Positions 1 to 64,000 of a DNA stretch of 64,000 nt are shown one piece after another (the stretch's first letter is position 1; the number at the start of each line of letters is the position of its first letter). Origin of the DNA: an uncultured Armatimonadetes bacterium (GTDB taxonomy: Bacteria > Armatimonadota > UBA5829 > DTJY01). The notes under the pieces are model-generated. The model searched no databases. It was not told where the DNA came from and saw nothing but the letters and a program-made list of their open reading frames with translations. The DNA lies in NCBI GenBank assembly GCA_963717145.1, contig OY970325.1:2944001-3008000 (forward strand), in the 5' to 3' direction. The position numbers and the translations under genes were made by a program.

Positions 1-700
1 CCACTTGGATCCCGGATGGGTCAGCGCCGACGTACCGCGCAGGGTAATCGGACACGTTCTGGAGCACGCTTTGGAACGAAAACTGCCACATGGCGTTACC
101 TTCCGATCCAATGCAGGTGACTTCCCCGACACTTTTTGCGACTACGGCTGCCGTCTTGTCCGCCGTTGACTTTGCGTCCTCCAGCGCTTTGGCTCGCGCC
201 TGAGCGACGGCCTCTTCCGGTTTGAGCAGGCCATATACGACCAGACTACCGGAAAGGCCGCGGTACGAATACGGGTCGTTCGTCTCCATCGACGCACCGG
301 CTCTGATCGCCGCGTCGATGATGTCAAGCGCGGCCTTCGGATCGGGAGCGATGGTTATCCTCATCTGCTTGACGATCTCCGGCCGAGGCGCTTCATCCGA
401 CGAATACGGCGATCCTTTCTGGCCGACCTGGACGTCGGTCACCACGATGTCCTTGGTTCCGGGCTGCTTGGCCTTGATCGCCTTCTCGACGTCATCGATC
501 TTCTTCTGGACGCTCTGGGCGGCGTCCGCCATGAGGACACCGTCACCTTTCACGAGAAGGGTGACATAGGCCACGTCCGGCTTGGCGGTCACCTTGCCGA
601 TCCCCATGACGGTGATAGTGTCCTTGGCGCAGTCCTGCGCCCACGCCCCACTTGCCAGAACTGCGATTGCTGCCAGTACTACGAACGCTTTGCTTCTCAT
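1..700 (-). CDS. SIMPL (DUF541) domain secreted protein, 3' end outside window
   Basis: Manual translation from ATG 700: signal peptide MRSKAFVVLAAIAVLASGAWA, then TITVMGIGKVTAKPDVAYVTL and ARAKALEDAKSTA, typical of SIMPL. Not in the ORF track because it runs off the left edge. Confidence 0.8.
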   Translation of the reverse strand, partial: MRSKAFVVLAAIAVLASGAWAQDCAKDTITVMGIGKVTAKPDVAYVTLLVKGDGVLMADAAQSVQKKIDDVEKAIKAKQPGTKDIVVTDVQVGQKGSPYSSDEAPRPEIVKQMRITIAPDPKAALDIIDAAIRAGASMETNDPYSYRGLSGSLVVYGLLKPEEAVAQARAKALEDAKSTADKTAAVVAKSVGEVTCIGSEGNAMWQFSFQSVLQNVSDYPARYVGADPSGIQV

Positions 701-754
701 TTCCCTTTCTCCTTTGCCTAGTGCTGCCCTGTCATCTAGACAGGACGCTAGTTC

Positions 755-1732
755 CTACGCGTGCCAAGCTTCAATGCGCTTGGAGGTGAGTTCCTGGCCT
801 GGAATGACAACTTCACCAGAGCTGGAAAACCCCTCGCAGTGAAGCTCATATCGTACGAGATGATCGTTGCACGGGGTTTCGATGCCAACGTTGATCACGG
901 CCATGAGCACTTCTAGTTCAGTCCCGGGGTAGATGACCTCGTGCGCACCTCCCAAGTGCCACTCCTTTCCATCCTCTCTGGAGGCGTGTGGCGTAGCGCG
1001 TTCGAAGGTGGGCCTCTTCCCTCGATGAGTCGTGCATAAGGCACGGAAGTCTGAGGTAAACAACGCAAGGGCAGGATACCGGGCTAGCCCCCGTCCCGAG
1101 TTGCGTATACCGAGACTTACGAGCAGTTCGCCTCCATTCAAGGCTGGTGCCGATGGGATCATTCGCTCACCGAACACTCTGTATGCAAGCTGAAGTCTCG
1201 GTTGAGGGCGGCGCTGGAACCGATCAGCTACCATGAAATGCTCCATCCTTCGGAAAGAGCTGCCTGTTCGATAATAGTAGCGGTACTGGTCTGCGTTCCC
1301 AATAGCCATATGTGGGCCGCCCTCGCTTCTCGGAACATAGGTAACAGCGTAGCCCATATCGTCAAGCCCCTCACACAACACTTTGTGATGCTCGACGCCT
1401 GTAACACCGGGGTTGACGATCTGCGCAGTATGCCTGCCCAAGTCCCCCATGAAACGCCTCAGACCCTGTATCGGCCCAAGCTTGCAAGCAACATCTTCGC
1501 CGGTCTGCGGGTTCAAGCGACCATCAACGCCCCACACAATGACTCCACCTTCGGAGTTGGCGAAACCGCTCAGCGCCTCGGCAAGGGAAAGCCTGTCGTC
1601 CTTTGTCATGGGCGATCGGGCCAGTTTGAAGTCCAGGAACAGGTTCTCCTCTTCCTTTTCCTCGACCAGGCGGGTGACCTCACTCTCGCCATCGGACACG
1701 AATCGCTCGAAGACGGTTCTCGCATTGCTCAA
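755..1732 (-). CDS. AlbA_2/Schlafen-like domain protein
   Basis: EEENLFLDFK...LAEALSGFANSEGGVIVWGVD motif. Likely start TTG 1732 after a GGAGGGGAG RBS; the ORF is open to 1822. Confidence 0.8.
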   Translation of the reverse strand: MSNARTVFERFVSDGESEVTRLVEEKEEENLFLDFKLARSPMTKDDRLSLAEALSGFANSEGGVIVWGVDGRLNPQTGEDVACKLGPIQGLRRFMGDLGRHTAQIVNPGVTGVEHHKVLCEGLDDMGYAVTYVPRSEGGPHMAIGNADQYRYYYRTGSSFRRMEHFMVADRFQRRPQPRLQLAYRVFGERMIPSAPALNGGELLVSLGIRNSGRGLARYPALALFTSDFRALCTTHRGKRPTFERATPHASREDGKEWHLGGAHEVIYPGTELEVLMAVINVGIETPCNDHLVRYELHCEGFSSSGEVVIPGQELTSKRIEAWHA

Positions 1733-1787
1733 TGCTCCAGCTCTCCCCTCCACCTCGTTGATGTTGCCGTCCCTGTCGTAATGGAGA

Positions 1788-2237
1788 TCATTGGCCCTCC
1801 TTTGCCGCAAGTTCGACCACACTCAGTAGCCCCAATTCCTCGACCTCCTTAGGCCAGTTACCCGTGGTATGGAGTTCCAGCAAGGCTCTGTAGAATGTGC
1901 GATATATTTTGGCAGGTGCGAGAAAGAGAAGTGTGCCCTTGTTGCGATCGAGAGAGTTGTACCGTAGCTGGTATTCCAGCCTAGTGAGCTCAAGGGCGTG
2001 TTGGGAAATCCTATCCTTGAGCCGTTCATCCGCATCTCTTGCAGCTCGCGACATGCCGACAGCCATGTTGACAACCGAGCCGAAAAGGCCGACCATGCCG
2101 CCGATCGCCACTCCCACAATCCCGGCGGTGGTAGCGGAATCAGCAACAGGCAGCGCATAGAAGACAAAACCGGCAACTACACCCAGTAGCACCAGCCCGG
2201 ACAGTACCACAAACAGAACGGTCTTGCCTACGGTCAT
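1788..2237 (-). CDS. hypothetical membrane protein (2 TM)
   Basis: 149-aa ORF with AGGAGG RBS and two hydrophobic N-terminal segments. Confidence 0.65.
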   Translation of the reverse strand: MTVGKTVLFVVLSGLVLLGVVAGFVFYALPVADSATTAGIVGVAIGGMVGLFGSVVNMAVGMSRAARDADERLKDRISQHALELTRLEYQLRYNSLDRNKGTLLFLAPAKIYRTFYRALLELHTTGNWPKEVEELGLLSVVELAAKEGQ

Positions 2238-2296
2238 TGCTTCTTCCTCCTATTCTAATGAGTTTCTAAGAACACTCTGGTACTCAGCGGCCCTAG

Positions 2297-2382
2297 GCGA
2301 CGTGGGCGAGGACTATGTCCTCGACGCCTTCGAGGTCCGCGATCGTGCAGGCCGGCTTGAGGATGCGGTCGTAGGCGCGGGC
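2297..2382 (-). repeat. 86-bp duplicate of comM 3' region (matches 3061-3146)
   Basis: Direct alignment shows 3 mismatches in 86 bp, with degenerate similarity extending about 20 bp further. Confidence 0.95.
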
Positions 2383-2384
2383 AC

Positions 2385-2582
2385 TCAACTCACTATGGCA
2401 TACTCGACCGAACGTGGATTCTCCATCCGCTCGGAGGCATCGAGGATCTCCATTCCGACGATGTTGCCGTCCTTGTCGTAATCGAGAATGATGCCGGGCT
2501 TCTCCTCATCGCTCTCCTCGACCGGCGCATTGCTCAACGTGATTCGCAGGATATCGACTTCAGGGTCGTAGACTATTCTCAT
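2385..2582 (-). CDS. DUF2283 domain protein (putative antitoxin-like)
   Basis: [14 protein letters not shown]...[21 protein letters not shown] signature. Confidence 0.9.
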
Positions 2583-2596
2583 GCCTACGTCCGTTC

Positions 2597-2812
2597 TTAG
2601 GCGGCGACATCGACCCGTTCCGCGTCGGCCTTCGGTTCGGGGACGGGCAGGCCCTCTTCACGCATGCCTTCGATATGGAACTCGATCGCTTCACGGATGA
2701 GAGAGGATACTTCTTGCCTTGAGTCAGCGGCGGCGACGCATCCCGGCAGGTCCGGGACGTAGGCGCTCCAACTGTCGCCCTCATGCTCATATACGACCAG
2801 ATAATTCTTCAC
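2597..2812 (-). CDS. hicB: HicB family antitoxin
   Basis: YLVVYE...WSAYVPDLPGCVAAADS...IREAIEFHIEG...PVPEP. Confidence 0.9.
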   Translation of the reverse strand: MKNYLVVYEHEGDSWSAYVPDLPGCVAAADSRQEVSSLIREAIEFHIEGMREEGLPVPEPKADAERVDVAA

Positions 2813-3003
2813 TTTCCGTCTCCTATCTGAGCCTGTCGCCAGATACTGCGCTGGGTTTCAGGGTGCATGTCCTTGCTCGGATGACCGGCGATGGTAACCA
2901 CTCCGGGCTTCGTGGGATGTCTGAACTGCCGATGACTCCCCCGCATTCTCACCTGATACCAACCGTCATCCTCGATTCGCTTGATCACATCACGCACTTT
3001 CAT
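2809..3003 (-). CDS. hicA: HicA family toxin (mRNA interferase)
   Basis: MKVRDVIKRIEDDGWYQVRMRGSHRQFRHP with the GSH motif; overlaps the hicB start. Confidence 0.9.
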   Translation of the reverse strand: MKVRDVIKRIEDDGWYQVRMRGSHRQFRHPTKPGVVTIAGHPSKDMHPETQRSIWRQAQIGDGK

Positions 3004-3014
3004 TATAGCACGTC

Positions 3015-4556
3015 CTATCCCCACAGCTTCCTGTCCAGTGACCGGTACTGGACCGCCTCCGCGACGTGGGCGAGGACTATGTCCTCGACGCCTTCGAGGT
3101 CCGCGATCGTGCGGGCGAGCTTGAGGATGCGGTCGTAGGCGCGGGCGGAGAGGTTGAGCTGATTGATCGCCGTTTTGAGCAGGTCCTTCACGTCGTCGTT
3201 CGGGGCGCAGACCTGGCGGATCTGTTTCGCCCCCATGTGCGCGTTGCAGAAGATCCCGCCTCCGTTGCCCTCGAACCTGAGCCGTTGAGTCTCACGCGCG
3301 CGCTCGACCCGCACCCGGATCGCCTCCGATGTCTCGCCGCTCGCGATGTTCACAAGCTCCTGGTCCTTCAGGCGCGGGACTTCGATGTGGATGTCGATCC
3401 GGTCGAGCAGCGGGCCGGATATCCGCTGGAGGTACTTGTTGATCATCCCCGGGTTGCACGTGCACGGGCGCGTCGGGTCTGAGGCGAATCCGCACGGACA
3501 CGGATTCATCGCGGCGATGAGCATGAACCGCGCGGGATAGGTGAGCGTACCGGCGACTCGGCTGATCGTCACCTGCCCGTCCTCCAGCGGCTGGCGCAGG
3601 ATCTCCAGCACGTCGCGCCTGAACTCGGGCAGTTCGTCGAGGAACAGCACGCCGTGGTGCGCGAGGCTGACCTCGCCCGGCTGAGGATAGGTCCCGCCGC
3701 CGCTGAGTCCGGCGTTCGAGATCGTGTGGTGCGGCGAGCGGAACGGGCGCGTGGTGACGAGCGCCGCGCTCGAATCGAGCCGGCCACTCACGCTGAAGAG
3801 TTTCGTCGTTTCCAGCGCCTCATCGAGGTTCATCGGCGGGAGGATGCCGGGAATCCGTCGGGCGAGCATCGTCTTGCCGCTCCCGGGAGGGCCGATCATC
3901 AGGATGTTATGTCCACCGGCGGCGGCGACTTCGAGCGCGCGCTTGACGTGCTCCTGGCCCTTCACGTCGGCGAAATCGAGGTCGTAGTGCGGCCGATCGA
4001 GCGCGAAACTGGCGACATCGACGTGCGCCGGCTCCTTGCTCCCGATGTCCTCCATCAGGTCCATCACGTCGGTGAGCGATGCGACCGGGTAGACGCTGAT
4101 CCCATCGACGACGGCGGCCTCACGGGTATTCTCGTCGGGGACGATTAGGTACTTCTTGCCGTTATCCCTCGCGGCGAGCGCCATCGGGAGGACGCCGTGC
4201 ACCGAGCGGACCGTCCCATCGAGCGAGAGTTCGCCGACGACCATCATGTCGTCGAGGAACTCCCGGGAGACCTGACCGCTCGCGGCGAGGATTCCGACCG
4301 CGATAGGGAGGTCATAGATCGGGCCGACCTTCTTGATGTCAGCGGGCGCGAGGTTGATGGTGATGCGCTTGCTCCAGGGGAATTCGTAGCCGGTATTGCG
4401 GATGGCGGCTCGGACCCGCTCGCCGGATTCCTTCACGGCGGCGTCCGGGAGGCCCACGACGGTGAAGGAGGACATCCCGATGGCGACATCGACCTCGACC
4501 TCGACGACATAGGCGTCTACGCCCAGGATTGCGCTGGAATCGACTCGAACGAGCAT
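3015..4556 (-). CDS. comM: YifB/ComM Mg-chelatase-like AAA+ ATPase
   Basis: [75 protein letters not shown]. Confidence 0.95.
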   Translation of the reverse strand: MLVRVDSSAILGVDAYVVEVEVDVAIGMSSFTVVGLPDAAVKESGERVRAAIRNTGYEFPWSKRITINLAPADIKKVGPIYDLPIAVGILAASGQVSREFLDDMMVVGELSLDGTVRSVHGVLPMALAARDNGKKYLIVPDENTREAAVVDGISVYPVASLTDVMDLMEDIGSKEPAHVDVASFALDRPHYDLDFADVKGQEHVKRALEVAAAGGHNILMIGPPGSGKTMLARRIPGILPPMNLDEALETTKLFSVSGRLDSSAALVTTRPFRSPHHTISNAGLSGGGTYPQPGEVSLAHHGVLFLDELPEFRRDVLEILRQPLEDGQVTISRVAGTLTYPARFMLIAAMNPCPCGFASDPTRPCTCNPGMINKYLQRISGPLLDRIDIHIEVPRLKDQELVNIASGETSEAIRVRVERARETQRLRFEGNGGGIFCNAHMGAKQIRQVCAPNDDVKDLLKTAINQLNLSARAYDRILKLARTIADLEGVEDIVLAHVAEAVQYRSLDRKLWG

Positions 4557-4686
4557 GGCAGGCCACCTCTCGAGGATATGGTTAATGGTTGATGGTGGAT
4601 GGTCAATGGAGACCCGTGCGCCCACCGATCACCGTTCACTACCGGCGCCCCGATGATGCTGGGACGGATGCCGTCTATCGAGGGGT

Positions 4687-4715
4687 ATTATAGCAGGCGT
4701 CGTGTCGATAGACAA
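4687..4715 (-). promoter_or_regulatory. sigma70-like promoter upstream of comM
   Basis: Minus strand TTGTCT-17 nt-TATAAT with TG extended -10. Confidence 0.55.
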
Positions 4716-4732
4716 GGGGCGGGGGCGGAGTG

Positions 4733-4823
4733 AGGGAGTATGGGAGTATCGGAGTGTGGGAGTACGGGAGTGTGGGAGTGTGGGAGTACGGGAGTGTGGG
4801 AGTGTGGGAGTACGGGAGTGGGA
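4733..4823. repeat. 8-bp tandem repeat (GGGAGTGT/GGGAGTAC)
   Basis: About 11 imperfect copies, intergenic. Confidence 0.9.
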
Positions 4824-4879
4824 GAAAGAGCGCTGTGAGAGAGGGTGACTCCCACAGCGCTCTTTGAGATGTTGCGCGT

Positions 4880-5599
4880 CTAGAGGCCGGGAGGAGGGGG
4901 AGGGCCGTCGCCGCCGCCTCCACCGCCGTCGGGATTGACGACCGTGAGTGTCCGCTCGGCGGAGATCATGTGACCGTCAGCCAATCGGACCATCGCCCGC
5001 AGGTGTATGGTCGAACCGACCGCCCCGGGTGAAAGGGTGAAGGAGTAGCCTCCATTCGTGACCTGGCCCGCAGCGCCTGAGACCGTCCAGACCGCCCGGT
5101 ATGGCTCCCGGACATTCCCCTCGCTGAGGTTCACTCGTACCATAAAGACCGGAGAGGAACCGACCGTCACCTCTGTATCGGGAGGCACAATACTCAGGGT
5201 AGGAGCTTGACCGCCGGTTGGGGGCGGGGGCGGCGTATCGGTCGTAAAGACGATATCCATAGGCGTGAATCCGCTGCCGTTCGGAACGCCTACACGGACA
5301 TTGTCATAGGACAGAGTCGTGTCGTTTACGAGGACGGTCATGCTGAAATCTGTTCCCACAGGCACGTCCTGAAGGGTGTAGAAGCCGCCACCTGCCGTGA
5401 CCGCTGATATGATGGCTCGGGACCCCGTATCGACCTCTATGACGGCGCCGACAATGCCGACTCCAGCGCCATCCACGACCTGGCCCTTCACATCGGTCGT
5501 GAGGGTGACTCCGCCGCCACCTCCTCCTCCGCCACCACATCCGGCGAGGGCAACGATCAGGCCCACCGCCAGGATAGCGAGAAGGTATCTTGCTCTCAT
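4880..5599 (-). CDS. lipoprotein with poly-Gly linker, carboxypeptidase-regulatory-like and Ig-like domains
   Basis: Lipobox LAGC followed by a Gly run; GQVVDGAG...IVGAVI...TAGGGFYTLQDVPVG. Confidence 0.75.
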   Translation of the reverse strand: MRARYLLAILAVGLIVALAGCGGGGGGGGGVTLTTDVKGQVVDGAGVGIVGAVIEVDTGSRAIISAVTAGGGFYTLQDVPVGTDFSMTVLVNDTTLSYDNVRVGVPNGSGFTPMDIVFTTDTPPPPPTGGQAPTLSIVPPDTEVTVGSSPVFMVRVNLSEGNVREPYRAVWTVSGAAGQVTNGGYSFTLSPGAVGSTIHLRAMVRLADGHMISAERTLTVVNPDGGGGGGDGPPPPPGL

Positions 5600-5624
5600 A
5601 ATGGTACTTCCTTTCGCGAAAAAG

Positions 5625-5705
5625 CAGTCTTCAGTCGTCAGTTATCAGTTATCAGTCCGGACCGATCACTGTTCACCGATCACCGATTACCGATCACTGA
5701 TAACT
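5625..5705. repeat. inverted heptamer array hairpin (CAGTTAT / ACTGATA type)
   Basis: cagttatcagttatcagt-ccgg-accgatcact...actgataact. Confidence 0.75.
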
Positions 5706-6784
5706 CAGATCCTTATCGGATACTCGCCGAACTCCAGGGTCGCTTCGACCATCGCTGTGTAGTTCGCGGCGGGCACATAATACGGCACCGTGTTGCTCGA
5801 ACCGACGCAGTAGCCGCCACCCGGCGCAACGTCCCGGATCAGGCCCTTCGTCTCCTCGATGACCTCCTCGGGCGTTCCCCGCGTGAGAGTATATCCCAGG
5901 TCGAGGTTCCCTATCAGGCAGACTCGGTCGCCGATCTTCTCCTTCAACTCGCGGATGTCCATGCCTTTGGGTTCGATCGGTTGGAGCGCGTTGAAGCCGA
6001 TGTCATCGAGCAAATCGGGCATAACCTGCCAAAGATCACCGTCGGAATGATACATATATGGGACGCCCATCTTCCGCGCAAGGTTCCCTATCCGCTTGAA
6101 CCACGGGAAGACGTGTTCTCGCAGGAAAGCCGGCGATACCATCAGCCCCTCCGTGTATGCGATGTCGTCCGATATCCAGAGAGCACCGATGTTCTCCTGC
6201 TCGGCGATCACCTCGAAGATGTCGTATATGACCTGGCCGGTCTTATTCATCATCTCCTCGACGAGTTCCGGCTCATCGACCATCTTCCAGGAGAGCGTCT
6301 CGAAGCCGCCCATGAGGCTCCATCCCTGGGTGAAGATGTCGCCCTGGTGGCCGATGAGCTTCATCCCGTCGGGGAGCAGGTCGTTCGCCTTCTGATAGAT
6401 CGAGAAGTCGACATCCTCGACATCCATCCAGGGGTAGGTCTCGAACTCCTCCATCGAGGTGATGACGCCCGCGCCCTCGGTGGCGTATCGGATCTGGACC
6501 TCGTTGTCGGTATTCGCGCTGAACTGGCCGGATGCCGAGCGGATTCCCTCCTTCGGCACGCGCTTCTCGGGGTTCCAGTCGTAGAGCGGCGTGACCTTGA
6601 GGTAGTCGTAGCCGGCCCTCTCGAAGAACTTCACGGCATCGTCGAAGCACGTCACGGGCGCGCCCATGAAGCCGGACATCACCTCGTAGCTGATGCCAAG
6701 TTCCGCGAGCGGGACTCGGTCGGGCTCACCGGCACAGGTAAGCGCGGTTAGCAGGCGTTCGAAATCGGGTTTCGGTTCGATCAT
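5705..6784 (-). CDS. uroporphyrinogen decarboxylase (UroD/MtaA-like) family protein
   Basis: EPDRVP, SDDIAYTEGLMVSP, YHSDG, IGNLD, GTPEEV, PGGGYCVGSSN. Confidence 0.85.
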   Translation of the reverse strand: MIEPKPDFERLLTALTCAGEPDRVPLAELGISYEVMSGFMGAPVTCFDDAVKFFERAGYDYLKVTPLYDWNPEKRVPKEGIRSASGQFSANTDNEVQIRYATEGAGVITSMEEFETYPWMDVEDVDFSIYQKANDLLPDGMKLIGHQGDIFTQGWSLMGGFETLSWKMVDEPELVEEMMNKTGQVIYDIFEVIAEQENIGALWISDDIAYTEGLMVSPAFLREHVFPWFKRIGNLARKMGVPYMYHSDGDLWQVMPDLLDDIGFNALQPIEPKGMDIRELKEKIGDRVCLIGNLDLGYTLTRGTPEEVIEETKGLIRDVAPGGGYCVGSSNTVPYYVPAANYTAMVEATLEFGEYPIRI

Positions 6785-6810
6785 CGTTTCCTCCAGGTCG
6801 TTGTCCCCCA

Positions 6811-6922
6811 CCGTCAGTCCTGAGTTCGCCGGTGAATGACGGCGTGTAACGAAGGACGGCCTGGGCAGTACCACAAGGCCGTCCTTCGTTACACGCCGTC
6901 ATTCACCGGCGAACTCAGGACT
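6811..6922. repeat. ~110-bp palindromic element (CCGTCAGTCCTGAG family), copy 1
   Basis: Long inverted repeat; homologous copy at 8730-8843 and a half copy at 46001-46046. Confidence 0.9.
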
Positions 6923-8702
6923 AGCGGTTCTTCTCTTTGTAAAGCCGCTCAAACTCATCCACAAATCCCGCCAGGACATCGACGCCCCCCTGCCAGAAGG
7001 CTCGGTCGCAGATGTCGATCCCAACGCGGCAAAGCATTTCTGCCGGCTTCATCGAGCCGCCCGTCCTCAGCAGGTCGATATACGTCGGAGGGAACTTGTC
7101 CCCTTCCCGCTTGTACATCGCGTAGAGCGACATCACGAGCAGCTCGCCGAACGTGTAGGCGTAGACGTAGAACGGCGAGTTGATGAAGTGCGGCACGTAC
7201 ATCCACCAGCACTTGTGCTCATCCCCAAGTTCCACCGAGTCACCGAACATCTCCTGCTGGAGTCGCTGCCAGAGTTCGCTGTACTCCTCGACCGTCAGTT
7301 CGCCCTTCTCGCGCCGTCTATTGTGGATCGCCTGCTCGAACCGGTACATCGCGGCCTGACGGAAGATGGTCGCGAAGGCGCCCTCGATCTTCTCCGCATA
7401 GAGGGCGAGCTTGTCATCGAGGTCCGCGTGCTCGATGAGCGACTCGAATACGAGCATCTCGCCGAAGGTGCTCGCGAGTTCGGCGACGGGAAGCACCGAT
7501 GAGAAGTTGAAGTAGGTCTGCTCATGTGCAAGGTCGGCATGCACCCCATGGCCCAACTCGTGGCCGAGCGTCATCACGTCGTCCATGCGGTCGAGGTAGT
7601 TCACGAGGACATACGGATGCAGGTCCGGCGTGACGTAGGAGCAGAATGCCCCACCCCGCTTGCCTTTTCTTGGTTCCGCGTCGATCCATCCGTTGGTGAA
7701 GAACTCCTCCGCCGAATCGGCGATGACAGGGCTGAACTTGCCGAATGAGGAGAGGATGATCTCCTTCGCACGGTCGAACGGCACGTTTTCCTTCGTCTCG
7801 AAGAGTGGCGCATATCGGTCGTAGTGCGTCAACTTGTCGTAGCCCAGGATCGCGCGCTTGAGGCGATAGTACCGCGCGACGAGTGAGTAGCTCTCCTGCG
7901 CGGTCTTCACGACGAGTTCGACGGTGTGCGGATCGAGTTCGTTCGAGAGATGCCTCGCCTGTTCGGGGAACTCGTACTTCCGCAGGCGGTCGTCGGTCGC
8001 CTTGTCCTGGATCAGCGTGTTGAAGATGTATGTCAGTGTTCGGGAGTTCGACATCAGGCCGTCGGTGATCGATCCCGCGGCGACTCGGCGGACCTCCCGA
8101 TCGGGTTCTCGCAGAAGCGCGAGGACTTCCGGCAGAGTGACCGACTTCCCGTCGACCGCGAACATCATGTTGGAGGTGGTCTGCTCGAACAGGCGCGTGA
8201 ACGCCCGCCGCCCGGTGTTTGCCTTCTCCTCCAGGACCTTCTCCTCGCACTCGGTCAGCCGATGCTCGCAGAAGAGTCGCTCGGCCCAGATGTAGTGCAG
8301 GTACTCCTCGAGCACCGGATCGCATACCAGTCGAGCCATCTGTTCCTCGGGGACCTCCATCAGCTCCAGCTCGAAGAACATCAGCCGGATCGTGACCTCG
8401 GAGTGGCGCTCCCGCATCTTCTGGTAGAATGCGCCGCGCGCGGGATCGCTCGTGTCCGCCGAGAAGAGCAGCGATGCGTAACTCAGCGGCTTGTCGAGTT
8501 CCTGCAGGATGATCTCGTACTCGACGATCGCGTTCCAAAGCGTCTCGGCGGTCAGATCGGGGTCATTGATCTTGCCCCGATACTGCTCGGCGAATTGATC
8601 CGCGCGCTTGAGTTGCTCCGAAAGCGTTGCCTCGATGCGCGGATCGTCGATCCCGTGATAAAGGTCACGCAAATCCCACGCCGGCGGCTTGTTCACTGTC
8701 AT
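6921..8702 (-). CDS. pepF: M3 family oligoendopeptidase F
   Basis: PAWDLRDLY, WIDAEPRKGKRGGAFC, TLGHELGHGVH (HExxH), AELASTFGE, PHFINSPFYVYAY. Confidence 0.92.
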   Translation of the reverse strand: MTVNKPPAWDLRDLYHGIDDPRIEATLSEQLKRADQFAEQYRGKINDPDLTAETLWNAIVEYEIILQELDKPLSYASLLFSADTSDPARGAFYQKMRERHSEVTIRLMFFELELMEVPEEQMARLVCDPVLEEYLHYIWAERLFCEHRLTECEEKVLEEKANTGRRAFTRLFEQTTSNMMFAVDGKSVTLPEVLALLREPDREVRRVAAGSITDGLMSNSRTLTYIFNTLIQDKATDDRLRKYEFPEQARHLSNELDPHTVELVVKTAQESYSLVARYYRLKRAILGYDKLTHYDRYAPLFETKENVPFDRAKEIILSSFGKFSPVIADSAEEFFTNGWIDAEPRKGKRGGAFCSYVTPDLHPYVLVNYLDRMDDVMTLGHELGHGVHADLAHEQTYFNFSSVLPVAELASTFGEMLVFESLIEHADLDDKLALYAEKIEGAFATIFRQAAMYRFEQAIHNRRREKGELTVEEYSELWQRLQQEMFGDSVELGDEHKCWWMYVPHFINSPFYVYAYTFGELLVMSLYAMYKREGDKFPPTYIDLLRTGGSMKPAEMLCRVGIDICDRAFWQGGVDVLAGFVDEFERLYKEKNR

Positions 8703-8729
8703 TCAATCCTCCTCTTGCAGAAGTCTTCC

Positions 8730-8843
8730 CACCGTCAGTCCTGAGTAGCCGGTGAATGACGGCATAACGAAGGACGGCCTTGGTTGGCAAAAAGGCCGTC
8801 CTTCGTTATGCCGTCATTCACCGGCTACTCAGGACTGACGGTG
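8730..8843. repeat. ~110-bp palindromic element, copy 2
   Basis: caccgtcagtcctgagtagccggtgaatgacggc...gccgtcattcaccggctactcaggactgacggtg. Confidence 0.9.
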
Positions 8844-8861
8844 CGGGCTTCCATTAATACT

Positions 8862-9914
8862 TTACTTCAGCACCATCTGCGCGAGATTGAGCGCGTCCGA
8901 GATGACCTCGATCGCCTGCTCCTCGCTCGTCTTGTAGCCTTCCCCGGCCGCGACCTGGCGCACGACGACCACATCCACGTCCGGCTGATCCTCGATCTCC
9001 GCGATCGAGCCGGCGAACTGCTTCTCCGCGAGTTCCTTCTGATCAGCAGCCGACTTGAGGAACCCAAGCAGGCCCCCACCCTCGCCGCCTTCGAGATACG
9101 GCGCGGCCTTCGTCTTTAGCCCAAAAGCCTTTTTCGCCAGAATCACCGCATAGGCATACGGGTGCTTCGTGCCCTGGACATCGTTCAGGGATATCTGCAC
9201 CTGCACGCCCATGAAGTCCTTCGGCGCATCCTTGAACTTGATCATCAGGCGGGCGTCGGTCGGGACGGCGCGATCGTCCTTCGCCTGCACGTACAAGCTC
9301 GGGAGGAACTCGAGTTCGGGCTGCGACTTATACCGCGTGTAGACGTCCAGCAGGTACCGCGCTTTCCTCGGCAGTTCCGGCGGCTCCCGCGCACCGAGTG
9401 ATCCGGCGAACCAGATGGGAAGGAACAGCGTGAACACGTCGAGCGCCCAGATCGGTGCGACGAACCCGCCTCGGAGCGGTGGAACGAACGCCATGCTGAG
9501 CACGCTGAACAGATCCTGCGCGCGGTCGATGAAGACGGCGATCAGGCCCGCTGAGACGCCGACGAACAGCAGGCCGAGCATCGTCATGGCACAGCCGCCG
9601 CCGGATGTCGCTCGGAAGGCGTTCGTCCGCTCGCGCCAGTTCTTTATTCTAATCGAGAGCTTCTCGATCTGCTCGAGTTCCTCGATGGTGGTGGTCGACC
9701 AGTCGCCCTTCCCGCCGACCTCCGGCTCGGTACTCTTGCTTCGGATGATGCCGAGCAGGCATCCGGCCAGAAAGACGAGCCATCCCAGGAACACGGAGAC
9801 CGTGAGTTGGATAGCGAATCCCGCCAGCAGCAGGCCCGCGATCCATCCGAGCCTCGTCCCCATCGGCATGCTCGACGCTATGGCGAATTGCAGCTTATCA
9901 GTCTTCTCAGCCAT
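8862..9914 (-). CDS. hypothetical multi-pass membrane protein
   Basis: About 350 aa with ~4 hydrophobic segments and a soluble C-terminal domain; co-oriented directly downstream of the radical SAM gene. Confidence 0.8.
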   Translation of the reverse strand: MAEKTDKLQFAIASSMPMGTRLGWIAGLLLAGFAIQLTVSVFLGWLVFLAGCLLGIIRSKSTEPEVGGKGDWSTTTIEELEQIEKLSIRIKNWRERTNAFRATSGGGCAMTMLGLLFVGVSAGLIAVFIDRAQDLFSVLSMAFVPPLRGGFVAPIWALDVFTLFLPIWFAGSLGAREPPELPRKARYLLDVYTRYKSQPELEFLPSLYVQAKDDRAVPTDARLMIKFKDAPKDFMGVQVQISLNDVQGTKHPYAYAVILAKKAFGLKTKAAPYLEGGEGGGLLGFLKSAADQKELAEKQFAGSIAEIEDQPDVDVVVVRQVAAGEGYKTSEEQAIEVISDALNLAQMVLK

Positions 9915-9928
9915 GGCAGTTCCATTTG

Positions 9929-10030
9929 GAACACAGATCACACAGATTGCAGAGGATGAATCGGATGTTTATTCATCCTCTAAGCATTCCATCTGTGTTA
10001 TCTGTGCCCCATCTGTTTCATCTGTGTTCA
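9929..10030. repeat. inverted short-repeat hairpin (ACACAGAT / ATCTGTGT) overlapping rSAM 3' end
   Basis: aacacagatcacacagat...agaggatgaat / attcatcctct...atctgtgttatctgtg. Confidence 0.75.
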
Positions 10031-11474
10031 AGAGCTCTTCGCAGCCGAAGGCGTCCCAGTACATCGGGCAGGCGCCGCTGCAGATGTCGAGATGCCCGCA
10101 CGAGCGGCACTCCTCAGGGACGTATTCCCTGTCCCGATAGTACAGCGCGCGCTCCGAGTTCCAGACATCTTCAAAGCTCTGATTGAGCAGATTCCCGACC
10201 GGATCGGTGAGGCTCGAACACGGGAGCACGTCCCCATTCGGCGCGACGCTCAGGAGTCCGTCGCACGCGGCGCACGCCTTCCCGCCGAGCCCGCCGGCGA
10301 TCGGGTTGAACATGCAGTAGGGCGTCGGCGAGTACCACATGAACTCGATGCCGACTTCCCTCGCCGTCCGCTTCACGGACTGCACCATCGGGCCGATCTC
10401 ACTGTACCGCAAGGCGGTCTCACCGGTGCCGGCCGTCCCGCAGGGCATCACCATGTTCATCGAGAGGCGCGGGAGTCCGAGCGACTTCGCCAGCGCCGGC
10501 ATCGCCTCGATGTGCTCCCGGTTCAGGCGGTTGATCGTCGTGTGCGTGTGGACGTAGATCCCCTGCCCCTTCAACGCCTCGATTCCGTGCATCGTCCGAT
10601 CGAACGAGCCCGGGACGCCGGTCAGGTCGTCGTGCACCTCGACGTTCGGGCCTTCGACACTGACCTGCGCGCTCCTCAGCCCGGACCGCCTCAACTGGCG
10701 GGCGAGCGAGTCCGTCAGGAGCGTGCCGTTCGTGATCAGGTTCACTCGCAGTCCGATACGCACAGCGGAACGTATCAGCTTCGGCAGGTCGTCGCGCATT
10801 GTCGGTTCCCCACCGGTGAAGCTCACGCTCGGGACCTCGGCCTCGTTCCGAATCCTGCGCAGGACGACCTCGACCTCCTCGGCGGTCATCTGACCTTCAC
10901 CCCCGACCGCTCTCCCTTCAGAAGGGCGATGGGGGCTGGCATCTCCCCTCGCCCTTCTGAAGGGAGAGCGGTCGGGGGTGAGGGTGCTCCGAGTGCTATC
11001 CTTCCTGCAACTGCATCCCGCGTAGCAGAACCGGCACGCGAGGTTGCACCGGTAGGTCACCGCAATCTCGCTCAGCACCGGAAGCAGGCTCCCCCGCCGG
11101 CTGAACGGGACCTGCTCGACCGCGCGCCTGCCGTGTCCCTCCCCGAGGCATCCCATTACGAGCGCTCGGATGTCGCAGAAGAAGTCGGACACCTCGCGGA
11201 CCCGTTCCTCGTTCTGGTCTTCCTTTGACATCACCCGATCGAGCACGCGGCGGATTGGCTCTCCTGCGAGAGTCCGGCTGAGCAGGTGGATGCCCGACTC
11301 GTTGAGATGATACGCCTGGTTCGGCATCAGGATCAGCAGGCTGTCTCGCTTCCGAACGAACACGTGCGGCCGGATGTTCTTCACGAATCCGTCGATCCAC
11401 CGGAGATCGGACGGAGCGCCCGTGTCCTCACGGGGACCGCGCCTACCATGCCCGTGAGGACACGGGCGCTCCAT
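9969..11474 (-). CDS. radical SAM/SPASM peptide-maturase-like protein with N-terminal RRE (PqqD-like) domain
   Basis: N-terminal LLILMPNQAYHLNESGIHLL...EVSDFF is PqqD-like; CNLACRFC; FTGGEP; LITNGTLL; SPASM CAAC...GDVLPC...CRSCGHLDICSGAC. Confidence 0.9.
   Translation of the reverse strand: MERPCPHGHGRRGPREDTGAPSDLRWIDGFVKNIRPHVFVRKRDSLLILMPNQAYHLNESGIHLLSRTLAGEPIRRVLDRVMSKEDQNEERVREVSDFFCDIRALVMGCLGEGHGRRAVEQVPFSRRGSLLPVLSEIAVTYRCNLACRFCYAGCSCRKDSTRSTLTPDRSPFRRARGDASPHRPSEGRAVGGEGQMTAEEVEVVLRRIRNEAEVPSVSFTGGEPTMRDDLPKLIRSAVRIGLRVNLITNGTLLTDSLARQLRRSGLRSAQVSVEGPNVEVHDDLTGVPGSFDRTMHGIEALKGQGIYVHTHTTINRLNREHIEAMPALAKSLGLPRLSMNMVMPCGTAGTGETALRYSEIGPMVQSVKRTAREVGIEFMWYSPTPYCMFNPIAGGLGGKACAACDGLLSVAPNGDVLPCSSLTDPVGNLLNQSFEDVWNSERALYYRDREYVPEECRSCGHLDICSGACPMYWDAFGCEELLNTDETDGAQITQMECLEDE
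10893..10985. repeat. palindromic element (CCCTCACCCC..GGGAGAG family) in frame inside the rSAM gene
   Basis: 93-bp near-perfect inverted repeat, related to the intergenic copy at 55314-55431. Confidence 0.9.
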
Positions 11475-11479
11475 GGTTC

Positions 11480-13114
11480 TCAATGTGCACCTCCGCTGAC
11501 GCAGGCCGAGTGGCAGGCGGAATGGCAGGCGGAATGACACGCCGAGTGGCACGCCGAATGACACGCATCATGGCAGGCGTCGTGGCACGCGGTATGGACG
11601 AAGCACGCGGAATGGCACGCGTCCGATCTGATCGATGCCGCCGATGCCATTCCCTTTTCGGGCATCTGCTTGCCGATGCCCTTCTCGACATCGTTCTCCT
11701 GTCCCTGCGATGCCCCGTAGAAATAGTGCGGATAGTAGCTCGAGTAGCTGTGCCCCCAGGAGTCATATGTCCCGACGCCCGTCCGCTGAGCCACCTCGAA
11801 CTGCGCCTTGATCTGGTTGCGGTAGAACTCCTTTGTCGCGTCGAGGTCGCAGTCCCAGCACTTCGTCTGCACGTTGTCGGCGATGTGGTCGATGATCGCC
11901 TTGAGTTCGCCGTCGTCGAGCTTGCCCTCGTCCCGGACCGCGTTCCACATCATGTCCTCATAGAGCTTATCCGGCAGCACCCCGATCGGATAGAGCCGCT
12001 CGACCCGCAGCGGATCGTTCGAGATGATCTTGAAGAGCCCCCTGCGCTCCAATTCGAGCACGATGGCGGCGAGGATCTTGTTCGCCGGGATATCGAGCAG
12101 GAACGCGGCCTCGATGGGATGGAGGTCGCCGACCTTGCCCTTCTGCCGGAAGCTGCTAACCTTGATCTTCGGCGGCACCCAGTCCGTCCGGTCCCAACGG
12201 ATGCCGTCCATCTCCTCCGCCGCGGCCGAGTAATCGGAGTACTTCTTCTTAACGAGAGCCACCGCCACCCAGACCAGTCCGATCGCGAGCAGGAACGCGA
12301 TCACCAACCGGCTCGGGTCTTGTTGAATCCGAACGTGGGGCGATTCACCGGGTTGACTCGGCTCCTGACCGCCGGGAATGAGCGGCTCGGACGCCTTCAG
12401 TTTCAGGTTCGGGAAGAACTTGGCGATCACGTAGGTCTGGATGCGCATATGGTACTGAGTCGGCACATCCTTCTTGTGGAAGCGGACGGTCAGCCAGCTC
12501 TTGCCCTGATACGGCTGCCCGTAGTAGCTGATGAGGTACTGCTTGTTGACGAACTCCTCGGTGCGGAATCCGACATCTTTCAGGCGCTGATCGGTAACCT
12601 TCTCGCCGACGACCTCGATCGGGTAGTGGAGGTAGACCGTCTCATGCTCCAGCGGCTGATCCCACTGGACGGGGGCCCAATTGAAGACGACGAGCTTCCC
12701 GAACTCGCTCTCGGTGTAGTCGAGCATCCCCGCGCCCGCGAGGTCTGTCGTGTAGAGGACGATGTAGGTCACCTCACCGGGACCCGCCGCCGCGCCGTTT
12801 GCCAGAACGATATCGTACTTCCCGCTCTCCACGGGGCTGATGGACAGCCCATACTTCCGCCCGCGCGCATCGAAGGCGTACGACTTGTCGCTCGAGAACG
12901 TCGGATAGGCGCGGTCGAAGCCCTCGAAGTAGAAGCCGTGCATCTGCCCGCTGTTCACCTGCCACCGGATCTTGTAGACGACATCGGCGAACCCGTTCCC
13001 GTGCGGCGAGACGTCGACCTCGACCCACTTCATCCGGGCGTCAGCGGCCCGCGCCGGCGACAGGATGCCGAGCAGGAGGACCATGGCTATCAGATATGGT
13101 ATCAGTCTGCGCAT
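11480..13114 (-). CDS. signal-peptide single-pass membrane protein (DUF2207-like layout) with C-terminal (HxAC)n Cys/His repeat tail
   Basis: Signal peptide, ~240-aa exported domain, TM LVIAFLLAIGLVWVAVALVKKK, cytoplasmic helical region, then DACHSACFVHTACHDACHDAC(HSAC)5VSGGAH. Confidence 0.85.
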   Translation of the reverse strand: MRRLIPYLIAMVLLLGILSPARAADARMKWVEVDVSPHGNGFADVVYKIRWQVNSGQMHGFYFEGFDRAYPTFSSDKSYAFDARGRKYGLSISPVESGKYDIVLANGAAAGPGEVTYIVLYTTDLAGAGMLDYTESEFGKLVVFNWAPVQWDQPLEHETVYLHYPIEVVGEKVTDQRLKDVGFRTEEFVNKQYLISYYGQPYQGKSWLTVRFHKKDVPTQYHMRIQTYVIAKFFPNLKLKASEPLIPGGQEPSQPGESPHVRIQQDPSRLVIAFLLAIGLVWVAVALVKKKYSDYSAAAEEMDGIRWDRTDWVPPKIKVSSFRQKGKVGDLHPIEAAFLLDIPANKILAAIVLELERRGLFKIISNDPLRVERLYPIGVLPDKLYEDMMWNAVRDEGKLDDGELKAIIDHIADNVQTKCWDCDLDATKEFYRNQIKAQFEVAQRTGVGTYDSWGHSYSSYYPHYFYGASQGQENDVEKGIGKQMPEKGMASAASIRSDACHSACFVHTACHDACHDACHSACHSACHSACHSACHSACVSGGAH

Positions 13115-13174
13115 GTGCCTATGTGCCGACCCGTCGGACGCGTCTGACCTGTCTGATCCGTCGGACAGGACTGC

Positions 13175-13564
13175 TCACTCCTTCGCGCTTTCCGTCCGCG
13201 CCCGGAGCAGGTCCGCCTGAGAGAGGATGTACTGCGCAAAGTTGCCCTTCGCCTCGGCCCACTCGCTCTCGTCGGGGAACGTGCGGACGATCCCCTGCCA
13301 GATGACCTCATACGCCCGCTCGAGGCAGACCTTCCCGTCGCCCGAACCGGTGTACTCGAAGACCGCCTTGATGTCCGTCGGCCTGAAGACCGGCGTCGGC
13401 CCGGAGTACACCTCGGTCGCCGCCCCGAGGAACTTCACGCCGATCTCCTGCAACACATCGATGTGCTCCCTGATCGCCGTCAGTACCGTCGCGATCGAGT
13501 AATCCGCCGATGAGAAGCGGATCTCGAGCGACTTGTCCTTGATCTCGCCGAATGGCATGTTCAT
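13175..13564 (-). CDS. hypothetical protein, first gene of the rSAM operon
   Basis: 129-aa ORF with strong AGGAGG RBS and GC3-rich codon usage. Confidence 0.75.
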   Translation of the reverse strand: MNMPFGEIKDKSLEIRFSSADYSIATVLTAIREHIDVLQEIGVKFLGAATEVYSGPTPVFRPTDIKAVFEYTGSGDGKVCLERAYEVIWQGIVRTFPDESEWAEAKGNFAQYILSQADLLRARTESAKE

Positions 13565-13739
13565 ATCGTCCTCCTACTCATTCAAAAGGTGTTGGGTGTA
13601 GGGTTCCTAACGCCCAACACCTCTCCACACTTCGCCCCGATACCCCGCCAGTCCTCCCGCCGGCATTTTGGACACGCAAGTTGCCGTAAAGTCGCGTCCT
13701 GGGGTAGAATGACGCGACACTAACTACGCGGAGAGCATC

Positions 13740-15548
13740 ATGAATCAGGATTCCGGCGACGGCATCACAACCTACGGGACCGGGCACGGCTCGTTCCGCG
13801 CTCGACTGGGCGAGTACAAACCGCTCGTCGACGCGGCACTCGACTCATGGGACCGCCAACGGTTCAGCCAGTTGATGTGGGCGAAGGACCCCGCCCCGTG
13901 GAAGCAGCCCGAGGGCACGCCGGAGATCATCGACCGCCTGGGATGGCTCACCGTCGTCGACACGATGCTGGGCCGCGTCGATGAACTGACCTCGTTCGCG
14001 GAGGAGATCAAGAACGCAGGCTTCCGGTCGGTCGTCGTGCTCGGCATGGGAGGAAGCAGCCTCAGCCCGGAGGTCTCCTACAAGGTTTTCGGCGCGGCCG
14101 ACGGCTTCCCGAAGCTCTTCGTGCTCGACAGCACGGTGCCGGCCGCAATCCGAACCCTCGAGGCGCAGATCGATCTCGGCTCAACACTCTTCATCGTCTC
14201 GAGCAAGTCCGGCAAGACGATCGAGACGAAATCCGCCCATAGGCATTTCCTCGCCAAGTCGTCGCCCGAGCGGTTCATCGCGATCACCGATCCCGGCAGT
14301 TGGCTTGCGGGAGAGGCCGAGACGAAGGGATTCCGTCGAGCATTCCTCAATATGCCGGAGATCGGCGGAAGGTATTCGGCGCTTTCGTACTTCGGGCTCG
14401 TCCCGGCGGCGCTGATCGGCGTCGATATCGAGGGACTCCTCGGGAGTGCGCGAAGGATGATGGAGGCATGCGGACCCGAAGTCCCCGCTCGCAATAACCC
14501 CGGTGTCGCACTCGGAGCGATCGTGGCCGAACTCGCGCTCCGGGGCCGCGACAAGATGACGATGCTTTTCTCTCCTCGATTGGAGAGTTTCGGCGCGTGG
14601 GTGGAGCAACTCGTTGCCGAATCAACCGGCAAGGATGGCCGTGGAGTCCTCCCGGTCGAGATGGAGACTCCCTTCGGACTGGAATCGCATAGCCCCGACC
14701 GCCTCCTCGTCTATACCAAGCTCAAAGGCGCCGGGGACGATCTTGGAAGAGCCCTGCAGCGAATGTTCGAATTCGCCGGGCATCCGGGTCTCAGCATCGA
14801 GATGGACAACTTGCTCGACCTTGGCGGCCAATACTTCCTTTGGGAGTTCGCAACCGCAGTCGCAAGTGCTCTCCTTGGTGTCAATGCTTTCAATCAGCCG
14901 GATGTGGCCACCGCCAAAAAGAAGACGCAGGAATTCCTCGACGAGCACAAGGCGAAGGGGGAGTTCGGGCCGCTGACGAAGCTCGCGGACGATGACAATC
15001 TGATCCTCTACGCCGACGATGAGACCAAAGCGACACTCGATCTCCTCCGCGTGACCGGCCCATATCCTGATGCGACGCCCGAATCGGTGCTACATGCGCA
15101 TCTCCAGCGCCTCGAGCCGGGGAACTATATCGCGTTGCTGGCGTTCATGGAGCGCACGCCCGATGCCGAGATCATCCTCGGCACGATTCGGGCCAAGCTG
15201 GCCAACCGCTACAAGGCCGCGACAACGATCGGATACGGCCCGAGGTTTCTCCACTCCACAGGCCAGTTCCACAAGGGCGGACCGAACAACGGGCTTTTCA
15301 TTCAGATCACCGCACGCGACCCCGTAGACGTCGAGATCCCCGGCGAGAAGTACACATTCGCGGTTCTGAAGGACGCCCAGGCGCTCGGCGACTTCACCAC
15401 CCTGCGCGAGAAGGGCCGCCGCATCATCCGCATACACCTCAGGCGTGACGTCAGCGCCGGCCTCAAGTCGTTGTACGGCATCACAGCCCGCCTCTGCGGG
15501 CCGGCGCGCCCAAGCACCATCACACAAGAAGGAACAGATCGCACGTGA
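13740..15548 (+). CDS. pgi: glucose-6-phosphate isomerase (resembles the PGI half of Tal-Pgi fusions)
   Basis: DRLGWL, VLGMGGSSLSP, SSKSGKTIET, IGGRYSALS, EQLVAESTGKDG, GPRFLHSTGQFHKGGP. Confidence 0.9.
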   Translation: MNQDSGDGITTYGTGHGSFRARLGEYKPLVDAALDSWDRQRFSQLMWAKDPAPWKQPEGTPEIIDRLGWLTVVDTMLGRVDELTSFAEEIKNAGFRSVVVLGMGGSSLSPEVSYKVFGAADGFPKLFVLDSTVPAAIRTLEAQIDLGSTLFIVSSKSGKTIETKSAHRHFLAKSSPERFIAITDPGSWLAGEAETKGFRRAFLNMPEIGGRYSALSYFGLVPAALIGVDIEGLLGSARRMMEACGPEVPARNNPGVALGAIVAELALRGRDKMTMLFSPRLESFGAWVEQLVAESTGKDGRGVLPVEMETPFGLESHSPDRLLVYTKLKGAGDDLGRALQRMFEFAGHPGLSIEMDNLLDLGGQYFLWEFATAVASALLGVNAFNQPDVATAKKKTQEFLDEHKAKGEFGPLTKLADDDNLILYADDETKATLDLLRVTGPYPDATPESVLHAHLQRLEPGNYIALLAFMERTPDAEIILGTIRAKLANRYKAATTIGYGPRFLHSTGQFHKGGPNNGLFIQITARDPVDVEIPGEKYTFAVLKDAQALGDFTTLREKGRRIIRIHLRRDVSAGLKSLYGITARLCGPARPSTITQEGTDRT

Positions 15549-18500
15549 GACTATCGGACGAACTGATCGGCACGAAATGCGATATCGCGCCATTCGGGCG
15601 ACTCAGCTACTGGACGGGGAGCGACCCCCTGACGCTGACCCGGTGCGACGCCCCGGACCTGCAGCCCGTCAACCGGGAGGAACAAGGCGGCAGGCATCTG
15701 GGCATCGAGTGGGAGTATCCGCGCCAGTTCTCCAGTGTGGTGATCCGGTTCGACGAGGGGCGAGCGCCTTGCCCGAAGGACGTCCAACTCCAGTACTGGG
15801 TGCACAATTGGCCCTCCGACTTCGCGGGTGGCTGGACGGCGGTGGATGATCCCTACAACGGCAAATGGGTGACGGCGAACGGCGAGTTTCGCGTTGACGG
15901 CAGCACCTGGACCTTCATGTTCGACCCCCTCGACATCACCGAGATCAGTCGCGCAACCGACTTCGCGGTCACATATCGGCAGTCGTACCGCGTGCGACTG
16001 CTCTTCAAGGGCGAATCGGAGCCGGGGATCGCCGGCCTCGAGGTCTACTCCGACTCGACCTGGCGGGAGGCGGCCCTCCGAATCGAATTCGGGCTCAGGG
16101 ATGGCGGCTTGACGTACTCGGGGCCGATCGAGGTCCACAACGGGTACATCCTTTCGACGGATGATTCCGATCCGAGGTCGGTTGCCGTGAACGTCCTGTA
16201 TGCGGAGACCTGCAACTATGGCGTCGAACGGAGCGCGCCGACTCCACCGGACCGGACGATCATTACCGTGGCCGGATTCTCGTTCCTGGTGACGGACGCT
16301 CTGGATGGCGGCATCGACGTCCCCGACCACGGGGTGTTCGTCAGCAACCGTAGGGGAGGCCTTCAACGGCCTCCAGATCGGGAGGCCGTTGAAGGCCTCC
16401 CCTACGGTCAATCGCTTCCCATCTATGACCGGATTCTCACGGAGCCGGAGCAGACGTTCGAGCGCGCTCGTCGGGAGATCCCTCAACTCATCAAGACGCG
16501 ACAGGGCGCATGGGGGCGTTACCTCCCGATCGGATGCGATGCCAACCGCCAGGAGTTCGCCGTGCGGTTCAATGGCGAGATCTTCGCGGACAAGCATGAA
16601 CTCAAACTGGTGGGCAGGGATCCGGCACGGCTTCTATGGCCCGGTCCGGCCATCCACTTCAAGTTCCCGACCGGCGATCCGCCCGACTTCCGCGAGCGCG
16701 AAGACGGCACCGAGCAGTCGGCGCTCAACGGCTACCTGCCGATCTACACCTCGACCTGGAAGGATCGCGAGTTTGCCTACGAGATGACCGCCTTCTCCGC
16801 ACTGCTTCACGAATCCCCCTGGGAGGAGGAGAAGAAGCGCGGTGACGAGCCGATGGTCGCGCTCTCCCGGATCAAGATCAGAAACACGACCGAGGAGAAA
16901 CGCACAGCCCGGTTCTGGATGGTCATAGAACAGCCCGAAAAGCTTAACACAGACGAGCAGGGATTCGTCTATGCCACAGGTCGAGCAAGGGATGACAGCG
17001 TGCCGGACTCAGCCGTGCAGAAGCGCTGGACCGTGGAGGAGTATCCATCCCGCCGACTCCGAGCGCAGGTTCGGACACAGGGCCGAGGGGAACTCTCGGC
17101 AGTCGCATGCACCTATCAGCCGTTCGAGGTCACGAGCATCCCGAACGCCGTCGCATACGACATCGAACTCGAACCAAGGTCGATGCACGGGATAGAACTG
17201 CTCATCCCATTCATCACCTCCACCGGCGATGAGGGCCGCGACGCCGTTGCCGGTCTCGACTACGATGCCAGACTCGCCGAGATGGCGGCGTACTGGGAAT
17301 CGCTCATCGGCTCGGGCGCGAGGATCGAAGTGCCGCAGGAGGTCATCACCGACTACGTGAAGGCGACACTGCCGCATATCGCGATCACCGCCGACAAGGA
17401 CATCAAGAGCGGCTACTACATGCTGCCCGCGGGGACGTATGCCTACCCGGTGTGCATGAACGAGGCCTGCCATCAGATCCGCGCGCTCGATTACCAGGGC
17501 CATCACGAGCGCGCGCAGACGTACCTGCGTCCATTCCACGAACTGCAGGGCACGCGCGGGCTCCACGGCCGGTTTGCATCGAAGGAAGGCGTCTTCCACG
17601 GGCTGCGCGTGGACGATGAGACCGACTACCAGGCGTTCAACTACAATCTGGATCACGGATACGTCACTTTCGCGCTCTGCGAGCACTACAAGTTCACGCG
17701 TGACAAGGATTGGCTGCTGAGCATCGCTCCGAGCCTCGTCGCCGCATGTGATTTCGTGACCCGCGAGCGTCAGGCGACTATGCAGGCCGGCGCATGGGAA
17801 TACGGACTCCTACCGCCGGGCCACCTGGAGGACAACCCCGAGTGGCTCTACTGGTATGCGGTCAATGCCTACTGCTACCGAGGGATGCAGGCGGTCACGG
17901 AGGTGCTCGCGGACATCGGTCATCCGGAGGTCGAACGGCTCAGGCGTGACACCGATGCGTATCGAGACGATATCCGCCGCTCGATGCGTAAGGGAGCAGA
18001 GTTGTCGCCGGTGACAAAGCTCTCGGGCGGAACCTATACACCGTTTGTCCCGACGAGGGCCCAACTCCGTGGTCGCGACATCGGCTGGATCCGCGACTCG
18101 CTCTACGGACCGGCGCACGCGATCGAGTGCGGTGTCTTCGATCCGTTGGAGGATATCTGCACCTGGATGCTGAGAGACCTCGAGGACAACGTCTTCGTCT
18201 CGCGGTACCGGGGCCGGCAGGTCGATCTCGAGCGCTTCTGGTTCAGCCAGGGAGGGAACACCATCCAGTCGGGCCTGCTGCCGATGGTGATGGTTTACCT
18301 CAAGCGCGATCAGCCCGAGCACGCGATCAGAGCGCTGTTCAACTCCATTGCGCAGAACCTGTACGAGGATGTGCGCTGCTTCACGGAGCATCCGGTCGCG
18401 GCGTTCGGCCTCGGAGCGGGACCGTTCTACAAGACGCCGGACGAGAACTGCTGGATCAACTGGCTCCGGAACGTTCTTCTGATGGAGAAAGGCAACGACG

Positions 18501-18823
18501 GCCTCATCATCGCCCCCGGGATGCCGCGCGAGTGGCTCGCGGACGGCCAGGAGGTCAACCTTCAGGGCATGGCGACGTATTACGGGCCGATGAGCTATCG
18601 GATGTGCGCGGAGCCGGGACGGATCACGGCGATGGTCGAGCCGCCCCGCCGGAATCCACCCTCGTTCCTCGAGGTCAGATTCCGCCATCCGGAGCGCCTG
18701 CCGATGAAGGGCGTGAGCGTCAACGGTCAGCCGCATCGGACATTCGATCCGACGACGGAGATCGTCCGTTTCGACAACGCCGCCGATCTCCCGGATCTGC
18801 TGGAGATCATAGCCGAGTACTGA
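15545..18823 (+). CDS. large putative glycoside hydrolase/phosphorylase (six-hairpin-like C-terminal domain), paralog 1
   Basis: 1092 aa with GLLPPGHLEDN, WYAVNAYCYRGM, LIIAPGMPREWL, ATYYGPMSY, typical of (alpha/alpha)6 glycosidase-like proteins; adjacent to a GH116. Confidence 0.65.
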   Translation: MRLSDELIGTKCDIAPFGRLSYWTGSDPLTLTRCDAPDLQPVNREEQGGRHLGIEWEYPRQFSSVVIRFDEGRAPCPKDVQLQYWVHNWPSDFAGGWTAVDDPYNGKWVTANGEFRVDGSTWTFMFDPLDITEISRATDFAVTYRQSYRVRLLFKGESEPGIAGLEVYSDSTWREAALRIEFGLRDGGLTYSGPIEVHNGYILSTDDSDPRSVAVNVLYAETCNYGVERSAPTPPDRTIITVAGFSFLVTDALDGGIDVPDHGVFVSNRRGGLQRPPDREAVEGLPYGQSLPIYDRILTEPEQTFERARREIPQLIKTRQGAWGRYLPIGCDANRQEFAVRFNGEIFADKHELKLVGRDPARLLWPGPAIHFKFPTGDPPDFREREDGTEQSALNGYLPIYTSTWKDREFAYEMTAFSALLHESPWEEEKKRGDEPMVALSRIKIRNTTEEKRTARFWMVIEQPEKLNTDEQGFVYATGRARDDSVPDSAVQKRWTVEEYPSRRLRAQVRTQGRGELSAVACTYQPFEVTSIPNAVAYDIELEPRSMHGIELLIPFITSTGDEGRDAVAGLDYDARLAEMAAYWESLIGSGARIEVPQEVITDYVKATLPHIAITADKDIKSGYYMLPAGTYAYPVCMNEACHQIRALDYQGHHERAQTYLRPFHELQGTRGLHGRFASKEGVFHGLRVDDETDYQAFNYNLDHGYVTFALCEHYKFTRDKDWLLSIAPSLVAACDFVTRERQATMQAGAWEYGLLPPGHLEDNPEWLYWYAVNAYCYRGMQAVTEVLADIGHPEVERLRRDTDAYRDDIRRSMRKGAELSPVTKLSGGTYTPFVPTRAQLRGRDIGWIRDSLYGPAHAIECGVFDPLEDICTWMLRDLEDNVFVSRYRGRQVDLERFWFSQGGNTIQSGLLPMVMVYLKRDQPEHAIRALFNSIAQNLYEDVRCFTEHPVAAFGLGAGPFYKTPDENCWINWLRNVLLMEKGNDGLIIAPGMPREWLADGQEVNLQGMATYYGPMSYRMCAEPGRITAMVEPPRRNPPSFLEVRFRHPERLPMKGVSVNGQPHRTFDPTTEIVRFDNAADLPDLLEIIAEY
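16347..16408. repeat. GTAG-type REP-like palindrome inside CDS
   Basis: accgtaggggaggccttcaacggcctcc-agatcg-ggaggccgttgaaggcctcccctacggt. Confidence 0.92.
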
Positions 18824-18968
18824 TGATGACATGTAGGGGCGAAGCATTGGCCGATCGGACTCCGCCGACGTTCGGCAGCAGTCGTGAGTGCTGATGATGA
18901 CATGTAGGGGCGAAGCATTGGCCGATCGGACTGCGCCGACCTTCGGCAACAATCGCCAATGCTTCGCC
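18821..18968. repeat. 71-bp tandem duplication containing a GTAGGGGCGAAGCATT REP-like element
   Basis: tgatgatgacatgtaggggcgaagcattggccgatcggact at 18821 and 18892; the second copy is closed by aatgcttcgccc. Confidence 0.85.
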
Positions 18969-18996
18969 CGGCTTGAGTAGGAGCAGGAGTATAAGT

Positions 18997-21900
18997 ATGA
19001 GTAAGAGCGTGGACATCGTGCCGTTCGGCAGGATATCGTACTGGACCGGGAGCGATCGGCTCACCATCGAGCGCCATGACGCGGACGGATGGACGCCCGT
19101 CGATGTCCCCGAGCAGGGCGGGCCGCACGTCGGCGTCGAATGGGAGCAGACGCGCCGGTTTTCGTCGATTATTGCGCATTTCGCCGACGATGCCCCCGAT
19201 CCGAGCCAGGTGCGGGTTCAGTATTGGCATCAGAACTGGCCGGAGCCCTGGATCGGCGGATGGACCGCGGTCGATGATCCCTTCAACGGCAAGTGGGTGA
19301 CAGCCAACGGGGAGTTCAAGATCGAGGGCGATACCTGGACCTTCACGTTCGATCCACTCGACATCACCGAGCTGGGTTCCGCTGAGGACTTCGCGGTGAC
19401 CTATCGTCAGGCGCTCAAGGTGCGACTGCTCTTCAAGGGCTGCTCCCCGAACATCGAATCGCTCGAAATCCGATCCGGCTCCGTCTGGAAGGAAGCCGAC
19501 CTCCGCATCGAATTCGGCCTCTCCGACGAGGGTCTGACCTACGGGGGCTCGGCCGTAGTCTCGGACGGCAGCGTGCTCGATCTCGATGACGGCAATCCCA
19601 AGAACGTCCGCCTCAAGGTGCTCTATGCGGACGGTGTCCCGACCGATCGCACGATCGTGACGATCAAATGCGTCGAGAGAAGCTTCTCGTTCCTGGTGTC
19701 GGACGCGCTCGACGGAGTGCACATCCCGGACCACGGCGTGTTCGTCAGCGAGGAAGGGAGAGGCGGCTATGCGGCATGGAGCGCGAACCGTCCGGCGGAT
19801 GTGCCGCGCCCGATCTTCGACCGCGTCATCGATGAGCCGGAACAGAGCTACGAGCGCGCGAGCGCCGAAGTCCCACAACTGATCAAGATCAAGCAGGACA
19901 AGTTCGGCAGATATGTACCGATCGGCTGCGACGCCAACCGCCAGGAGTTCGCGCTCCGGTTCAACGGCGATATCTTCGCCGACAAGCATGAACTCAAACT
20001 GGTAGGCAGAGATCCGGCAAGACTCCTCTGGCCCGGATCGAACATATGGTTCAAGTTTCCGACCGGCGATCCGCCCGACTTCCGAGAGCGAGAGGACGGC
20101 ACGGAGCAGTCGGCGCAGAACGACTACCTCCCGATCTATACATCCACGTGGAAGGACCGGGAGTTCGCCTACGAGATGACCGCCTTCTCAGCTCTCCTGC
20201 ACGAATCCCCCTGGGAGGAAGAGAAGAAGCGCGGGGACGAGCCGATGGTGGCTTTGTCGAGGATCAAGATCAGGAACACGACCGAGGAGAAACGCACCGC
20301 CCGGTTCTGGATTGTGATAGAACAGCCGGAAAAGCTGGACACAGATTCCAAGGGTTTCGTCTACGCAGTCGGCCGCGCAAGAGACGACAGCGTGCCCGAC
20401 TCGGCCCTCCAGAAGCGGTGGACCGTGGAGCAGTATCCATCCCGCAGACTCCGAGCGCAGGTTCGGACACAGGGCCGAGGCGAACTGAGGGCGGTCGCAT
20501 GCACATACCAACCGCTCGATGTCACGAGCATCCCGAATGCCGTCGCATACGACATCGAACTCGAACCGAGATCGAGCCATCAGCTCGAGCTGTTCATCCC
20601 ATTCATCACCTTCACCGGCGATGAGGGCCGCGATGCCGTTGCCGCTCTCGACTACGATGCCAAGCTTGCCGAGATGACGGAGTACTGGCAGGCGCAGATC
20701 GACGCCGGCGCGAAGATCCAGGTTCCAGAGCAGCTTCTGAATGATTTCAACAAGGCCAACGTCGCCCACATCGCCATCACCGCCGACAGGGACATCGACA
20801 CCGGCCTGTACATGCTCGGCGCGGGGACGTGGCGATACCAGATATACGGCACCGAAACCGTCGACCAGTGCCGTTCGCTCGACCTCAGGGGCTACCACGA
20901 CCGGGCGCGGAAGTACCTGATGCCGTTCGTCGAATGCCAGGGCACGCGCCGGATGGATGGACGCTTTGCGACACAAGAAGGCGCGCTCCACGGGGTTCGC
21001 GTGAACGATTCGTACGACTACCAGGTCGGCGATTACAGCCTCGATCACGGCACGGTACTCTGGTGGCTCGGCGAGCACTACCTGTTCACCCGCGACTCGG
21101 ACTGGCTCACCTCCATCGCGGCTAACCTGATCGCCGCATGCGATTACGTCACCCGCGAGCGCCAGGCGTCGATGCGGACGAACGCGTCCGGCGAGAAGGT
21201 CTGGGAGTACGGGCTGCTTCCACCATGTCATCTGGACGACAACCCGGAGTGGCAATACTGGTACATCGTCAACGCGCTCGCATTCCGGGGCATGACATCC
21301 GCCGCCCGCGCGCTCGGCGATATCGCGCACCCGGAGGCCGCTCGATTGGCATCCGAGGCACAGGCGTATGGCGATGATATCCGACGGTCGCTGGCCAGGT
21401 CGATCGACCTGTCGCCGGTCGTTCGGCTCGCGGACGGCACGTATGTCCCACACACGCCGGTCAGATGCCGTCTCCAGGGCCGGGATGTCGGATGGATTCG
21501 GGAGTCGCTCTACGGCCCGCTGTTCAACGTCGACTGCGGCCTGATCGATCTCGATGCGCCCGAAGTGACATGGATGCAGAAGGACTACGAGGACAACATC
21601 TTCGTCACCCGGTCGCTGGGAAGGCAGGTCGATCTGGAGCGCTTCTGGTTCAGCCAGGGTGGGCACACGATTCAGTCGAACCTTCTGCCGAACACGCTGG
21701 TCTACGCCGCCAGAGATCAGATCAGGCACGCCCTGAGGGCCTTCTACAACAGCATGGCGGCGAATCTCTATGCCGACGTGCGCTGCTTCACGGAGCATCC
21801 GGTCGCCGCTTACGGCCTCGGCGCGGGCCCGCTCTACAAGACGCCCGATGAGTCCGCGTTCCTGACCTGGTTCCGCTACCTGCTTCTGACCGAGCGGGGC

Positions 21901-22230
21901 AACGATCTCATCATCGCGCCCGGGACTCCGAGGGCCTGGATGCAGGACGGCAAGGAGATTGTGGTCGAGGAGATGCCGACCCACTTCGGCCCGGTGAGTT
22001 ACCGGATCGTGTCCGAGGCGGCGAAAGGTCGAGTCGGCGTCGAGATCACTCCTCCCAGACGGAACCCGCCCGAGCAGATTGTCGTGCGGCTCAGGTATAT
22101 CCGGTGGCTGAAGCACAAGTCGGTGACGGTGAACGGCTCGCCGCACAACATAAAGAATGAGTACAGCCGGCACACGATCACGCTCGAAGGCCCGTTCCCG
22201 GAGCGGATCGAAATACTCGTCGAATATTGA
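18997..22230 (+). CDS. large putative glycoside hydrolase/phosphorylase, paralog 2
   Basis: Colinear with 15545-18823 over its full length. Confidence 0.65.
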   Translation: MSKSVDIVPFGRISYWTGSDRLTIERHDADGWTPVDVPEQGGPHVGVEWEQTRRFSSIIAHFADDAPDPSQVRVQYWHQNWPEPWIGGWTAVDDPFNGKWVTANGEFKIEGDTWTFTFDPLDITELGSAEDFAVTYRQALKVRLLFKGCSPNIESLEIRSGSVWKEADLRIEFGLSDEGLTYGGSAVVSDGSVLDLDDGNPKNVRLKVLYADGVPTDRTIVTIKCVERSFSFLVSDALDGVHIPDHGVFVSEEGRGGYAAWSANRPADVPRPIFDRVIDEPEQSYERASAEVPQLIKIKQDKFGRYVPIGCDANRQEFALRFNGDIFADKHELKLVGRDPARLLWPGSNIWFKFPTGDPPDFREREDGTEQSAQNDYLPIYTSTWKDREFAYEMTAFSALLHESPWEEEKKRGDEPMVALSRIKIRNTTEEKRTARFWIVIEQPEKLDTDSKGFVYAVGRARDDSVPDSALQKRWTVEQYPSRRLRAQVRTQGRGELRAVACTYQPLDVTSIPNAVAYDIELEPRSSHQLELFIPFITFTGDEGRDAVAALDYDAKLAEMTEYWQAQIDAGAKIQVPEQLLNDFNKANVAHIAITADRDIDTGLYMLGAGTWRYQIYGTETVDQCRSLDLRGYHDRARKYLMPFVECQGTRRMDGRFATQEGALHGVRVNDSYDYQVGDYSLDHGTVLWWLGEHYLFTRDSDWLTSIAANLIAACDYVTRERQASMRTNASGEKVWEYGLLPPCHLDDNPEWQYWYIVNALAFRGMTSAARALGDIAHPEAARLASEAQAYGDDIRRSLARSIDLSPVVRLADGTYVPHTPVRCRLQGRDVGWIRESLYGPLFNVDCGLIDLDAPEVTWMQKDYEDNIFVTRSLGRQVDLERFWFSQGGHTIQSNLLPNTLVYAARDQIRHALRAFYNSMAANLYADVRCFTEHPVAAYGLGAGPLYKTPDESAFLTWFRYLLLTERGNDLIIAPGTPRAWMQDGKEIVVEEMPTHFGPVSYRIVSEAAKGRVGVEITPPRRNPPEQIVVRLRYIRWLKHKSVTVNGSPHNIKNEYSRHTITLEGPFPERIEILVEY

Positions 22231-22240
22231 GGTGGAATAG

Positions 22241-24922
22241 ATGCGCAAAGAACTGATGCAGGTTGGCCCGCAGCGGACGTTCACGGGACGGCAGCTCACG
22301 GAGATCGCATTCCCGATCGGAGGGATCGGCACGGGGACTATCAGCCTCGGAGGGCGGGGCAACCTCCGCGACTTCGAGATCGCCAACAAGCCCGCGAAAG
22401 GCAACATCATCCCCTTCGCCTTCTTCGCGCTCTGGGCGAAGTCCGAGGGGTCAGCTTCGGTGGCGAAGATCCTGGAGGGCAAAGTGCCCCCACCCTATCG
22501 CAGCGGGTTCGGCGAGCCGCAGAACCAACTCCAGGGAGTCGCGCGGTTCGAGTCGGCGTCGTTCAAGGGCGAGTACCCGGTCGCGACGGTCGAGCTGTCC
22601 GATCCAGAGATGCCGGTGACCGCCAAGCTGACCGCGTGGAATCCGTTCATCCCGCTCAACGTCAAGGATAGCGCGCTGCCGGTCGGGATCTACGAGTGGA
22701 CGTTCACCAATCCAACCGACAGGCCCGTGAAGATATCCCTCGCCGCCTCGATGCAGAACCCCGTCGGCAAGCTCGATGAGAACAGGAACTACGTCAGCAC
22801 TGGGGCGATCAACGCGTATCAGGCGGTCGGCAAGCTGAAGGGCATCGCGTTCTCCCATCCCGATGCCGATCCCGCGAACCCGATGACCGGCACTCTAGCG
22901 CTGACGACGACCTGGAAGTCGCCGGACGTGCAGACCCGATGGTATCGGGGCGGCTGGTGGGACAAGTGCCACATCTTCTGGGACGACTTCTCCTCCGACG
23001 GGCGACTCAGGCCGCTCATCGACACCGAGCCCGCGGGCGGCGCGTCCGACATCGCGTCACTGGCCATGCATGCGACCGTTCCCGCAGGCGAATCGGTCAC
23101 GATCCCGGTCATGATCGCCTGGCACTATCCCAGGATGGCGAACCCGTGGCCGCCTGCGGGAGTCACCGATCCCGAGCCGCTCGATACATACGTCTCGCAC
23201 TTCGAGAGCGCCTGGGCGGTGGCTGAGTATGTAACGAAGAACCTCGACCGCCTGCGCGAGGAGACCGATCGCTGGTGGGACGCCATATTCCCGAGCACCC
23301 TTCCGAGCTACGTGATCGAGGCGATCACCTCCCAGGCGAGCATCATGCGCTCCCCGACCTGCTTCCTCCTCGCCGATGGGAACTTCTTCGGCTGGGAAGG
23401 CACGAGCGACACCGGCGGCTGCTGTCACGGCAACTGCACGCACGTCTGGAACTACGAGCAGGCGGTGGCGTTCCTCTTCCCGGAGTTGGAGCGGACGATG
23501 CGCCGGACCGAGTTCCTGCACAACACGCGCCCGACCGGCAACATGGCGTTCCGGTCGCAACTCCCGCCGGGATCGGGGCTCATGGAGTTCAAGCCGTGCG
23601 CCGACGGGCAGATGGGCACGATCATCCAGGTCTACCGCGACTGGAAGCTCTCCGGTGACGATGCGTTCCTGAAGGAGATCTGGCCGAACGTCAAGCTCGC
23701 CCTGGAATACGCCTGGACCATGACCTTCGACAAGATGACGCCCCCGGCTCAAGAGGGCGGGCGGAGCATCGACTCGCCCTGGGACCCGGACAAGGACGGC
23801 GTCATGGAGGGCGAGCAGCACAACACTTACGACATCGAGTTCTACGGCCCGAACACCATGTGTACGGCGATGTACCTGGGCGCGCTGAGGGCGTGCGAGG
23901 AGATCGCCCGACATCTCGGTGAGACGACCAAGGCCGACGAGTATCTCGCTGTCTACGAGAGCGGGCGGGCGAAGGTCGAGGGCGACCTCTGGAACGGCGA
24001 GTACTACATCCAGCAGGTGAAGGTGATCGACGGGGTAGTCGTCCCCGACGTCCTGAAGTCCCCGACCGACGAGACTTGCGGGCCGGAGTGCGCCTGCAAG
24101 AAGTCGCCCGGCGGGAAGTCCCCGGCGCTCGGGGATGGGGATGTCGTACCGAAGTACCAGTACGGCGAGGGATGCCTCTCGGATCAGTTGCTCGGCCAGT
24201 GGGCGTCGCACGTCGCGGGGATCGGTTACATCCTCGACCCGGAGCGCGTTCGGACCGCCGTTGCGTCGATCTTCAAGCACAACTTCCTCCCCAGGATCGG
24301 CGACTTCAGCAACGTCCAGCGGGTCTACGCCCTGAACGACGAGCCCGGCCTGCTTCTGTGCTCCTGGCCGAAGGGAAACCGCCCCACCCTGCCTTTCGTC
24401 TACTCGGACGAGGTCTGGACGGGGATCGAGTTCCACGTCGCGGCCCATCTCATCTACGAGGGGCTGATCGAGGAGGGACTGGCGATCGTCAAGGGCGTGA
24501 CCGAGCGGTATCGCGGAGACAACCGGAATCCATGGAACGAGGTCGAGTGCGGACACCACTATGCCCGTGCGATGTCCTCATGGTCGGTGAAGCTCGCGCT
24601 CGACGGCTTCTCCTTCGATCTGCCGGCGGGGCGGCTCGGTTTCTCCCCGAAGATCGGCCCGGAGGACTACCGCACGTTCTGGTCGACCGGCACGGGATGG
24701 GGCGTCTACTCTCAGGACCTCGATGAGAACACCTTCCGCTTCGAGGTGCTCTACGGGAAGCAAACGGTGAGGCAGCTCGATCTCTCGGACCTTCCGGACG
24801 GCGATCTCAAGGTCACCGTGCCCTCGGGACCGGCCGACGCGCGGATCGACGGCAGGAGTGTGATCTTCAGTGCGCCGGTCACCTTATCCGCCGGGGAAGC
24901 GATCGAGATGAAACGAGCTTAG
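22241..24922 (+). CDS. GH116 family glycoside hydrolase (non-lysosomal glucosylceramidase-like)
   Basis: FPIGGIGTGTISLGGRG, WNPFIP, GWEG...GCCHGNCTHVWNY, ADGQMG, QHNTYDIE, DQLLGQW, EVWTGIE, NPWNEVECGHHYARAMSSW. Confidence 0.9.
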   Translation: MRKELMQVGPQRTFTGRQLTEIAFPIGGIGTGTISLGGRGNLRDFEIANKPAKGNIIPFAFFALWAKSEGSASVAKILEGKVPPPYRSGFGEPQNQLQGVARFESASFKGEYPVATVELSDPEMPVTAKLTAWNPFIPLNVKDSALPVGIYEWTFTNPTDRPVKISLAASMQNPVGKLDENRNYVSTGAINAYQAVGKLKGIAFSHPDADPANPMTGTLALTTTWKSPDVQTRWYRGGWWDKCHIFWDDFSSDGRLRPLIDTEPAGGASDIASLAMHATVPAGESVTIPVMIAWHYPRMANPWPPAGVTDPEPLDTYVSHFESAWAVAEYVTKNLDRLREETDRWWDAIFPSTLPSYVIEAITSQASIMRSPTCFLLADGNFFGWEGTSDTGGCCHGNCTHVWNYEQAVAFLFPELERTMRRTEFLHNTRPTGNMAFRSQLPPGSGLMEFKPCADGQMGTIIQVYRDWKLSGDDAFLKEIWPNVKLALEYAWTMTFDKMTPPAQEGGRSIDSPWDPDKDGVMEGEQHNTYDIEFYGPNTMCTAMYLGALRACEEIARHLGETTKADEYLAVYESGRAKVEGDLWNGEYYIQQVKVIDGVVVPDVLKSPTDETCGPECACKKSPGGKSPALGDGDVVPKYQYGEGCLSDQLLGQWASHVAGIGYILDPERVRTAVASIFKHNFLPRIGDFSNVQRVYALNDEPGLLLCSWPKGNRPTLPFVYSDEVWTGIEFHVAAHLIYEGLIEEGLAIVKGVTERYRGDNRNPWNEVECGHHYARAMSSWSVKLALDGFSFDLPAGRLGFSPKIGPEDYRTFWSTGTGWGVYSQDLDENTFRFEVLYGKQTVRQLDLSDLPDGDLKVTVPSGPADARIDGRSVIFSAPVTLSAGEAIEMKRA

Positions 24923-24929
24923 CCGGGTA

Positions 24930-24958
24930 TTGACAAACGGCGTGCGCTATTGTATACT
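24930..24958 (+). promoter_or_regulatory. sigma70 promoter of the mvhD-metF-glt-hdr operon
   Basis: TTGACA-17 nt-TATACT, near consensus. Confidence 0.75.
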
Positions 24959-25134
24959 ACGGATGTGTTCTCAGCCAGCGAGGGTTGGGACAGAATCTAT
25001 CCTGTGCGATTCGCAGAAGTGTCGTGCAGGAAGGACGATTGGCAGTCCACCGGTACAACCACGATGTAAGTGGATGACAGGTGGATTTTGTTTGTCTGGG
25101 AATGTAGACGATTACATTGCAAGGAAAAGCACGG

Positions 25135-25530
25135 ATGTCGGAAGATCGAGTAGCGGTCCGCATATACTATTGCCGGAATTCCGTGCCGAACGGACGGGTT
25201 CCCGGTTCGCTCGCGCGACTGGAGCAGCGGACGGACGTGGCGTTAGAGGCCGTTCCGTGCAGCGGACGGATCGATCCCCGATACATCCTCAAGGCGTTCG
25301 AGGGCGGCGCATCGAAGGTATGCCTGCTCGCATGTCCCGAGGACGAATGCAAGCTGCTCGAGGGGAATCTCAGGGCGATCAAGAGGATCGAGGCCGCGCG
25401 AGAACTGCTCGCGGAGGCAGGCGTCGATCCCTGCTCGGTTCGGATGTTTGAGTCGGAAGACTTAGAGCCTGACAGCTTTGACTTGATAGTGGAAGATATC
25501 ACGCGGTTCGCAGACGAGGTGATTGGATGA
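25135..25530 (+). CDS. mvhD: MvhD/FlpD-like [2Fe-2S] subunit (divergent)
   Basis: YYC...VPCSGRIDPRYILKAFEGGA...ACPEDECKLLEGN. Confidence 0.8.
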   Translation: MSEDRVAVRIYYCRNSVPNGRVPGSLARLEQRTDVALEAVPCSGRIDPRYILKAFEGGASKVCLLACPEDECKLLEGNLRAIKRIEAARELLAEAGVDPCSVRMFESEDLEPDSFDLIVEDITRFADEVIG

Positions 25531-26382
25531 CAGACGGAAACCTGGCAAAGGCCATCAAAGGCGGCGAGTTCATACTCACGGGCGAGTGCTATCCGCCCAG
25601 GGGAGCTGATCCCTCGGGACTCAGGGAATGTGCAGCCGCGCTCAAGGGACTCGTGCAGGCGATCAACGTCCCGGAGAGCGAGGACGGCCCGCGCATGGCA
25701 AGCATCGCGGCATGCAAGCACGTTCTCGATGCCGGGGCCGAGCCGATCCTCCATCTGCTGACCCGCGATCTGAACCGCATCGCGCTCCAGGCGACCATTC
25801 TCGGCGCGGCCTCCCTGGGTGTGAAGAACGTCCTCTGCCTCGCGGGATGGCATCAGGCGCTGACGTCCACCGGGGACGCGAGGGGCGTATTCGATGTCGA
25901 TCCAATCCAGCTTCTCCAGGTCGCCGATTCGATCCGCAAGGGCGGGCGGCTCTCCAACGGCGAGACCATCGACGCGCCGATCGATCTCCTGCTCGGAGCG
26001 CTGACGAACCCGTTCTCCGATCCGATGGAGCTTCAGGTGATCGCGCTCGATCGCGCGGTCGCATCGGGCGCGGACTTCATCATCACCCAGCCCGTGTTCA
26101 ACACCGAACGCTTCGCCGAATGGATGGCGGCGGTCAGGGATCGCGGAATCCACGAGCGAACCTGCATCATCGCAACCGTCATGCCGCTGAAGTTGGCGGA
26201 GGATGCAAAGGCTCTGGCTGAGAAGTTCCGCGGCTTGGACATACCGGATCCTTCCACGGCGGGAGCGGAAGCGGCTGGCCAGGACGGCCTCGTTCCTGAA
26301 GGGCGTGGAGGGCGTGCGCGGCATCCACGTGATGAACGAAGACATCGCCCTCGCGGTGGAAGTCTTGAAGGGTTTGAAGTAG
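25527..26382 (+). CDS. metF: methylenetetrahydrofolate reductase MetF (frameshift near 26250-26280)
   Basis: TGECYPPRG, RDLNRIALQ, NVLCLAG, GADFIITQPVF; the conserved GVRGIHVM C-terminus is in a shifted frame ending at TAG 26382. Confidence 0.8.
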
Positions 26383-26383
26383 G

Positions 26384-26476
26384 GAAATGTCCCCCTTACG
26401 AAGGGGGACCGGCCTCTGGGCCGAGGGGGTTTCTGCGGACGAACCTCCCCCAGCCCCTCCTTCGTAAGGAGGGGAG
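26384..26476. repeat. CCCCCTT..AAGGGGG REP-like element; first 49 bp identical to 38308-38356
   Basis: gaaatgtcccccttacgaagggggaccggcctctgggccgagggggttt at both sites. Confidence 0.9.
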
Positions 26477-26490
26477 CATAAGGAACTAAC

Positions 26491-27845
26491 ATGCCGGCGA
26501 AATACCACATTCACATAGAGCCGAAGCCGCCGAAGAATAAAGTCATCGGCAAGTACGGCATCGTCGACTGGCGCGAAGACTGCTCGGCCTGCCACAACTG
26601 CGTGAAGCGCGAGTGCGCATACAGCGTCTACGACGAAGAGCGCGACAGGTTGCAGGGCGCGACCGACTACGTCGACTACCTCTACGAGTGCAAGGGATGC
26701 CTCTGCTGCGTGCAGACATGCACCAAGGGCCTGCTCACGCAGGAGGTCAACCCGGAGTTCGAGGCGCTCGGGGATGAAGTCTAGACCCCGGATATCATCT
26801 CGACGCACGTGGTTTCAGGCCGAGACCGGCAAGATCCCCGTCTCGGGCGCAGGATATCCCGGGCCGTTCAGGGGCCCCGGGTTCGATTCGATCCTGACCG
26901 ACATGTCGGAGATCGTCCGCCCGACGCGCGACGGCATCCACGGCAGGGAGTACATCAGCACGCAGGTCGAGATCGGCCGGAAGCTCCCGTCGCTCTCGTT
27001 CAACGCGGACGGCTCGCTCGCGGAAGCATATCCCACGCAGGTCGAGATCCCGCTCCCGATACTTTTCAACCTCCTGCCCTGGCATTCACCATCGGAGAAC
27101 GTGACGCTGGCCATCCTCGATGCCGCGAAGGCGCTCGGGACATTCGCTATCACCGACACGCAGACCGATCATGTGGCGGCGACCTCGCATATCGAGGGCC
27201 AAACCGCCGACCTCAAAGGGAAGCGCCTCGTCGAGTGGTCCGACTCGCCCGATGTGGTCGGGCAGGTCAGACAGGCGAAAGCGGGCCAGTCCCGATCTGG
27301 TCGCGATGGTCCGTCTTCCGCTTGGCATGCAATCGATTACACGCGCGCTCGAACTCGCCGAGCAGGGAGTCGAGGCGATCCATGTCGCCGCCGATTGGCA
27401 CGGCGTCGCGTCGGACGGACTGCACATTACCAAGGCGGTCCGCGCGCTCCACCAGGCCTTCGTGGAACGAGGGAACCGCGATGCCGTAACCATCATCGCC
27501 AGCGGCGGGATTTCGCTCGCGGAACACGTGGCGAAGACGGTCATCTGCGGGGCGGATCTCGTGGCGATCGACGTGCCGTTGATGGTCGCCCTCGAGTGCC
27601 GGGTCTGCCAGGATTGCAGGCAGAACGTGCAGTGCCCCATGGACCTGGCGGATGTCGATCACGACTACGCCGTCCAGCGGATCGTGAACCTGATCGGCGC
27701 GTGGCACAGCCAGCTCCTCGAGATGATGGGCGCGATGGGCATCCGCGAGGTCAGACGCCTTCGCGGAGAGGTCGGCCGCGCGATGTTCTTCGAGGACCTG
27801 GAGCGCGACTGCTTCGGCCCGGTCTTCGGAAAACGCAAGGCGTAA
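26491..27845 (+). CDS. ferredoxin + glutamate synthase FMN-domain-like subunit (divergent; in-frame TAG and frameshifts)
   Basis: CSACHNC/CKGCLCCVQTC, GFDSILTDMSEIVRP, IIASGGI, ECRVCQDC...CP, MGAMGIREVRRLRGE spread across three frames. Confidence 0.75.
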
Positions 27846-28039
27846 ATTCGAAATTCGAAGCACGAAATTCGAAACAAACGGCAAAAAAGCAAAAAGGCAA
27901 ATCGGAAAACCGGCCGGCGACAGGCAGTTTGCTTTTTGGAGTTTTCCGCTATTCGGATTTGTTTCGGATTTCGAGCTTCGAATTTCGTGCTTAGTTCTTG
28001 AGTTTTGTTTCTGATTTCGATATTCGAATTTCGTGCTTT
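27845..28039. repeat. inverted heptamer array hairpin (AAATTCG / CGAATTT type)
   Basis: gaaattcgaagcacgaaattcgaaacaaa pairs with tttgtttcggatttcgagcttcgaatttc. Confidence 0.85.
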
Positions 28040-28050
28040 CTGAGGTAGTT

Positions 28051-29613
28051 ATGGCAGCGACAATCGATCCAGGCAGAATACATACCGGCGAGGTCGCGGA
28101 CCTCGGGGTCGAGTATCCCCCGAAGCGCGAAGTCCGTCCGGCGCCGGACAGATTTCGGAACAACCTGAGCAAGTATCGCATCCATCGAAGCTCGGCATGC
28201 GTCAAGTGCGGGAAGTGCGATCGAGGTATGCCCGCGCGGCGTGCACGTGCGTCCCGAGGGATACGTCGACTTCCTCACGGGCCTCGACTGGCTCTGCACC
28301 GCCGAGAAGTGCAAGGCGAACGGCACGTACTGCGTCGATCTCTGCCCGCAGAAGGCGCTTCGGATCGAGACGACGCCGATCTACAAGTCACTCGGCGACT
28401 ACCGCTGGACCGCCGATCTGATCCTCACGACCTGGCACATGGCCGAGACCGGCGAGCCTCCCGACGGCGAGCTGGAGTGCCAGATCGGCAACTCCGGCGG
28501 CGGGTTCGACCGATGCGGTTCAACTTCCCCGAGAACGGCCCGCGCACCGATCCGGCTGAGATCATCGACCGCGATCGAGCTGAACCGCGGAAGCGACAAC
28601 CGGCCCAAGATCACGATCGACATCCCCGTCTACGGCGGCGGCATGTCGTTCGGCTCGGTCAGCCCGCACACGATGCTGGCGAAGGCACGCGCGGCGATGG
28701 CTTGGAACACATTCAGCTGCACCGGCGAGGGCGGCTATCCCGAGCGGCTCTTCCCGTACAGCGAGCACATGATCACGCAGGTCGCGACCGGGCTGCTTCG
28801 GCGTCCGCGAGGAAACGATCCAGATGGCGCCGATCGTCGAGTTCAAGTACGCTCAGGGCGCGAAGCCCGGACTCGGCGGACACCTGCTGGGCGACAAGAA
28901 CACGCCCGCGGTCGCCGCGATGCGCGAGGCCGTGGCCGGGACGCCGCTCTTCTCGCCGTTCCCGTTCCACAGCGTCTACTCGGTCGAGGACCACAAGAAG
29001 CACGTGGACTGGATCAAGCATATCAACCCGCGGGCGCTGGTCTCCGGCGAAGGTTTCGACTCCGGTTGACGTCGATATGGTCGCGGTCGGCTCGTACTAC
29101 GCCGGCGCGCATATCGTCCACCTCGACGGCAGCTACGGCGGCACCGGCGCTGCGCCCGACATCGCGAAGAAGAACATCGCGATGCCGATCGAGTATGCGA
29201 TCCCGAAGGTGCACACGGTTCCTCGAGGAGGAGGGCATCCGCGACGAGGTAACGCTTCATCGTGAGCGGCGGGGTTCGGACCGCGTAGGACATGGCAAAG
29301 GCGATCGCACTCGGCGCGGACGGAGTCGTGATCGGCACGTCGGAGATGGTGGCGCTGGGCTGCATCCGGTGCGGACGAGTGCGAGAGCGGCAAGGGCTGC
29401 GCGCGCGGGATCGCCATCGACCGAACCCGGAGATGGTCGCGAAGATGACCGTCGAGTGGGGCACTCAGCGGCTGATCAACATGCTGGCCGCCTGGCGGAT
29501 GCAGCTTGTGGACATTCTGAGCCGATTCGGCATGAAGCGATATCAAAGAATTGCGCGGGCGATCGGATCTCCTCGAGCATTTGGATTACGAGGGAGTAGC
29601 GAGTAACGAGTAA
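28051..29613 (+). CDS. glutamate synthase FMN-binding subunit (GltB2-type) with N-terminal ferredoxin (multiple frameshifts)
   Basis: CVKCGKC, GGGMSFGS, CTGEGG, QVATG, EFKYAQGAKPGLGGHL, LDGSYGGTGAAP, SGGVRT, AKAIALGAD. Confidence 0.8.
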
Positions 29614-29623
29614 AGAAAAGCAC

Positions 29624-29679
29624 CGATCTCCAGACGACTCCGTCGTCGACCGGTCGACGACGGAGTCGTCTGGAGATCG
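29624..29679. repeat. perfect 56-bp palindrome nested in GAGTAAC/GTTACTC-type heptamer arms
   Basis: cgatctccagacgactccgtcgtcgacc|ggtcgacgacggagtcgtctggagatcg. Confidence 0.9.
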
Positions 29680-29716
29680 ACGTCCTACTCATTACTCGTC
29701 ACTCGTTAGGTTTGTT

Positions 29717-32355
29717 ATGAACGATTTTGCGAAGAGAATCTTAGAGAGCCAGGCGCTGGATGATGGACGGCTGGAAGTGCGCGCAGCCTCCTCACACCGA
29801 GGAAGAAGGCGGCTGCGGCGTCACCGGGTTCGCGTGCAGCATCCCGGTCAGCGGCAGGCACATCTACGAGCCGTCGGTGCAGATGCACAACCGCGGCAAC
29901 GGCAAGGGCGGCGGGATCGCGGCGGTCGGGCTCGATGCCGGAGCGACTGGGCGTATCGCGCGAGGTCCTGCGAGACGACTACCTCCTGCAGATCGCGCTT
30001 CTCGATCCCGTCTGCCGGAACGCGGTCGAGGCCGAGTTCATCAACCCGATGTTCGACATCGACCACGCGCAGATGATCGCCGCACATCGACGATTTCCAC
30101 GACATCGAGGGCCTGGAGGTCCAGCCCGCCGGACGTGATGCAGTATTTCGTCCGCGCGAAGCCGGATGCGCTCAAGACAGTTCGCCGACGAGCGCGGACT
30201 CGCCGGACTGCCGCAGCGGGACATCGAGGACGAGTTCGTCTACCAGAACACGTTCCAGCTCAACTCGAAGTACTACGCATCGCTCGGCGACAAGCAGGCG
30301 TTCGTGCTCTCGCAGGGACGGAACATGCTGATCCTCAAGATCGTCGGCTACGCCGAGCAGATCGTCCAGTACTACAAGCTCGAGGACTTCAAGGCGCACG
30401 TCTGGATCGCCCACCAGCGCTATCCGACGCGTGGCCGCGTCTGGCATCCCGGCGGCGCGCACCCGTTCTGCGGGCTGAACGAGGCGCTCGTCCACAACGG
30501 CGACTTCGCGAACTACTACTCGGTCACCGAGTATCTGGCGCAGCGCAATATCAAGCCGCTGTTCCTGACGGACACCGAGGTCTCGATCCTGGTGTTCGAC
30601 CTCTGGAACCGCGTCTACAAGTATCCGCTGGAGTACATCATCGAGGGCCTCGCGCCGACGACCGAGCGCGACTTCGACATGCTGCCCGACGGACAAGCAG
30701 GAGATCTACCGCCGGATCCAGGCGAGCCACATACACGCCTCGCCGGACGGCCCGTGGTTCTTCATCATCGCGCGAAACGACGCGGCGAACGACGCGTTCC
30801 AGCTCCTGGGCATCACGGACACCGCGATGCTCCGGCCTCAGGTCTTCGCGCTGCAGGACGGCGAGGTGCAGATCGGCCTCGTCTGCTCCGAGAAGCAGGC
30901 GATCGACGCCACGCTCGCGAGCCTGGCGAAGGAAGACAGCCGGTTCTGCACGGTCGCCGATGACTACTGGAACGCGCGCGGCGGCAGCTACACCGACGGC
31001 GGCGCGTTCATCTTCAACGTGAAGCCGAACGGCGATGGCGGCTACAAGCTCTCCTGCATGGACAAGTTTGGACGCGAGAAGACGGTGAAGGCGGGGGAAC
31101 GCCCCGAATGCAAAATGCAGATTGCAGAGTGCAGAATGCAGAATGCGACCGCCCAGCTTGCTGGCAGATGCGACCGGATTCGCGCTTGTTCGAGGCCGGT
31201 AAGTCGGCGGCATTGACGGCCCAGATGACGGGACTGGTGAGTCTCTGCTCCGAACTCGCCGCAGGTCCGCTGACGGACTCCGAGCGTACCGCCGCGATCA
31301 ACGGCCTGACGCTGATGATCGACCGCCGATATCCGACCGGCGAGACACCAAGCGCAGCACGATCCTCCAGTTGCTCAATGAGTGCCTGACGAGCCGTGCT
31401 CGACGGCGTGCCGTCGATCGCGGGCGAGCCGTCCTCGATGTATGCGCGGATCGACTGGGAGACCCGGGATGCGATCCGTGCCCCCGCCGGCCCTGAGGAA
31501 GTGCTCGTCGTGAACGCGCACGACTTCCCGCCCGAGGGTGATGACTGCGACGCCCGGCTCGTGGTCAAGGCCGACGACCTGGGCTGGAAGCGGTTCATCT
31601 GCCACGGCTACGTCGGGCAGAGGTTCCTCGGCTGCGGATTCGGCCCGGCGACGCACGATGTCACGATCGACGCCTACGGCAGCACCGGCGACTACCTGGC
31701 CTCGGGTCTCGACGGCGCGACGGTCATCGTCCACGGCAACGCTCAGGACCAGGTCGGCGCAGATTATCAAGGAAGGCCGGCTGGTGGTGCACGGCGATGT
31801 CGGCCAGACGTTCATGTACGGCGCGAAGGGCGGCAAGGTCTTCGTCAAGGGCAACGCCGCCGGACGGCCGCTGATCAACGGCGTGGGACGACCCAAGGCC
31901 GTCATCAACGGCACGTGCCTCGACTTCCTCGCGGAGTCGTTCATGGCCGGCGATCCGCTCACGGGCGGAGGGTTCGTCATCCTGAACGGCATCGGGTTCG
32001 ACGACGATGGCAACGTCGTCGACCTGGAGACGCCGTACTCGGGATCGAACCTGTTCTCGCTGGCGTCGGGCGGCGCGATCTACGTCCGCGACCCGCGCAA
32101 GCTGCTCGACAACGAGCAGCTGAACGGCGGCGAGTACCGCGAACTGACGGACGCGGACTGGAAGCTGATCAAGCCGTATCCTGGAGGAGAACGAGCAGCT
32201 TTTCGACATATCCGGTCTCGCGGCTGCTGACCGTCGACGGCGAACTCAGGGAGCCGGCGGAGGTCTACCGCAAGGTCGCCCCTGCCAGGCCGATAGTCGC
32301 GGTCGGCGGCCCTGCCGATGACGATGCGAACGTTGGTGAGGAATCGGATGACTAA
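29717..32355 (+). CDS. glutamate synthase amidotransferase (GltB1) + GXGXG beta-helix (GltB3) fusion (multiple frameshifts)
   Basis: EEGGCGVTG (Ntn Cys), MHNRGNGKGGG, IAHQRYPT, GAHPF, LVHNGD, TDTEV; C-terminal GQRFLGCG, GDYLASG, GDVGQTFMYGAKGG, AESFMAG. Confidence 0.8.
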
Positions 32356-32918
32356 GACAGATCACCATCGAGAAGATAGACAACAGCCTGCTGCAGGGAA
32401 CTCGACCCGGAGGGCAGGCTGAACCTGACGCTCGTGCCTGCAGTGCGGGCGATGCTCGTCCGGCTGCACCATGCGCCAGGAGACGGACATCCTCCCGCAT
32501 CAGCTCAACCGCATGGCGGCGCTCGGGATGAAGGATGAGCTGCTCGCGAGCAAGGCGATCTGGACGTGCGTATCGTGCCACACGTGCGTCTCGCGCTGCC
32601 CGATGCAGGTCGATACGCCCGCGCTGTCGACAAGCTGCGCGACGATGGCCGTGTCCGCGCCGGCGCAGACCTTGAGCGAGTGCGCATCTTCAACGAGGTG
32701 ATGCTCGGCTCGGTCGGCAGCTTCGGCCGAGTCTACGAGTTCGGGCTGATGGCGGCCTACAAGCTGCGGACGCGCGACTTCTTCAGCGATCTGGCGAAGT
32801 TCCCGACGATGCTGCTGAAGGGCAAGATGAAGCTCTTCCCGCCGTCGACTTGCGGGACGCAAGGCGCGTGGCGGCGATATTCGAGCAATGCCGGAACGCA
32901 CGGAGGGCAGAGAAATGA
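32348..32918 (+). CDS. hdrC: heterodisulfide reductase subunit C (frameshifted; end approximate)
   Basis: CLQCGRCSSGC...PHQLNRMAALG...IWTCVSCHTCVSRCP. Confidence 0.8.
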
Positions 32919-33794
32919 AGATACTCTTTCTTCCCGGGCTGCTCGCTGGATTCGACTGCCGCGGACTTCCAGATGTCCACACTGGCAGTCGCGAAGGCGC
33001 TGGGAATCGAGCTGGAAGAGATACCCGGACTGGACCTGCTGCGGCTCGACTCCCGCGCACGCGACCGATGCGCTGCTGGCGGCGTCGCTTCCGGCTCGCA
33101 ACCTGGCGATTGCCGAGGAAGCTGGGACAGGATGTGGTCGTCTGCTGCGCGGCGTGCTACGGCACGGCTCGCAGCGGCGAACCTGGCGATCAGCAGAAGA
33201 TGCAGACCTGCGAGCGGAAGTCGCCGAGACGATCGGCCGCGAGTACGCGGGCGGCGTGAAGGTGCGGCATTTCCTGCAGGTGCTGCTCGAGGATATCGGG
33301 CTCGCGGAGATCAAGGATCTGGTCACGCGCAGTCTCGGCGGGCTGAAGGTCGCATGCTACTACGGCTGCCTGCTCACTCGTCCGAAAGAGCTGAGCATCG
33401 TCGACGATCCCGAGGACCCGCAGTTGATGGAGAGACCTGCTGACGGCCGCAGGCGCGGAAGCCATCGAGTGGCCGTTACAAGACCGAGTGCTGCGGCGCG
33501 AGTTTCTCGATCACGCGAACGGACACCGTAAAGCGCCTGTGCGGCGAGATTCTGCGGATGGCGAAGGAGAGCGGCGCGGACTGCATCGCGGTCGCCTGCC
33601 CGCTCTGCCAGACGAACCTCGACCTGCGGCAGGCGGATATCGAGAAGGCGACCGGCGAGACGTTCGGGCTGCCGGTGTTCTATTTCACCCAGCTCCTGGG
33701 GCACGCGTTCGGCCTGTCCGACGAGGAGTTGGGAATCGGGAAGCTGATGACCGAACCCGTGCGAAGGTGTTGGCGAGGTAGAGTACGAGTATGA
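32915..33794 (+). CDS. hdrB: heterodisulfide reductase subunit B (frameshifted)
   Basis: FFPGCSL, DWTCCG, CAACY, KVACYYGCLL, ECCG, VACPLCQTNLDLRQ, PVFYFTQLLG. Confidence 0.85.
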
Positions 33795-36700
33795 GTACGA
33801 GTCAAGAGCACAATTGGCGCTGTGATGGTGTGTGGCGGAGGGATCGCCGGGATACAGTCGGCGCTCGACCTCGCCAACTCGGGGTTCAAGGTCTATCTCG
33901 TCGAGAAGTCGCCGACGATCGGCGGCAAGATGGCACAGCTCGACAAGACCTTCCCCACCGGCGACTGCGCCACGTGTATCATTTCGCCGAAGCTCGTCGA
34001 GTGCACGCGCAACCTGAACATCGAGATCCTCACTCAGTCACAGATCGAGGAGATGGAGGGCGAGCCGGGCGACTTCCGCGTGAAGATCCGTCAGAAGGCC
34101 CGATTCGTCGACATCAAGAAGTGCAACGCGTGCGGCGACTGCGAGAAGGTCTGCCCGGTGATGGTGCCCGACGACTTCAACCGCGGGCTGAGCAAGACTA
34201 CGGCGATCCACAAGATCACCGCGCAGGCGGTCCCGAACGCTCACGTCATCGACAAGCGCAAGCGTCCCCCGTGCGTTTCGGCCTGTCCGATGGGCCAGAA
34301 CGCTCAGGCATATATCGCTCTGATCGCGAAGGGCAAGTTCGCTGAGGCGGCGGAGATCATCCGCAAGGACAATCCCCTGCCCCTCATCTGCGGCTACGTC
34401 TGCCATCGCCCGTGCGAGGCCGAATGCCAGCAGGGACGATACGGCGATCCGGTCTCGATCCGCGAGTTGAAGAAGTTCGCGCTCGATCAGGCGGGACCCT
34501 CTCCCTCATCCGTAGGGGAGGCCTTCAACGGCCTCCCGGCCGGGAGGCCGTTGAAGGCCTCCCCTACGGATGAGGGAGAGGGTGCACGGCAGGAGAAGGT
34601 CGCGATCATCGGCTGTGGTCCCGCAGGGCTGGGCGCGGCGGACTACCTTGCCCGAAAGGGATACGGCGTCACGATCCTCGAGGCGCTTCCGGTCCCGGGC
34701 GGCATGATGCGCGCCGGCATCCCCGATTTCCGACTACCGCGACAGGTGCTCGACAACCAGGTGAACCGCATCCTCGACCTCGGCGTCGAGGTGAAGTACG
34801 AGACGCCCGTCGGACCCGGCCTGACCCTGGACGATCTGCTCAAGAACTACAAGGCGGTCTTCGTCGGAGTCGGCGCACAGAAGAGCTCCGGGCTCGGGAT
34901 CGACGGCGAGGATCTCAAGGGCGTTCGTTCGGGCATCGATTTCATCAAGCAGGTGAACCTGGGCGAGCAGGTCGAGATCGGCAACAGAGTAGCCGTCATC
35001 GGAGCGGGCAATGCGGCGATGGATATCGCCCGCACCGCCCTGCGACTCGGCGCGAAAGAAGTCACCATCGTCTACCGCCGAACCAAGCGCGAGATGCCCG
35101 CCGACCCGGTGGAGGTCGAGGACGCAATCGCCGAGGGCGTGAAGTTCGTGTTCCTCACAAACCCAAAGGCGTTCCTTGGCCACGAACGGTACGCTAATCG
35201 CCATCGAATGCCAGAAGATGAAGCTTTCTGACGAGCACGACGCGTCCGGTCGCAGAAGGCCGGTACCGATCGAGGGCTCGGAGCATGCACTCCAGTTCGA
35301 CGAAGCCATCATTGCCACAGGTCAGACGCCCGACCTCGGATTCTGCGAAGGCACTGACATCGAGCTTAACAAGTGGGGACTGCTGAAGGTCGATCCGATC
35401 ACTCTGGCCACGAACAAGCCGGGCGTATTCGCGGGCGGCGACGTGTGCGCGGGTGCCGGAACCTTGAGCGAGGCGGTCGGCGCGGGAATCCGTGCTGCCG
35501 TATCCATTGACAAGTTTATCAACGGCGAAGACATCGCCGAGGGGCGCGACCCCGATTCGCGCATCTGGTCCGACGACGATCATCGCGAGTTGGAGAGAGC
35601 GCATTCCCGCGAGAAGCGTCTCAAGAGCAAGCGCATACCACCATCATCCGTAGGGGAGGCCTTCAACGGCCTCCCGGCCGGGAGGCCGTTGAAGGCCTCC
35701 CCTACGGATGTGGTTGGCGGCTACTCGGTGGAGGACGCAATCCTGGAGGCCGAGCGATGCCTCGCATGCGGAATCTGCTGCGAGTGCATGGAGTGCGTCA
35801 AGGCCTGCCAGCCGAAGGCGATCGACCACGAGATGAAGGACACCGTCCGCGAGATCGAGGTCGGCGCGGTCATCCTCTCACCGGGTTACGAGGAGTTCGA
35901 CGCCCGGCTGCGCGGTGAGTTCGGCTTCGGGCGATACCCCAACGTCGTCACCAACGTGCAGTTCGAGCGAATGCTCTCGGCCAGCGGTCCGTTCGGCGGG
36001 CATGTGATCAGGCCGTCCGACGGCGGGGAGCCGAAGCGAATCGCCTTCATCCAGTGCGTCGGCTCGCGCGATACGTCGACCGAGAAGCCGTATTGCTCGT
36101 CGGTCTGCTGCATGGCCGCGATCAAGGAATCGGTCGTGGCGAAGAGCCATTCGCCGGAACTCGATGCGACGATCTTCTACACCGACATCCGCGCGTTCGG
36201 CAAGGATTTCGACCGCTACTACGAGCGCGCGAAGACCGAGGGCGTGCAGTTCGAGCGGAGCATGGTCTCCCGCGTCGTCGAGATGCCGGGCTCGAAGATC
36301 CTGCAGGCTCTCCTACATCAAGGACGGAGAGCCCGTGGACGAGGAGTTCGACATCGTGGTGCTCTCGACCGGCATTCGGCCCAGCGAGGAAGCGATCCGG
36401 ACCGCAGGCGCGGTCGGCGTCGAGCTGAACGAGTGCGGTTTCTGCCGGACGAGACGGCACTACGGCGACATCGACGCGATGGCGTCTTCGTCGCGGGAGC
36501 GTTCCAGGAGCCGAAGGACATCCCCGAGACCGTCACCCAGGCGAGCGCGGCGGCGGCGATGGCGATGGAGCTGCTTGCCCCGGCTCGCGGCACGATGGTC
36601 GCCGAGAAGAACTACCCGCGCGAGCACGATTTCACCGACGCGCCGCCGCGAATCGGCGTGTTCATCTGCCACTGCGGGATCAACATCGCGTCCGTCGTCG

Positions 36701-38305
36701 ATGTCGAGAAGGTCGTCGAGGCGGCGAAGGGCATGCCGTTCGTCGCCTATGCGGAGAACGCGATCTACGCCTGCGCGGACAACACGCAGGACCGCATCAA
36801 GGAACTGATCAAGGAGCACCATCTGAACCGGCTGATCGTGGCGTCCTGCACGCCGCGCACCCACGAGGCGCTCTTCCGCGACACGGCGCGCGAGTGCGGC
36901 CTGAACCCGTTCCTCGTCGACATGGCCAACATCCGCGACCAATGTTCGTGGGTCCACTCGGCCGATCACGAGGCCGCGACCGAGAAGTCGATCGACCTCG
37001 TGCGGATGGCGGTCGGGCGCTCGGCGAGGCTGATCGTCGCTCACCAGCGAGGAGCTGCCGGTCACGCAGTCGGCGCTGGTCCTCGGCGGCGGCCCGAGCG
37101 GGATGACCGCCGCGCTTTCGCTCGCGAACCAGGGCTTCCGCGTGCATCTGGTCGAGAAGACCGACGCGCTTGGCGGACGTCTGAAGGCTCCGCGGAGACG
37201 GATCTGCTCGACCGGCTCGTGACGATGGTCGCAGAACCATCCGCTTATCTCGACGTATCTTTCGTCGAAGCTCGACACGCTCACGGGCCACGTCGGGCAA
37301 CTTCACGAGCGAGGTAGAGACGCCCGATGGACCGAAGAAGGTCGAGCACGGCGTGCTCATAGTCGCAATCGGCGGCACGGAGTACAAGCCGACTGAGTAT
37401 CTCTACGGCAAGGACGCGCGGGTCGTGACTCAGCGCGAGCTCGAGAAGAAGCTCGCGTCGGGCGATCTCAACCTGCGGCGACGAGCCGACGGTCGCGATG
37501 ATCCAGTGCGTCGGGTCGCGGAACGAGGAGCGGCCGTTCTGCAGCCGGTCGTGCTGCACGGACGCGGTCAAGAACGCGATCCGCATCAAGGAACTAGGCC
37601 CGGACGCGGTGGTGGTGCTCTATCGCGACATGCGGACCTACGGCTCGAACGAGCTGCTCTACCAGAAGGCGCGCGAGATGGGCGTGCTCTTCGTGAGATA
37701 CGATCCCGAGCAGCCCGCCGAGGTCTCGAACGACGAGATCGCTTCGGATCAAGTTCACCGAGCCTGACCTGAACGTCCCGATCGATCTCGCGCTCGACCT
37801 GCTCGTTCTCTCGACCGGCATGTCGCCCGCGACCGATAACGTGGAGGTCTCGGAGCTGGCGAAGATCCCGATCAACGCCGACGGGTTCTTCCTCGAGGCG
37901 CACGTGAAGCTGCGGCCCGGTGGACTTCGCGTCGGAGGGCATCTTCCTGTGCGGGAGCGCGCACTCGCCGAAGACGACGATGGAGAACATCCAGCAGGGG
38001 CGAGCGGCGGCCGGCCGCGCGGCGACGATCCTGAGCAAGAAGACGATGGTGGTCGGCGGCCAGGTGAGCCACGTGGACGTTCGCAAGTGCGTGTCGTGCC
38101 TGACCTGCGTGAAGGTCTGCCCGTACGACGCGCCGGAAGTGAGCGAGTCGAACGGCAAGAACCGCGTGGAGATCAGGCGGCGAAGTGCATGGGCTGCGGA
38201 AGCTGTGCGTCGGCGTGCCCGGCGAAGGCGATCCAGCTCCAGCACTTCACGGACAAGCAGGTCGAGGCGGCGATCGAAGCGCTTCTCGAAGCGGTAACAC
38301 GCTAA
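33791..38305 (+). CDS. hdrA: large HdrA-like flavoprotein (duplicated HdrA modules with an inserted GltD-like NAD(P)H domain; frameshifted)
   Basis: GGGIAGIQSALDLA, LDKTFPTGDCATCI; GltD-like PCVSACP, NPLPLICGYVCHRPCE, GCGPAG, GIPDFRLP, GAGNAAMD; then IQCVGSRD..YCSSVCC, ASCTPRTHE, NIRDQCSWVH and a second IQCVGSR. Confidence 0.85.
34496..34583. repeat. nested perfect palindrome (GTAG REP within CCCTCTCCC/GGGAGAGGG arms) inside hdrA
   Basis: 88-bp palindrome encoding PSPSSVGEAFNGLPAGRPLKASPTDEGEG. Confidence 0.92.
35645..35710. repeat. GTAG REP-like palindrome inside hdrA (second copy)
   Basis: 66-bp core identical to the copy within 34496-34583; encodes SVGEAFNGLPAGRPLKASPTD. Confidence 0.92.
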
Positions 38306-38408
38306 CCGAAATGTCCCCCTTACGAAGGGGGACCGGCCTCTGGGCCGAGGGGGTTTTCCGACTCCCGACTGATAACTGATAACTGATTACTGAAGACTGG
38401 TTTCCCAA

Positions 38409-38829
38409 ATGACTGATTTCGAACCGAAAATCCTTGCTCTCTGCTGCCATTACTGCGCATATGCCGCCGCGGACCTCGCCGGCTCGATGCGCCTGCAGTA
38501 TCCCGCCGAATGTGCGCGTCCTGCGGCTGCCGTGCACGGGGAAGGTCGACGTGGACTACCTCATGAAGGCATTCGAGCAGGGCGTGGACGGCGTGATCGT
38601 CGCCGGGTGCCTCGAGGGCGGCTGCCACTTCCAGGAGGGCAACCTCTACGCCCGAAAGCGCGTCGGCCTCGCGAAGGATGTCCTCGCGGAAGCCGGCATC
38701 GAGGGCGAGAGACTGGAGATGTTCAACCTCTCCTCCGCCGAGGGCAACCGTTTCGCCGAGATCGTACAACAAATGACCGAAAGGATCAAGGAGTTGGGAC
38801 CGAACCCGATCAGGGGTTGTGGGGTGTAG
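38409..38829 (+). CDS. mvhD: MvhD [2Fe-2S] subunit (one frameshift near 38508)
   Basis: FEPKILALCCHYCAYAAADLAG...RLPCTGKVD...GCLEGGCHFQEGN...LGPNP. Confidence 0.9.
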
Positions 38830-38880
38830 GTTATGGGTTGTGGGTTTTGGGTTATGGGTTTTGGGTTCTAGGTTTTGGGT
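38829..38880. repeat. heptamer array (GGGTTAT-type), left arm flanking four-helix-bundle gene
   Basis: ggttatgggttgtgggttttgggttatgggttttgggttctaggttttggg. Confidence 0.9.
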
Positions 38881-38919
38881 GTCGGGTTGGGGGTTAACGG
38901 TTTTCAGGGAGGGATTCGT

Positions 38920-39378
38920 TTGGCGAAGTTGAATTCGTTCCGCGATTTGAACGTCTATCAGGAACTCAAGAAGTTGCACCTGATTGTACATGAGATCACC
39001 CTTGGCTTCCCCAAGTTCGAGACATATGAGCTTGGTTCGCAGCTCAGGCGATCGTCGAACTCTGCCCCTGCCATTGTCGCCGAAGGATGGGGCAGCAGGC
39101 ACACCAACATCTACATTGAGGCCGTCGATCGTGCTATTGGTGAGGTGAGAGAAACCCAGCACCACCTGGATGTCGCATGTGATAAGGGTTATCTGGACAC
39201 CCGGCGCTTTCAGGACCTGGACGCGGAATATGAAGGCTGCAATCGAATGCTTGAGTCGCTGCACCAGTCACTGAGCCAGTGGAAGGGCAGCACACGGACC
39301 GGCAATATGATCCGTGAAGAACCTGCCGTCTATGAAGTCGGAGACCCGAACCCAGAACCCATAACCCAAAACCCATAA
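38920..39378 (+). CDS. four helix bundle protein (23S rRNA IVP / Avd-like family)
   Basis: SFRDLNVYQ...FPKFETYELGSQLRRSSNSAPAIVAEG...GEVRETQHHL...GYL; TTG start after GGGAGG. Confidence 0.9.
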   Translation: MAKLNSFRDLNVYQELKKLHLIVHEITLGFPKFETYELGSQLRRSSNSAPAIVAEGWGSRHTNIYIEAVDRAIGEVRETQHHLDVACDKGYLDTRRFQDLDAEYEGCNRMLESLHQSLSQWKGSTRTGNMIREEPAVYEVGDPNPEPITQNP

Positions 39379-39437
39379 CCCAAACCCATAACCCAGAACC
39401 CGTAACCCAGAACCCATAACCCATAACCCGTAACCCT
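39344..39437. repeat. heptamer array (ATAACCC-type), right arm, inverse of 38829-38880
   Basis: acccagaacccataacccaaaacccataacc..., about 13 units. Confidence 0.9.
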
Positions 39438-39451
39438 CTGGAGGAATCGCC

Positions 39452-40132
39452 ATGATCGTTGCTCATCGCAAACACATACAGGACTTGAAGGCCATGCTGG
39501 CTGAGTATCCGCGCGTGCTCGTGCTCGGATGCGGCACGTGCGTCACCGTCTGCCTCGCAGGCGGGGAGCGCGAGGTCGGGATGATCAGTTCCGCGCTTCG
39601 AATCGCCAACAAGATGGATAAGGGCGCGTCGGAACAGAGTGTCGTCGAGGCCACGATCGAGCGCCAGTGCGAGAACCAGTTCATCGAGGACGCGCTCGAC
39701 GAGATCCTCGCAGCCGATGCGGTGCTCTCGCTCGCATGTGGCGCGGGCGTCCAGGCGATCGCGGAGCGGTTCCCGAACAAGCCGGTCTACGCCGGGCTCG
39801 ACACCAAGTTCATCGGAATCCTCCAGGAGCAGGGCATCTGGACCGAGAAGTGCGTCGGATGCGGGAAGTGCGTGCTCGGAAGCTACGGCGCGGTCTGCCC
39901 GATCACCCGCTGCTCGAAGGCGCAGCTCAGCGGTCCGTGCGGAGGCGCTCGTGACGGCAAGTGCGAGGTCGCGGAGGACATGGACTGCGCCTGGCAGCTC
40001 ATCTACGACCGACTGAAAGCGCTCGGCCAGCTCGACCGCCTCGCCGAGCCCGCTCCCCTCGCGGATTGGTCGAAGTCCCACGAAGGCGGCGCGCGCAAGA
40101 TCGTCCGCGAAGACCAGCGGATCGGGAAGTAG
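39452..40132 (+). CDS. metV: MetV (MTHFR C-terminal domain, Fe-S/Zn subunit)
   Basis: MIVA...GCGTCVTVCLAGGEREV, ERQCE, LACGAGVQ, CVGCGKCVL...CPITRCSK...GPCGG...CEV...CAWQLIYDRL. Confidence 0.88.
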   Translation: MIVAHRKHIQDLKAMLAEYPRVLVLGCGTCVTVCLAGGEREVGMISSALRIANKMDKGASEQSVVEATIERQCENQFIEDALDEILAADAVLSLACGAGVQAIAERFPNKPVYAGLDTKFIGILQEQGIWTEKCVGCGKCVLGSYGAVCPITRCSKAQLSGPCGGARDGKCEVAEDMDCAWQLIYDRLKALGQLDRLAEPAPLADWSKSHEGGARKIVREDQRIGK

Positions 40133-40325
40133 TCAGTCTTCAGTTATCAGTCATCAGTGAAGACCCCGGACGATACGTTCGGGACAGACCAAGCGATATT
40201 CGGGATGGAGTTGTACTCCATCCCGTTTTGCTTGTTTGCCGATGCCTCGGCCTCCCGTCTCTCACAGCCCCCTGCCGGCGTCGTGTTCTCCGATCACACA
40301 AGACGTGCGCCATACCGCTCGGTGA

Positions 40326-40354
40326 TTGACTCAATGCTTACTATATGTTACGCT
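40326..40354 (+). promoter_or_regulatory. putative sigma70 promoter
   Basis: TTGACT-17 nt-TACGCT with TG extension. Confidence 0.4.
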
Positions 40355-40420
40355 TAGGTGTCCGGCAACAACTCCGCCGTACTACTAAGGCAGACTCCAG
40401 CCGGGAAGAGGTCCCCAGCC

Positions 40421-43400
40421 ATGCCGTTCTCGCTGGAAAAACAGTTAAGGCTTTTCGGTCCTCAGCTTTTCGAGGAGCTTTGTCACAAGCTGATCGCAGG
40501 TCCCGACGGCACGGCTTTCCACGTCGAGGGGAAGGGCGGCGACGAAGGGATCGACATCTTCTCCGGCCCGCGAGGCGTCCCGAAGTCGGAGCGGAACGGA
40601 GAGAAGCTCCACGTATGGCAGGTCAAGTTCTTCCCCGACGGTCTGAAGGAGTGCCAGCGCGGGCAGATCAGAGAGTCCTTCAAGCGCGTGATGGACAAGC
40701 ACGAGCCGGACACGTGGACTCTGTGTGTCCCCGTGAACCTGGAGCAGGACGAACTCGACTGGTGGGATCAGTACAAGGCCAAACACACTGAGGTCGAGAT
40801 GAATCTTCTCGACGGTGGAAACGTCGTGAAGCTTGCGATGGAGCCGCAGCACGCCTCGATCCTCAGCCAGTATTTCATCGGCCCCTCCCATGAAGGTGCC
40901 ACCGACAAGATACTGAAGCGGCTTAACGATTTCGAGGGGGTGCCGGAGAAGCTCGAGCAGGCAGAACGCGCAACCAAGCCAAAGACGGACTTCTACGACG
41001 GCGCCGTCGCCGACTGGAACGACATCCTCAAGAGACGCGATGCATACAGGGAGAAGACCGCCGAGCTGTGGCAGTTTGTCCATGACAGAGTGACGAATCC
41101 CGGCGGCAGCGTGCCGTTCATCGTTCTGACCGGCGAGAGTGGCGAGGGAAAGACAACCATTCTGAAGCGCTTCGCCGCCGGGCTGGTGGACGCCGGATAC
41201 AAAGCCGTCTACTGGCATAAGCCGTTTTCGGAGAAGCTCTCCCCCGAGCAGTTTGCAGACCTAGGGGATGGCACGGTTGCATTCATATTCATCGACAAGG
41301 TCAGCAACTTCGACCTACACACCCTCAATGGCTTTCTCGATGGCTTGCGGTGCATCCCTATTCGCCCCGTGGTCATCGCCGCAGCGATCACTTCTCTCTG
41401 GGACGATCTGACCCGCGATCCGGAGAACTACGCGGACTTCCGGCGGATTCGGCTGGAGAGGATGACTCGCAGAGATATCCTCGCGCTCCTCGACAAACTG
41501 ACAGAAGACCCCGAGCATGCTGATGAATACCTTGGGAAACTCGCCGGGCACACCCGTGAAGAGCAGGTGCAGGTATTCGAGGGGAAATCGAAGAGCCAGC
41601 TTCTCGTCGCGCTCCTGGAGGCGAAATACGGTGTCAAGTTCAAGAAGTTTGTGCTGGACGAACTGGCAGAACTGCACGAACGTCACAAGGGTTGTCTTAG
41701 AGAGGCGTGCGACTACGTAAGCGCCTTACATCGCCTCGATCTCCCCATGCCGAAGTCGATGCTGGAGAGGCTCCTTCCGGGTTGCGGTGACCTCGAACGC
41801 GAGGTATTCAGAAAGACCCAAGGCCTCATCCAACTGCTTGCCGAGGGAGGAAACATCGTCACGCGTCACTCTCTGATTGCCCAGGTCATCTATGAAGACA
41901 GTCGCGGGCAGGAGGAATGGTATAAGAGGATCATCGCTGCAGCCCTGGGCAGTGACGAGGAAAGCCTGATGGGCCGTATGATCCACACGATCAGAGTTTC
42001 CGGAGAACGCGAGCTTGCCATGAGGCTTCTCCTCTGGGCCTCTGTGCGGTTTCCCTGCAGCCCAACCTTCCTCTTCATGCACGGGCAGCACTCTCGTGCA
42101 ACCGATGATATCGCCGGAGCTCGCTTGTTCTTTCGCAAAGCCATTGATCTTGATCCTTCACATGCGCTTACTCTTAGGGCTTGGGCAATGTTGGAAAGGG
42201 ATGAACGCAACACCGGCTACAAGGACGACCCACGACCCTATACGGCGCGCTGGCTGTTTGGCAAAGCCGTCGACGCAGACCCAAGCGCGGCTTCAGTCTG
42301 GCTAACGTGGGCGGCGATGGAAAGGCAAAGACGCAATGTCGGTTCTTTGGACGAACCGGAACCGCATACCGCAAGATGGCTCTTCCGGAAGGCTACCCAG
42401 GCGGTTCCCAATGACATTCATATCAGACTCGCATGGGCGATGATGGAGAAGGAGCAAGGCAACATCGGCGAGGAAACGGATCCCGCGGCATGTACCGCCA
42501 GATGGCTCCTCCGCAAGGCTGTCGAGCTTGATCCAACGAGTGCACACTGCTGGCAGGTTTGGGCGGCGCTGGAAAGGGATGAAGGCAACGTTGGTGATCG
42601 TGAAAACCCAGCTGAATACACGGCCAGATGGCTCCTGCGGAAAGCTCTTGAGGTCGATCCCGCGCATATCCCTAGCATGCATACGTGGGGAATCTTGGAG
42701 AAGGAACAAGGTAACATCGGGGAACGCGAAGATCCCTTGGATTGCACCGCAAGATGGCTCTTCCGCAAGGCAACGGACACAACTCCCGAAGCACCCCACA
42801 CCTGGCATGCCTCGGCCGTGATGGAGATGGATGCAGGAAATGTGGGCGATGAGGATTGCCCTCAAGAGCATACCGCTAGATGGCTCTTCCGCAAGGCGGC
42901 GGACGCCGATCCGAAGAGTGCCCATGTCTGGCAGGCATGGGCAGCCATGGAGCACAAGCAGGGCAATACTGGACCGCTCGACGGCTCGAAGGAATACTCC
43001 GCCAGATGGCTCTTCCGCAAGGCGGCGGACGCCGATCCGAAGAGTGCCCATGTCTGGCAGGCATGGGCCATCATGGAGAAGGAGCAAGACAACATCGGAC
43101 CGCTCGACGGCTCGAAGGAATACTCCGCCAGATGGCTCTTCCGCAAGGCGGCAGAAGTCTACCCAAAGGATGCCCCTGCATGGCAGGCGTGGGCCATCAT
43201 GGAGAAGGAACAGGGAAACATCGGCCCGCTAGATGGCTCCAAGGAATACTCCGCCAGATGGCTCTTCCGCAGGGCCGCCGAGGTTGACCCCCGTGCTGCC
43301 CCCACCTGGCAGGCGTGGGCCGTCATGGAGAAGGAACAGGACAACATCGGCACACTCGACGGCTCCGACCCATACTCTGCCAGATGGCTCTTCCGCGAGG

Positions 43401-44578
43401 GCGTCAAGGCCGACCCGAACATGCCCCATACCTGGCAGGCGTGGGCCGTCATGGAAAAGGAGCAGAAGAACGTCGGCGCGCCCGACGGTTCCGACCCATA
43501 CTCCGCCAGATGGCTCTTCCGTGAGGGCGTCAAGGCCGACCCCAAGAATGCCCATACCTGGCAGGCGTGGGGCGTCATGGAAACGGCCGAGAAGAATGTC
43601 GGTGCCCCGGACGGCTCCGAACCTTACTCCGCCAGATGGCTCTTCCGCAGAGCAGAGGAAGCCGATCCTGACCATGATTCCATCTGGCGGCCATGGGCAG
43701 CATTGGAGATGAGGCAGGGCAACATAGGCCAGATGTGCGACCCGAAGAGATATACGGCGCGATGGCTCTGTCGGAGGGCTATCGAGGTCACCCCTAGAGC
43801 CGCATGGGCTTGGCAAGCATGGGCGATGCTGGAAGCTGAACAGGGGAACATCGGCAACTGCAAGCGACCGGCGCCACATACCGCGAGATGGCTCTATCGC
43901 AAGTGTGCCGAGACGGCCGATCTAGACTCAAGCACGTGCTACACCTGGGCGGTACTAGAGGCGGAGCAGGGAAACATCGGCCAGAAGGCCGACTTTGAGG
44001 AATTCACGGCTAGGTGGCTATTCCGCACATCAGTTGAACTCAGTCCGAACTACGCGGGGGCTTGGCACAAGTGGGCGCTGATGGAGATGAGAGAGGGAAA
44101 TCTCGGCGATCCGGACGCCCCAGAGGAATACACCGCCCGGTGGCTTCTTCCCAAGGCCATGTCACTCGACACGAAGAACGGTCGCCTGCTGACACAGTGG
44201 GCAACAATGGAGAAAGCCCAGGAGAATTGGGCCGAGGCGGAACGCCTCTACAAGAAGGTCTTGGAGATCACCAGCAGTCCTGTGAAGAGACGGGGTGTCC
44301 ATCGAACCATGGGGATGATGATGCTGTGGCTTGGCAGGGCGGAAGAAGCCGCAGAGCATCTGGAGTCGGTGACTGATGGGAATACTACGGATTACATGGC
44401 TCGTATATACCTGGCATCAGCCCACGCGACACTGCATAGCTGGGACGATTCAGACGCGCAGTTCCAGATCGCCATGGGGATGAGTCCCGGCAACTATGGG
44501 GTTCAGGACCTCTACCACGTAATGCTCGGCTACAGAGACAGAATCGAAGCCCTGGAGACCGGGGTGAGTGACGAGTGA
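40421..44578 (+). CDS. Mrr-like PD-(D/E)xK nuclease + P-loop NTPase + 42-aa HAT/TPR-like repeat protein (Avs/NLR-like)
   Basis: FEELC...GGDEGIDI...WQVK; GESGEGKTT Walker A and FIFID Walker B; 16 ARWL..KA...P.....WQAWA.ME...GN repeats. Confidence 0.8.
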   Translation: MPFSLEKQLRLFGPQLFEELCHKLIAGPDGTAFHVEGKGGDEGIDIFSGPRGVPKSERNGEKLHVWQVKFFPDGLKECQRGQIRESFKRVMDKHEPDTWTLCVPVNLEQDELDWWDQYKAKHTEVEMNLLDGGNVVKLAMEPQHASILSQYFIGPSHEGATDKILKRLNDFEGVPEKLEQAERATKPKTDFYDGAVADWNDILKRRDAYREKTAELWQFVHDRVTNPGGSVPFIVLTGESGEGKTTILKRFAAGLVDAGYKAVYWHKPFSEKLSPEQFADLGDGTVAFIFIDKVSNFDLHTLNGFLDGLRCIPIRPVVIAAAITSLWDDLTRDPENYADFRRIRLERMTRRDILALLDKLTEDPEHADEYLGKLAGHTREEQVQVFEGKSKSQLLVALLEAKYGVKFKKFVLDELAELHERHKGCLREACDYVSALHRLDLPMPKSMLERLLPGCGDLEREVFRKTQGLIQLLAEGGNIVTRHSLIAQVIYEDSRGQEEWYKRIIAAALGSDEESLMGRMIHTIRVSGERELAMRLLLWASVRFPCSPTFLFMHGQHSRATDDIAGARLFFRKAIDLDPSHALTLRAWAMLERDERNTGYKDDPRPYTARWLFGKAVDADPSAASVWLTWAAMERQRRNVGSLDEPEPHTARWLFRKATQAVPNDIHIRLAWAMMEKEQGNIGEETDPAACTARWLLRKAVELDPTSAHCWQVWAALERDEGNVGDRENPAEYTARWLLRKALEVDPAHIPSMHTWGILEKEQGNIGEREDPLDCTARWLFRKATDTTPEAPHTWHASAVMEMDAGNVGDEDCPQEHTARWLFRKAADADPKSAHVWQAWAAMEHKQGNTGPLDGSKEYSARWLFRKAADADPKSAHVWQAWAIMEKEQDNIGPLDGSKEYSARWLFRKAAEVYPKDAPAWQAWAIMEKEQGNIGPLDGSKEYSARWLFRRAAEVDPRAAPTWQAWAVMEKEQDNIGTLDGSDPYSARWLFREGVKADPNMPHTWQAWAVMEKEQKNVGAPDGSDPYSARWLFREGVKADPKNAHTWQAWGVMETAEKNVGAPDGSEPYSARWLFRRAEEADPDHDSIWRPWAALEMRQGNIGQMCDPKRYTARWLCRRAIEVTPRAAWAWQAWAMLEAEQGNIGNCKRPAPHTARWLYRKCAETADLDSSTCYTWAVLEAEQGNIGQKADFEEFTARWLFRTSVELSPNYAGAWHKWALMEMREGNLGDPDAPEEYTARWLLPKAMSLDTKNGRLLTQWATMEKAQENWAEAERLYKKVLEITSSPVKRRGVHRTMGMMMLWLGRAEEAAEHLESVTDGNTTDYMARIYLASAHATLHSWDDSDAQFQIAMGMSPGNYGVQDLYHVMLGYRDRIEALETGVSDE

Positions 44579-44994
44579 TTCGCAGAGGGCAAGAGCTGCG
44601 AGGACACCATGTGCTGTGAAGTCTCTACGACCCAGTCCACAGATGGATGATCGCCCCATAGACGCCCATATGAGCTATACCTTCGATAGAGCTGTCCGCT
44701 CGGACTCGCTTTGAGCACTATTCCCATGATCTATCCGCCATCTTCCTCTAGACCCACAACCACCCCGGAGGTTTTCACCCCCGGGGTGGTCGTGGTGATG
44801 CGTGGTGCATGTTGCTTTATTGCCTTACTACCTGCGATACTCCCCGCCGCGCGGGCTACTTTTCCGGTATCCGGCATCCGGTATCCTGCTGATCCTGCAC
44901 TGCTTCCGGTGACCGGTATCCGACCTCGCCCCGCCGGCGGAGAATGCGGCGCGCGGTTCACATTCCGCATTCCGCATTCCCAATTCGCAATTCC

Positions 44995-45660
44995 CTAGGC
45001 GGCGATCGTCGCCTGGAAGACGTCCGACCATGAGCCGGCCTCGCCTTTCTGGTTGACCCAACGCAGACGGTAGTACGCCATCTTGCCGGCGTCTCCCTCC
45101 GCGTGTTCCACCACGGCGGGCGTGCGACCCGCGGTCTTGGCGTAGGTCATGTCGCTCGGCCCGGAAGGGGCTTCGCCGACCTTCACCCAGATCTCGCAAC
45201 CGCGAATGCCCGCGGGCTTCGCCTTGCTGACGCCCGCGTCACCCTCGTTCTCGAAGCTGACGATGTGCTTCAGCGGCTGGCCTCCGTTCGCGCGACCGGT
45301 CGGCCTGAGCGTTGGCGGCATCTCCGCCGGGACGTAGGCGCTGCCACGGACGGTGATGCGCATCCCCGTGCGATCGGTGTCCGTGACCAGCGGACCGGAC
45401 TGGAACCGATTCACCAGCGCGCGGATCTGCTGCTCGAGATCCGTCCGCTGCGTATCCTTCGTGACTGTCGCGCCCTGGGCCTGCGCTTTCCACATGATCT
45501 GCTTGTTCAGCGCATCCTTCCAGAGCGGGGTCGCGGCCACGATATCGGCGATGTCTTCGTCAGTGAAGCCCATCGTCTCCATCCTCGGCGTCGCGTAGGT
45601 CAGGAAGTTATCGACCCATTCGTCGAACTCCGCATCTTTGGTTGGCAAGTAATTTGCCAT
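44995..45660 (-). CDS. hypothetical protein with helical N-terminal and FN3-like C-terminal domains
   Basis: MANYLPTKDAEF...; C-terminal KPAGIRGCEIW...YYRLRWVNQKGEAGSWS; GGAGG RBS. Confidence 0.75.
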   Translation of the reverse strand: MANYLPTKDAEFDEWVDNFLTYATPRMETMGFTDEDIADIVAATPLWKDALNKQIMWKAQAQGATVTKDTQRTDLEQQIRALVNRFQSGPLVTDTDRTGMRITVRGSAYVPAEMPPTLRPTGRANGGQPLKHIVSFENEGDAGVSKAKPAGIRGCEIWVKVGEAPSGPSDMTYAKTAGRTPAVVEHAEGDAGKMAYYRLRWVNQKGEAGSWSDVFQATIAA

Positions 45661-45775
45661 TCTTATCACCTCCTCTCATGCAAGTGTTACCTCCATTATC
45701 GGCCAACTTATGGTAGAACCACAGAGTTTCAGGCAGTCGCTTTTATAGAAAAATGGCTCGGAATTTGGTATGGTA

Positions 45776-46006
45776 GAAAAACTCATTCTTTCCTTAGAGG
45801 GAACGGCGGATTCCTCGGAGGGAATCATTCTTTCCGCAGAAGGAATGGCGGATTCCTCGGAGGGAATCATTCCCCCTGCAGAGGGAACGGCGGATCCTTT
45901 CGAGGGAATCATTCCCCCTGCAGAGGGAACGGCGGATCCTTTCGAGGGAATCATTCCCCCTGCAGAGGGAACGGCGGATCCTTTCGAGGGAATCGTTCCC
46001 CCGTCA
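45776..46006. repeat. 21/42-bp tandem repeat array (5 x 42 bp plus a degenerate first unit)
   Basis: Alternating GAGGGAACGGCGGATCCTTTC and GAGGGAATCATTCCCCCTGCA units. Confidence 0.92.
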
Positions 46007-46362
46007 GCCCTGAGTGTGCCGGTGAATGACGGCATGTATCGAAGGGCGGCCGGAGGCGAGGGTGCTGGGGGCGGAACCCGCCTGAGCAGGGATGGCACCG
46101 GGGCACGGGGGTGTCAAGGACAGATGCCCTGCGCTGGTCGGATGGCGACCCGAAACACTGGCTCTACAATCGGGATTTCCGGGTTGGACGGAAGTGCGCT
46201 CTACAAGCCAAGCTCGGCGGTCCAACCCTCAAATCCCGGTACACCGAGTTCGATGGTTGGATTGTCTGATGGTTTGATGGTAAGGCCGGAGCGCGATGCG
46301 CTCCGGCCTTGATCATGCCACACCCTCCGAGTCCGAGTAGGCCGATGGTGTGGTCGCCTGTA

Positions 46363-49300
46363 TCACGGCCGGTAATTGACCGTGCCAGGAGTCGACTGAG
46401 CGGGATTAGCGACGCCGTTCATGTCCGTGCATACGCCCGTCGCAAGCGTCGCGCACAGAACGCCTCGATGGGGTATGCCGCTGCTGACCGCGACGTTGAA
46501 TGTCTTGCTGTCGCCGCTGTTTGTGATCGTCTGCGTGGGGCTGATACTTGCCCCATTCAGCGTGAGTGTTACATCGCCGGTCTGGAAGCCGGTGACCGGT
46601 CTGCTGAACACTACCGTGAAGTTGATCGGCAGCACGCTCGTCTGGTCCGACTGGCCTGCAGCTCGCTTGATGATCACGGGCTGCACCTCATACGCGCCCA
46701 TGTCAAGGGTGTGCTCAGGAGTTTCGGATGCCCAGTACGTGTCGCGCCAGTAGCCGTCGCAGTCCACGAAGAAGTCACGCGTATAGGCACTGAATACCGC
46801 GTCTGACCAGGCTCTATTGCCGTTATCTACGCAAGGAGAGTTGTGGACCAGACGATAGTTCTCGGAGGTTCTGCTTACGAACATAGGGTCCGTAAAGATG
46901 TTGCCCAAGCACTCCCCAAAGCTGCCCTGGAAGTCAGTGCCATTTCCCCACAGGCAGGAGTGGTCAACTATGGTCTGGCCGCCGCCGGACGATATCCCGA
47001 CGCCGTTGTACGCCACGATATTGTTCCCAATGTTGCCGTCACCCTCAGACGTGGCGTGGCCTACACCATTACCCACGATAGTATTATTGGCCACCAGCGA
47101 ATACGTATACCCGCTGCAGATGCCGATCGAGCTGCCCGTGATCACGTTGTTGAAAATCGCGTTCGGCCCAATCCCTTCTTCTAATATACTGCAAGCTACG
47201 CCACGAGCCGAGTTGCCCGCTATCACGTTGTCATAGATCCGCGCCGTGCATCCTTGACCAGTAGACACGCCAGAACCGTTCCCCGTGATGATGTTGTCGG
47301 AAACTGCGGCATAAGTCCATATCTCATCTTCAGTTCGGGATACGCAGACACCGCAGATACCGTTCGTAATCGTGAAACCGCTTATATGCTGGTTATACCA
47401 ACGATTGTAGTTGCTGCTTGCGCCAGTCGTACTGCCATTGGCCGCTAACACGACCGGGCCCGAACCATTGCCGACCAGTGTCGTCACGTTCGCTCGACAG
47501 TCTCTCTGGTCAGCCGTGGTCTCTATGCCGGCGAAGCCGCCGAACAGGCGTATGTCAGGCGGAAGAACGAAACTTCCAGACTTGACGGGAACGTTATACG
47601 TTCCCGCCGCCACCCATACCTGAGGGATGATATCAGGTAGTGCGACAAGAGGACCGGCAAGGTCGAGTGCCTTTTGGACAGTCGCCACGGCCCACTCCCA
47701 ACTGCTCCCATCGTAGGCGTCGTTGCCGCCCGGCTTCACACAGATCACGTATCCCGGAGCATCCGGTTGGTAAGTCACCACATTATCCGTGCTCGTTGAG
47801 GCCTCGTTGAAACGGCCCCACTCGTCGGTGCATATTCCGGCGGGAATTCGTGCGCTGACCGTGCCAAGAGTGGCGCACGTGTACGCGGCGCCCTGCCTGT
47901 TCAGGGTGACATCCACATAGAACGTGGTTCCGAAACCCTTATGGTCGCTGATTTGTACCCGCGGGCCGTTCCTTGTATCGATATGTAGTCTGTGTCAACG
48001 GCCAGGAAGCTTTCGGCCGGCTGGCTGAAGACCACCTCAAAGCTGATCACGTCCGATTTCGTCGGATCCAGACCCGGGGCCTGGTCGATAGTTACTGTCA
48101 GAGGTGGTGAATAGGTGACCGACACGATATCGGACTCGGTGTTCCAGTAGCCGTTCGAGGCCTGCGCTACATGCGCCGGCACCTGGCAAGTCACCGGGCC
48201 CGGCGCGGATGCCGTCACGTGCAGCACGTAGGTAGACCCGCTTATCGTGTCGAGCGCTCCCTTCGTGCCGTTAGTAACATTGATGCTGCCTGCAGTCAGA
48301 CCCGTGACGTTGTCCTTGAACGTGATGGGGAACTCCATATCCGCGTCGATGCACGGGCTGGCCGGTCCCGTTACAGTCGCCGCGCCGAGACCCACCGAGT
48401 ATGACCGGATAGGGAATTGCCTCGGGTAGTGGTCTTTGCTGGTGTCTCCCCTGTCATAGCCGTGCACCACGAAGTAGTAGGCATCGTCGGGGAGGTAAAG
48501 GTGCTGACTGGACCCTACCGTTTGCACTTCGTCGACTTTGACCAGGTCTGATCGACGGAACGCCTCCACGATACCCATCCAGATATTGCCTGGACTCACT
48601 GTCCAGTTGATGTCGTAGCCGCCCCAGGCGGGCTGCGTTATGACCACGTTGGAGACACGACCATTCGAGAGCCGATGATCGGTGTCCGTGTCATAGGCAG
48701 GAATCCCGGCCACGTTTCGAGTGCCGGTGGTGCAGTCCAACGGCCTCCACATTGGCCAAGTCCATGGGTCTCCCGTAGGGAATGACCACCTCTTCTCCAC
48801 ATGCTGGAGCGTGACTTCGTATGAATAGAACCCACGGGGGGCCAGCGCCCCGCCGCTGTCTCTGCCATCCCACTCTATGTTGATGGGGGTGGCCGGCAGG
48901 GTATCAAACACGGGGACATTCAGTGTCCGAACCAGGTTGCCTGTCGCGGCAGAGTAGATGCCGACGGTTCCGCTCGTCGCAGTCAACGGTCCGCCGTCTG
49001 TGACATCATCGCCCGCGGGAGTGCGCCCAAAGGATGCAACTGGATGCGGGCTCCCTGCATTCCCTTCCCATACCAGGTACTGAGGCATGTTCAGGTCTTC
49101 GACGACCAGGTTGTTTATAGCGACGTCCTTGGTCACAGTCAGGGGAAGCGTATCCGTCCCGCTGAAGCTGAGATAGCCCGTTCCGGACGCCTCAATGCGA
49201 AACACGGCATTATGATACTGATGACTCCGCCACTGGAATGCGTCTACGGCCCACGTGCATTCCTGCCTCCACCATGTAGACTGGTCGAAGCACGGTACGC

Positions 49301-49652
49301 TCACGTAGGGTATCGTAGCCGAGGAAACCCAGTCCGCTCGGCCGAACGTCTTGACGACGGGCGAATGCAGGGGACCTCCTTGCACGGGGTCGTCGGGCAC
49401 GATCTCAGAGACGGTCAGAGTCAACGCGGACAGCCGCGTGTCCGCATAGGGGTACCACTCATTGGGGCAGACGTCTCTGTATACCTTGATAATCACGTTG
49501 CCGTTGGGCAGCCCCATCACAGTAATGCCCATCGCGTAGTTTCCACGCGTACCGATTGAGTAGACGTGATCATTGGGCATGCCAATGTCTGCCCAAACGC
49601 CGGTAGAGATCAGCAACAGGATAGAACAAATCAGCAGTATCCGCTTCATCAC
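46363..49652 (-). CDS. large secreted protein (FlgD-like Ig, Ig-like repeats, right-handed beta-helix); one frameshift near 47935
   Basis: Signal peptide; GNLVRTL...WDGRDSGG...GFYSY (FlgD Ig); DGSSWEWA..TVQKAL...VWVAAGTY and Asn/Gly beta-helix repeats; DMGAYE. The two ORFs join via GFGTTFYVDVTLN. Confidence 0.75.
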
Positions 49653-50782
49653 TTCACCTCCTTAGGCAGGAGATACTTACATCTAAGTTGGAGGTCTTTC
49701 ACACTTGCATCGATGGCCAAATCCGGGAAGGATTTGAGAACCTGGTCCGCAAGGTCCTTCGCCTCTTGATACCGGTTCAGGTGATACAGCGCCTCGCCTT
49801 TCCAATAGAGAGCGTTGGGCACCAATTCAGTCCCCGTCAGCTTCTTCGCTTTCGCCGGATCAAGCATTGCGGTCTTCGCATAGAAGGGCTTTGCAGCCAG
49901 CCAGTTCTTATGCTTTTCCTCAGGCGACTTGCCCGGCTGCGCATCCAGGAACTGGTCGAATCCCGCTATGGCCTCGACCCACTGCTGCTTGACATAGTAC
50001 GTGCATGCCAGCTCGAACTGAGCAACAGCCTTGATGTACTTGTCCGGCTGCTTCGAGTCGAGCACCGCCTGGTAATGCTCGGACGCGCCCTTACCGTCAC
50101 CCTGAATCAGGCGGATTTCCCCCAGGCCCATGCGGGCCCTGACACTCTGTGGGTTGGTTTGCGACTTCGCAGCCAGAGGCTTGAAGATCGCCTCTGCCCT
50201 GAACAGATAAGACTTGTTGGAGCTCTGCCAATACTGACTGATGCACGCAAAGCCGGCTTCGGCTCGACTATCATCCGCTCTGTTGGGCTCTGCTTCAGGA
50301 ACACCGGCACTCTGCTCGAACAGCGAGCACGCGCTGTACATATCTCCATCGCGCAAAGCCTTGTGGCCGAGGCAGTGCAGTGCGTCAGCAGCTTCCTTGG
50401 TGCGCGGGTATTTCTTAACTACTTGGCTCCACTCATCAGTCGGCTGGCCGATTCTGTCGCGCAGGTAGCCGATCCGGAGTAGCGCGACGGGTGCCTCCGG
50501 CGAGTTGGGAAACTTGTCAACGGTCCGTTTGAACTGAGCTATGACCTCAGCAACCGGAGCATGCCTCTTGTCCTTGATGTGCCCCATCATCAGCAGAGCT
50601 ATCGGCTCGTTGGGGGCACCGGGATGTGCCTCAATGATTTTCGCACATGCCCTCTCCGCCTCGTCCGTTTTCCCGGCCCGCACCAACAATGCTGCGTCAC
50701 GCACCGTCGCGGGCTGTTCCAGGCAGTAGCCTGTCGGGGCCAGGCAGAGAATGCCTAGCAGCACAACCACGTGTCTGAACAT
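49649..50782 (-). CDS. secreted tetratricopeptide repeat protein
   Basis: Signal peptide and TPR motifs FPNSPEAPVALLRIG, YPRTKEAADAL, ALYWKGEALY. Confidence 0.8.
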   Translation of the reverse strand: MFRHVVVLLGILCLAPTGYCLEQPATVRDAALLVRAGKTDEAERACAKIIEAHPGAPNEPIALLMMGHIKDKRHAPVAEVIAQFKRTVDKFPNSPEAPVALLRIGYLRDRIGQPTDEWSQVVKKYPRTKEAADALHCLGHKALRDGDMYSACSLFEQSAGVPEAEPNRADDSRAEAGFACISQYWQSSNKSYLFRAEAIFKPLAAKSQTNPQSVRARMGLGEIRLIQGDGKGASEHYQAVLDSKQPDKYIKAVAQFELACTYYVKQQWVEAIAGFDQFLDAQPGKSPEEKHKNWLAAKPFYAKTAMLDPAKAKKLTGTELVPNALYWKGEALYHLNRYQEAKDLADQVLKSFPDLAIDASVKDLQLRCKYLLPKEVK

Positions 50783-50877
50783 TTGTGTTTCCTCCCTTTC
50801 GTTTTCGCAAAGGGGGGGTGGCCTGCCCCCACATTAAGAAGACGTACGGTAGCGAAACTACAACTCCGTAGCGTCGA

Positions 50878-50906
50878 GTGTAGCACCCGGCAAGCAGTTT
50901 GTCAAC
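50878..50906 (-). promoter_or_regulatory. sigma70 promoter of the TPR/secreted protein operon
   Basis: Minus strand TTGACA-17 nt-TACACT. Confidence 0.6.
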
Positions 50907-50920
50907 ATAGAAGTCAAGGA

Positions 50921-52418
50921 GAAAGAGTTCACGATCGTTGATAGTGAAGTTTGTCAGGCTGGATCGGTCGCGGGTGTCTGAGGAACGCCCATGAGCATCC
51001 GCCGGCATGACTCCATCGCATCTTCACCACGCAAGTGCCAGGTCCCGAATAGACTCATCAGCGCCATGCGGGTCTCAGATCCCTTGGCCGACCGTGTGCC
51101 GCCGCTGATCTTGCGAGCCGTTACCGCAGGCCGGATCGCTCGCTCGGCCGCGTTGTTCTCGCTTGGTACTTCCGGACATTCTACGAAGACAAACAGCTCC
51201 GGCAGGAACCTCTCGATCCGCTGAGCCAGTATCCGCTGGGGAACATCCCGCTTCAGGTATGGCCTGGCGAGCCGATACAACTCTTCCTCGAATGCGATCC
51301 GCTGCTCGTGCCGAGCCTTCGACTCCTCGTTCGAATATCTCTTCGCGCGTCTGTAAACGGCCTTGACCTTGCCGACCCAGACTGCTACCCCTCTCTTGTC
51401 AGGGTTCGCCTCGACGAGCGTTCGCAAGTCCCGCAGGTAGTGCACCCAGCACCGCTGATGCCGCCCCAAGAGCACGTTGTAACCGCAGTAGAAGTCGCTT
51501 ACGACTACACCGCCGTAGTCCTCTCCCAGCACATCCTTTGCGACCTCTCCGCTCCGACTCTTGTCTCGGATGAAGTAGCGCACGCGTGGCGTCGAGAAGC
51601 TCCAGATGTATCCGTTCCTCCCGTCTTCCCGCCAGCCGGTCTCATCCGCGTTCACCGCAGGGCTTCCCCGCACCGCATGAAGAAGCTTCTCTACCTCCGA
51701 CTTCCCCATGGATGCTACCGTATGTAGTATCTTTGTGATCTCTCCGCGCCCGAGATGCAGACCGTAGAGTGATTCCAGAAGCTTCTGCACACGCTCGACC
51801 GGCATTCTACCGACCGTGTGGAGATAGCTCACCAGGCTCATCAGCCGGATGCCCACCCGGTGTGTCCCGACCACCTCTTCGGAGAGGTCGAGCTTCGGCA
51901 CGTGTATCTTGTGGCAGACTCCGCAGTACCGTCCGATCACCAGGTGCTCGATGATCCTGACCGGCATCACCGGTATCTCGATCACCTGCCGGCTGTGATG
52001 CATCGTGCCGCCGGAGAGCTTCCTGCCGCAGTCGGGACAGGTGTCGAGCGCGTGCTCCACGATCTCCGTGGGGGTCTCCCTCAAGCGGGCAAACGACTTC
52101 TGCCGCTTCTTGCGATCCTTCTTCTTGCGCTCGGGCCGGTTTGCCTTCACAAAGGCAGGTATCGTCCTGCCGCCGCCACCGAGCTTGGACCGGAGTTCTT
52201 CATTCTCCTTCTCAAGCGCTCGGACGCGTTCGGTCAGGGTGTCTACACCTTCACGCAACTCCAGGACGGCCTGATGCTGCTCTCGGATCGCCTGGTGCTG
52301 CTCCAAGACGATGCCGATCAGTTCTTCTCTTGATAGGTTGCCGAGATCGTTCACAACCTACCATTCGACAGCCGATCCTGGGTACTTCCTCAGATTATCA
52401 ATGATCGTGAACTCTTAC
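50921..52418 (-). mobile_element. IS66 family (single-ORF, ISBst12-like) element, copy 1
   Basis: Inverted ends GAAAGAGTTCACGATCGTTGATA / GTAAGAGTTCACGATCATTGATA; GTCAAGGA on both sides. Confidence 0.92.
50954..52354 (-). CDS. IS66 family transposase
   Basis: Coiled coil, CPDCG zinc finger, VNADETGW, VVSDFY, QRCWVH, ENNAAERAIRPAV. Confidence 0.95.
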   Translation of the reverse strand: MNDLGNLSREELIGIVLEQHQAIREQHQAVLELREGVDTLTERVRALEKENEELRSKLGGGGRTIPAFVKANRPERKKKDRKKRQKSFARLRETPTEIVEHALDTCPDCGRKLSGGTMHHSRQVIEIPVMPVRIIEHLVIGRYCGVCHKIHVPKLDLSEEVVGTHRVGIRLMSLVSYLHTVGRMPVERVQKLLESLYGLHLGRGEITKILHTVASMGKSEVEKLLHAVRGSPAVNADETGWREDGRNGYIWSFSTPRVRYFIRDKSRSGEVAKDVLGEDYGGVVVSDFYCGYNVLLGRHQRCWVHYLRDLRTLVEANPDKRGVAVWVGKVKAVYRRAKRYSNEESKARHEQRIAFEEELYRLARPYLKRDVPQRILAQRIERFLPELFVFVECPEVPSENNAAERAIRPAVTARKISGGTRSAKGSETRMALMSLFGTWHLRGEDAMESCRRMLMGVPQTPATDPA

Positions 52419-52426
52419 GTCAAGGA

Positions 52427-53927
52427 GAAAGAGTTCACGATCGTTGATAGTGAAGTTTGTCAGGCTGGATCGGTCGCGGGTGTCTGAGGAACGCCCATGA
52501 GCATCCGCCGGCATGACTCCATCGCATCTTCGCCGCGCAAGTGCCATGTCCCGAACAGACTCATGAGCGCCATTCGGGTCTCCGATCCTTTGGCCGAGCG
52601 TGTGCCGCCACTCACCTTCCGGGCCGTTACCGCAGGCCGGATCGCCCGCTCGGCGGCGTTGTTTTCAGACGGCACTTCTGGATGCTCCACAAAGACAAAC
52701 ATCTCCGGCAGGAACTTCTCGATCCGTTCAGCGAGTATTCGCTGGGGAACATCCCGCTTCAGATATGGCTTGGCGAGCCGATACAACTCTTCCTCGAATG
52801 CGATCCGCTGCTTCTGCCCGGCCTTCGAACCATCGCCCGAAAATGCCTTCGCGCGCCTGTAGATGGCCTTGACCTTGCCCACCCAGACTGCTACCCCTCT
52901 CTTGTCAGGGTTCGCCTCGACGAGCGTTCGCAAGTCCCGCAGGTAGTGCACCCAGCACCGCTGATGCCGCCCCAAGAGCACGTTGTAACCGCAGTAGAAG
53001 TCGCTTACGACTACACCGCCGTAGTCCTCTCCCAGCACATCCTTTGCGACCTCTCCGCTCCGACTCTTGTCTCGGATGAAGTAGCGCACGCGTGGCGTCG
53101 AGAAGCTCCAGATGTATCCGTTCCTCCCGTCTTCCCGCCAGACCGGTCTCATCCGCGTTCACCGCAGGGCTTCCCCGCACCGCATGAAGAAGCTTCTCTA
53201 CCTCCGACTTCCCCATGGATGCTACCGTATGTAGTATCTTTGTGATCTCTCCGCGCCCGAGATGCAGACCGTAGAGTGATTCCAGAAGCTTCTGCACACG
53301 CTCGACCGGCATTCTACCGACCGTGTGGAGATAGCTCACCAGGCTCATCAGCCGGATGCCCACCCGGTGCGTTCCGACTACCTCTCCAGAGAGATCGAGC
53401 TTCGGCATATGCCTCTTGTGGCAGACTCCGCAGTACCGTCCGATCACCCTGTGCTCGATGACCCTGACCGGTGCTATCGGTATCTCGATTACCTGCCGGC
53501 TGTGATGCACCGTGCCGCCGGAGAGCTTCCTGCCGCAGTCGGGACAGATGTCGAGCGCATGCTCCACGATCTCAGTCGGAGTCTCCCTCAGCCGCGCAAA
53601 CGACTTCTGTCGCTTCTTGCGGTCTTTCTTCTTGCGCTCGGGCCGGTTTGCCTTCACAAAGGCAGGAATCGTCCTGCCGCCGCCACCGAGCTTGGACCGG
53701 AGTTCCTCGTTCTCCTTCTCAAGCGCTCGGACGCGTTCGGTCAGGGTGTCCATCCCTTCACGCAACTCCAGGACGGCCTGATGCTGCTCTCGGATCGCCT
53801 GGTGCTGCTCCAAGACGATGCCGATCAGTTCTTCTCTTGATAGGTTGCCGAGATCGTTCACAACCTACCATTCGACAGCCGATCCTGGGGTACCTTCCTC
53901 AGATTATCAATGATCGTGAACTCTTAC
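52427..53927 (-). mobile_element. IS66 family element, copy 2 (tandem, non-identical)
   Basis: Same inverted ends; GTCAAGGA at 52419-52426 and 53928-53935. Confidence 0.92.
52460..53861 (-). pseudogene. IS66 transposase with a +1 frameshift near 53142
   Basis: gccagaccggtc versus gccagccggtc in copy 1 breaks ADETGW; may be a sequencing error. Confidence 0.75.
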
Positions 53928-54074
53928 GTCAAGGAGCAAGGGACATGGAAATTGTTGTATGCTACGGATGACACTTCACCGACGCGTCTAGTGAGTGGGT
54001 TCACACGTGACAGTAGAAGGACAACGCTCCGGATAGAGCCTTTGCTCCATCCCATCTTCTTCTTGACAGCCGGG

Positions 54075-55288
54075 CTATCCTCGACCGCGGGTGCGGTAGT
54101 ACTGCATGCCTTCGATGAGGGTGCGGAGGTTCTCCCAGGGGACTCCGGGGGCGATGGAGCTGGATGCGCCGAGGAATAGACCGGTCGGGGGCCCGCATTC
54201 GACGAGCCAGTCGAGTTCGCGCTTGACATCGGCGGGAGTGCCCATCGGAAGCGTGCGCGTGACCGATGAGCCGGCGATGATGATGAGGTTGCGGCCCTCG
54301 CGGTCCTTCATGCGGCAGATCCGCTCGTAGTCCATCCCGTCCTCGTACTGGAACCCCTGGAACCCGCTGAGCCCGACATCGAGCAGGCGGGGACCATCTG
54401 CATCAGGTTGCCGTCACAGTGCCAGATCAGGCGGACACCGGTCTTGAGGACGGGCGACAGGCAGCGGGCGAAGTGCGGGAACCAGATGCGATCGAGCGAA
54501 TCGATCCGGACGAGCGTGCCTCGGGAGTCCGCCATGTCGTGATCGAGGCGGTAGAGCGGCGGGAGGTCTCCCTCGACGAACGCGCGGGCGGCGGCCCGGT
54601 TGTTCTTGAGCGCGACATCGGCCTGGAGGGAGAAGTGCTTCTCCAGAACGTCGGGATAGAGGGCGTATGCGGAGAAGTAGTTCACATAGCCGTATGTCCC
54701 GTAGGCGAAACCGGGGAAGGCGATGAACCCGTATGGGCCCTTCAGGATCGATGGGCCGAACTTCTCCTGGATGGCGCGCTCGTTGGCGAGGATCTGCCCC
54801 ACCACAGCGTCCTCCTCCGGTTTCCCCGTAGTGGCCGTGCCTCCGTGCCGGCCATGCCATGTTGGAGGCCGGCACGGAGGCACGGCCACTACGGGTGGAT
54901 TGGAGTTGCCGGCGGCGGCACGGAGCTTCGGGAAGACGAACCGCTCCATGTGCTCGGCGACGGCTTCCGGCGAGTCGATGAGTATGTCGTCGAGGACGAG
55001 GGTCTCACCGCCGGTGGTCGCGCCGTGAGCCTTGCCCTGGAAGCCTTGATCGCCCATCGTGAGCGGGTTCTCCGGGATGTACTGATCGAGCAGGCACGTG
55101 CCGAGGGCGCGCTGCATCGCGAGGTAGACTTCCTCGGGGCGCTTGGCGTAATCGCCCGGAGCCGCGCCGGCGATGCGCTCGATGTGGGCGTGCTCCATCA
55201 CGTTGAGCAGCCACGAGGGGATGCCCTTCACGGGACGCTGGTGGATCGTGTCGAGCGCGAGTTGTGCGTTTTCGGTCATCTGGACCAT
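54075..55288 (-). CDS. UroD/MtaA-like family protein (frameshift near 54390)
   Basis: DHDMAD, IWFPHF, WHCDGNL; C-terminus GFQGFQYEDGMDY...TLPMGTPADV...FLGASSSIAPGVPWEN in a shifted frame. Confidence 0.75.
54825..54895. repeat. GTAG-type REP-like palindrome inside CDS
   Basis: cccgtagtggccgtgcctccgtgccggcc...ggccggcacggaggcacggccactacggg; encodes PVVAVPPCRPPTWHGRHGGTATTG. Confidence 0.9.
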
Positions 55289-55313
55289 TGCGGCCTCACT
55301 GAAGCGATTCCGT

Positions 55314-55431
55314 GCAGCCCGGAACTGACCCTCACCCCCGGCCCCTCTCCCTCAGAAGGGCGAGGGGGGTTGGCTCTCCCCTCGCCCTTCTGAGGGAGAG
55401 GGGCCGGGGGTGAGGGTCAGTTCCGGGCTGC
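55314..55431. repeat. long palindrome (CCCTCACCCCCGGCCCCTCTCCC family)
   Basis: Near-perfect arms of about 50 bp. Confidence 0.92.
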
Positions 55432-55441
55432 GACAGTCTAG

Positions 55442-57029
55442 CAGCCTGTCCATGAAATAACCTCTGGCGCAAGGTGCCAGGTATGTAGTAAAATACGGGT
55501 ATGAGCAAGCCATACCTTCCTTATCAACCTGACCAGATATTGCTGTTGCCGCCCTTGATGTCGGAGTGGCTGCCCGAGGGACATCTCGCATACTTTGTGA
55601 GCGATGTCGTAGACAGTCTCGACCTTTCCGCGATATACGCCTCATACGAGAAAGAGGCCCGAGGAGCGCCGCCGTTCCATCCGGCAATGCTTACAAAGAT
55701 CATATTCTACGGTTTGTGCCGGGGAGTGTATTCATCTCGAAAGCTCTCCCTGGCCACGTATGAAGATGTAGCCTTCCGGGTGCTTGCGGCAGGAAATCAT
55801 CCCGACTTCCGCACGATAAGCGAGTTCAGGAAGAGGCATCTCAAGTCCCTTGCGGACCTGTTTGTGCAAGTGCTCAGGCTATGCGCAAGCGCCGGGCTTG
55901 TGTCGATGAAACACATAGCCATAGACGGAACAAAGCTGCTTGCCAACGCAAGCAAGCACTCCGCCATGAGCTACTCTCGGATGGTCGAGAAAGAAAAAGA
56001 GCTTCAGGCTGAGATCGAGGCGCTCCTTGCGAAGGGTCTTTCTGTGGACGACCAGGAAGACGCGGAATATGGTCTTGACCGCCGAGGAGACGAACTCCCG
56101 GAGGAACTCGCAACCAGAGAGAAGCGGCTCGCCAAGATCAGGGAAGCAAAAGAAGCGCTGGAGCGCGAGGCCAAAGAGCGAGCATCAGCCGAAGAAGCGA
56201 TGCGAGCCCAAGAGAAGGCGGAGCAGGAAGCATCCGGGAAGAAGCCTCGCGGCAGAGAGCCGGGGCCCGTAAAGACAGAGCCGGAAGGGAAGGCACAGCG
56301 GAACTTCACAGACCCGGAAAGCCGGATAATGAAGGACGCAAAGAAAGCCTTCGTGCAGGCATACAACGGACAAGCTGCGGTAGACGCAGATCATCAGATT
56401 GTAGTGGCGTGTGATCTCACGAACCAGGCAGCGGACTCACCGCATCTTAGTGACATGATCGAGGCAATCAAGGAGAACACCGGAAAGAAACCGGAAGAAC
56501 TATCCGCCGATGCCGGATACTTCAGCAGCGACAACATAGAGATGGTCGAGCAGCAAGGGATCGACGCTTATATACCGCCTGACAGACAACGTCATGGCAA
56601 AGAGCCGACGGCGCCTTCCTGCCTTGATCCGGCAAAGCAATCCGCCGCAGATCGCCAGAGAGCAAAGCTCTTGACTCCTCTTGGCCGAAAGATCTACGGG
56701 AGGCGGAAGGAGACGGTAGAGCCGGTGTTCGGCCAGATCAAGAGCGCACGGAACTTCCGAGGCTTCCTACTCCGAGGCCTTGCGAAAGCGAAGTCGGAGT
56801 GGACGCTTGCGTGTCTTGGGCACAACATGCTGAAGCTATACCGATACGGCGACCGGAAATCGATCTTCGATACGTAGATATATGACCTGGATCAGGCTGA
56901 TTATCAAGGTACAAGGGGTCTTTACAGACCCTCGCCGGAAATCCGGCGAAAAACACTATCGAACAGCAGCCAGCGCGACCCCGCAGATGGGAAACTCACC
57001 CACATAGCGGGGAATTCTCAGACAGGCTG
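55442..57029 (+). mobile_element. IS1182 family element
   Basis: Inverted ends CAGCCTGTC / GACAGGCTG; CTAG duplication at 55438-55441 and 57030-57033. Confidence 0.88.
55501..56877 (+). CDS. IS1182 family transposase
   Basis: DQILLLPP...PEGHLA, GAPPFHP, SSRK, PDFRTI, IDGTK, TDPESRIM, AYNGQ, ADAGY, RKETVEPVFG. Confidence 0.95.
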   Translation: MSKPYLPYQPDQILLLPPLMSEWLPEGHLAYFVSDVVDSLDLSAIYASYEKEARGAPPFHPAMLTKIIFYGLCRGVYSSRKLSLATYEDVAFRVLAAGNHPDFRTISEFRKRHLKSLADLFVQVLRLCASAGLVSMKHIAIDGTKLLANASKHSAMSYSRMVEKEKELQAEIEALLAKGLSVDDQEDAEYGLDRRGDELPEELATREKRLAKIREAKEALEREAKERASAEEAMRAQEKAEQEASGKKPRGREPGPVKTEPEGKAQRNFTDPESRIMKDAKKAFVQAYNGQAAVDADHQIVVACDLTNQAADSPHLSDMIEAIKENTGKKPEELSADAGYFSSDNIEMVEQQGIDAYIPPDRQRHGKEPTAPSCLDPAKQSAADRQRAKLLTPLGRKIYGRRKETVEPVFGQIKSARNFRGFLLRGLAKAKSEWTLACLGHNMLKLYRYGDRKSIFDT

Positions 57030-58253
57030 CTAGGCTTTCGGATCGAACTGCGGGACTTTGAGCTGCTTGCCGCCTTCTAGCGCCGACTTGTGAGCGACGA
57101 TGCCCGGCACGGTCATCGCCAGCGCCGCGTAGATGTCGACAGCCGGCTTGCGGTCGTGCATCAATGCGTCGATGAACTCGTGGGTCAGGAAGGTATGCGA
57201 TCCGCCGTGTCCGCTCGGATGACGAAGCGGTTCGGGAAGCATGTCGGTCATCCAGTAATCGGGCTGAGCATAGGGTTCCAGCTTCGGTTCGCCGCGGGCG
57301 AATCCGGCATCGTCGGTCCCCATCTTATCCTGGAAGCTGACCGTCATGTGACCGAGGCCGTTCGGATTGGGATCGAAGAAGCTCATCTTCTCGCCGAACC
57401 ACTGGCCGCGTTCAGTCCCTCTGACCGGCGCGTTCCAGTATACGCCGACGCGGAAGCCGTGCCCCTTGTCAGTCGTGAAGAACCCGGTCTCGTTGCAGAA
57501 CGGGTTGTCATACTGATTATCTTTGTAGAACTGCGAGCCGTCGCTCCAGCCCGTGCAGGAAACCTTGGTGAGCCGCTCGCCGGTCACTCCGACGAGGTAG
57601 GCGGTGCAGTGGGTCGGATAGTTCATGGGCGCGAGGCCGTAGCGCCAGGTTCTCACTCCATCCTCGACGTAGAGCACCGCAAGCCCGGGATGATGGTACT
57701 CGGCCTCGGTGTAGAAGATCTCGCCGAACTTGCCTTCCTTGAACCACTGGCGGGCCGAGATCACCGAGCCGTGGTAATAGCTGGTTTCGCACATCATATA
57801 GGTGAGGCCCGTCTTCTTCACGGCGGCGAGCAGTTCCTCGGCCTCGTCGATCGTCATGCACGCGGGGACGGCGGAGATGACGTGCTTGCCGGCTTTGAGG
57901 CATGCAACCGCGTGCCGGACGTGATCGGGCGCGCCGGTGTAGACCCCGACCGCATCGACGTTCTTGTCCTTGATGAGTTCCTCGAGCGACGGGTATGTCT
58001 TATCGCAGCCGTAGGTCTTGACGAGGTTCGCCAAGCGCTCGGGCCTGAGATCGCTGACGGCCTCGACGATGCAGTCGGGATGCTCGTGCCAATGGAACGT
58101 CGCGCCGAATCGTCCGCCGACGATACCGATACGTATCTTCTTCACCGGTGTGCTCCTTTCCGACTGAGCGGCGACGATGCCGGGGGACAGCGCCATCCCG
58201 AGTATGGTCGCGCCTCCTGCCTGGAGGAATTGTCTCCTGGTGTAATCTGTCAC
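57030..58253 (-). CDS. Tat-exported Gfo/Idh/MocA family oxidoreductase
   Basis: TRRQFLQ twin-arginine signal; IRIGIVG, LKAGKHVISAVP, YPTH, GHGGSH. Confidence 0.88.
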   Translation of the reverse strand: MTDYTRRQFLQAGGATILGMALSPGIVAAQSERSTPVKKIRIGIVGGRFGATFHWHEHPDCIVEAVSDLRPERLANLVKTYGCDKTYPSLEELIKDKNVDAVGVYTGAPDHVRHAVACLKAGKHVISAVPACMTIDEAEELLAAVKKTGLTYMMCETSYYHGSVISARQWFKEGKFGEIFYTEAEYHHPGLAVLYVEDGVRTWRYGLAPMNYPTHCTAYLVGVTGERLTKVSCTGWSDGSQFYKDNQYDNPFCNETGFFTTDKGHGFRVGVYWNAPVRGTERGQWFGEKMSFFDPNPNGLGHMTVSFQDKMGTDDAGFARGEPKLEPYAQPDYWMTDMLPEPLRHPSGHGGSHTFLTHEFIDALMHDRKPAVDIYAALAMTVPGIVAHKSALEGGKQLKVPQFDPKA

Positions 58254-58265
58254 GTCTGCCTCCTA

Positions 58266-58346
58266 TGGAGTGCGGAAGCGGAGTCTGCGGAGCTTCCGCT
58301 TTCGGATACAAAGCGGAAGCTCCGCAGACTCCGCTTCCGCACTCCA
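58266..58346. repeat. TGGAGTGCGG...CCGCACTCCA REP-like palindrome
   Basis: Perfect arms of about 37 bp. Confidence 0.9.
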
Positions 58347-58351
58347 CAAAT

Positions 58352-58384
58352 AAAAAGGGCCTCGGACAGAAGCCCGAGGCCCTT
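58352..58384 (-). terminator. rho-independent terminator after gspD
   Basis: Minus strand AAGGGCCTCGG-loop-CCGAGGCCCTTTTT. Confidence 0.7.
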
Positions 58385-58396
58385 GATTACGCTGTA

Positions 58397-60793
58397 CTAC
58401 TTCGTCCCGGCAGTTTCCTGCACACCGGTATTGATGTCGCCGTCCTTCGGCTTGTTCGAGAGTTCGTTCTTCACTTGCTCAGTGACCTCTGAGACCGCAT
58501 CGTCGTCGATCAGAATGTGCGGCGTCAGGAAGACCATCAGCTCGCTCTTGGTGTTGTTCCACGAGCGCGACTTGAACAGCTCGCCGATCAACGGAATGCG
58601 CGATATGATCGGGACTGCACTCGTAACGCGCTCCTTGTTCTCTTTGATGATCCCGCCGATCACGATCGTCTGCCCGTCCTTGACTATGATAGAGGTCTCG
58701 GCGCGGCGGTTCGCGATGATCGGAGCGTTCAGCTCCGGCTCTCGGCCTATGATCTCGTTGATCGTCTGGAGCACGTCGAGGGAGATCGTTCGGCTCTCTC
58801 CATCTGTTGGGTTCGCTCCATTGACGTGCGGCGTCACCGTAAGCGCAACCGCGACGTTCTTGAAGTCGACCGTGCGGATGAAGTTGCCCGAGTTCGTCTG
58901 CTGCTCAGACGATATGAACGGCTGATCGCTGCCGATGCTGATCGTGGCTTCCACGTTGTCCGCCGTAGTTATCCTCGGGACGGAGTACACCTTGACATCC
59001 GACCGTGTCTCCAGGGCACGCAGCATGGCTTTGAGGTTGTCGCTGATGATGCTGTACTTCAGGCCCAGAGTCTGCTTGGCCAGATCGAAGTTCGTGCTCG
59101 CAGATTCCTTGGGAGTGCCGTCGGGATTCGTCTTGCCGCTCAACCAGCTCCACTCAACGCCGAACTTGGTATCGTCGTTGAGCGTTACATCGATGATGGC
59201 CACCTCGATGTAGATCTGAGGAGTGCGCTTGTCGAGCAACTCAATCATCTTCTCGATTGCCGTGAAGGACTGCGGTGGGCCGGTGATCAGGAGGCTGTTG
59301 GTCTTCTCCTCGGCGACGACGGTGATATTCCTGAGCTGAGAGAGCGGACTGCCCTCATCCTGGTTCCTGCTGCTCCCAGAGCCGAAGATCATGTCGAAGA
59401 AGCTTCCGGAACGCCGGGACTCCCCTCGGAACAGCCGGTTGAGAGAGTCGGCCAGTTCCACGGCCGTAGCATATTTGAGCTGGAAGATGCGCATGATCTC
59501 GCTCATGACCTTGGGAGCATCGAGTTCCTTGATCATGTCATCGAAGGCCCTCAGGTTCTGCTCGGTGGCCGTCACGATCACCGAGTTGGTGCGAATATCG
59601 GCGACGATAACATTGCGCTTGAGACCCGCGTACCCTGTGGACTGGCCCCGGTTACTGCCGCCGCCGTACCAGTAGTCCCAGGGATTCCGGCGGCTGCTGG
59701 AATCCACTCCGCCCTGAGGCTGCTCGAAGAGATTGTTGAGCTGCGTGGCCACCATGTTGGCATCGGCATAGGTCAGGGGATAGACCTTTGACTTGACCTC
59801 AGGTTCGGTATCGACATCGAGCTTCTTCAGAGTGTCCAGGACCAGCTTGATCTTCTCTTTCGACGCCGAGATGATCAGGCTGTTGGTGCGGGCATCCGGA
59901 GCAAGGCGTATCTCACCCTTGAGGCTCATGATGCCGTCGTCTGTCTTCACCTGCTGCGGCTGCCCCTCCTGTCGCTGCTGTGGTTGCTGTCCCGGCCCGC
60001 CGGCCGGTTTGAGCTGGTATATCTGCGTCAGCGTCTCAGCCAGGCTGTCGGCGCTGGAGAACTTGCACCGGTAGACCTCGACTTCGATGACATCCGACGT
60101 GTCTTTGTCGAGCGCCCTGATGACCTCGGCGACGCGCTTGACGTTCCCGGCATTGTCGGTGACGATCAAGGTGTTGGTCGTGGTGATGGCGACACAACTC
60201 GCCTGTGTCTCATCGATCAGAGACTTGAGGTCGTCCTTCAGCTTCAGGGCGCTGATGTACGAAAGGGGAATGACCTGCGTCACCATGTTGTCGCTTGGGA
60301 CCATCTGGTCCGGATCGCTGCCCGAAAGAACGGTCACATGGTCCGAGACCGCCTTCTTGAGGGACGTCACACGGATGACCTTGTCGGTGAGTGTTCCGAC
60401 CATCAGGAATCCGCGCACCCTCAGGGCGGCGTTGACGACCTCGTAGGCGTCGCACAGAAAGATCTCCTTCTGGCTGACGATGGTGACGTTGCCGGTCAGC
60501 GCCGGGTCACAGACGATCGGTACCCCGGCCGCCGTGCTGATGAACTTTACGACGCTGACGACATCCGCCTTGTCGAAGCTCATCGAGACCTTGGTTTCGG
60601 CGGGATCGGGCCGCTTGGTCGCTTCGGGAGACTTCTCCTTGGGCGCTTCGGCGGGCAGACCGGGCAGCGGCGTGACGCTGGCCGGTGCTACCTCCTTCTC
60701 CGCCGACGGAGGCGTCGCCGCGTTCTGCGCGAACCCCCCGACCGATAGGGCTGTTAAGAATATGATTGCGAGTACCCCTGATATAAAACGCAT
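58397..60793 (-). CDS. gspD: type II secretion system secretin
   Basis: Signal peptide, repeated N-domains (DARTNSLII...LD), QIYIEVAII, PRITTADN, VKDGQTIVIGG, VPIISRIPLIGELF, ELMVFLTPHI. Confidence 0.92.
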   Translation of the reverse strand: MRFISGVLAIIFLTALSVGGFAQNAATPPSAEKEVAPASVTPLPGLPAEAPKEKSPEATKRPDPAETKVSMSFDKADVVSVVKFISTAAGVPIVCDPALTGNVTIVSQKEIFLCDAYEVVNAALRVRGFLMVGTLTDKVIRVTSLKKAVSDHVTVLSGSDPDQMVPSDNMVTQVIPLSYISALKLKDDLKSLIDETQASCVAITTTNTLIVTDNAGNVKRVAEVIRALDKDTSDVIEVEVYRCKFSSADSLAETLTQIYQLKPAGGPGQQPQQRQEGQPQQVKTDDGIMSLKGEIRLAPDARTNSLIISASKEKIKLVLDTLKKLDVDTEPEVKSKVYPLTYADANMVATQLNNLFEQPQGGVDSSSRRNPWDYWYGGGSNRGQSTGYAGLKRNVIVADIRTNSVIVTATEQNLRAFDDMIKELDAPKVMSEIMRIFQLKYATAVELADSLNRLFRGESRRSGSFFDMIFGSGSSRNQDEGSPLSQLRNITVVAEEKTNSLLITGPPQSFTAIEKMIELLDKRTPQIYIEVAIIDVTLNDDTKFGVEWSWLSGKTNPDGTPKESASTNFDLAKQTLGLKYSIISDNLKAMLRALETRSDVKVYSVPRITTADNVEATISIGSDQPFISSEQQTNSGNFIRTVDFKNVAVALTVTPHVNGANPTDGESRTISLDVLQTINEIIGREPELNAPIIANRRAETSIIVKDGQTIVIGGIIKENKERVTSAVPIISRIPLIGELFKSRSWNNTKSELMVFLTPHILIDDDAVSEVTEQVKNELSNKPKDGDINTGVQETAGTK

Positions 60794-60821
60794 AGAGCTA
60801 TCCTTCCTCCAAAAACCTTCC

Positions 60822-61493
60822 CTAGCCACCCGGTTTCGGCTGACCCTCGGGGCCGCCTGGCTTCCCATCGCCGCCCGGTTTCGCCGGAGCCGCAGGCGCA
60901 TCGGTCTTGTTCTCACCCATCGTCAGGGTGAACTGCAGTCCGTTCTTCTCGAGCACCACCAACTGCGAGTTGATCGTCATCACGCGGTAACCGAAGGCGC
61001 TCTCGCCCTGCCCGACGAACCGCGTCTCCTTGGACTGCAGGTTCTCGAGCAGAGCCATCTGTCCGCTCGGCATCCCGACCGCTCCGGTGAAAGCGATGTT
61101 CTTCTTGACCTCGTCGATGTTGCCCGCAGGAGCAACCGGCATCGGCGGGAGCAGCGGCTTAGCCGGGGGAGTTGGAGGCGTCGCGGGCTTGCCGCCTTGA
61201 CCGGGCTGCTGAACGGCGCCCACCGGCTGGAACAGGTTGCGCTCAACTATGATTGCATACGGATCACCGCTTGTGGACGCGGTGACGGCCCCGGCCTTGC
61301 CCTTCTTCTCATCAGCTCTGGCGTTGATCCCCTTAGCACCGGACTTGCCGGCGACGGCATAGGCAGGCGTCGTGTCGGCCATCTTTCTCACCGTAACCAC
61401 GACTCCACTGAGAATGACTATCATGGCGATCATGCAGTACGCCGCGATGCGCGGAGACACCTGAATCGATCGCAAACGGTCAATAGCGCTCAT
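60822..61493 (-). CDS. GspC/PilP-like T2SS/T4P accessory protein
   Basis: N-terminal TM, ERNLF, FTGAV...ALLEN...FVGQGE; position upstream of the secretin. Confidence 0.6.
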   Translation of the reverse strand: MSAIDRLRSIQVSPRIAAYCMIAMIVILSGVVVTVRKMADTTPAYAVAGKSGAKGINARADEKKGKAGAVTASTSGDPYAIIVERNLFQPVGAVQQPGQGGKPATPPTPPAKPLLPPMPVAPAGNIDEVKKNIAFTGAVGMPSGQMALLENLQSKETRFVGQGESAFGYRVMTINSQLVVLEKNGLQFTLTMGENKTDAPAAPAKPGGDGKPGGPEGQPKPGG

Positions 61494-62362
61494 TTCCTAC
61501 CTCCTTCAGGCACGGGCTCGGGCACTGGACTGCCCGCCTTGCTCGGGCCCGCTCCCGGCGAAACGGGCATCGCCGTGCCACCTGCCTGGATCCGGTCACC
61601 CGCCGGTTTGTCTCCATTACCGTTACGAGGCGGTCCCGTCCTGCGGGCCGAGCCGTTTGGTCGTTGCGACGGCCCTGCCGAGGACACTGCCGTCGGCGCT
61701 TTCACTGACGGCTGAGGAGCAGGTTTCGACGGCTGGTCCGCAGGTTTCGCGACGGCCTTGTCGGCTGACTTCGACTCTACCGCGGCAGTCTTGGCGGGTA
61801 CGACCGCCCGACGTCTCGTAACGCGCGAGTTCTTGTCGAGCACGACAAACGATGAGACGGTCATATTGACCTGCAGCTTGTCACTCTCACCCTGTGCATT
61901 CCGGACCTCAAGACGCTCGACGTCGATCAGAGGCACGGCGGTGCTCATGTCTTTCAGTAGTTTCGTGAGATTCTTCAGGTCGGTCTGGACGACGATCCTC
62001 ATCGGGAACCGCTCTATGTTGCTGGACGCGGTCATAGGCTCCGGCTGGAGGTTCTCGATCTTGAGGCCGTTTGCCTGGACGATGCCGGAGACCTGCGCCA
62101 CCATGAAGGGCATTTGATCGCTCCAGGAACAGGTGGACATGCGGCCTCCAAGCTTGAGGGCGAGGTCGCCATAGTCGTCACGCCACTTGGCACGGTCTTT
62201 CAACTCTCCCCTCGACTTGAGGAGGAGCTGCTTCTGCGCCTGGATGCCGTTGGACAGCCTCGACGCCGCCAACTGCTGGGCGATGACTCCGATTGCCAGG
62301 GCCACGACCAGTACGCCGAGCGCGGCGATCGCTACTACATGTATGCGCTTCGAGTTATTCAT
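61490..62362 (-). CDS. PilO/GspM-like protein
   Basis: TM, coiled coil, ferredoxin-like domain, Pro-rich tail; operon position. Confidence 0.65.
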   Translation of the reverse strand: MNNSKRIHVVAIAALGVLVVALAIGVIAQQLAASRLSNGIQAQKQLLLKSRGELKDRAKWRDDYGDLALKLGGRMSTCSWSDQMPFMVAQVSGIVQANGLKIENLQPEPMTASSNIERFPMRIVVQTDLKNLTKLLKDMSTAVPLIDVERLEVRNAQGESDKLQVNMTVSSFVVLDKNSRVTRRRAVVPAKTAAVESKSADKAVAKPADQPSKPAPQPSVKAPTAVSSAGPSQRPNGSARRTGPPRNGNGDKPAGDRIQAGGTAMPVSPGAGPSKAGSPVPEPVPEGGRK

Positions 62363-63971
62363 TGCACCACTATCCCCGTCTTCCCACTGCTGGCTGGTTT
62401 CACCTTGCCCGTCGAAGATCGGCCGACAAGACCCTTCTGAATGGGCAGCGAGCACGTAATCTGGAACTCATACCCCTGGCTGCTCTTCGCCAGGTTCGAG
62501 AAATCCAATGACACATCTTTGAACAAGTCCAACTGGTTCAGCACATCAACGGCATCGGCAACCGCCGAGTTGGAAAGCGCTGATCCCTTGACGACGACCG
62601 CCTTGTTGCACTCGAAGGCGTACTCCGACAGCCAGACGCTTCTCGGCAGGACCGTGCTCATCTGGCGCAGAATGTCCAGCGGACAGGTCTCCTTGTTCTG
62701 AATCGCCTGCACGACCTGCGTCACGTTGCCGGCCGGCGACTGAAGGTTCGGGCCGGCCTGTCGCGTGTTCCGTTGGATGACATCCACCTCGGACTTCACC
62801 AGGTTGAACTCGGCGGACTTTTCGCTGAGTCCCGGGCCGCCCCCCAGCAGCATCATGAGGAGGACCACCGCGACCCCACCGAGGCTCGACAGAGTCACAA
62901 TCTCCTTGCGGCGGCGAGTCCGTTCCTCAGCACGGTGCTGCGGCATCAGGTTCACGGTTGACTTGCCCTCAAGCCCTGCCTTCGCCAGTCCGGTGGCCGT
63001 CGCGAATTCGGCCGGCGAGCCGCGCAACGTGTGCTCTGCTACGGCGCTGATGGTCATGCCGGCCCACGGATCCCCGATCTCCAACTGCAGGCCGGCTCGC
63101 CGAGTAAGCTCATCAGCCAGTCCCGGCACGTCCGTTACCTCGCCGACGAGTACCGCGCGCTGCGGGCGCTGGTCGCTCTCTTCGAGCCGGCGCAGATACC
63201 GCCGAACGGCGTATCTTCGAGGGAGAGTTTCTCCACCCAGCCCTCGATCGCGGGGCACTCCGCGGCCCCGAGGGTCGAGAGCGGCGAGAGTCCCCGAGTC
63301 TTCCTGATCTCCCTGGCATCCTCGGCGTTCTCGCTCAAGTCTTGTGTGAAGGCTTGCGTAAGCTCATCGCTTCCCACGCGAGCCGTCCGGTATGAGATGA
63401 TCTGATCGCCATCCACCGTGCAGAAGTCGGCCCACTCAGCCCCCACCTGCACCACAAGGACGGGCTCGTCTTTCGGCAGGACGACTCCATCGACCGCCGC
63501 CAGCGCGGATACCATCAGAGCATCCGGAGAGAGTTTCGCCCGCTCCAACGCTCCGAGGGTCTTCTCGACATCGGACTTGCGCACTCCTCCGATCACGACG
63601 TGGCACATCGCATCGCCGGTTTCGGAATCCACGCTGTAATCCCATACGAGATCGCTCAAGGGGAGCGGGATCTGCGACTCGGCCTCGAAGCGCACCATCC
63701 GCGCCAGGTCGGCCGGTTTCGCCTTCGGGACCTGGGCAAGCTTCACGGAGCAAAGGTGAGTCGGAAGCGATCCGACCACCCGCCCGGGGCTCGTCTCAGT
63801 GTCGAGCAGGAAGTCGCTCAGCGCCGCGGAGACATCGCCGTCCTCGGGGACGGAAATGCACGCCGCCTGAGTCACCTCGAGCTTTCCGGCCGTCCTTCTG
63901 AGTTCGACTACTCTGATATCCTTGACACCGATATCGATGCCAAGACACGTCTTTGGACCTAGTATTGTCAT
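62359..63971 (-). CDS. PilM-PilN fusion (GspL-like); frameshifts near 63190-63220
   Basis: LGIDIG...VVEL, VRFEAESQIP, EIRRS (middle frame), GLA...VNLMP, TM, PRSVWL...VKGSA (PilN). Confidence 0.75.
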
Positions 63972-64000
63972 AAGTTACTCCCGCCAGTATTTGGTCTGGA

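What the first reader, a model, noticed from the sequence alone, without database searches (positions are those of the whole stretch)
11480..11635. The HxAC tail looks selected at protein level and offers two possible crosslink chemistries
Seen: nine H-[S/T/D]-A-C units whose codons vary synonymously (TGC/TGT, CAT/CAC, TCC/TCG, GCC/GCG), arguing against recent slippage; the tail ends in VSGGAH. Known: rSAM enzymes form Cys thioethers (sacti/ranthipeptides) and three-residue His-x-Ala/Ser cyclophanes (triceptides). Inference: either chemistry is possible, or the tail is a His/Cys metal-binding module.
Basis: partly seen in the sequence, partly recalled or inferred. Interest (0 to 1): 0.7.

Follow-up and report, generated by a model that had tools for sequence, protein, structure and literature searches.

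The report
Conserved Cys-His tail, radical-SAM partner
A bacterial membrane protein ends in a strictly conserved string of Ala-Cys-His-x units and is always encoded beside a radical-SAM enzyme that probably modifies that string; the system is widespread and I found no study of it.

Summary
Window 11483-11620 (- strand) encodes nine H-x-A-C units (10 Cys, 10 His) with mixed synonymous codons, ending in VSGGAH.

It is the C-terminus, inferred cytoplasmic, of a 544-aa single-pass DUF2207-like membrane protein. The tail is under strong protein-level selection. All 80 related loci fetched carry (A-C-H-x)n-ACVS-G-x-H. After Cys, His is kept in 96% and Ala in 97% of 636 units. Against ten relatives, the last 36 codons differ by 15-22 synonymous and 0-2 non-synonymous changes.

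In 80 of 80 loci the next gene is a radical SAM/SPASM enzyme with a PqqD-like peptide-recognition domain. In 78 of 80 a 4-TM protein follows. No protease or exporter is conserved. The tail is most likely the enzyme's built-in substrate and stays on the protein.

The chemistry is open. I favour Cys-centred thioether crosslinks, because a sister system in the same phylum has (Cys-Ala)n tails without His. However, the enzyme matches no known thioether-synthase family; its nearest models are AhbD, NirJ2 and PqqE.

A heme-attachment reading (CX3CH) is disfavoured: 0 of 5 carrier genomes encode HemB.

This scan has noted the same cassette on other genomes. I found no paper on it.

The parts
11483..11620 (-). 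The (A-C-H-x)n tail: ACHS-ACFVHT-ACHD-ACHD-(ACHS)x5-ACVSGGAH. It has 10 Cys and 10 His and is the likely core/substrate region.
   Evidence: Codon table. The tail is conserved in 80 of 80 loci; residue statistics are.
11480..13114 (-). Gene for the 544-aa tail-bearing protein P0001. It has a signal peptide, an N-terminal beta-sandwich (about residues 25-230), one TM helix (within 267-303), a cytoplasmic domain (about 320-490) and the tail.
   Evidence: AF2 model, mean pLDDT 83. N-domain resembles ribophorin I/Ost1 at Z 14.8 and Foldseek E 4e-7. Relatives give weak DUF2207 Pfam hits. The C-part resembles DUF2207/DUF2207_C clusters.
9969..11474 (-). Radical SAM/SPASM enzyme, 501 aa from ATG 11474. 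It has a PqqD-like N-terminal domain, CxxxCxxC at C143/C147/C150 and seven invariant Cys in the SPASM region.
   Evidence: Pfam PF04055 1.4e-27 and PF13186 9.8e-11. Alignment A3. PqqD PF05402 hit in 11 of 42 family members. Present directly downstream in 80 of 80 loci.
8862..9941 (-). Third cassette gene: a 359-aa membrane protein with four long helices and a C-terminal alpha/beta domain (about residues 185-359).
   Evidence: Present in 78 of 80 loci; the two misses are cut by contig ends. AF2 mean pLDDT 91. Weak likeness to type III secretion chaperones and YbjN-type proteins (Foldseek E 0.037; VIA Z 6.1-6.9). No Pfam or NCBIfam hit.
13175..13564 (-). Upstream 129-aa soluble protein, an accessory gene found in only part of the family.
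   Evidence: Homolog directly upstream in 16 of 80 loci. No Pfam or NCBIfam hit.
11413..11472 (.). Perfect 22-bp inverted repeat with a 16-nt loop, lying on the first codons of the rSAM gene. It pairs the UG of the AUG and looks like a local insertion.
   Evidence: I2. RNA fold -71.5 kcal/mol, z -5.8. The arm recurs five more times in the genome with 0-2 mismatches. The closest relative L001 lacks these codons (ORF; alignment).
10893..10985 (.). A 46+46-nt palindrome read in frame as an insert of about 40 aa in the rSAM enzyme, just after the CxxxCxxC motif. It is specific to this genome.
   Evidence: I1. Alignment A3 shows the insert only in the window's protein.

Best explanation
The tail is the cytoplasmic C-terminus of a single-pass DUF2207-like membrane protein. 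It is the built-in substrate of the radical SAM/SPASM enzyme encoded immediately downstream.

Proposed steps:
- The enzyme's PqqD-like domain recognises the conserved segment just before the repeats ([FY]-S-x-F-x-x-S-x-x-C...).
- The radical SAM core then works along the periodic Cys residues.
- Most likely it joins each Cys sulfur to a carbon of a neighbouring residue (sactionine/ranthionine-type thioethers; Ala or the x residue as acceptor).
- The product stays attached to the membrane protein, since the cassette has no protease or exporter.
- The result would be a stapled ladder whose His side chains remain free, for example to bind metal.
- The third gene, a 4-TM protein with a chaperone-like cytoplasmic domain, is an obligatory partner of unknown role.

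What is shown: the conservation, the gene linkage and the enzyme's domain make-up.

What is inferred: the cytoplasmic location, that the tail is the substrate (about 0.65 on its own), and the thioether chemistry (about 0.3-0.35 on its own).
For: 1) The tail is kept across phyla.
- Of 20 homologs, 10 are full-length and carry the tail, 1 (P0016) lacks it and 9 are fragments.
- 80 of 80 genome loci end in (ACHx)n-ACVS[GS]..[HR].
- After Cys, C+1 is His in 612, C+3 is Ala in 619, and C+2 is S 483 / D 89 / G 45 / N 11 of 636 units.
- Unit number is narrow: 8 units in 41 tails, 9 in 24, 7 in 13 and 5 in 2, of 80 tails.
- Against ten relatives, synonymous codon differences are 15-22 and non-synonymous 0-2.

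2) Linkage is tight.
- The rSAM homolog is directly downstream in 80 of 80 loci and the third gene in 78 of 80.
- The median distance from the tail gene's stop to the conserved Trp codon near the rSAM N-terminus is 39 nt.
- No other gene cluster is shared by more than 14 of 80 loci.

3) The enzyme is of the peptide-modifying type.
- It has CxxxCxxC plus seven invariant SPASM Cys.
- PqqD/RRE hits occur in 11 of 42 members, best E 6.3e-6.

4) The location fits (inferred). A signal peptide, one TM helix and a Lys/Arg-rich stretch after it (KKK...) put the tail in the cytoplasm, where radical SAM enzymes work.

5) A sister system points to Cys.
- In the same phylum, 21 of 21 fetched loci have a roughly 600-aa DUF2207-like protein ending Gn-CACACAG-CACACACA-GGGR.
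- 20 of those 21 regions also hold an rSAM-like gene, 20-32% identical by tblastn. Seventeen keep CxxxCxxC at 27-32% identity; three (L088, L090, L097) lack it and match at 20-30%.
- Periodic Cys next to small residues is the shared feature; His is not.

6) There is a precedent. CrpC, an RRE-bearing SPASM enzyme, installs ranthionine crosslinks on a 28.8-kDa Cys-repeat protein (PMC13692751; abstract and sections 8 and 14 read).
Against: - No chemical data exist.
- The enzyme is not close to known thioether synthases. The CrpC model TIGR04463 scores 39.7 bits against a cut-off of 525. The SCIFF maturase TIGR03974 scores 19.7 against 425. QhpD TIGR03906 and the CXXX-repeat maturase TIGR04115 give no match at E <= 0.001.
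- Its best models are AhbD (best E 1.3e-52 among 42 members), NirJ2, TIGR04053 and PqqE. None of these makes thioethers.
- The x position is Gly in 45 of 636 units, so a beta-carbon acceptor at x cannot be universal.
- His and Ala are as conserved as Cys within the core family, so His may take part in the reaction.
- In one genome (G240) the rSAM gene lies on a different contig from the tail gene.
- AF2 gives the tail pLDDT of about 40, so no structural argument is available.
Confidence: 0.5

Rival explanations
1. The tail is a metal- or Fe-S-binding module with 1:1 Cys:His, i.e. Cys2His2 per pair of units. It is not covalently modified. The rSAM enzyme either acts on something else or uses the tail as a scaffold or delivery arm.
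For: Cys and His occur in equal numbers (10 and 10 in the window). Each Cys is followed by His in 96% of units. The period of four would put Cys and His in adjacent stripes on a helix (inference). The CrpA authors also suspect metal binding for their Cys-rich protein (PMC13692751, section 14). The rSAM enzyme's nearest models, AhbD/NirJ, act on small cofactors and not peptides.
Against: The enzyme carries a peptide-recognition (PqqD-like) domain. It is linked to the tail gene in 80 of 80 loci, mostly within a few codons of its stop. The sister (CA)n tails have no His, a poor fit to Cys2His2 sites. A plain metal-binding tail would not be expected to keep Ala at C+3 in 97% of units.
Confidence: 0.2
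2. His-centred crosslinking: a triceptide-like cyclophane between the imidazole of His and the beta-carbon of Ala in each H-x-A motif, or a His N-C link as in dynobactin.
For: H-x-A is kept as strictly as Cys (His 612 and Ala 619 of 636 units). Weak HMM likeness to His-Xaa-Ser system enzymes: HxsC4 87.5 bits and HxsC best E 3.4e-25. That triceptide maturases act on His motifs is recalled, not read here.
Against: Divergent tails lose His but keep the Cys spacing (P0115). The sister system has no His. Scores for HxsC4 (87.5 vs 500) and DynA (70.8 vs 450) are far below cut-off; for HxsC one search gives only an E-value, not a bit score.
Confidence: 0.12
3. Another radical modification of the Cys residues without crosslinks, such as C-alpha epimerisation, conversion to formylglycine or dehydroalanine, or C-terminal chemistry on the invariant ACVSGGxH end as in MftC.
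For: SPASM enzymes do all of these (established knowledge; anSME and PqqE are among the closest solved structures). MftC and PqqE models score 89-110 bits. The last eight residues are nearly invariant: ACVSGGAH in 34 of 80 tails and close variants in the rest.
Against: Nothing specific favours any of them. All the scores are generic SPASM-level and below cut-offs.
Confidence: 0.1
4. Heme c-like attachment: overlapping C-H-S-A-C-H reads as CX3CH, and the AhbD-like enzyme would couple a tetrapyrrole to pairs of Cys, with His as axial ligands.
For: The CX3CH reading of the repeat and the stoichiometry of 2 Cys + 2 His per two units come from the sequence. AhbD and NirJ2 are the best-scoring models for all 42 family members.
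Against: HemB (PF00490) was found in 0 of 5 carrier genomes searched. Four of the five are titled chromosomes (three WOR-3, one Omnitrophota). HemB was found in 11 of 14 control genomes and in the window's own genome. The tail is inferred cytoplasmic, and the enzyme has an RRE. AhbD scores are far below the 500-bit cut-off (136 bits for the window's own enzyme).
Confidence: 0.03

Closest known systems
CrpA/CrpC of Methanococcus voltae (rSAM family TIGR04463; PMC13692751)
   Same: An RRE-bearing rSAM/SPASM enzyme encoded beside a full-size protein whose C-terminal part is a periodic Cys repeat. The product is a modified protein, not a released peptide, and a third co-encoded protein is present.
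   Different: The window's enzyme scores 39.7 bits against a 525-bit cut-off. The repeat here is 4 residues (A-C-H-x), not 17. The substrate is a membrane protein of the DUF2207 type. His is invariant. The chemistry here is untested.
CXXX-repeat radical SAM target systems of NCBIfam (TIGR04115 maturase, TIGR04117 Syntroph_Cxxx target). The lead came from earlier notes of this scan.
   Same: A Cys every fourth residue in a tandem repeat beside a radical SAM enzyme. In this genome the best TIGR04117 match is exactly this tail.
   Different: The tail scores 15.7 bits against a cut-off of 50, E 0.053. The cassette enzyme gives no TIGR04115 match at E <= 0.001. Here the repeat sits on a 544-aa membrane protein. 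I found no paper on those systems.
Sacti-/ranthipeptide maturation (SCIFF/CteB, PapB/freyrasin, SkfB) and QhpD/QhpC
   Same: SPASM enzymes with recognition domains that link Cys sulfur to a carbon of a nearby residue. SkfB, CteB and SuiB are among the solved relatives. QhpD is recalled as acting on a protein subunit.
   Different: TIGR03974 scores 19.7 against 425. TIGR03906 gives no match. There is no leader-plus-short-core peptide, protease or exporter.
AhbD / NirJ2 / PqqE (nearest HMMs)
   Same: These are the best-scoring models for all 42 family members: AhbD best E 1.3e-52, NirJ2 9.5e-46, PqqE 7.9e-40. PqqE is the closest solved structure, E 1.2e-13.
   Different: All scores lie far below the equivalog cut-offs (136 vs 500; 110 vs 381). 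AhbD and NirJ are recalled as lacking an RRE and acting on tetrapyrroles. Five carrier genomes lack HemB.
DUF2207 membrane proteins (PF09972, PF20990)
   Same: The N-terminal beta-sandwich gives weak PF09972 hits in relatives (E 7e-6 to 1e-3; 26.8 bits in P0007). The C-part is nearest to DUF2207/DUF2207_C clusters (0.90-0.94).
   Different: The window's own protein gives no Pfam hit. I found no paper linking DUF2207 to radical SAM. One paper links an ordinary DUF2207 protein to stress tolerance in S. mutans (PMC10457818; listing and abstract start only).

Membership tests
Radical SAM / SPASM superfamily (the downstream enzyme) | CxxxCxxC cluster motif, plus a C-terminal SPASM domain with about seven Cys | tested here: met
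   PF04055 97.3 bits (cut-off 29.5) and PF13186 42.2 bits (cut-off 21.5). C143/C147/C150 and C387, C401, C419, C456, C459, C465, C469 are invariant in 42 sequences.
RRE/PqqD-bearing peptide maturases | N-terminal PqqD-like recognition domain | tested here: inconclusive
   PF05402 is hit in 11 of 42 family members, best E 6.3e-6. The window's own protein gives no hit at E <= 1. The conserved N-terminal block (W26...N58...G71) aligns across all members.
TIGR04463 (CrpC-type, 'rSAM_vs_C_rich') | Whole-protein score at or above the curated cut-off of 525 bits | tested here: not met
   39.7 bits at G000:2954062-2954889.
TIGR04115 / TIGR04117 CXXX-repeat system | Maturase >= 350 bits; target repeat >= 50 bits | tested here: not met
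   The cassette enzyme gives no match at E <= 0.001. The tail scores 15.7 bits, E 0.053.
SCIFF maturase TIGR03974 and QhpD TIGR03906 | Score at or above cut-off (425 and 453 bits) | tested here: not met
   19.7 bits; no match at E <= 0.001.
AhbD heme b synthase TIGR04545 | Score >= 500 bits; acts in a tetrapyrrole pathway | tested here: not met
   136 bits. HemB is absent from 5 of 5 carrier genomes searched.
DUF2207 (PF09972) for the tail-bearing protein | Pfam gathering score of 24.4 bits on the N-terminal domain | tested here: inconclusive
   P0001 gives no hit. Relatives score 16.8-26.8 bits and only P0007 passes. The fold of the N-domain is ribophorin I/Ost1-like at Z 14.8.
Sactipeptide / ranthipeptide / triceptide product classes | A demonstrated Cys S-C or aromatic C-C crosslink in the product | not testable with these tools
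   This needs MS/MS and NMR of the modified tail.

The most novel reading that the evidence does not exclude
The radical SAM enzyme turns the (A-C-H-x)n tail into a covalently stapled ladder that stays anchored to the membrane protein. This ladder would act as an in-protein, RiPP-like cofactor, for example a row of His/Cys metal or Fe-S sites. It would be made by a crosslink not yet described, such as a radical-made lanthionine-like Cys-Ala link or a Cys-His link. Together with the (Cys-Ala)n sister system, it would define a superfamily of DUF2207-type membrane proteins whose cytoplasmic tails are matured by dedicated SPASM enzymes.
Probability: 0.2. Interest if true: 0.85.

Novelty: new variant of a known kind. 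Interest (0 to 1): 0.65.

Why it matters
Radical SAM/SPASM enzymes are known mainly as makers of small modified peptides. Enzymatic crosslinking of full-size proteins has only a handful of examples: QHNDH, and CrpA in 2026.

This cassette is self-contained (three genes) and widespread. A scan of 185,579 species genomes gave 378 matching stretches. A profile search of 1.84 billion representatives gave 400 proteins at E <= 1e-10. It spans about a dozen phylum-level labels of mostly uncultured bacteria.

Its presumed substrate is the most conserved part of a membrane protein of unknown function. Solving the chemistry would do three things:
- assign a function to a branch of DUF2207;
- possibly add a new crosslink type;
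- give a simple, repetitive 4-residue substrate for studying how these enzymes work processively.

Tried and rejected
- **Complex prediction.** I folded the rSAM enzyme (with 3 [4Fe-4S] and SAM) together with residues 476-544 of the tail protein. The result was no verdict (score 0.01 against a mark of 0.32; controls not run). I use it neither for nor against binding.
- **Heme-attachment idea** (CX3CH plus an AhbD-like enzyme). Disfavoured, because HemB was found in 0 of 5 carrier genomes.
- **Recent slippage or a DNA-level repeat as the explanation.** Rejected: codons differ synonymously between units and between species.
- **Released RiPP natural product.** No protease or transporter is conserved. 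The neighbouring M3 peptidase and URO-D-like genes of the window are not shared by other loci.
- **Expression data.** No RNA holder was listed; only small-share DNA holders were found.
- **Fold of the cytoplasmic domain.** Only weak rows came up: GOLPH3/Vps74, Z 6.4 and 5.0.
- **PF27846.** It is precomputed on P0002, P0003 and P0010 but is not in the local Pfam, so its name comes only from earlier notes of this scan.
- **Literature.** No paper was found for:
  - the tail strings;
  - 'radical SAM' + DUF2207;
  - 'CXXX repeat' + radical SAM;
  - TIGR04115/TIGR04117 — the one TIGR04115 hit is an unrelated pig-microbiome paper, seen as a listing only;
  - ACGX in the rSAM sense.
  
  Supplements of PMC13692751 (its Dataset 1 of related clusters) were not read and might list this family.
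- **Notes look-up.** One look-up by words failed with a tool error.
Full report
**What is there**

On the - strand, window 11480-13114 encodes a 544-aa protein, P0001. Its last 46 residues read ACHS-ACFVHT-ACHD-ACHD-(ACHS)x5-ACVSGGAH. That gives nine H-[S/T/D]-A-C units, 10 Cys and 10 His, at 11483-11620.

Codons differ synonymously between units (TGC 8/TGT 2, CAT 7/CAC 3, GCG 6/GCC 4/GCA 1, TCC 3/TCG 3). Accordingly the DNA shows only an imperfect 12-nt period, 70-78% matches. No other frame of the 5.37-Mb genome holds a comparable stretch.

**The protein**

An AlphaFold2 model built on 68 sequences (mean pLDDT 83) shows:
- a signal-peptide-like N-terminus;
- a beta-sandwich (25-230) that superposes on ribophorin I/Ost1 (Z 14.8, rmsd 3.0-3.1, 180-183 residues) and on the N-domain of M1 aminopeptidases;
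- one long TM helix (267-303);
- a cytoplasmic helical/winged domain (about 320-490);
- the tail itself, at pLDDT about 40.

Relatives give weak hits to the DUF2207 N-terminal domain. The C-part is nearest to DUF2207/DUF2207_C clusters in the ESM Atlas. The window's own protein has no Pfam or NCBIfam hit. The Lys/Arg-rich stretch after the TM helix places the C-terminal half, and hence the tail, in the cytoplasm. This placement is inferred.

**Conservation of the tail**

A word-indexed search gave 20 homologs. The 10 full-length ones all end in (ACH[DSGN])n-ACVS[GS]G.H, one 533-aa protein (P0016) has no tail, and nine are fragments.

A scan of 185,579 species genomes gave 378 matching stretches. 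The best 80 loci come from Armatimonadota, Planctomycetota, Elusimicrobiota, Omnitrophota, Hydrogenedentota, Spirochaetota, Nitrospiraceae, Acidobacteriota, WOR-3, TA06 and others. All 80 carry the tail.

I took statistics over 80 tails: 79 loci plus the window, with L075 left out because of an N run. Results:
- 636 Cys-to-Cys intervals of four residues;
- C+1 = His 612, Tyr 17, Phe 7;
- C+2 = Ser 483, Asp 89, Gly 45, Asn 11, others 8;
- C+3 = Ala 619, Gly 17;
- H-x-A-C units per tail: 8 (41 tails), 9 (24), 7 (13), 5 (2).

Against ten relatives of 32-74% overall identity, the last 36 codons differ by 15-22 synonymous and 0-2 non-synonymous codons. This is strong purifying selection on the peptide, not on the DNA.

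A profile search of 1.84 billion representatives found 754 proteins at E <= 1e-3 and 400 at E <= 1e-10. Most long ones carry the tail. Divergent ones keep the Cys spacing and partly lose His (P0115: SCDSCHSSC; P0128: ACHSACVHDAC). Some end without a tail, and I cannot tell whether those are truncated.

**The cassette**

In 80 of 80 loci the next gene on the same strand is a homolog (39-79% identity) of the window's ORF 9969-11474. In 78 of 80 a homolog of ORF 8862-9941 follows; the two misses are cut by contig ends. A 129-aa upstream gene is shared by 16 of 80 loci. No other gene cluster occurs in more than 14 of 80 loci, and no protease or transporter is conserved.

The distance from the tail gene's stop to the conserved Trp codon near the rSAM N-terminus has a median of 39 nt, so the two genes abut or overlap.

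*The enzyme.* It is a radical SAM/SPASM protein (PF04055, PF13186). It has invariant C143/C147/C150 and seven invariant Cys in the SPASM region. An N-terminal block is recognised as PqqD in 11 of 42 members.

*The third protein.* It models well (pLDDT 91) as four long membrane helices plus an alpha/beta domain. That domain weakly resembles type III secretion chaperones and YbjN-type proteins (Foldseek E 0.037; VIA Z 6.1-6.9, below the level I would trust alone).

**What the enzyme is not**

All NCBIfam hits lie far below their cut-offs. The best for all 42 members are AhbD (best E 1.3e-52), NirJ2, TIGR04053, a pseudo-SAM family and PqqE. PqqE and SkfB are the nearest solved structures, E about 1e-13.

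| Model | Score | Cut-off |
|---|---|---|
| CrpC, TIGR04463 | 39.7 bits | 525 |
| SCIFF maturase, TIGR03974 | 19.7 bits | 425 |
| QhpD, TIGR03906 | no match at E <= 0.001 | 453 |
| CXXX-repeat maturase, TIGR04115 | no match at E <= 0.001 | 350 |
| CXXX target, TIGR04117 (on the tail) | 15.7 bits | 50 |

For TIGR04117, the tail is nonetheless the model's best match in this genome. So the system resembles known Cys-repeat/rSAM pairs in design but belongs to none of the curated families.

**A sister system**

In a sample of 301 genomes of the window's phylum, 46 had a match:
- 15 were canonical.
- 6 were a divergent form. Four of these were fetched, and all had ACHS tails with occasional Val inserts. 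The rSAM gene was adjacent in three; in the fourth (G240) it lay on another contig.
- 25 were weak matches to the cytoplasmic domain only.

I fetched 21 of those 25. All 21 encode a roughly 600-aa DUF2207-like protein ending Gn-CACACAG-CACACACA-GGGR. In 20 of the 21 regions there is an rSAM-like gene 20-32% identical to the window's by tblastn: 17 keep CxxxCxxC (27-32%) and 3 (L088, L090, L097) lack it.

One operon (L093) reads: rSAM/SPASM, a SPASM-only pseudo-enzyme, the (CA)n protein, a class I methyltransferase, and a CreD-like protein. NCBIfam has no model for these either.

The element common to both systems is periodic Cys beside Ala at the C-terminus of a DUF2207-type membrane protein. 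His is special to the ACHx branch.

**Mechanism**

The linkage, the recognition domain, the cytoplasmic location and the precedent of CrpC acting on CrpA (PMC13692751; abstract and sections 8 and 14 read) make the tail the likely substrate. I put this at about 0.65. The absence of a protease or exporter argues that the product stays on the protein.

For the chemistry I rank the options as follows:
- Cys-to-carbon thioethers first, about 0.3-0.35. Cys is the residue that survives in divergent and sister tails.
- An unmodified metal or Fe-S-binding tail, 0.2.
- His-centred links, 0.12.
- Other Cys chemistry, 0.1.

The enzyme's distance from all known thioether synthases, and the equal conservation of His and Ala, are the main reasons for caution.

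I also tested a heme reading: CHSACH = CX3CH, with an AhbD-like enzyme. HemB is absent from 5 of 5 carrier genomes searched (four are titled chromosomes). It is present in the window's genome and in 11 of 14 controls. Endogenous tetrapyrrole therefore cannot be a general requirement.

**This genome's peculiarities**

The rSAM gene carries two palindromic insertions:
- A perfect 22-bp inverted repeat at 11413-11472 covers its first codons. The fold is -71.5 kcal/mol, z -5.8, and the arm recurs five more times in the genome.
- A 46+46-nt palindrome at 10893-10985 is read in frame as an insert of about 40 aa after CxxxCxxC. It is absent from the 41 other aligned sequences.

Whether the enzyme is still active here is unknown.

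**Prior knowledge**

I found no paper on the tail, on DUF2207 with radical SAM, or on CXXX-repeat systems. Earlier notes of this scan describe the same cassette in at least eight other genomes. I saw them after my own analysis. They agree with it, and they gave me the TIGR04115/TIGR04117 lead that I then tested.

**Verdict**

The feature is real and strongly selected. It is most likely the substrate tail of an uncharacterised, widespread three-gene protein-maturation cassette. It is a new variant of the rSAM/Cys-repeat kind, and its chemistry is unresolved.

Noticed in passing
L087-L107 (genomes of the window's phylum), e.g. L093:3395-10278: A sister system. About 600-aa DUF2207-like membrane proteins end in Gn-CACACAG-CACACACA-GGGR (21 of 21 fetched loci). 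An rSAM-like gene lies in 20 of the 21 regions: 17 keep CxxxCxxC at 27-32% identity and 3 lack it. L093 also has a SPASM-only pseudo-enzyme, a class I methyltransferase and a CreD-like protein. No NCBIfam model, paper or earlier scan note was found.
   Followed up: partly
window 11413-11472: A perfect 22-bp inverted repeat lies on the first codons of the rSAM gene and pairs part of its start codon. The arm recurs five more times in the genome, so it looks like a small mobile palindrome. It may damp translation of the enzyme.
   Followed up: partly
window 10893-10985: A 46+46-nt palindrome sits inside the rSAM coding sequence. It is read in frame as an insert of about 40 aa right after the CxxxCxxC motif, and only in this genome. 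The opposite strand encodes nearly the same peptide.
   Followed up: partly
window 11489-11494: The codons for Gly-Gly in the invariant VSGGAH end spell GGAGGT, 14 nt upstream of the rSAM ATG (11474). Part of the conservation of the tail's end could therefore serve as a ribosome-binding site for the next gene. This was not checked in other loci.
   Followed up: no
window 15545-18823 and 18973-22230 (+): Two tandem paralogous ORFs of 1092 and 1085 aa have closely similar sequences. The first has no Pfam hit. Repeated short elements flank them, encoding ...SDRPMLRPYMSSS... in the ORF list.
   Followed up: no
window 5705-6874 and 6921-8702 (-): A URO-D-like protein and an M3 oligoendopeptidase F lie directly downstream of the cassette. 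They are not conserved beside it in other loci.
   Followed up: yes
G000:C1:2648065-2649078 (outside the window): A second SPASM-type radical SAM gene in this genome. It scores 130-150 bits with the SCIFF-maturase, QhpD and CXXX-repeat-maturase models, all below their cut-offs. Its neighbourhood was not examined.
   Followed up: no
L082:6103-6264: In genome G118, a 53-aa open frame reads (RCHS)n and matched the tail profile at E 8e-6. It looks like a 12-nt DNA repeat read in an arginine-rich frame, not a relative of the tail. No rSAM gene was seen nearby.
   Followed up: partly
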